Below, in pieces: positions 1-27,166 of a stretch of DNA of 27,166 bases; positions within the stretch are counted from its first letter, which is position 1, and every line of letters begins with the position of its first letter. The DNA lies in IMG/VR virus record IMGVR_UViG_3300002301_000053, positions 1-27,166 of that record. One strand, given 5' to 3'. This stretch comes from a virus (lineage: Duplodnaviria; Caudoviricetes). A program made the translations under genes and the position numbers. Below the pieces are notes generated by a model, which searched no databases, was not told where the DNA came from, and was given only the letters and a program-made list of their open reading frames with translations.

Positions 1-572
1 TCAATATTTTCACCAAAAGCCAATTTCATAATATCATGATTTGGTTTTCCATTATCCAGAATGAATTTAGCTTTTGCGCCTCGGCGTAGACGCAAAGCAA
101 TATCATTCCATTCCCACTCTGTAACTGCGCTAAGAAATTTGTGTTCAGCATAATCACGACAGAAAATAAGGCATAATATTACGATAGATTTTTTCATGGC
201 TTCATCATCACCGGCTAATATTTCAGCCTCGCTTATCAGTTTTGGTAAAAGGGCTTGTTTAAAAGCCTGGATTGGAGCCTCTTGAAATGAAACATATATA
301 TATTCTTTTTTCTTGAAAGACCTTGTTCCTCCTTTTCCTAATAGGCCAAGCCTTCTCACCCGGCTCATTATAGAATTACGGGAAAGCTTCATTTCTTGGG
401 AAATATAATTTGATGATTTTTTGTTTAGCCATAGCTCTGTTAGCCGATCATCATATTTTTTTGTCCATCTGAAATTTTGTGTTTCAATTTTATTTTCTAC
501 AAGAGGCTGAAATACAGCTTCTTCTTTTTTATCTTTAGGAAAAGTTATTATATTTTTACTATAACCTAACAT
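1..572 (-). CDS. Protein with GcrA-like N-terminal helix-turn-helix domain (3'-partial, >190 aa)
   Basis: Manual translation from ATG 572 (TAATG overlap with the upstream stop) is open to the window edge. It contains WTKKYDDRLTELWLNKKSSNYISQEMKLSRNSIMSRVRRLGL, matching the GcrA pattern WTDERVxxLxxLWxxGxSASQIAxxLGxxSRNAVIGKVHRLGL. Confidence 0.75.
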   Translation of the reverse strand, partial: MLGYSKNIITFPKDKKEEAVFQPLVENKIETQNFRWTKKYDDRLTELWLNKKSSNYISQEMKLSRNSIMSRVRRLGLLGKGGTRSFKKKEYIYVSFQEAPIQAFKQALLPKLISEAEILAGDDEAMKKSIVILCLIFCRDYAEHKFLSAVTEWEWNDIALRLRRGAKAKFILDNGKPNHDIMKLAFGENI

Positions 573-883
573 TATATATCCCTCACCCTCCGGTCCAAAA
601 CCTTCTGCCAAGCTGCCGCCCTCTTAGCCGCAATACTGATGAACACCGAGCAACACACGCGCTCTGCCTCCGTGCGGCAATCGGATAGCGCCATTATGGG
701 GGCGGCTAGGTGGTCGATGGGGTTAGGCCGCACATTTTGATCTTCCTTCAATTCTTCGAGTTCCAATTGAGTTTCTATAGCGTCACGAAGCAACCATCTC
801 AAACGGGTTAAGCCTTCGCGGGTTATTGTGACTAAGCTATGTTCGGCATTGTACGCGGCTATGGAGGGAGGGAGTTTTTTCAT
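572..883 (-). CDS. Hypothetical phage protein (103 aa)
   Basis: ORF coupled to neighbours on both sides by start/stop overlaps. No recognisable motif. Confidence 0.6.
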   Translation of the reverse strand: MKKLPPSIAAYNAEHSLVTITREGLTRLRWLLRDAIETQLELEELKEDQNVRPNPIDHLAAPIMALSDCRTEAERVCCSVFISIAAKRAAAWQKVLDRRVRDI

Positions 884-1086
884 CCGTTATCCCTTCTTAC
901 ATCAAATTCTAACTCAATTGCTGCCCTTAAATTCTCTAATGCTTTAGCAATAAAAGCTCCAGCGTAAGCTATTGCATAGGCTTGTTGGTCTATTTTTTCA
1001 GTTTTACAATTCTTTATTATTTCATTGGCCACGTCTTCTGCCAATTGATGATAAGTGCATTCGAGATTATGAGACATATCAATCAT
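880..1086 (-). CDS. Hypothetical phage protein (68 aa)
   Basis: Starts immediately after the helicase stop and has an ATGA overlap with the next gene. Confidence 0.6.
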   Translation of the reverse strand: MIDMSHNLECTYHQLAEDVANEIIKNCKTEKIDQQAYAIAYAGAFIAKALENLRAAIELEFDVRRDNG

Positions 1087-2403
1087 CTATTCCCCCCATT
1101 CCACCGCATACCCCAACTTAGCAGCCAGCATTTTTCGACCCTCATGCAAATCCGGCAAGTCATAGCAACGTGCTATGCCCTTATTGATACTTTTTAGGTT
1201 TGTTCCAACGCTGTCATTCAATCGACGCGGCAACCAGTCCTCCGTTTCGCGTTTATTGATCTTCATGCGCTCACACCATGCGATATATGAGTTATAGAAA
1301 TTCTTGGTTGCTATCTGAAAAGGCCATTCTTGCTCATCAATCATCCCCGAAGTTAAAACGGCTCTCCACCATTGGATATAATGGGGAAGATTTTGGTCTA
1401 TCTGTTCGGTTAACGCCTTGGTTTTAATAGTTAACTTAATTGTATCCTCGTTATATTTCCTGTTTGCCAGCAAGTGCATAAGGGCTTGATAACCGCCATT
1501 TTTAAGTTGTGTTTCTATCGCCCGGAAATACTCAAGATTATTTTTGCAATTGGCGGATACCCGGAGAACCATCCACCGCCTGTCATGGACGCTGGCCTTA
1601 AGCGTGTGTTGTTCATTCGATGCCATGATAATCCGGTGGTAACTTGAAACCTCCCGCATAGACCTTCCCTTTGGCTCTATATTGATCGTGGGTTCGCTAA
1701 TCATGCTCTTGGCATAGGAATATGCCTCCCGGTCTGTAATCGCTCCCTCGTCCAAAAAAAGCATGAGTTTGTCCTCAAGATGGGAGTTGAATTGTCCAAG
1801 TAATTGCTTGGGCTTGTTGAATGCAGCGTAATGATTGCCAAACAGCTTACCAAAATGGGTTGCAAAAAAGCCCTTACCCGTTCCTTCTTCCGCGCTTTCG
1901 AGAAGAACGGCAGTCCAGTTCTTTCGATGGGGCCTTTGGATTGCATCCGCCATCCAATCGAGTAACCAATTGTAATTAATATCATCTTCAGCGCATATGT
2001 TCACCCGCATATGGTCTAGAAAAAGGCTGCAATCGCCTTGTAATGGCTCAAAAGCATAGCCGCGCCACAGGTTGTAAACATTTCTATCGGATGTATCCCC
2101 AGGATAAAACACAACATCGTCATATTCGCGGCGCTTACGCCATTGAAGCCAGCGAGCAGCAATCTCAATGGGTTTTTTGCCTTTTTCGAGGATAAGCCGG
2201 TTTGCAAGCAGGGAGCGGAAAGTGTCTGTCGTCAGGTATTTAATAGGGTTTTCATCAAGCTTGAGAATGCAAATATTATTTCCGTAAAGTGTTATTGCAT
2301 ATGATTTATTTATGGCATTTAGAGCGATTTCAAGTTGTTTGTCAGCATAACCGCTTACATCAACTGACGTTATATCTATGGGATCGTTCTCGCTACTATC
2401 CAT
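1087..2403 (-). CDS. SF3-like replicative helicase (DUF5906 / primase-associated P-loop NTPase)
   Basis: Walker A EEGTGKG, Walker B LFLDEG, motif C IMASN, arginine finger DRR. Upstream YNLWRG and WLLDWMADAIQRP motifs are typical of this family. GGAG Shine-Dalgarno. Confidence 0.85.
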   Translation of the reverse strand: MDSSENDPIDITSVDVSGYADKQLEIALNAINKSYAITLYGNNICILKLDENPIKYLTTDTFRSLLANRLILEKGKKPIEIAARWLQWRKRREYDDVVFYPGDTSDRNVYNLWRGYAFEPLQGDCSLFLDHMRVNICAEDDINYNWLLDWMADAIQRPHRKNWTAVLLESAEEGTGKGFFATHFGKLFGNHYAAFNKPKQLLGQFNSHLEDKLMLFLDEGAITDREAYSYAKSMISEPTINIEPKGRSMREVSSYHRIIMASNEQHTLKASVHDRRWMVLRVSANCKNNLEYFRAIETQLKNGGYQALMHLLANRKYNEDTIKLTIKTKALTEQIDQNLPHYIQWWRAVLTSGMIDEQEWPFQIATKNFYNSYIAWCERMKINKRETEDWLPRRLNDSVGTNLKSINKGIARCYDLPDLHEGRKMLAAKLGYAVEWGE

Positions 2404-2500
2404 GCGGGTAATCTCCAGAAGGAAGGCGTCCAGCGGTAAGGCTGTCTGGAGTCGAAGCCAAGGATAGCGAATCCCTGTCCCAAACTGGACGGACAGGGAT
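2404..2500 (-). ncRNA. Putative structured 5' leader / antisense-type regulatory RNA upstream of the helicase gene
   Basis: Three overlapping complementary pairs: 2471-2480/2491-2500 (10 bp perfect), 2427-2433/2485-2491 (7 bp) and 2413-2419/2445-2451 (7 bp, covering the Shine-Dalgarno). Confidence 0.45.
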
Positions 2501-2577
2501 ATATCACAAAACTTTTATGGTGTCTTTATTGTTCCGTTTGCGAAACAGTATTTTTTTTAACATCTGCATCAAAATCT

Positions 2578-2725
2578 CGAATGGTATGGTTATGAGATTA
2601 CGGCCATAACGACCATTTCAACCATTTACCCATTTTTTCGCTCCACCCCCTCCTTATATTATATATATTATCTTCTTTATATAATATAATATATAAGATA
2701 GATGTAATGGTAGGTAATGGTATGA
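2578..2725. other. Candidate phage replication origin (AT-rich core flanked by inverted short repeats)
   Basis: Nearly pure A/T tract 2654-2700 with a 12-bp inverted repeat (2654-2665/2678-2689). ACCATT-like repeats on the left (2612, 2621, 2628) and AATGGT on the right (2706, 2716). Lies next to the helicase gene. Confidence 0.5.
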
Positions 2726-2827
2726 AATCGTTAAGAAATTTTGTTCCACCCATCCTCTAAATGCCTGTAAATATGGGTGTTTTAGGTGGTTTTTGGAGTT
2801 AAAATACGATAGATAAAATGCAATCTA

Positions 2828-3022
2828 TTAACCTTTAGGGGGAAGGCACGGCTCGATTATCTCATAATACGCAACCGCCAGCCGATAGAGCAAAGGAAGG
2901 CTAGGGAGAGCTTCTGTGAGGTAGAGGGTAGATCGGGCACACCCGAAGCGTTTAGCGCCCTCAGCGCCCGTCCAGCCGCGAAGAATGCGCCATTGGCGAA
3001 GCTGGGGGCCTGTGGTTAGCAT
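2828..3022 (-). CDS. Small XRE/Cro-family helix-turn-helix regulator (64 aa)
   Basis: QLRQWRILRGWTGAEGAKRFGCARSTL fits the XRE HTH pattern. Start moved to ATG 3022 (AAGGTG SD). The longer track start would cross a terminator and overlap the upstream gene. Confidence 0.7.
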   Translation of the reverse strand: MLTTGPQLRQWRILRGWTGAEGAKRFGCARSTLYLTEALPSLPLLYRLAVAYYEIIEPCLPPKG

Positions 3023-3036
3023 GATTGCACCTTTGG

Positions 3037-3066
3037 AAAGAAAAAGCCGGGGATACCGCCCCGGCT
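3037..3066 (-). terminator. Rho-independent terminator
   Basis: On the minus strand AGCCGGGG-cggtat-CCCCGGCT followed by TTTTCTTT, just after the stop of 3078..3752. Confidence 0.75.
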
Positions 3067-3077
3067 CGGTAGTATGA

Positions 3078-3752
3078 TTAAGCAGAGTTTTTCTTGCTAT
3101 TTTTGGCGTCTTTAAATTTGAGCCATGCTGGAAAGGGTTTACCGGCTGTACTTTCACAGCGCATGGGCATAATCAATCCGAATGCTTCAAAATGCCCAGG
3201 TTTATCGCAACAAAAGGCCATAGGAGACTTATTACTTTCGTTTTGGAAGATAGTTAATCCGTTCACATCGCCAGCTAACGTTCCTAAGATGGCGGGATTG
3301 AAAGTTGATACGTTTTCGTTGCCCTTGGCTGGATAGTTGTTAGCATCGGGAATAACGCGAGCATAATCAGGAAATGTCCCGTCAATCGGAACATATCTCA
3401 TTATGTTTTCTATCGCTCCGAAGGCTACATCGAAATCTTCGAGGCTTGGTGTTGTCCGGGTATCATAAACCCCGATTTCTTTCTTATCGGTTTCAATAAG
3501 AACGGAGGCAGTTCTTTGCTTTGTTCCACCCTTTAACGCTTTGATTATGTGTGCAGGAAGAATGAAGCTATCGAAGCCCTTTAACTCTGTTTCTTCCGGC
3601 TTGACCACGATGAGTTTATGGCCATCAGTTGCAGCAAGTACACCATTTATAGCGTCAAAGAATACGCCTTTAAGATAATAGCGCGTTCCCTCATTTAAGC
3701 TAAACTTGTTAGCGGCTTTTAGGGTATTGAGAGTGACGATGATCTTAGCCAT
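3078..3752 (-). CDS. DNA polymerase III beta-clamp-like protein (truncated, central/C-terminal domains only)
   Basis: DnaN signature segments TRYYLKGV, ATDGHKL, GTFPDYARVIP and LIMPMR in only 224 aa. GAGG SD. Confidence 0.8.
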   Translation of the reverse strand: MAKIIVTLNTLKAANKFSLNEGTRYYLKGVFFDAINGVLAATDGHKLIVVKPEETELKGFDSFILPAHIIKALKGGTKQRTASVLIETDKKEIGVYDTRTTPSLEDFDVAFGAIENIMRYVPIDGTFPDYARVIPDANNYPAKGNENVSTFNPAILGTLAGDVNGLTIFQNESNKSPMAFCCDKPGHFEAFGLIMPMRCESTAGKPFPAWLKFKDAKNSKKNSA

Positions 3753-3793
3753 TTCATAACCTCATGCTTGTGTTGAAGAAGACTTGATGACCT

Positions 3794-3822
3794 AACTTAC
3801 CAACTGTCCGATAATAGGACAA
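3794..3822 (-). promoter_or_regulatory. Putative sigma70 leftward promoter with overlapping inverted-repeat operator
   Basis: Minus strand TTGTCC-N17-TAAGTT. Inverted repeat TGTCC-N7-GGACA (3805-3821) overlaps the -35 and spacer. Confidence 0.45.
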
Positions 3823-3885
3823 GTACAATGTGAGCAAGATTGTTGCGTTGTTGTACGGTTTTAGGACATAGGGGCACCTATCAAT

Positions 3886-3913
3886 TTGATATGTGTACCT
3901 ATATAACTATAGT
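3886..3913 (+). promoter_or_regulatory. Putative sigma70 rightward promoter for the packaging/morphogenesis operon
   Basis: TTGATA-N16-TATAGT, about 45 bp upstream of ATG 3959. Confidence 0.35.
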
Positions 3914-3958
3914 GATTAGCATCTTGCAAAAATGCACAAGAGGGATTAAATTAAGAAA

Positions 3959-4231
3959 ATGGCTAAACGATACAATCTCAACCATAATGCCGATATTAGG
4001 GCAAAAATTGGAAGTATCCACCTTGCTAAACGTTTGGAAAAACACGCAAATGGTGAACTTGAACTTTCTTCAACTCAAATTCAGGCGGCTAAAATTCTAT
4101 TAGCAAAGACAATTCCTGATCTATCAGCTATTACTCTCTCAGGAGATCAAGAAAATCCCATTGTTCACACACTTGCTCAATCCGATCAGGAAATTCTCAA
4201 TCGCTATCTCACTCAAAAGGAAAATAAATGA
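3959..4231 (+). CDS. Putative terminase small subunit
   Basis: First gene of the late operon. The sequence IRAKI..LAKRLEKHANGELELSSTQIQAAKILLAKTIPDL and the C-terminal LSGDQENPI motif are typical of small terminases. Confidence 0.65.
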   Translation: MAKRYNLNHNADIRAKIGSIHLAKRLEKHANGELELSSTQIQAAKILLAKTIPDLSAITLSGDQENPIVHTLAQSDQEILNRYLTQKENK

Positions 4232-4530
4232 ATAATTCGGAATTGAAGAAAGCCTATGAACATCTCCAATTGCAAAATAAAGGCGCATTACGCGAACTCG
4301 ATAAAGTCACAGAGCAACTTGCTGAAGCGCAGAAAATAGCAACGAAGCTGAAAGAAAAATTAGAGAAGAAAAAATATTCGGAGCAGCTTTGCGGATGGGC
4401 ATTTGACCGGGCAACGGAGGTTGCAAAGCATCACAAGGACACACAAAATCTTGCAGACATTTTTACCAATGCCGAATCCATCCTTGGTTGGGTTGATAAA
4501 ATTTCTACAAGCGAACCGGAGGAAAAATGA
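4228..4530 (+). CDS. Hypothetical protein with N-terminal coiled coil
   Basis: AAGGA SD, ATGA overlap with the next gene, heptad-rich N-terminal half. Confidence 0.65.
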   Translation: MNNSELKKAYEHLQLQNKGALRELDKVTEQLAEAQKIATKLKEKLEKKKYSEQLCGWAFDRATEVAKHHKDTQNLADIFTNAESILGWVDKISTSEPEEK

Positions 4531-4964
4531 ACATCAATGAACTCAGCCAGCGCGATCCGAAGGATTTGAAAAAGTTGGCATTGCAATATGGAATCCATGT
4601 TGATTTGCGGAAAGTAGATGCCGCTGCGATTGCGCGTATGATTGTAGATGTTATTCAAAACAAGCCCAAGGAACTGAAACATCCAACGCAAGAACCAAAG
4701 GAAGCTGCTGTTTGCAATACAGAAGAAGAAATTCGCGCAGCCATCAAGCCTTATACTGATAAAGGCTTGGAAGCTATTTTCCCCGGCGATAATACCTGGT
4801 GGTTTAAGTATAAAGGTGCGGAAGAAGCTGGTCATATGAGCGTTGCCTTACGCCGCATTAAGACAGCAGCGCAGACCGTTTCACGCGGAGCCTATGTCAT
4901 GCGCGGCCTCAAGGATAAACAGCTTAACTCAACGGCCAATAGTGGTCTTGTGATGATGGTGTAA
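4527..4964 (+). CDS. Hypothetical protein, Rho-N/HeH-like N-terminus; paralog of 4984..5361
   Basis: GGAGG SD. LSQRDPKDLKKLALQYGI motif. Aligns by eye with the next ORF. Confidence 0.65.
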   Translation: MNINELSQRDPKDLKKLALQYGIHVDLRKVDAAAIARMIVDVIQNKPKELKHPTQEPKEAAVCNTEEEIRAAIKPYTDKGLEAIFPGDNTWWFKYKGAEEAGHMSVALRRIKTAAQTVSRGAYVMRGLKDKQLNSTANSGLVMMV

Positions 4965-4983
4965 TTTTTATGCCAGGTAAGAT

Positions 4984-5361
4984 ATGGCTGACACGCTTGA
5001 TAAAAAATCCATTCACGATCTGCGTATCATCGCACAGTCTTTTGGAATCAAGGATATTTTTTCAAAAGACGCCATTCATCTGCGGCAAGAAATTGAGTTA
5101 AAGCAAGATAATATAATTCCAAAACCACTCGCACTTCCTCCAAAACCTCATTATGATGCAAGATTGATGACGGAAGCACCAAGCGCACGAGGCAGTCTGG
5201 AAGAAATCACGGATTTGCTCGCACCATTTATTAAATTGGGCCTTCATCTAAAATTCGACGAGGAAAACTGGTCAATGGTGCATGGCAAGAAAAACGATAG
5301 CGGCACAATCCGAATGCCACTTAGAACAATTCTAAATTGTGCTCAGCGTGTTATGTCGTGA
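4984..5361 (+). CDS. Hypothetical protein, Rho-N/HeH-like N-terminus; paralog of 4527..4964
   Basis: LDKKSIHDLRIIAQSFGI motif. AGGT SD. GTGA overlap with terminase large. Confidence 0.65.
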   Translation: MADTLDKKSIHDLRIIAQSFGIKDIFSKDAIHLRQEIELKQDNIIPKPLALPPKPHYDARLMTEAPSARGSLEEITDLLAPFIKLGLHLKFDEENWSMVHGKKNDSGTIRMPLRTILNCAQRVMS

Positions 5362-6896
5362 TAACAGATTACGAAGCTATGAATGCGGTATGTCGTGAAC
5401 GTCTTGTTGCCTTTACCGAAAAATCATTTTCCATTATTGAGCCTACTACTCCGTTTCAATATAATTGGCATTTTGAGTGCGTTGCTGAGCACCTCCAAGC
5501 CGTATGGGACAGAGAAATCCAGCATCTCATTATCAATATGCCGCCACGAACTTATAAAACCGGCAGTACATGCGTTTCATTTCCAGCATGGGGACTTGGC
5601 AAAAATCCGGCGATAAAATTCATGCTGACGAGTTTCAAAGCCGGGCTTGCCGAGAAAATGACACGGCGAACGCGCTCTATTATGAAATCAAATTGGTATC
5701 AGGATTGTTTCCCAACCACAAAGTTATCCGATGAACTCAATCGCCAATATTATTTCGAGACAACGGCAACAGGACAATATTTTTCCAGTGCGATGGCAAA
5801 TGCTACAGGTGAGGGATGTGATATTCAGCTTTGCGACGATCCACTTTCCCCTGATGAGGCTCTATCCGACAATGTGCGCGAAAGCACGAATGAGACGATA
5901 CGCGGGACGCTATTCAGCCGGTTTAATGATCCGCGTACTGGAAGATTTATTCTCATCATGCATCGGCTTCACGATGATGATCCGACAGGAAATCTCCTAA
6001 AAGAACAAGGCTGGTATCATCTTAAACTGCCAGCAGAAGCTAAAACAAAGTCCTACCACTATAAAATTCGCGGCAAGGAATGGAATTTGCCAGAAGGCGA
6101 TTTACTTTTCCCTGCCCGTTTTACGCCTGATGTACTTGCGCGATCACGCCAGCTTTTGGGGGATTATTCTTATGCCGGGCAATATCTTCAGGAGCCTGTC
6201 CCTATCGGGGGCGGCTTAATCAACGTCCATTGGTTGCAATACTATGCACCTGGAAGTGTAAAGCCAAAGACTATGAATCTTGTAATCCTTGTTGATCCTG
6301 CTGGTGGTGATGAAGATGAGAAAGAAAAAAAGGACAAGAAATCCGATTGGACGGCTATGGTCGTCGTCGGGCTTGGAACGGATAATAACTATTATGTACT
6401 TGATATTATTCGGGATAGACTTAATCCAACTGAACGGATTAACATCCTGTTTGCCCTTCATCGCAAATGGAATGGCTTAACGGGTAAAAGCCCGAAGGTT
6501 GGGTATGAGAAATACTCGATGCAATCCGATATTCATTACATCCGCGAGAAGAAAAAGCAGGACGCTTATCATTTCCCGCTCGTCACGCTGGCTGGCCCAA
6601 AATCAAAAACTGCGCGAGTCAGTCGTCTCGTGCCTGATATTCAGAATGGGCGGTTTTATTTGCCTCAATCGTTGATTTATATAGATGGGGAGGGCCGAAA
6701 TTGGGATTTGGTACAGGAGCTAATCAACGTTGAAATTAAAACCTTTCCCATGTCAAAATATGATGATATGATTGACGCGCTGTCCCGCGTTTACGAGCCG
6801 GAACTCAACATGGCATTTCCCAAACCAAAACAAACAATGGCGCAGAAAGCGATACGCGGGCTAAATACGCCATCGGATAATTGGGAGAGTTGGTAA
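5358..6896 (+). CDS. terL: Terminase large subunit
   Basis: ATPase motifs INMPPRTYKT, LCDDP and IMHRLHDDD, then GQYLQEP. RNase H-like nuclease motifs VDPA..SDWTA and YDDMIDALS. Start likely GTG 5358 (GTGA coupling) rather than 5337. Confidence 0.93.
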   Translation: MITDYEAMNAVCRERLVAFTEKSFSIIEPTTPFQYNWHFECVAEHLQAVWDREIQHLIINMPPRTYKTGSTCVSFPAWGLGKNPAIKFMLTSFKAGLAEKMTRRTRSIMKSNWYQDCFPTTKLSDELNRQYYFETTATGQYFSSAMANATGEGCDIQLCDDPLSPDEALSDNVRESTNETIRGTLFSRFNDPRTGRFILIMHRLHDDDPTGNLLKEQGWYHLKLPAEAKTKSYHYKIRGKEWNLPEGDLLFPARFTPDVLARSRQLLGDYSYAGQYLQEPVPIGGGLINVHWLQYYAPGSVKPKTMNLVILVDPAGGDEDEKEKKDKKSDWTAMVVVGLGTDNNYYVLDIIRDRLNPTERINILFALHRKWNGLTGKSPKVGYEKYSMQSDIHYIREKKKQDAYHFPLVTLAGPKSKTARVSRLVPDIQNGRFYLPQSLIYIDGEGRNWDLVQELINVEIKTFPMSKYDDMIDALSRVYEPELNMAFPKPKQTMAQKAIRGLNTPSDNWESW

Positions 6897-6977
6897 TGGT
6901 TTATTTTATTTCAATAATTAGCTTTATTTATCTGATTTTTGCATTATTGATTGTGCGAGAAATTTGTGAGGCTCAAG

Positions 6978-9119
6978 ATGAAGAATAAACAAGATTTAGC
7001 GGATATGTTTAAGAAACAGAGAGATCATGCGGTTCGCGGATTAGCGGTTCAGCGGGATAACACGCTTTTGTGTCAGAGTTTTTACAATGACTCTCAGTCC
7101 AACTATTCTGATTGGGTGCAATTCGCTGATGATAACGGACGCCGCCGCAGAGCGATGGTTTATTTTCAAAAAATTCCAGCCAACATCGACGCTGTTGTTG
7201 GCTTCATGGCGCAGAACAGGCGTCAGGCGAAATTCTTGGCACATGTAAACAGCGAGCAGAAACAGCAACTTTACGCCAAAAACATGAACTCGCTTTATAC
7301 TTATCATCGAGAAAATATGAATGCAGATCAATTAGAAAGTCGTCAGGATTTGGATTTAATCGTCAATGGTTACGGCGCAATTGATACGGATTTATCGTAT
7401 GTTATGGGACGTTCGACGAATGATCCTAACGGCGAAATCCTCAAGATGAATGTCGATCCGATGCGCGTCTATTGGGATAGTACAGCTCGATCACCAAACG
7501 TCACAGACGCAAGATATTCAGGTTATTATCAGGATTACAAACTCGAAGACGCATTGGACTTGTTTCAGGACAGCGAAGAGGATGATTTCGAGCCTGTGAG
7601 TGATAGCGCCGTGGAAGACCAAGCTGGCTACGTTTACAATCCTTGGGGGGGATTGTATGACAAAATTAAACTGGATAATTCGGTTGAGTGGAGCGCCAAG
7701 GAAGAAGATATGGTGCGCGTTTATAATCATCAATGGTTTCAATTCGAGACATTTTATCGCGCTAAAAATCCTCTCTATTCAATCAATGATCCAATGGATG
7801 CGCTTTACGCCAAGATGCGCCTTGACCTGATTGCAGCCGGAATAGATTATGAGGGGCCGGATGGATTGAATAGCAAAGATGATTTTGATTTTGATCCGAC
7901 CTCTCCGATTTTGACATTCGATGCAGCGACAAAAGCAAAACTCGTTAAAGAATTTGGTGAACAAATTCAGCCGATTTCATATAAGCGCAAAGTTTATTAT
8001 ACGATGGTAATTTCAGGAAAGCATGTATTTAGGTCGTTCAAAAACATTTCTCAGCGCGGGTTTTCGATCAAAATTAAAACTGGTCAATATAATCAGCGCG
8101 GAAAATACTGGATCGGCATGGTCAACGCCATGATTGAGCCGCAGAAATATTACAACAAAGCTCTCACAGAATTGATGTTTGCTATTGCGAGTAATTCCAA
8201 AGGCGGCGTTATGGTCGAGGAATCTGCCGTGGAAGATATAGCTGATTTTGAGAGCAAATGGGCCAAGACGGATGCAGTCGTGACAGTAGCGGATGGTACA
8301 CTTTCCACTGGACGCATTCAGGAAAAGACACGCCCTGCACTTCCAACTGGTTTAGAAAATGTGGTTACATTGGCCGATAGCGTTATACAAGCCAATGGTG
8401 TCGATCCGGCTTTTCAGGGACAGACCAATGCTCAGGAAACCGGCATTCTTTACAAGCGCCGCATTAAGCAAATTCTATCTAAATTCTGGTGGATTGCAGA
8501 TGCTTCGACGCTCTATCAAAAAGAAGATGCGCGATATTGTGCCGATCTTATCCGAGTGTGGGTCGAGATGAATGCAGGACAATGGATCAATATCACAGGG
8601 CACGAAGGTGCTCCGCAATTTGTGCAGATTTCACAGGACATGATGGCTCCTGATTATGATGTAACGTTACAGGAAGCGCCAATGACGCCGGAAGACAAAC
8701 AGGAAACAGCTGAATTTATAAGCGGTATTGGCGATAAATATATGCAGCTTCAGGATAAGATGAGTGCGGGTGCGCTTTATGTCCAGGCGATTAATATGCT
8801 TCCGCTCGATGGCGATGTGAAACAAAATCTTGCATCTGTTCTCACGCCGAATCAGCAAATGATCCCTGCGGCACAGGCTCAACAGGCTATTCAGGCATTA
8901 CAACAGAAATTGCAACAAGCTATGGGGATGCTGCCACAAGCCCAAGCTGCTAAACTGCAATCCGAAGCTACTCTCAACCAAGCTAGAGTTGGAGAAGTCC
9001 AAGCAACAGTGCATGAAAAGATTGCCGGAAGTGTCAAGGATTTCGAGATGGCTCAACAAACTGCTATCGAAAATAAACTTATCGGCAAGCATGGTGAACA
9101 AATTCGCGTCAACGCATAG
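6978..9119 (+). CDS. Portal protein (P22-like)
   Basis: About 713 aa directly after terL. WIGMVNAMIEPQKYYNK and ETGILYKRR motifs, and a Q/A-rich C-terminal barrel helix. Start ATG 6978 has a GAGG SD. Confidence 0.88.
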   Translation: MKNKQDLADMFKKQRDHAVRGLAVQRDNTLLCQSFYNDSQSNYSDWVQFADDNGRRRRAMVYFQKIPANIDAVVGFMAQNRRQAKFLAHVNSEQKQQLYAKNMNSLYTYHRENMNADQLESRQDLDLIVNGYGAIDTDLSYVMGRSTNDPNGEILKMNVDPMRVYWDSTARSPNVTDARYSGYYQDYKLEDALDLFQDSEEDDFEPVSDSAVEDQAGYVYNPWGGLYDKIKLDNSVEWSAKEEDMVRVYNHQWFQFETFYRAKNPLYSINDPMDALYAKMRLDLIAAGIDYEGPDGLNSKDDFDFDPTSPILTFDAATKAKLVKEFGEQIQPISYKRKVYYTMVISGKHVFRSFKNISQRGFSIKIKTGQYNQRGKYWIGMVNAMIEPQKYYNKALTELMFAIASNSKGGVMVEESAVEDIADFESKWAKTDAVVTVADGTLSTGRIQEKTRPALPTGLENVVTLADSVIQANGVDPAFQGQTNAQETGILYKRRIKQILSKFWWIADASTLYQKEDARYCADLIRVWVEMNAGQWINITGHEGAPQFVQISQDMMAPDYDVTLQEAPMTPEDKQETAEFISGIGDKYMQLQDKMSAGALYVQAINMLPLDGDVKQNLASVLTPNQQMIPAAQAQQAIQALQQKLQQAMGMLPQAQAAKLQSEATLNQARVGEVQATVHEKIAGSVKDFEMAQQTAIENKLIGKHGEQIRVNA

Positions 9120-9128
9120 GGGATAAAA

Positions 9129-10127
9129 ATGGGCCTCAAGGAAACTATCGAAGAGACACGTAAGCAACTTGAAACCATTACGGCAAAAGAGGCTGAAGAT
9201 GAAAAATCCGCTTTGGAGGAATTTAACAAGAATTTAACTGGCGATGACAAGCCAAAAGATGATGAGAAGCCCAAGCCTGATGTTTCTGAAACACCCAAAG
9301 AAGAAGATAAAAAAGAAGAACCCAAAGCCGAGGAAACAAAGAATGAAGACAAAAAGGCCGAAGAAAAGCTTAAAACGCCAGCGGAACACGCTGCTGAACG
9401 TGTAGCCAAGAAAAAAGAGCGCGATAGTGTTACGGAAGAATTAGCACGAGCGCGTGAACGTATCGCGGCTCTTGAGGCCACGGCGCAAAAGCCGATTGTA
9501 GAACAAAAGCCTGTTGCAACAGGTGAACCTGATGCGACCACGAATCCGCTTGGATGGGTTGTCTGGAAACAGCAGCAACTTGAACAGCAATTTGTTCCCG
9601 TCAATACGGAATTGAAAAATCTGAAAGAGGAAAAAGCCCAACAGAATTTGCGTCAATCCGCCTTTAATGAAATTGCAGTTTATGAAGATCATCTTCGTAA
9701 AACAGCTAAGGATTATGATGATGTGAAGAATTGGTATGGCGGCTTATTGATGGCGAGCATCAAATTCGTTAATCCGCGTATTACACAACCTCAGCTTATC
9801 GAGGCTGTTAATAATCGGTTGCTTACTCGTGCGGCTGAATTACAGGCCGAAGGTTATGAGAATCCTATTGAAGCCATGTATCTTGAAGCTAAAGGGTTAG
9901 GGTACCAACCCAAAGAAAAGGCCGAAGAGAAAAAAGAAGAACCTAAACCTGATTTCGATAAAGTTACTAAGTTGCAAAAGCGCAACGCTGGCACAGTAGG
10001 TTCTTCTGGTTCAGGAGGTGATCAAGCCGATGTTACTCCGGCAACGGCGGCTAAAATGACTAATCGGGAATGGATGAAACTCAAGCCGGAAGAAAAACGA
10101 CGCGTGTTTGAAAGGCTTAGAGGCTAA
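9129..10127 (+). CDS. Putative capsid scaffolding protein
   Basis: Lies between portal and capsid. E/K-rich disordered N-terminus, coiled coil, and C-terminal helix-turn-helix MTNREWMKLKPEEKRR. Confidence 0.75.
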   Translation: MGLKETIEETRKQLETITAKEAEDEKSALEEFNKNLTGDDKPKDDEKPKPDVSETPKEEDKKEEPKAEETKNEDKKAEEKLKTPAEHAAERVAKKKERDSVTEELARARERIAALEATAQKPIVEQKPVATGEPDATTNPLGWVVWKQQQLEQQFVPVNTELKNLKEEKAQQNLRQSAFNEIAVYEDHLRKTAKDYDDVKNWYGGLLMASIKFVNPRITQPQLIEAVNNRLLTRAAELQAEGYENPIEAMYLEAKGLGYQPKEKAEEKKEEPKPDFDKVTKLQKRNAGTVGSSGSGGDQADVTPATAAKMTNREWMKLKPEEKRRVFERLRG

Positions 10128-10141
10128 CTAAGGAGGGAAAA

Positions 10142-10342
10142 ATGACAGGTACTAAAAAAAGCGGGACATTCGAGGGAAAATCGAATAAGTTCGGACACGG
10201 TGGACGCGCAGCGCAACTAAAAGCAAAAGGCGTTCCAGAAGCAGTTATTGGTGAGATTGCACGAAAGAAAGGCGCAGCGCCGGGCCAAAAAAATTACCAT
10301 GGTGGTAAAAAGGCTTGGCACGGATCAGGAGGAAAGAAATGA
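10142..10342 (+). CDS. Small basic Gly/Lys-rich protein (66 aa)
   Basis: Strong AAGGAGG SD. ATGA overlap with the next small ORF. Confidence 0.7.
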   Translation: MTGTKKSGTFEGKSNKFGHGGRAAQLKAKGVPEAVIGEIARKKGAAPGQKNYHGGKKAWHGSGGKK

Positions 10343-10479
10343 GCAAACGTGAAAAAGAAGATAAAGCCGAGCATGAAGAAGGCGCAGAAAAGCACAAAGG
10401 GCCGCATAAGATTGATGGTGAATCGGCACCCAAAGGTTCGGCTTGGCACGGTCATGGTAAGCCGGGAAAAATGTGTTGA
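10339..10479 (+). CDS. Small His/Gly/charged protein (46 aa), not in ORF track
   Basis: MSKREKEDKAEHEEGAEKHKGPHKIDGESAPKGSAWHGHGKPGKMC. AGGAGG SD and ATGA coupling. Shares the AWHG motif with the upstream ORF. Confidence 0.65.
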   Translation: MSKREKEDKAEHEEGAEKHKGPHKIDGESAPKGSAWHGHGKPGKMC

Positions 10480-10504
10480 CACTCGAATTGATTTAGTATA
10501 AGCA
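10476..10504 (+). promoter_or_regulatory. Putative promoter for the capsid gene
   Basis: Perfect TTGACA at 10476-10481. -10 candidates are TATAAG (15-bp spacer) or TAAGCA (17-bp spacer). Confidence 0.45.
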
Positions 10505-10716
10505 TGTAAAAGTCGTCGCCGGACTTTAACCGCGCAGCAGTTCGCCGGAACTTAAAACACGAGAGCATCCGACAGTCCAGCGGCGTTTCGCCCTTCGTAA
10601 AGGGCCTATCTGCAAACGTGGTCGCTCACGGAAAAATGCAGGGGTGAGGCTACACCCTAAGATAATAACCTGACGCAGTTGAAAACTTCAAATTCAACTT
10701 TTGACAGGGAATTATC
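10505..10716 (+). ncRNA. Putative structured RNA / long 5' leader of the major capsid gene
   Basis: About 210 nt non-coding region packed with at least six hairpins, two with an identical GCCG-containing loop. Confidence 0.45.
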
Positions 10717-11850
10717 ATGGCCTCAACTACAATGACCTCCGCCAATGCCCTAACCCAAAAACTTTGGGCTACGGAAGATTGGGTAAATCCCGGCCAACGT
10801 GTAGCGTTCGGCCATATGTTTATGCGCGGCGCGGTATTTTACGTCGAGGATTTCCTTGGCAATACTGGGATGGCTCGCGGCGATCAGATTACATACGATT
10901 ATACCAATAAGCTTGTCGGTATTCCGATTGGCGAAGGCGGCACACTGGACGGCAACGAAGAAGCCCTGAATCTTGGCAACTTCCAGATGTCGATCAACGT
11001 CACCCGAATCGGCGTTCTCAATCCGAATGACGACACGATTGAGCAACAGCGTACCTTGGTCGATTTCCCGGAACGTACCCGGAAACTTATTCCGCAGCGT
11101 CATATGGAATTGCTGGATACGGCAGTTTTCTATCAGCTTGCCGGTTCCTATCCGACTTCATGGACGCAGAATGGCACGACTTGGAGCGGCTCAAATCGCC
11201 TCTTTGTCACCGGCCAGAATGTTCCCACGGCTCCTACGGCCAATCGTGTCGTATGGGCTGGCGGTGTATCAGCGGATGAAAGCCTGACCAGCTCCAACAC
11301 GTTCACGATGGATTTGATAGACTACGCCCTTGAATTGAACGATGCAGACCCGATTCAGCCGATCAAGATGCTGGCGGATGATACGTTTGATTTATTCGTG
11401 TCTCCTTACCAGTTGACCGATCTGAAACAGGATACTACTGGAAAAATTCAGTGGTATAGCATGGCGATTGCTCGTGCCACTGGCGGCGATTTTGAACAGA
11501 TTGATGGGGGGATGTTCGAGACAATGCCTTGTCTCGGCCAATATGGTCGCGTCAATATCTATTCGGCTCCTCGTGTGGCTTATGGACTGAACTCAAGTAC
11601 GAGTGCCGTTATTACCACAGTTCAGCGTGCGGTATTGGTTGGGAAAGATGCCTTGTCTTTCGGCAGTCCTTTCGGTGGCCGTCCTACGGATAGCGATGTT
11701 CCCTTGAAGTACTTTAGTCAGTTGAAGGACTACGAATACTATAAGGGTCTTGAAGGTCGCATGATTTACGGCCTCAAGAAAACTGTGGCGTCAAACTCGG
11801 AAGACATTGGCGTCATCGTGATTTCCACTTACGGCGCGGCTCACACCTAA
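10717..11850 (+). CDS. Major capsid protein (N4-gp56 / DUF4043-like)
   Basis: 377 aa after the scaffold. GDQITYD..L.G..I.EGGTLDGNEEAL, VSPYQLTDLK and RAVLVGKDAL motifs. Codon bias consistent with high expression. Confidence 0.88.
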   Translation: MASTTMTSANALTQKLWATEDWVNPGQRVAFGHMFMRGAVFYVEDFLGNTGMARGDQITYDYTNKLVGIPIGEGGTLDGNEEALNLGNFQMSINVTRIGVLNPNDDTIEQQRTLVDFPERTRKLIPQRHMELLDTAVFYQLAGSYPTSWTQNGTTWSGSNRLFVTGQNVPTAPTANRVVWAGGVSADESLTSSNTFTMDLIDYALELNDADPIQPIKMLADDTFDLFVSPYQLTDLKQDTTGKIQWYSMAIARATGGDFEQIDGGMFETMPCLGQYGRVNIYSAPRVAYGLNSSTSAVITTVQRAVLVGKDALSFGSPFGGRPTDSDVPLKYFSQLKDYEYYKGLEGRMIYGLKKTVASNSEDIGVIVISTYGAAHT

Positions 11851-11860
11851 GGAGTAACCA

Positions 11861-12349
11861 ATGACTGACACTTTTCCAGATATTGTTCCTGTTGGATTTC
11901 AGGGCGATTACACCGATTTTAATCATGTTAAATGCCAGAGAAGCGGTGATGTGCGGCGCACGGCAGGAGATGTTTCAATCCCGGCAGCAACGGCAACAGG
12001 TAAGATTATCGGTCTTTTCCCATTTAATTCCGGCATGAGTTTTGTCGGTCTTAGCGGATATAACTTCTACGTTGCCGATTTGGATATGGGTTCAACGGTA
12101 ACGATGAGTTTGGGTGTCCAGTATCAGAATACGGGACAGGGAACAACCAATCTTACCTTGATTGAAAGCGCCTCAACTGTTGCTCAATCGGCTGGCTACA
12201 TTCCGCCTACGGGAACAAGTTGGCAGGAATATGTGACGACTGGCAACGGATGGGTTGTCGCTTCGATCACGCTTGGCCCAACGACAACGACAGGATCAAT
12301 TACCTACAATGTACCGTTTGTTTATGATCAGCCATTGTTGGTGGCATAA
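11861..12349 (+). CDS. Putative capsid decoration / cement protein
   Basis: Beta-rich 162 aa ORF directly after the capsid gene, with strong AAGGAG SD. Function inferred from position. Confidence 0.55.
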   Translation: MTDTFPDIVPVGFQGDYTDFNHVKCQRSGDVRRTAGDVSIPAATATGKIIGLFPFNSGMSFVGLSGYNFYVADLDMGSTVTMSLGVQYQNTGQGTTNLTLIESASTVAQSAGYIPPTGTSWQEYVTTGNGWVVASITLGPTTTTGSITYNVPFVYDQPLLVA

Positions 12350-12352
12350 TGA

Positions 12353-13015
12353 ATGTCTTACACATTCAGCCAGTTAACATCTTATGTCAGTAAGAGGTTA
12401 ATCGACCCCAGCAATACCGCGGTAAGCACTTCGGATGTGCAGGAAGGCATCAATGATTCGATTGCCTATTGGAAGTTTAGGAGGTTCTGGTTCAATGAAG
12501 CGGCGGAAACAGTTGTTTTAACGGCGCAGAATCAAACCATTCCATTGCCGGATAATATACTGGTTCCTTCACTGCAAGACGATGGTTTCAACATTTTGTT
12601 TGGAGGAGTGAAATATCCGCTTGTAAAGGTCGATATAGCTACAATGGATAGTCTTTATCTCTCAAATGGATATGGACTTCCACGGTGGTACGCAAGAATG
12701 GCTAATCTCGAATATCAGGTTTATCCCATTCCCGATACGAATTATACGACCGATCTTTACATGCTGAATGACTATCCAGATTTGGTAGCTCCGACTGATA
12801 CGAACGATTTTACCAATAATGCCAAACGTCTTATCGCACTTTGGGCCTTGGCAAATCTGGTGTCGGAATTAAGGCAAGATACGCCGGGAACGGGAGATTA
12901 CTATAGACAGGCAGCACAAGACGAATACAGGAATCTTCGAGTGCTCACAAACAAGAAAAACGCAGCCGGGAAACTCACATTATATAGCCAGTTGAACAAC
13001 AGGGGGTTTAGATGA
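12353..13015 (+). CDS. Head-tail adaptor / tail tubular protein A-like
   Basis: 220 aa with N-terminal helices, FWFNE, GLPRWYA and VYPIPD..Y motifs typical of podophage adaptors. Syntenic position. Confidence 0.7.
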   Translation: MSYTFSQLTSYVSKRLIDPSNTAVSTSDVQEGINDSIAYWKFRRFWFNEAAETVVLTAQNQTIPLPDNILVPSLQDDGFNILFGGVKYPLVKVDIATMDSLYLSNGYGLPRWYARMANLEYQVYPIPDTNYTTDLYMLNDYPDLVAPTDTNDFTNNAKRLIALWALANLVSELRQDTPGTGDYYRQAAQDEYRNLRVLTNKKNAAGKLTLYSQLNNRGFR

Positions 13016-13581
13016 CGGTTCTTACTGAAGGCGAATATCTCAGGGCAACAGAGAATTTTGCCACGCCAGCGATTAACTTGGCCGGATCAACTTCTGGTTC
13101 AACCAAATTTGTAGCTTCCGCGACTGCTTCAGGTGTTTTGACGTTTCCGGCAACGACCGATACGATTGCCACGCTTGCCGGTACGCAAACATTTACCAAT
13201 AAGATCTTCACGGCTCCGACCATCAATGGTGGCACGATTAATCTTCCCGGTCGGAGCGTTGCAGCTAGTGTAACGGCTGCTGGAACGAGTTTGGCAACGG
13301 CTACTCTCTTAAATACAGATATAAATGTTATCGGTGCGGCGGCTTCGGGGACGGGAGTAGCTCTTCCGACTCCGGCAACCGGATTGGAAATTACGATTTT
13401 CAATACGGCCACGAACAATATCAAGGTTTATCCCAATTCTGCGGGTGGTACGATTGATGGTGGCGGTGCAGGATCAGCGGTAACGCTTACCACGGCTCTT
13501 CGGTGTACCTATTTTTGTACGGCAACTTCGACGACTGGTGGAACTTGGTTAAGCGCCCAACTCGGAGTGAAATCGGCATGA
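13012..13581 (+). CDS. Thr/Ala/Gly-rich minor virion (fibre/decoration) protein
   Basis: LAGTQTFTNK fibre motif and C-terminal VALPTP..IKVYP..GGTIDG module. Confidence 0.65.
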   Translation: MTVLTEGEYLRATENFATPAINLAGSTSGSTKFVASATASGVLTFPATTDTIATLAGTQTFTNKIFTAPTINGGTINLPGRSVAASVTAAGTSLATATLLNTDINVIGAAASGTGVALPTPATGLEITIFNTATNNIKVYPNSAGGTIDGGGAGSAVTLTTALRCTYFCTATSTTGGTWLSAQLGVKSA

Positions 13582-14225
13582 GTGTACGTCTTTATATTCA
13601 TGTTGCATCGGGACGCGATTGGAAATCAGCTTTTGGCAATAGCATGGTTGGGCTTACCTTCCATCTTGCTACACAACGGCTTGGTGGAAAACTAAGTCAT
13701 ATGCAGTTCAGCATTGCAGCACAGGCCGGTATAGCCCAGGCGCGTAAGGAAGATATGGACAAGGCCCTTGCAGGAGGGTTTACGCATTTCATGTCTTTGG
13801 ACGACGATATGGTTTTTCCAATGGACGTTGTTGACCGCCTGATTGCCCATGAAAAACCAATCATGGTCGCCAATTATTCCCGCAAAACAGCCGAAAATAC
13901 TCCGGTTTGTCTTGGCCTCGATGGAAAATACCTAGACAGTTCTACGAAAACCGGCATTGAGGAAATAGGTTTTCTTGGTTTAGGAATGGCGCTTCTTGAT
14001 CTCCGCGAAGTCGTAAAAATTCCAGCACCTCGTTTTGCTTTCGTATGGGATGAAGAACGCAAAGAAATGTGGGATGAGAGTACATTCTTCTCGATGAAAG
14101 CACGGGATGCTGGTGTTTCTATTTGGTGCGATCACGATCTTTCCAAGGAAATCGGGCATGTAGGCGATTTCGTTTATCAATTCAAAGACCTCACTCAGAC
14201 TTTCCAGCAAAAGGAAGCGGCATAG
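13578..14225 (+). CDS. GT-A fold glycosyltransferase (family 2-like)
   Basis: THFMSLDDDMVFP (DxD motif), GLGMALL and IWCDHDLSKEIGHVG. Start moved to ATG 13578 (ATGA overlap, GGAG SD). Confidence 0.78.
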   Translation: MSVRLYIHVASGRDWKSAFGNSMVGLTFHLATQRLGGKLSHMQFSIAAQAGIAQARKEDMDKALAGGFTHFMSLDDDMVFPMDVVDRLIAHEKPIMVANYSRKTAENTPVCLGLDGKYLDSSTKTGIEEIGFLGLGMALLDLREVVKIPAPRFAFVWDEERKEMWDESTFFSMKARDAGVSIWCDHDLSKEIGHVGDFVYQFKDLTQTFQQKEAA

Positions 14226-14240
14226 CCGATAGGGTGAATT

Positions 14241-15104
14241 ATGCCTACCGAAACTACAAATTTTGGTCTGTTGAAACCCTTAGTAAATAATGCAACAGAC
14301 TCCGATCTTTGGGGTGGGCAGCTTAATACTGATATGGATGATATCGACGGTCTGATTTTGACCGGTATGAACTTTGTCACATCCGCAGAAACAACTTCTT
14401 TCAATGTCATTGCCCCTACAGCTCAGAGTATAACAACTGGTAGCGCGAAAACGCTGTTTCTTTGCGATGCGACTTCCGGCGCTATCGTTGCTTCTTTACC
14501 TTCCGCCTCATCGGCAGGAAATGGATTTACGGTTGCTTTCAAGAAAATTGATGCTGGAGTTAATGCCGTTGTTCCTACCGTGGCTGGATCGGATACGATT
14601 GACGGTTCTTCGGTATTCACGATTTCAACACAATGGGGATGGGTTATCCTTGTTTCGGATGGGGCAAGCAAATGGAGCGTGATCTCCGATTTTGCCAGCA
14701 CCGCAGGATTGCCAACTCTTGCAGGTAATAATGCCTTCACAGGAACAAACGATTTTACGAGTGGAATTCTTAAAGCCGTTACTCAAACCTCTACGGATAA
14801 CAGTACGAAAGTAGCTACTACAGCTTTTTTTAATAGTCTTGCTCGCTCACTTGGTTCAAATGGCTATTATACTTTTCCCGGTGGATTGATAATTCAATGG
14901 GGAACAACGCTTGGTACTTCAAATCCAGAAACTTTCAGTTGGCCGATAGCTTTTCCCAATGCATGTTTCGCGGTTGGCTCTACTATTGCAGCGGCCTTTT
15001 CTAGCGCTGCGTTTGTGCAGGGATCACAGGTAACATCCACAACTGGAAAATTTTGGTATGGAAATAATCAAGAGCCAACTTTTTATATAGCTATAGGCCA
15101 TTAA
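14241..15104 (+). CDS. Tail fibre protein with gp53-like C-terminal domain
   Basis: N-terminal TTNFGLLKP..WGGQLN anchor, DNSTKVATTAF motif, and C-terminal NGYYTFPGGLIIQWG..WPIAFPNACF. Confidence 0.8.
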   Translation: MPTETTNFGLLKPLVNNATDSDLWGGQLNTDMDDIDGLILTGMNFVTSAETTSFNVIAPTAQSITTGSAKTLFLCDATSGAIVASLPSASSAGNGFTVAFKKIDAGVNAVVPTVAGSDTIDGSSVFTISTQWGWVILVSDGASKWSVISDFASTAGLPTLAGNNAFTGTNDFTSGILKAVTQTSTDNSTKVATTAFFNSLARSLGSNGYYTFPGGLIIQWGTTLGTSNPETFSWPIAFPNACFAVGSTIAAAFSSAAFVQGSQVTSTTGKFWYGNNQEPTFYIAIGH

Positions 15105-17159
15105 ATGGCAACCAAAAAATCACAAATCGTCCCGCTCGAAATAACTCCTGGTGTTCAACCGAATACCGACAGGACGCCATATAATACGCCGCATTATACA
15201 TTTGCGGACAAGGTGCGATTTTGGCGTGGTGTTCCGCAGAAGATTGGCGGTTGGCAGCAATTCCAATTTGAGAATGGTGCAACGCTGGATGGCGTTGCGC
15301 GAACGCTTTACAGCGCTGTTATTGCCAATACAGCGACGACGATTATAGGCACGAGTTGGGGGCTTTACGCTTTATTCGGGCAAGTTTTGACGAATATAAC
15401 CCCGCTTAATACGAGCACAACAGCAATTTCAGCGTCTCTATCAACCGATTACGCCACACTTGGCAGCAATCCGATTGCAACGCAAAACGGTACTGGATAT
15501 CTCACAATCACGGATAGCAATTATGCCGCTTATCAAATAGGTGATGATTATACGCTTTCAGGAGCGACGACGACGAATGGCATAACCAATACGATCATCA
15601 ATGCACAGCATATCATACGGTCTATCGGAACCGGCACGGTAACGGTTTTGACGGGGGGAACGGCAACAAGCACGGGTTCAGGAGGCGGTGCTTCAGTTGT
15701 GCGATCAACGGGACTTGTGACTGTTGCCGCAACCGCCCACGGCCAGCCCAATGGCAATAGAACAAAAATTGCCAGTGCAACAGCCTTCGGCGGAATTACG
15801 ACAGGCCAGATAAATGCTGAATTTATTGTGCGTGGCAGCACGACAAATACATTTCAGGTAATGACAACCGGAACGGCAACTTCTCATGTTACGGCGGCAG
15901 GTGGAACCGGCACAACTTATCAAACCCAACTCGTAGCCGGAAATGTCGATCAGTCTTTTGGTATCGGATATGGTCTTGGGCTTTATGGTGCGGGATTATA
16001 TGGAACATCCAAGATGTCGGGATCAGGAATTACTTATCCGCAAATCTGGTTCATGGATAGGTTTGGAGATAAAGTCATTATGACGCCGGGAAATCAACTT
16101 GGCATCTATGTATGGGACGGAAATACGGCAGTAGCCCCGACGCTGCTTACAAATGCACCGACTGCGATAAATTATCTTTTTGTTTCGGACAACATTCTAA
16201 TTACATTCGGATATGAAAATGTAAATAACCAGATTTTTACCTCGGATATTGACGATCCGACAAACTGGACGGCCAGCAATGATAATCAGGTATTTCAGGA
16301 TGTAATTTATGGAGCCGCACAACTTGTTTCCAACATTCCTGTTTTGGGAATAAATCTGCTTTTTACGAATTTTCAAACCTACACATTCTCTTACACGAGC
16401 TTACCGGGCATATGGAATATCCAACTTCTCGATAATTCCATAGGCATTATTGCTTCGATGGCGCGTTGTTCGGTAAATAATGTTGCTTACTGGATGGGAC
16501 AGAATAATTTTTACTATTGGGCTGGCGGTAATGTGAGCATTATTCCTGCTAATTCACAGGATCAATGCACGATGCTCAATTATGTTTTCGGAAATCTGAA
16601 CACGGGACAGATCAGCAAAGCCTATGCGTGGTATAATCCTAAGTTTAACGAGGTATGGTTTCATTATCCGAGCGCAAATAGCGATGAATGCGATATGGTG
16701 GCTCGCGTTACCCTCGATGACATGGTGTGGTCGCCGGATACGCTTGAAAGAACCTGCGCCGAATATCCCCAAAATCTGTTCAATAATCCTCGTCTTATCG
16801 ACTGGACAGGAAATCTATGGACGCATGAATTAGGCACAGATGCGGGAGCAAATTCGCTTCCTTTTACGTTGACGAGCAATCTTCGCACAGGCGGAAAAGA
16901 TACGGCGCTTCTGTCCGGGTTTGTGCCAGATAGCTTGCAAGCAAGCGATATAAATGTAACTTTAACGGCAGCGCTTTTCCCTCAGACTTTCGGAACGCCT
17001 ACTTTTCAACAGACTTATGACATTGCCGATAATGCTCCTCGTGAAAATATCCAGATCGGCGGAAGGTTTTGGCAATATGAATGGCAAGGGGATTCCTTGG
17101 GCCAGAATTGGGTTATGGGAAGCTGGTTTGAACTTTTGCAAGATAGCGCGGCAAACTGA
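15105..17159 (+). CDS. Tail nozzle / tail tubular protein B-like (packaged-DNA stabilisation)
   Basis: DKVRFWRGVPQKIGGW N-terminus, beta-propeller-like repeats, YWMG and FNEVWFHYPS motifs. Syntenic position. Confidence 0.72.
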   Translation: MATKKSQIVPLEITPGVQPNTDRTPYNTPHYTFADKVRFWRGVPQKIGGWQQFQFENGATLDGVARTLYSAVIANTATTIIGTSWGLYALFGQVLTNITPLNTSTTAISASLSTDYATLGSNPIATQNGTGYLTITDSNYAAYQIGDDYTLSGATTTNGITNTIINAQHIIRSIGTGTVTVLTGGTATSTGSGGGASVVRSTGLVTVAATAHGQPNGNRTKIASATAFGGITTGQINAEFIVRGSTTNTFQVMTTGTATSHVTAAGGTGTTYQTQLVAGNVDQSFGIGYGLGLYGAGLYGTSKMSGSGITYPQIWFMDRFGDKVIMTPGNQLGIYVWDGNTAVAPTLLTNAPTAINYLFVSDNILITFGYENVNNQIFTSDIDDPTNWTASNDNQVFQDVIYGAAQLVSNIPVLGINLLFTNFQTYTFSYTSLPGIWNIQLLDNSIGIIASMARCSVNNVAYWMGQNNFYYWAGGNVSIIPANSQDQCTMLNYVFGNLNTGQISKAYAWYNPKFNEVWFHYPSANSDECDMVARVTLDDMVWSPDTLERTCAEYPQNLFNNPRLIDWTGNLWTHELGTDAGANSLPFTLTSNLRTGGKDTALLSGFVPDSLQASDINVTLTAALFPQTFGTPTFQQTYDIADNAPRENIQIGGRFWQYEWQGDSLGQNWVMGSWFELLQDSAAN

Positions 17160-17449
17160 TGCAAAAATATCCTCGAAACATCAAAGCGGATGCCACGGAT
17201 TGCGCGGATGCGATTAACAAGATTTCGCAATTGCGCGATCAGGATATTATCGACCGCAATAATTTTCCGTCGATATTTTTGAGTGGAAGGACAACCGGAC
17301 ACATTCCGTCATCGGCAACGGATATTTCCGCGACTGACCGGGTGGGGGACATGAGTTTCGCGACTGATGCGAGTTACGTCTATTTTTGTTGCGCGACGGG
17401 GGCGACTCCTCCGGTGGCATGGCGTCGTGTGGCTTTGGGGAGTTGGTGA
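17159..17449 (+). CDS. Small tail-associated protein (96 aa)
   Basis: TGATG coupling on both sides. C-terminal GDMSF..YVYFC..WRRVALGSW motif seen in phage structural proteins. Confidence 0.6.
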   Translation: MQKYPRNIKADATDCADAINKISQLRDQDIIDRNNFPSIFLSGRTTGHIPSSATDISATDRVGDMSFATDASYVYFCCATGATPPVAWRRVALGSW

Positions 17450-17910
17450 TGATTGAATGTCTCGTAGAGCCTTTATCTCATTTGCTTATGACCGGATTAA
17501 TCCAGTTGGCCCATGAGGCATGGCAAGCCACTAATTTTGCTCATGAACATCCTGGCATTCCTTATGGACCGGATTGGGAAATGTATCAAAATATGGAAAT
17601 GAATAATCGACTTCGATTTGTGGCAATGCGTGAAAATGGTAAGTTAATCGGGTATACTTCGATAGTATTAGATACGGACAGCCACAATGTGTTATTGTTG
17701 ACGGCGACTATTCGTGATATTTATGTTGTCAAAGAAAAGCGTGGGTACGCAGCTAAATTGGTAAGATTTACGGAAAGTCTGTTTCCCGTTCTCGGTGTGA
17801 AGCGGTCTTTGATTGGTGAAAGGGTTCAGGGAAATGTGAGTGCAGAAGCATTCTACAAAGCCCTTGGTTATGAATTAAGGGAAAAAATCTACGGAAAGAC
17901 GATCCACTGA
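17449..17910 (+). CDS. GNAT-family acetyltransferase-like protein
   Basis: GKLIGY, IYVVKEKRG (motif A-like) and FYKALGY. Start moved to ATG 17449 (TGATG overlap, GGAG SD). Confidence 0.78.
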   Translation: MIECLVEPLSHLLMTGLIQLAHEAWQATNFAHEHPGIPYGPDWEMYQNMEMNNRLRFVAMRENGKLIGYTSIVLDTDSHNVLLLTATIRDIYVVKEKRGYAAKLVRFTESLFPVLGVKRSLIGERVQGNVSAEAFYKALGYELREKIYGKTIH

Positions 17911-18848
17911 TGCTAAAACTCACTGAAAATGGCTATGAATATGTGGATACCCTGATTTGTTTTATCAGTGGCGGAGACACAAGTAGCAATCAATCTTCGC
18001 AATCAACAAGTGGATTCCAAGCACTTTCGCCGCAAATTCAACAAGTATTCAACACGCTTGCTCAACAATCCGGTAATTATTTACAGGGCGGTTCTCAGGC
18101 TTCACAACTTCCTTCAATGTATACTCCTGCACCTCTAACTTCTGGTGAAAATACGGCAATCAATACGGTTAATCAGGGATTTAATCCTACGGCTTCACAG
18201 CTTAATTCAAGCATTTCTGAGCAGATGAACCCCTATAATCAGGATGTTATTAACCAAATTAATCAAAATGCTTATGGTCAAAATAGTGTTTTGCAGGGAC
18301 AACTTGCTACACAAGGCCAGTTTGGGAGCAATCGGGCTGCTCTCGGAGCGAATGATATCGCCAATACTCAAGCGAGCGAAATTGGTTCATTGCTAAATCC
18401 TGAATATAATTCGGCTGTCACGAATGCCTTGACGACTATTCCGCAGTTGAATGCTCAAAGCGCACAATCTCAATTACAAACCGGCCAATTTCTGCAAGGG
18501 CAGACACAAGCCGCAAATCAGGCTCCGATTACAGGATTGCAAAGTCTTGCACAGATTCTTGGTGTTTTACCGACGAATAGCGGCCAAAGCACGAGCAGTG
18601 GAAGTTCCAACGGATTTAATTTTGGCCTATTTAGTTCGGACATTTCGCTCAAGGAAAATATCGTTCCATGTGGAACTGAGAATGGCTATAACATTTATGT
18701 CTTTAACTACAAAGGCGATCCTGAAAAATATATTGGGGTTATGGCGCATGAAGTCGCAAAGAAAATGCCCGAAGCCGTTATTGAGAACAACGGTCATAAG
18801 ATGGTGGATTATGGTAAAATCGGCGTTCGATTCAGGAGGGTTGCATGA
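17910..18848 (+). CDS. Putative ejection/pilot protein with C-terminal peptidase S74 (intramolecular chaperone) domain
   Basis: Q/N/S-rich helical body with MNPY and FGSNR motifs. C-terminal SDISLKENI..YVFNYK..IGVMAHEV..PEAV..VDY. Confidence 0.72.
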   Translation: MLKLTENGYEYVDTLICFISGGDTSSNQSSQSTSGFQALSPQIQQVFNTLAQQSGNYLQGGSQASQLPSMYTPAPLTSGENTAINTVNQGFNPTASQLNSSISEQMNPYNQDVINQINQNAYGQNSVLQGQLATQGQFGSNRAALGANDIANTQASEIGSLLNPEYNSAVTNALTTIPQLNAQSAQSQLQTGQFLQGQTQAANQAPITGLQSLAQILGVLPTNSGQSTSSGSSNGFNFGLFSSDISLKENIVPCGTENGYNIYVFNYKGDPEKYIGVMAHEVAKKMPEAVIENNGHKMVDYGKIGVRFRRVA

Positions 18849-19165
18849 CTTATCAAATGCCCCAACAAAGTTCCCTCCAACAACTTCTAACGCAAATTCT
18901 TCAACAAAGAAAGCAACAGGGTGCTGTTGACCCATCGGGACAGCAAAACATCATTCCTTCACAAACTAACCCTTCTCAAGGACAGACTAATCCACTTTCT
19001 CAAATTCAAGCATTCAGTCAAATTCTTGGATATAATCCTAGTTCTACTTTTGGATATAATCTTAATCCTTCAAACGATATAAATGCTCCTTCACAGAATC
19101 TCCAACAAAGCGGTGGATTTTTAGGAATGCTTGCTAACCTATTTGGACTTGGGGGAACATCGTGA
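18845..19165 (+). CDS. Gln-rich hypothetical protein (probable internal virion protein)
   Basis: AGGAGG SD, ATGA/GTGA couplings. Located among the ejection genes. Confidence 0.6.
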   Translation: MTYQMPQQSSLQQLLTQILQQRKQQGAVDPSGQQNIIPSQTNPSQGQTNPLSQIQAFSQILGYNPSSTFGYNLNPSNDINAPSQNLQQSGGFLGMLANLFGLGGTS

Positions 19166-20283
19166 GCCTTTCCGATCTCGTTAATATTATAGGTCAACAA
19201 AATACCTTATCTGGTATCCAGAAATGGGCGCAGGCTGCTGGTCAATCGGGACAACTCGATCCCAATACAGCGCAGTTATTTCAGGATTCTCCGCGTGTTG
19301 CCGAGCAAATGATGCCTGCACTTATCCAACGCCAGATGCAAATGCAAATGCTTGGAATTAACCCTCAACAAGGAAGTGCATCAAATCCGCAACTTTCTTC
19401 TCAAGGCGGCTCGGCTATTCAACAATATGCCGGAAGTGTTGGCGATCAGAATCCGAATGCTCCTATACCTCAAGGATTGCCTTCTCAAATGCCTCAAGGA
19501 GGCGCACAGCAGCCTCAAGGAGGTAATGCATTGGATCAGGTAAGGCAAGCCTTTGCCCTTGGAAACGGCAATATAGAGGCTGGCATGAAAGCATTACAGG
19601 CTCAAAAAGCACTTCAAATCCCTCCTGGAACAGGTCCAATTCCTCCTGGACAACAATATCAAAATGGCAAACTTGTGAATCTTCCGGGTGCAATGACTCC
19701 CGGACAGCAAGATAGAGATAAAGATTTTGCCGATATTTATACGCCTTTCAAAAATAGTGGGGGACAGCAAACAGCATCATCCAATTTGAACGCCATTCAA
19801 GGCGTCATCGACAAACTTAATAATGGCTCTCTTACCACGGGAGGCCCCCTAGATAGATTTACATTCGATGGTGAAGGAAATCCTACAGACATGGGGCGAG
19901 CTTTTAATCCCGAACTTTTAGCTGCCAATCAACAAGTGATGAAAGCCGTCCTTCCTTCCTCAAAGGCACTTTTTGGTGCTCGCGTTACTCAAAAAGAAGT
20001 TGCAATGAATTTGATGGCGAATGGTCTTTCGCCTTATGCACCTGTTGCACAAAATATCCAAAACTTAATTACGCTTAAAAATAATCTTGCGACCGCTCAA
20101 CAGGCTACCGCGCAGGCGGGGCAGTATTTCGATAAGAACGGTACGCTTGCCGGTTATCAGGCTCCTGTTCCTGGTATTGATCCAGTGGCTACACCATCTA
20201 ATCCGCAAGGAGCGACAAATCAGCCAACTCCACAACTTTTAGATGCCCTAAAGAAACGGGGGTTGTTGAAAAATGGCGGTTGA
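19162..20283 (+). CDS. Putative internal virion (ejection) protein
   Basis: Q/G/P-rich, 373 aa, directly upstream of the SLT-bearing protein. Confidence 0.6.
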   Translation: MSLSDLVNIIGQQNTLSGIQKWAQAAGQSGQLDPNTAQLFQDSPRVAEQMMPALIQRQMQMQMLGINPQQGSASNPQLSSQGGSAIQQYAGSVGDQNPNAPIPQGLPSQMPQGGAQQPQGGNALDQVRQAFALGNGNIEAGMKALQAQKALQIPPGTGPIPPGQQYQNGKLVNLPGAMTPGQQDRDKDFADIYTPFKNSGGQQTASSNLNAIQGVIDKLNNGSLTTGGPLDRFTFDGEGNPTDMGRAFNPELLAANQQVMKAVLPSSKALFGARVTQKEVAMNLMANGLSPYAPVAQNIQNLITLKNNLATAQQATAQAGQYFDKNGTLAGYQAPVPGIDPVATPSNPQGATNQPTPQLLDALKKRGLLKNGG

Positions 20284-22852
20284 TCTTTCAGAGCTTGAGC
20301 AGCATTTCGGGCTTCCTCCTGGGTTGCTTTCCGCGCAAATCCAGACTGAAAGTGGCGGCGATCCGAACGCCGTTTCACCAGCAGGCGCGGTAGGATTGGC
20401 TCAATTTATGCCAGCAACGGCGGCACAGTTAGGCATTGATCCTACCGACCCGGATCAATCTAAAGTCGGCATGGCGATGTATGATGCTCAAAATCTGCAA
20501 AAATTCGGCGGCGATGTTCCCTCGGCGCTTGCCGCATATAATTGGGGTCCAGGTGCTGTTGCCAAAAACGGCATTCAAAATGCACCGCCTGAAACGCAGA
20601 ATTATGTTTCCAAGATCATGGGAATGCTGAACCCGGTTGGAACTGCAAATGCAGCGGAAGTCAATCCTTACGATAATATGTCGGATGATGATCTGATAGC
20701 AGAAGCAAAAAAACAGGGCATTCCTATCAATGATATGAGCGCCGATGTAGGAGCATCTTCTAATCTTCCACCTGACCAACAAGTTAATTCTGGGGCAATA
20801 ACTCCGCTACAATATGGAAGCAAGCCTTTGGCTCAACAGGTCGGCACGGATATTTTTGAGACAGACCATCCGCAAGCACAACCTACTGCATCTAATGAAT
20901 ATGATAATTTATCTGACGAACAATTAATTGCGGAGGCAAAAAAACAGGGTATTCCAACTCTTTCTCCTCAAGAGGTAATGAATAAAAAAGCTCAAACTTC
21001 TGTTGCTACTTCACTTCCAGCACAATTAACGGCGTATGGCGCGAATGCAATGCACGCCATTTCCAATGTCATTCCTGGACTTCCTCAAGCTGGTTCGGCC
21101 ATAGCAGCTGCCGCAGGATACGGAAAAGGAAAGAGTTTTGGCGAAAGGTATAACGATCTTGAAGCGTCTCAAAAGGCTATGCGTCAAGCTGGAGAAGAAA
21201 ACAATCCTGGAGCCACGGCATTAGGGCAATTATCAGGAAATGTTCTGGGTGCTGGCTTAGCCGGTGGTTTAATGGAGAACTTAACTCCTAATGCACTGGC
21301 TCAATTTGAAACATATGCTGCTGCTAACCCGTTAAAGGCATCAGCACTTTCCGGTGCCGGATATGGTGCACTGTATGGATTTAATCAAGGTGAGGATACC
21401 AGTTCTCGCTTAAAAGGCGCTGCTGAAGATAGCGCATTAACTGCATTGGCTAGTCCCCCTATTGCACTTGCGATGAGATATATTGGTGCTCCAATAGCAT
21501 CGAAACTTGGTGAGTATGGGGGAAGCGCTTTGTCTAAATTGGCTGATTATATTGGTTCTAAAGGTGCTGATGATGGACTAGGTGCAGCATCTTCTGATAT
21601 AAGTGGAGAGGCACCTTCTATGGCCCAACCTCTTGAAACCGATGTCTCAAAAATTGATCCTAATACACCGATCAAACAATATGAAAATCTCACGCCGGAT
21701 ATTGAGAAAGAGCAGGGAATTTCGGGTGATGAAGTCACCAAATCTCAAGTTAATAAACTTCAAGGAATAACTCAGGAAATTGCACACATTAAATCCCTAA
21801 ATGATAATAGCGCGGCGGGTCAGGCACGTTTGGCTCAACTTGAAGATGACGCTTCTTACTGGCGTGATCAGCTTGGCTTAAATGGTAAGCCTGAACCTGT
21901 ACCGGCTGGACCGGGGCCTGGCTATGAGGAAAGCCAAGGCGCCCAAGCTAAAGCCTCTCCTGTATCGACCTCAACTCCTATTGCAGCGGCTCCTGCACAA
22001 GGTGGAACAGTCGGTGGTATCATTAAAAACATTGCTTCAAAACCGGATGAGACAACAAACCCCGTTTCCAACGAGTCAGATATAGCGTCTAAAGTTGCCG
22101 CTCAATTTTACCAAAAAGCACAAAACAGCGGAGAGGTTCTTCCTGCTTCGTTCACCAATCAATTGGTCTCAAAAGCCGAAACTATGGCACCACAAACGTT
22201 GGCCGGTAAGTTAACGACTGGCTCATCACCTTTGGAGGATTTAGTTAGCCGTTGGCAGGCCTTGAAAGATAAGCCATTAGACATGCAGTCTGTTCAAGAA
22301 ATGGATGAAGGTCTTGGAAATCTAATCGACAAAGAATACACCAATGGAAAAATATCAAAGCAAGGTAAGCAATTACTTGATTTACAGCATACCTTCCGTG
22401 ACATGATTGATCAGACCGGAAGCCAAGCTGGTGAGAACTTCTCAAATGCTCGCCTTGCATGGAAACAGGCCATGAAGTTGCGCGACCTTGAGCGCATCAG
22501 GGACCGTGCTGAATTGGCTGACAATCCAGCTACCATGATTAAGTCAGGTATTCGTACCCTTTTGAGCAATCCTAATAAATCCCGTTGGTATAGTGCTGAT
22601 GAAATTACTGCTCTTAAACAAGCCGCAGATCGTGGGGTTCTTGGAAGTGTCGCCCATGTCTTTGGTTTCCGTGCACTACCCTATGTAACGGGAATGATGG
22701 GAGAATTAGTGGGGGGACCACTTGGCGCTGGCATAGGTGCTGGATTAGGACAGGTCGGATCTGCAACCATGAGAAAAGTAGGAACGGGAATACAGAGTGG
22801 GAGATTGGCACAAGCCGAAAAATTTATCGCGTCAAAAGTGCCAAAGCCATGA
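20273..22852 (+). CDS. Internal virion protein with N-terminal lytic transglycosylase (SLT) domain
   Basis: TESGG catalytic Glu, GAVGLAQFMPATA, ALAAYNWG and ETQNYV motifs, followed by a long Ala/Gly-rich ejection-protein body. Confidence 0.85.
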   Translation: MAVDLSELEQHFGLPPGLLSAQIQTESGGDPNAVSPAGAVGLAQFMPATAAQLGIDPTDPDQSKVGMAMYDAQNLQKFGGDVPSALAAYNWGPGAVAKNGIQNAPPETQNYVSKIMGMLNPVGTANAAEVNPYDNMSDDDLIAEAKKQGIPINDMSADVGASSNLPPDQQVNSGAITPLQYGSKPLAQQVGTDIFETDHPQAQPTASNEYDNLSDEQLIAEAKKQGIPTLSPQEVMNKKAQTSVATSLPAQLTAYGANAMHAISNVIPGLPQAGSAIAAAAGYGKGKSFGERYNDLEASQKAMRQAGEENNPGATALGQLSGNVLGAGLAGGLMENLTPNALAQFETYAAANPLKASALSGAGYGALYGFNQGEDTSSRLKGAAEDSALTALASPPIALAMRYIGAPIASKLGEYGGSALSKLADYIGSKGADDGLGAASSDISGEAPSMAQPLETDVSKIDPNTPIKQYENLTPDIEKEQGISGDEVTKSQVNKLQGITQEIAHIKSLNDNSAAGQARLAQLEDDASYWRDQLGLNGKPEPVPAGPGPGYEESQGAQAKASPVSTSTPIAAAPAQGGTVGGIIKNIASKPDETTNPVSNESDIASKVAAQFYQKAQNSGEVLPASFTNQLVSKAETMAPQTLAGKLTTGSSPLEDLVSRWQALKDKPLDMQSVQEMDEGLGNLIDKEYTNGKISKQGKQLLDLQHTFRDMIDQTGSQAGENFSNARLAWKQAMKLRDLERIRDRAELADNPATMIKSGIRTLLSNPNKSRWYSADEITALKQAADRGVLGSVAHVFGFRALPYVTGMMGELVGGPLGAGIGAGLGQVGSATMRKVGTGIQSGRLAQAEKFIASKVPKP

Positions 22853-22856
22853 AAAT

Positions 22857-22994
22857 TCAATCCATCCATTCAGGCGGAATATATCCCGTTTTTTCCCAGT
22901 ACTTCATCTTTCTTTCCTCTTTTGTGTCGTGCTCTATAGCGTCAAGAACGCCAATAACGAGATATATAATGATAAGTGCACCGATGATCTCCAT
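22857..22994 (-). CDS. Small single-pass membrane protein (45 aa), antisense to the late operon; not in ORF track
   Basis: MEIIGALIIIYLVIGVLDAIEHDTKEERKMKYWEKTGYIPPEWMD exactly fills the gap between two + strand genes and has its own promoter. Confidence 0.6.
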   Translation of the reverse strand: MEIIGALIIIYLVIGVLDAIEHDTKEERKMKYWEKTGYIPPEWMD

Positions 22995-23000
22995 TTCTTT

Positions 23001-23029
23001 ACCATACACCTTTAACCTTCAGGGAGCAA
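23001..23029 (-). promoter_or_regulatory. Putative sigma70 promoter giving a leaderless mRNA for 22857..22994
   Basis: Minus strand TTGCTC-N17-TATGGT, then 6 nt, then the ATG. Confidence 0.5.
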
Positions 23030-23032
23030 CAC

Positions 23033-23371
23033 ATGGCTAAGTTTACGACTACTCTTGCAGCCGATAGCACAGGAAAATACGTCTGTGACGTTAAAAAGTC
23101 CCGCGAATACCGCAATTGGTTTGCGACGGTGGGAGCACAAGGAACTTGGGGAAGCGGGACACTCACTTGGTTTTTTTCGATAGATCAAGGAGTTACGCTT
23201 ATTCCCATCAAGGATGTAACTGATACGGCTATTTCCCAAACGGCAAATGGAGGGGTAAATATCGAGCTTGGTTCAGGGAACACCAATAAAGATAATCCTC
23301 AAATTTGGGTCAAACTTTCCGGCTCGACAAGTCCTAGTCTTTTGATCTTCGTTCTCGATAACCGCAGTTAG
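23033..23371 (+). CDS. Hypothetical beta-rich protein (112 aa), probable virion accessory
   Basis: GGGAG SD, alternating beta-strand pattern. Confidence 0.65.
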   Translation: MAKFTTTLAADSTGKYVCDVKKSREYRNWFATVGAQGTWGSGTLTWFFSIDQGVTLIPIKDVTDTAISQTANGGVNIELGSGNTNKDNPQIWVKLSGSTSPSLLIFVLDNRS

Positions 23372-23380
23372 GAGGAAACA

Positions 23381-23914
23381 ATGTCAACCGCTCTAAGAAT
23401 TGGAAATAGCAAAGACGCCGTAATGCAGGGGATGAAACTCTTGCATTCAATTCTGGATGTTTTAACACAACCAGACGCCAAGAAAATTCTGGGCGAAGCA
23501 ATTTCGATGACGGAAGAAGAAATCCAGAAAGCAAACGATGCGCGGAGTTACATCGAACAAGCTGCTCGTCTTCGGGATGAAATCACGAAAGATCAGATTG
23601 CATCTGAACAGTCTAAGGTTGAGGCATCAAAAATGATGCAGGATGCTAAAACAGCTTCCGCACAAGCCAAGTCTGCGCTTGTGAACGCTGAAAACCGTTC
23701 ACAGGAAATCGCCCGTAAACACGCAGATAAAGACCGTATTCATTCAGAGAAAGATGCGGCGCAAAATGCAGAAGATCAGCGCCTTTCTGAATTGAACGCG
23801 GCCTTATCGGCACAGAAAGAAAAGCAGACCGCCCGTCAAATTCAGCTTGATGAACAGACTGAAAAACTTCGTAGCAAAGCGGCAGCAGCAGCACAAATTA
23901 TGCACGGTGTCTAA
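23381..23914 (+). CDS. Coiled-coil protein (177 aa)
   Basis: AGGAGG SD, long A/E/K/Q heptad region, TAATG coupling to the next gene. Confidence 0.7.
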   Translation: MSTALRIGNSKDAVMQGMKLLHSILDVLTQPDAKKILGEAISMTEEEIQKANDARSYIEQAARLRDEITKDQIASEQSKVEASKMMQDAKTASAQAKSALVNAENRSQEIARKHADKDRIHSEKDAAQNAEDQRLSELNAALSAQKEKQTARQIQLDEQTEKLRSKAAAAAQIMHGV

Positions 23915-24240
23915 TGGGTGTTACTGGCCTTGATGTTATCAATAGGATTACCGTCAACAATCTTTCCAATAATGTGACGGTAACTGGTTCCTATAATATC
24001 AAGGCTACGGATAATAATGTGTATGTTAACAATACAAGCGGCGCGAGCGTGACAATGACACTTCCTAGTCCTCCGGCAGCCAATCAAGAACTTTGGATCA
24101 AGGATATAGCCGGAAATGCAGCGGTCTATAACATCACAATTTCAGGAACGATTGATGGAATGAGTAATCCAGTTATCGGCTCTGATTATGGTGGTGTTTT
24201 GATTAAATGGAATGGTTCATCATGGTCACAAAAAGCTTAA
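23914..24240 (+). CDS. Stand-alone tail-fibre adaptor-like module (108 aa)
   Basis: VTMTLPSP..LWIKDIAGNA..ITISGTIDG..W, the same module seen inside 14241..15104. Confidence 0.65.
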   Translation: MGVTGLDVINRITVNNLSNNVTVTGSYNIKATDNNVYVNNTSGASVTMTLPSPPAANQELWIKDIAGNAAVYNITISGTIDGMSNPVIGSDYGGVLIKWNGSSWSQKA

Positions 24241-27166
24241 AATATCTTTCATTCATTTTCTGGTTTCTACCAGTGGTAGCTTATGCCTATTCCCCTCCCC
24301 CCAATTGCACGACAAGCGGATATGGCCTCAATTATGCAACCGCTACGAATGCTTTTGGATGTGTAAGTCTTGGCGGAAGCGGCGGAACTATCACCCTCGG
24401 CACCTCCGCATCGGCGACGAACCCGCAGCGAAGCGGCGATGCGAAAACCGGACTTTATTCCGCAAATGCGGGCGAACTTGATTTTGGCGTCAATGTTTCC
24501 GGCACAGGAACTCAAGAAGGATATTTTACCTCATCCGGCCTGACGCTTGTAAATCCTCTGAGCGTGGCAAGTGGGGGAGATGCGCAGGTTGGTGGACTTA
24601 CATTCAATTCGACGGGCGCGGCTTCGGCAAACTCAACCGCCATCAACGCAGCACTCACTAATGGTGGAAGGGTGACTGTCGATTGCCCTACAGGGTCTAC
24701 GCTTTATATCGGCGCAACCCTTGTGATTCCTTCGTACTCATCGTTATACGTTTATCCGAATTGCAATCCTACAGCGGTGTCGGGCGTAGCACCGCTTGTC
24801 ACGAATAAGGCATCCCAAACATCATGGACAACGCTTTACGACAATAGCGGCGTCATTACGACTGGTCCTCTTTCCCTCATAAATCTTTCGAACGTCTCGG
24901 CATGGTCAAATAATAGCGGCTCCGGCACATCCTACACTAAAGGGACTTACGTTTCGGCGAATAGCAATCTTTATTGGGAGAGTGTTTCCTCCTGCACGGG
25001 AGCAACTTCTGGGACTGGTCCCAGCGGGACAGGATCTGGCATCACAGATGGAACATGCTCGTGGAATTATATCACTACTAACCCGTCAAATATATATAAC
25101 GGTCAAGGCGTTGTTGTTCATTATCCAAGCCATGGACTTTCTTTGGGGCAAGCGATCTGGCTTACTCCCGAAGGAGATGCAAGCCTAACCGGGAACTTCT
25201 GGTCTGGAACGCAGTCTGCTCATACTCGTGGTGGACCTGTTGATGCCGCTTACCTTGGCATATTTCCCATCATTAACGTCAACGACAGCAATTATGTGAC
25301 AGTCGTTCTGAGACGCAGCCAAGCGGCAGCCTTTACGGGCATTCCCATGCTTGTAAAACAAGCAGACCAGAATGTTTATCTGGGCGGAGGAGCTGTGTGG
25401 AACGGAAATTATCCGACGAATAGCACATGTTCGGCACCGGCTGTGTGTCATAACATATTGTTCGCAGGGGTGATGAACCTTGTCATCGATGGAGCTTACG
25501 CAGAGAACCAAAACAGGTTTGAATTTTTGATAGCTGGCGTTGAAAACGCAGATATAGGTCATATCGGTATCGGGCCGCTCGGCGCACCTTATGACGGAAT
25601 AAAATTCTATGGCCCCGATTTCGATGTACGCCTTCACGATGTCTTCGGAGCGTCAACCGATAGCTATAATACTGATGATTTTCTTTCGTTTAATACGGAA
25701 GAAGACAGTACGTATGGAACAAGCGTTATCGCGGCTGGCGATATTCTGAATGTTCAAACCACGAATGTCACCGCCTATGGCGGCCATGCAATTGCGCTTT
25801 ATCAGTCGCAACCTTACCTATTTATGGATGACCTCGATTTTTCTGGTGTGCAAGGAAATAATTTACAGTCCTATGTTCCGCTTTCGGTCATAAACGACGC
25901 TGGCTCTACATCGGGGCAGGGGGGTACGATTGGAACCTTAAAAGTCCACAATATGACGCTTCCGGGCAACTCGGCGGCGGCGGCGGTTATATACGTAAAC
26001 GCGGTCGGCCTGACTTTAAAACATCTCATCCTCGACAGCATAAACACGAGTCTTGTGGGGTCAAATCTTTACTTGGCAAACTTCACTGGGGGCACCATTG
26101 GCGGCGTAGAAGAGAGCAACAATACCGGCCTCTCTCAAGGAAAATTAAACCTTGTTGCCGGAGCCAGCATCGGCCAGATAAACTTCACCAACAATAACAT
26201 CAACTGCAATAATTGCCGCGTCATGGACGCTGAAAGCGGTACGCTATCAACGCTCAACATCGTAAACAATGAGTTTTCCAGCGGCGCAAGCAATCTTGTT
26301 TTGGACAAGATAGGTATCGATGTTTCTTTTGTTAACAACTATCTGCCTACCGCTACCTCTGCTTTCATCAATTTGCAGTCTAGCGACAGTATATATGCCG
26401 CGAATAATGTCGCGCCCAACAACACGGGCGGTCTAGCAGTTTCTACGGGGGCGATCACGTCCACCATAACATCGGGCGGCGGTAACGTGTTCTCCGGCAA
26501 TTCATGGTTCTCTGGAGCAGGGACGCAAGTGACGCAGGGGGTCATAAATAATGTACTCTATTCGTCTGGGGCTGATATAGGACTTTCAAGCACGAACGTC
26601 GATTATGTCCAGATTGCAGGTAGCGCAACCGGCTCTCCCGGAACTGTTACGATCTCGGCGCAAGGTACCGACAGCAATGTAAATATAGCTTTAACTCCAC
26701 TCGGAACCGGCATAACGACAACCGGGGCAAATTTCGAGGTTATAGGAGGTCAAAGCCTCGGGGTTGGCAACGGCGCGGCATGGTTCGCGCATTGCAGCAC
26801 AACGTCATCGAGCGTCTATTCCTGCGTAAATGACGCTGAATGGATTTCGGTTGGAACAACGTCGAATATCACGCTCTATGGCCCCGTGGCTGGCGCACAA
26901 GGCGCGGCAAACGCGGCAGGCACGGCCCTCAGCTTCACAGGCGGCGCTGGCGGCGCTACATCAGGTGCAGGGGGTGCGACTACTCTGGCGGGGGGCGCGG
27001 CTACGACTTCGGGCGCTGGCGGCAGCGTGACAATTACGGGTGGAGCGGCAGCGGGATCAGCTCAGAATGGCGGAAATGTGACAATAACGGGAGGTGCCGA
27101 TACTTCTGGAGGTACACAGGGAATCATAATTCTTGCGACACCGGGCGGCACTCAAGCTGAAATCAC
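24207..27166 (+). CDS. Large tailspike/depolymerase-like beta-helix protein with N-terminal signal peptide (3'-partial, >980 aa); not in ORF track
   Basis: Manual translation is open from ATG 24207 (or 24222) to the window end. Features in order: signal peptide MVTKSLKYLSFIFWFLPVVAYA, the pectin-lyase-like start NSTAINAALTNGGRVTV, GH28-like DGI/TDD/GH motifs, Asn-rich coils, the GTDSNVNIALTPLGTG fibre motif and Gly-rich repeats. Confidence 0.82.
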   Translation, partial: MEWFIMVTKSLKYLSFIFWFLPVVAYAYSPPPNCTTSGYGLNYATATNAFGCVSLGGSGGTITLGTSASATNPQRSGDAKTGLYSANAGELDFGVNVSGTGTQEGYFTSSGLTLVNPLSVASGGDAQVGGLTFNSTGAASANSTAINAALTNGGRVTVDCPTGSTLYIGATLVIPSYSSLYVYPNCNPTAVSGVAPLVTNKASQTSWTTLYDNSGVITTGPLSLINLSNVSAWSNNSGSGTSYTKGTYVSANSNLYWESVSSCTGATSGTGPSGTGSGITDGTCSWNYITTNPSNIYNGQGVVVHYPSHGLSLGQAIWLTPEGDASLTGNFWSGTQSAHTRGGPVDAAYLGIFPIINVNDSNYVTVVLRRSQAAAFTGIPMLVKQADQNVYLGGGAVWNGNYPTNSTCSAPAVCHNILFAGVMNLVIDGAYAENQNRFEFLIAGVENADIGHIGIGPLGAPYDGIKFYGPDFDVRLHDVFGASTDSYNTDDFLSFNTEEDSTYGTSVIAAGDILNVQTTNVTAYGGHAIALYQSQPYLFMDDLDFSGVQGNNLQSYVPLSVINDAGSTSGQGGTIGTLKVHNMTLPGNSAAAAVIYVNAVGLTLKHLILDSINTSLVGSNLYLANFTGGTIGGVEESNNTGLSQGKLNLVAGASIGQINFTNNNINCNNCRVMDAESGTLSTLNIVNNEFSSGASNLVLDKIGIDVSFVNNYLPTATSAFINLQSSDSIYAANNVAPNNTGGLAVSTGAITSTITSGGGNVFSGNSWFSGAGTQVTQGVINNVLYSSGADIGLSSTNVDYVQIAGSATGSPGTVTISAQGTDSNVNIALTPLGTGITTTGANFEVIGGQSLGVGNGAAWFAHCSTTSSSVYSCVNDAEWISVGTTSNITLYGPVAGAQGAANAAGTALSFTGGAGGATSGAGGATTLAGGAATTSGAGGSVTITGGAAAGSAQNGGNVTITGGADTSGGTQGIIILATPGGTQAEI
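26930..27110 (+). repeat. Gly-rich ~16 aa peptide repeats (GGxVTITGG-like) within the spike gene
   Basis: FTGGAGGATSGAGGATTLAGGAATTSGAGGSVTITGGAAAGSAQNGGNVTITGG. DNA repeat gtgacaat(t/a)acggg(t/a)gg. Confidence 0.6.

Follow-up and report, generated by a model that had tools for sequence, protein, structure and literature searches.

The 27,166-nucleotide stretch of phage DNA analysed here (hereafter the window) ends in a gene for a tailspike-fibre chimera that lies in a podovirus-type late operon and begins with a Sec-type leader. We lean towards the reading that this protein is exported by the host and then docked onto phage particles at lysis. Its starting points are direct observations: a leader-like N-terminus, paired cysteines, the joint presence or absence of these two features in the protein family, the late-operon position of the gene and the homology of its tip. 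The phage is uncultured and has no cultured host.

The open frame (24207..27164, 986 codons) runs past the contig end. Its full-length counterpart, the public protein P0001 (1515 aa, 18 Cys), begins at the methionine encoded at 24222. Reading from this ATG gives MVTKSLKYLSFIFWFLPVVAYA|YSPPPNC, in which a 22-residue Sec/SPI signal peptide with cleavage at AYA|Y is predicted from the sequence (24222..24287, + strand). In this leader, an uncharged hydrophobic stretch is accompanied by two Lys and a Pro, and A-Y-A occupies positions -3/-1; by sequence and hydropathy, the leader has the basic n-region, the hydrophobic h-region and the small -3/-1 residues of a Sec/SPI substrate, and it has no lipobox. 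Starting at the ATG at 24207 lengthens it by 5 residues. The Shine-Dalgarno match is weak at both ATGs; the sole further in-frame start before residue 115 is the GTG at 24273, and the following Met is residue 376. Of 25 late ORFs compared by the 11-residue hydropathy of their N-termini, this one ranked joint highest (2.33), together with the GNAT frame at 17386. Downstream of the leader, no 19-residue segment exceeded a hydropathy of 1.63, and nothing there is transmembrane-like. Another protein, P0012, differs in its fibre body but has nearly the same leader end (FPIVAYA|YSPPPNC). An assembly error in the start region was ruled out because contigs of several runs agree over it: those of two runs, either of which is possibly the source of this DNA, span the whole stretch with zero differences, and that of a third spans 23797-24284, also with zero differences. 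No RNA holder is listed for this DNA. Thus, the signal-peptide-bearing ORF claimed by an earlier note on this DNA was borne out.

The same note had claimed that the cysteines fall in neighbouring pairs, and the count agrees with it. Exactly 12 Cys residues are encoded in the window, all in six local pairs (29/47, 155/181, 258/279, 403/409, 662/665 and 858/868, with M24222 as residue 1) with gaps of 18, 26, 21, 6, 3 and 10 residues. Random placement of the cysteines gave equal pairing in 33 of 200,000 shuffles, at a 26-residue threshold set from the same data. The pairing in sequence is strong, as is the co-variation with the leader described below, and the paired cysteines may be adjacent in space.

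We made leader calls on 143 relatives by a hand-made rule and inspection. The leader was present in 44 and absent in 99. In the clade of the target (support 0.978), 27 of the 29 members have tripartite leaders, mutually unrelated in sequence; the median identity of the cores is 39%. The C155+C181 pair occurs in 25/44 leader-bearing and 0/99 leaderless relatives, and the C258+C279 pair in 22/44 and 0/99, respectively. The two leaderless clade members, P0023 and P0028, sit on separate branches within the clade, and both pairs are gone from each; the leader-bearing members P0008 and P0036 are also without both. Local Cys pairing was 0.84 in the clade (shuffles, 0.47), 0.63 in 17 leader-bearing proteins outside it (shuffles, 0.45) and 0.55 in the leaderless relatives (shuffles, 0.52). 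An A-x-A motif lies within residues 13-40 of 35/44 leader-bearing and 42/99 leaderless proteins, and the tree implies 15 changes between the two states. The pairs 403/409 and 662/665 do not extend across the family (3/44 and 1/44 leader-bearing relatives). Total Cys content failed to separate the groups (1.2% with a leader, 1.54% without), and an even Cys count was dropped as a marker because it does not separate them either (23/44 and 45/99). P0006, recorded without a leader although it contains both Cys pairs, was left out because, judged on its protein record, it is probably a truncated gene call: residues 254-301 of P0004 match its residues 7-54. In P0073 and P0112, the residues just after the leader match the starts of leaderless fibre proteins (E 8e-8 and 6e-8), which speaks for the docking reading. 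The earlier note had counted homologues lacking the signal peptide against its own proposal; 99 of the 143 do lack it, but the Cys pairs are missing from these proteins too, and the case for export is thereby stronger. Since the two pairs are confined to leader-bearing relatives, since the nested leaderless members have neither, and with leaders kept despite divergence, Sec export and periplasmic oxidation of the target, as the note proposed, appear very probable on this comparative evidence.

The mature protein begins with a segment (24288..24566, + strand) in which the Cys29/Cys47 loop motif is joined by a short stretch resembling a fibre shaft; this segment may serve for docking. It is common to P0012 and P0014 and partly to P0013, and the monomer model gives it a pLDDT below 50. 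A local set of 1185 sequences contained no leaderless N-terminus or anchor that matched residues 23-126, and a viral-contig scan with the mature N-terminus found no relatives. Residues 119-773 (24576..26540, + strand) are predicted to form a right-handed parallel β-helix of the tailspike/depolymerase type, with an N-terminal capping helix and the Cys pairs 155/181, 403/409 and 662/665 (AlphaFold2 monomer, pTM 0.74). The top Foldseek matches were the Klebsiella phage depolymerases 9K4A (E 7e-10) and 7W1C (E 3e-9), and VIA gave Z scores of 24.7 for AlgE4, 24.6 for φ29 gp12 and 24.3 for the Sf6 tailspike; these model-based matches support the depolymerase-type fold that the note had suggested. 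Sequence searches of Pfam, PHROG and PDB with the target gave nothing. Inserted in the helix are a small CBM5/12-like module recognised by alignment (24903..25076, + strand; Cys pair 258/279) and, with approximate boundaries, a β-barrel like that of phage endosialidases (25107..25361, + strand). The former also occurs in leaderless virion proteins, where G-T-S/T or similar replaces the S-C-T of the target's clade, and the relative P0028 matches PF02839 at E 0.003, short of the cut-off. The latter was recognised by the family profile, which matches the endosialidase 4HIZ (E 3.6e-6); PF12195 was matched short of the cut-off in 7/50 scanned relatives. A conserved acid set (25593..25679, + strand) forms a candidate catalytic site: D458 (128/143), D485 (136/143) and D486 (138/143), with K461 (131/143), Y463 and, further on, E494. 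From this set, glycosidase activity seems fairly probable. A Gly/Thr-rich fibre shaft with the Cys pair 858/868 (26589..27166, + strand, after P0001) follows, and beyond the contig P0001 places the end of the gene at residue 1515, after a tail-fibre tip domain (1159-1510) with matches in HMO-2011, MEP401 and Synechococcus phage tail fibres (E 1e-3 to 9e-8). Thus, the earlier description of the remainder as spike- or fibre-like holds for the spike-type helix and falls short in that fibre shaft and tip continue beyond the window. The homology of shaft and tip suggests a trimer, the monomer alone having been folded.

The upstream genes offer candidate docking partners, all leaderless. The ORF at 23914..24240 (+ strand) encodes a stand-alone T4-gp10-like (XD2) branching domain, identified by a profile of 7 XD2-like copies that matches residues 100-169 of CBA120 TSP4-N (7RFV, E 2.2e-5). 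It overlaps the leader-bearing gene by 19 nt, with an A-run (CAAAAAG) within the overlap; in the relative P0004, an XD2-like domain is fused inside the leader-bearing protein, behind the leader. The short tail fibre at 14241..15104 (+ strand; 287 aa; PF21882 and PHROG tail-fibre matches), the conventional fibre of this phage, has an XD2-like domain at about residues 55-146 that aligns with the 23914 ORF. A 112-aa jelly-roll protein (23033..23371, + strand; AlphaFold2 pLDDT 84) is a second candidate base. It resembles YomS (Z 8.7) and XepA (Z 8.2) at near-background VIA scores and is conserved just upstream of the spike slot, with counterparts 34-41% identical in L041 and L043; in most other loci, the jelly-roll gene also precedes leaderless genes. 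A capsid-vertex role for it, by analogy with the head spikes of gene-transfer agents, was not confirmed, Foldseek giving no match at E <=0.001 and VIA only those near-background scores. Between the jelly-roll gene and the XD2 ORF lies a gene for a leaderless, charged, probably coiled-coil protein of 177 aa (23381..23914, + strand), missing from the two close relatives. Viral-contig scans found no relatives of this ORF and a single weak match to the 108-aa ORF. A complex prediction with three copies each of the XD2 ORF and the mature N-terminus scored 0.01, against a mark of 0.32, and is uninformative either way.

In the reading that we favour, the host Sec system would export the tailspike-fibre hybrid, which would lose its leader at AYA|Y and acquire its disulfides in the periplasm. 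A cytoplasm-made adaptor, either an XD2-like domain (23914 or 14241) or the 23033 jelly-roll protein, would meet the spike once lysis mixes the compartments; the freed N-terminus would then dock the spike onto finished particles, where it would bind and cut host surface polysaccharide. XD-type branching domains hold secondary spikes through a short N-terminal peptide, according to the available text of PMC13352976. By analogy, the neighbouring branching domain and the leader-bearing virion proteins of Cellulophaga phage φ18:3 suggest virion attachment, which we favour over a release enzyme and over superinfection exclusion as the use of the target. The φ18:3 proteins gp085-gp087 (KC821620.1) carry leaders of the classical type, and their annotation as structural proteins stems from MS/MS proteomics; they contain 0, 1 and 3 Cys and showed no homology to the target by any search here. 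The φ18:3 record makes no remark on these leaders.

Several known systems can be compared with the target. It shares with phage β-helix tailspikes (7W1C Klebsiella K1 lyase, 9K4A K64-1 S2-4, Sf6 2VBE, HK620 and φ29 gp12) the predicted fold, capping helix, inserted sugar-binding domains, late tail-module position and swappable slot, but it begins with a leader instead of a particle-binding domain, has conserved Cys pairs and a fused fibre shaft and tip, and is only 9-14% identical to them. Branched receptor-binding systems (CBA120 TSP4 XD2/XD3; KP32 gp37 branching domain with gp38 docking peptide) have in common with this phage the XD2-like domains, here at 23914 and in the fibre at 14241, and a spike that has no anchor of its own. 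There, docking is by the N-terminus of the protein as translated, and export goes unmentioned in the available text of PMC8825819 and PMC13352976; here, the docking segment would be bared only by signal peptidase, and a gene of its own encodes one XD2. The predicted fold (Z 22-25) and export are shared with GH28 polygalacturonases and with β-helix enzymes secreted by bacteria (AlgE4, RbmB). The acid set would place one Asp on a rung and two on the following one, much as in the NTD and DD motifs of GH28, but the other GH28 motifs are not evident, and phage context and fibre domains differ. PF00295 (GH28) did not match the target and matched 1/50 scanned relatives at E 1.7e-4, short of the cut-off. 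Filamentous phage pIII is a leader-bearing, disulfide-bonded receptor-binding protein that matures in the periplasm, stays attached through a membrane anchor at its C-terminus and belongs to particles extruded through the envelope. Unlike pIII, the target lacks a transmembrane-like segment, and its phage is a lytic-type podovirus with portal, terminase and HK97-type capsid genes. To our knowledge, the assembly of tailed-phage particles is regarded as an entirely cytoplasmic process. The literature searched, mostly non-subscription main texts without supplements, contained no account of a tailed-phage tailspike with a leader, in agreement with the earlier remark that no such system is well described for podovirus spikes; the main text of the Tunturi virus paper (PMC11924767) mentions neither signal peptides nor mass spectrometry.

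The gene's surroundings in relatives bear on the favoured reading and on the alternatives. In favour of docking, leaderless relatives occupy the same tail-to-lysis position (e.g. gp049 of the cultured Caulobacter phage Quill_5.2), and in two near-complete relatives (95% and 100%) this slot holds an unrelated leader-bearing fibre with 6 mature Cys; a fibre of 212-281 aa is present as well, but no further large fibre-like protein was seen. One of these slot-mates matches tail-spike PHROG 4636 (E 1e-22). Where context is available, in four relatives and for both slot-mates, the gene lies beside lysis genes or after ejection genes, and a separate leaderless fibre is clearly retained in three phages. 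This last setting would fit equally well a free depolymerase, exported, oxidised and acting outside the particle, which is stored in the periplasm until lysis (or secreted by lysogens) and clears capsule or biofilm for the progeny. This main alternative, which we hold to be less probable, gains from the endolysin-like neighbours in L024, L025, L027 and L041, from the 17/40 leader-bearing members with 30 residues or fewer ahead of the helix cap, and from the free phage depolymerases described in the available text of PMC6116005. However, leaderless members in the same slot are as often short there (16/62), an enzyme freed at lysis requires no leader, a free enzyme has no need of a long fibre shaft and tail-fibre tip, and the L041 slot-mate has no family match to an enzyme. 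Docking through XD domains, for its part, cannot be general because the short fibre of L041 is a collar-type protein, missed by the XD search. It is doubtful that the exported protein instead trims or shields host polysaccharide against competing phages: export would reach nascent polysaccharide, and the close relative P0004 sits in a prophage of a Bryobacterales MAG, but the gene runs in the same direction as the rest of the late operon and overlaps its upstream neighbour, the family occurs in just 6/401 Caulobacteraceae-family genomes and 1/401 genomes of the MAG's class, and the inspected loci resemble tail modules, not polysaccharide clusters. Least credible is an unused leader on an ordinary cytoplasmic tailspike (made from a downstream start or by -1 frameshift fusion to XD2 at CAAAAAG, its Cys air-oxidised after lysis), which the weak Shine-Dalgarno matches, the GTG, the overlap, the P0004 fusion and the disulfides found in cytoplasm-built tails, with air or host oxidation proposed for them (available text of PMC13576161), would accommodate, but against which stand the retention of unrelated leaders in the clade, the A-x-A frequencies, the disappearance of Cys pairs together with the leader and the place of P0004's XD2 domain behind a leader.

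Export followed by docking at lysis may represent a second, periplasmic branch of virion assembly, an idea we hold to be somewhat better than even, in which Sec-exported, disulfide-folded spikes snap on at lysis via an N-terminus exposed by signal peptidase, and in which one β-helix family switches routes along with its disulfides. The family offers a ready comparison between leaderless, unpaired members, Quill_5.2 among them, and leader-bearing, paired ones, and the existing virion proteomics of φ18:3 permits a direct look for cleaved N-termini. Annotation pipelines would label such genes as secreted host or auxiliary enzymes and overlook their part in host range. If the reading is true, the exported spike would constitute an extra, lysis-coupled final assembly step, a polysaccharide-cutting enzyme or sticky fibre would be kept apart from unfinished particles, and Sec and Dsb would be host factors for progeny infectivity, beyond receptors.

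The ORF that starts at ATG 24222 and runs off the window end had been credited in the earlier note with a Sec-type leader and six local cysteine pairs. Every detail of this description that we checked was correct. The leader (residues 1–22, numbered from this ATG) has two lysines, a hydrophobic core without charge, a proline and A-Y-A. The 12 cysteines do form six local pairs, an arrangement equalled by random placement in 33 of 200,000 trials with a gap limit derived from the same data. The full-length protein in the public record (1515 residues, 18 cysteines) starts at the same ATG, and the start region is identical base for base in other assemblies; a third run covers 23797–24284, and two runs are possibly the window's own source. 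A hydropathy scan revealed no membrane anchor after the leader. The leader-bearing, cysteine-paired protein is a real feature. Its gene shares 19 nt (24222–24240), including a CAAAAAG run, with an upstream ORF (23914–24240); a −1 slip there would join the two products into a cytoplasmic form; the same overlap was not found in any homologue.

The 27,166 bases are the entire virus record and contain, by domain- and PHROG-type annotation, a late operon of podovirus type: terminase (5337–6896), P22-like portal (6951–9119), major capsid (10717–11850), SU10-type adaptor (12353–13015), short tail fibre (14241–15104), nozzle-like protein (15105–17159) and ejection proteins, including a transglycosylase domain (17910–22852). 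The operon also encloses a glycosyltransferase-like gene (13503–14225; weak Anp1 match, PHROG 1574) and a GNAT acetyltransferase gene (17386–17910). The minus strand encodes a GcrA-like regulator (3–611; weak Pfam match, below cut-off) and a beta-clamp-like protein (3078–3752; Pfam match below cut-off), together a hint of an alphaproteobacterial host. The weak GcrA match and the capsid's best match, Rhizobium phage RHph_Y1_10 (33%), suggest such a host.

Of 13 first-round homologues inspected, 11 had a leader-like start; the other two, P0006 and P0014, are apparently truncated. A profile search recovered 216 representatives with E ≤ 1e-30. The family sample comprised 152 proteins (the 150 listed representatives plus homologues P0008 and P0011), from which one unrelated 5284-residue protein, seven fragments and P0006 were left out. 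Leaders were assigned by a hydropathy rule and the calls then revised by visual inspection, which reversed four of the retained positives and turned one negative into a positive; the outcome was 44 relatives with and 99 without a leader. The complete 155/181 pair occurred in 25/44 leader-bearing versus 0/99 leaderless proteins, and the 258/279 pair in 22/44 versus 0/99, the small CBM5/12-like module with this pair being missing from most leaderless proteins. Where the module was seen in leaderless adaptors, sheath and fibre proteins, it has no cysteine at the 258 position. The two groups did not differ in cysteine content or parity.

Because related proteins share traits by kinship, we built a tree from 282 core columns with cysteine columns 155 and 181 masked. 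Leader state changed 15 times across it. The target's clade (n = 29, support 0.978) had leaders in 27 members, 25 of which carried one or both pairs; its two leaderless members sit on separate branches and have neither. Outside the clade, pairing was 0.63 in 17 leader-bearing proteins versus 0.45 by chance, and barely above chance (0.55 versus 0.52) in 97 leaderless ones. P0006, with both pairs yet leaderless if its recorded start is true, and P0008 and P0036, with a leader and neither pair, count against export with oxidation, as does the lack of a group difference in cysteine content and parity. Paired cysteines would not by themselves establish that DsbA acts on the protein: the tail tube of a siphovirus is cross-linked as well (excerpt of PMC13576161). 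In Klebsiella phage screens dsbA was a weak hit, interpreted there as a receptor effect (excerpt of PMC13412088). Judged from these sequence patterns, the target is very probably exported with oxidation.

AlphaFold2, run on an 11-sequence alignment, predicted a beta-helix at residues 119–773 (pTM 0.74) and left residues 1–118 without resolved structure. Foldseek placed Klebsiella phage capsule depolymerases at the top of the matches to this beta-helix. In VIA-align, AlgE4, phi29 gp12, the Sf6 tailspike and RbmB tied at Z 24–25, so that the chemistry cannot be read from the fold alone. D458, K461, Y463, D485, D486 and E494 are kept in 77–97% of the 143 relatives; we take this set to resemble the GH28 arrangement, which suggests a glycosidase. 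Of the two insertions in the target, one is the CBM5/12-like module and the other a barrel of endosialidase type. A Gly/Thr-rich shaft follows the beta-helix. The tip domain, past the window end, recurs in the tail fibres of HMO-2011, MEP401 and other cultured phages.

We retrieved five loci with full-length homologues, four of them with gene context. Podovirus-like L002 has several leader-bearing genes behind its ejection genes; four stand in succession (8007–12415), one matching a collagen-like tail-fibre PHROG. The homologue gene comes after the endolysin in a contractile-tail prophage of a Bryobacterales MAG, follows a siphovirus-type tail tip and endolysin in L027, and adjoins an endolysin-like gene in L025. 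L027 carries a tandem of two leader-bearing genes there (9299–12991). Leaderless members are placed similarly: Caulobacter phage Quill_5.2 gp049 is flanked by terminase and SAR endolysin, and another lies, by eye, within a tail module (G016). Quill_5.2 gp049–gp050 (19695–21529 of L036) seems split into overlapping frames of 494 and 127 residues; its relatives are single proteins of about 600–650 residues. The family was present in 6/401 and 1/401 of the bacterial genomes sampled.

This position next to lysis genes agrees with a free depolymerase set loose at lysis, a reading we consider rather unlikely and one that leaves the shaft, the tip and the requirement for a leader unaccounted for. Receptor masking agrees with one prophage case but is at odds with the late-operon position and appears improbable. 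That the leader is present but unused is more doubtful still, contradicted by its retention throughout the clade.

The upstream overlapping ORF and the short fibre each contain a domain like XD2 of CBA120 TSP4 (E 2.2e-5); XD2-type domains build branched spike complexes (excerpt of PMC8825819), and KP32 docks a secondary spike through a short N-terminal peptide (excerpt of PMC13352976). Signal peptidase cleavage would bare a docking-type N-terminus. In two relatives, the sequence just after the leader matches the first residues of leaderless fibres. The target's own N-terminus matched no known anchor among the 1185 sequences compared. Cellulophaga phage phi18:3 gp085–gp087 (8892–14584 of L037), three successive proteins recorded as structural from MS/MS in GenBank notes, have classical leaders; leader-bearing proteins can thus appear in the recorded proteome of a tailed virion. 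These leaders end ahead of Gln, and the other translated MS/MS-annotated phi18:3 proteins have no such leaders. Tailspikes of phage P22 can bind to heads in vitro. By analogy with the XD2-type, KP32 and phi18:3 cases, the target could dock on the particle.

Among four close relatives of the phage (nozzle about 50%), two, L041 and L043 (genomes 95% and 100% complete), extend to the target's position. In both, a conserved 112–125-residue gene comes first, then a leader-bearing protein of unrelated sequence whose mature form has six cysteines, and last holin- and lysin-like genes; no further large fibre was found in the stretches examined (in G005, up to the last 1.4 kb). The L043 protein (16394–18301) has a GDS-L motif close to its mature N-terminus (esterase-like, by eye), then tail-spike repeats. 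The window's 112-residue jelly-roll gene (23033–23371), YomS/XepA-like, belongs to a large unnamed phage family that lies directly 5′ of fibre-like genes, with or without leader, in several phages and behind the capsid gene in L060, L061 and L063; its product may give fibres a base on the capsid or the tail.

The beta-helix fold and the branching domain are already known; an export route for such a spike is undescribed in the open-access article texts searched. The unrelated leader-bearing protein in the two relatives argues, at the level of gene order and sequence, that this is a swappable host-recognition slot with the leader as its constant, and by a slight balance we favour the view that the target stands for an undescribed assembly route.
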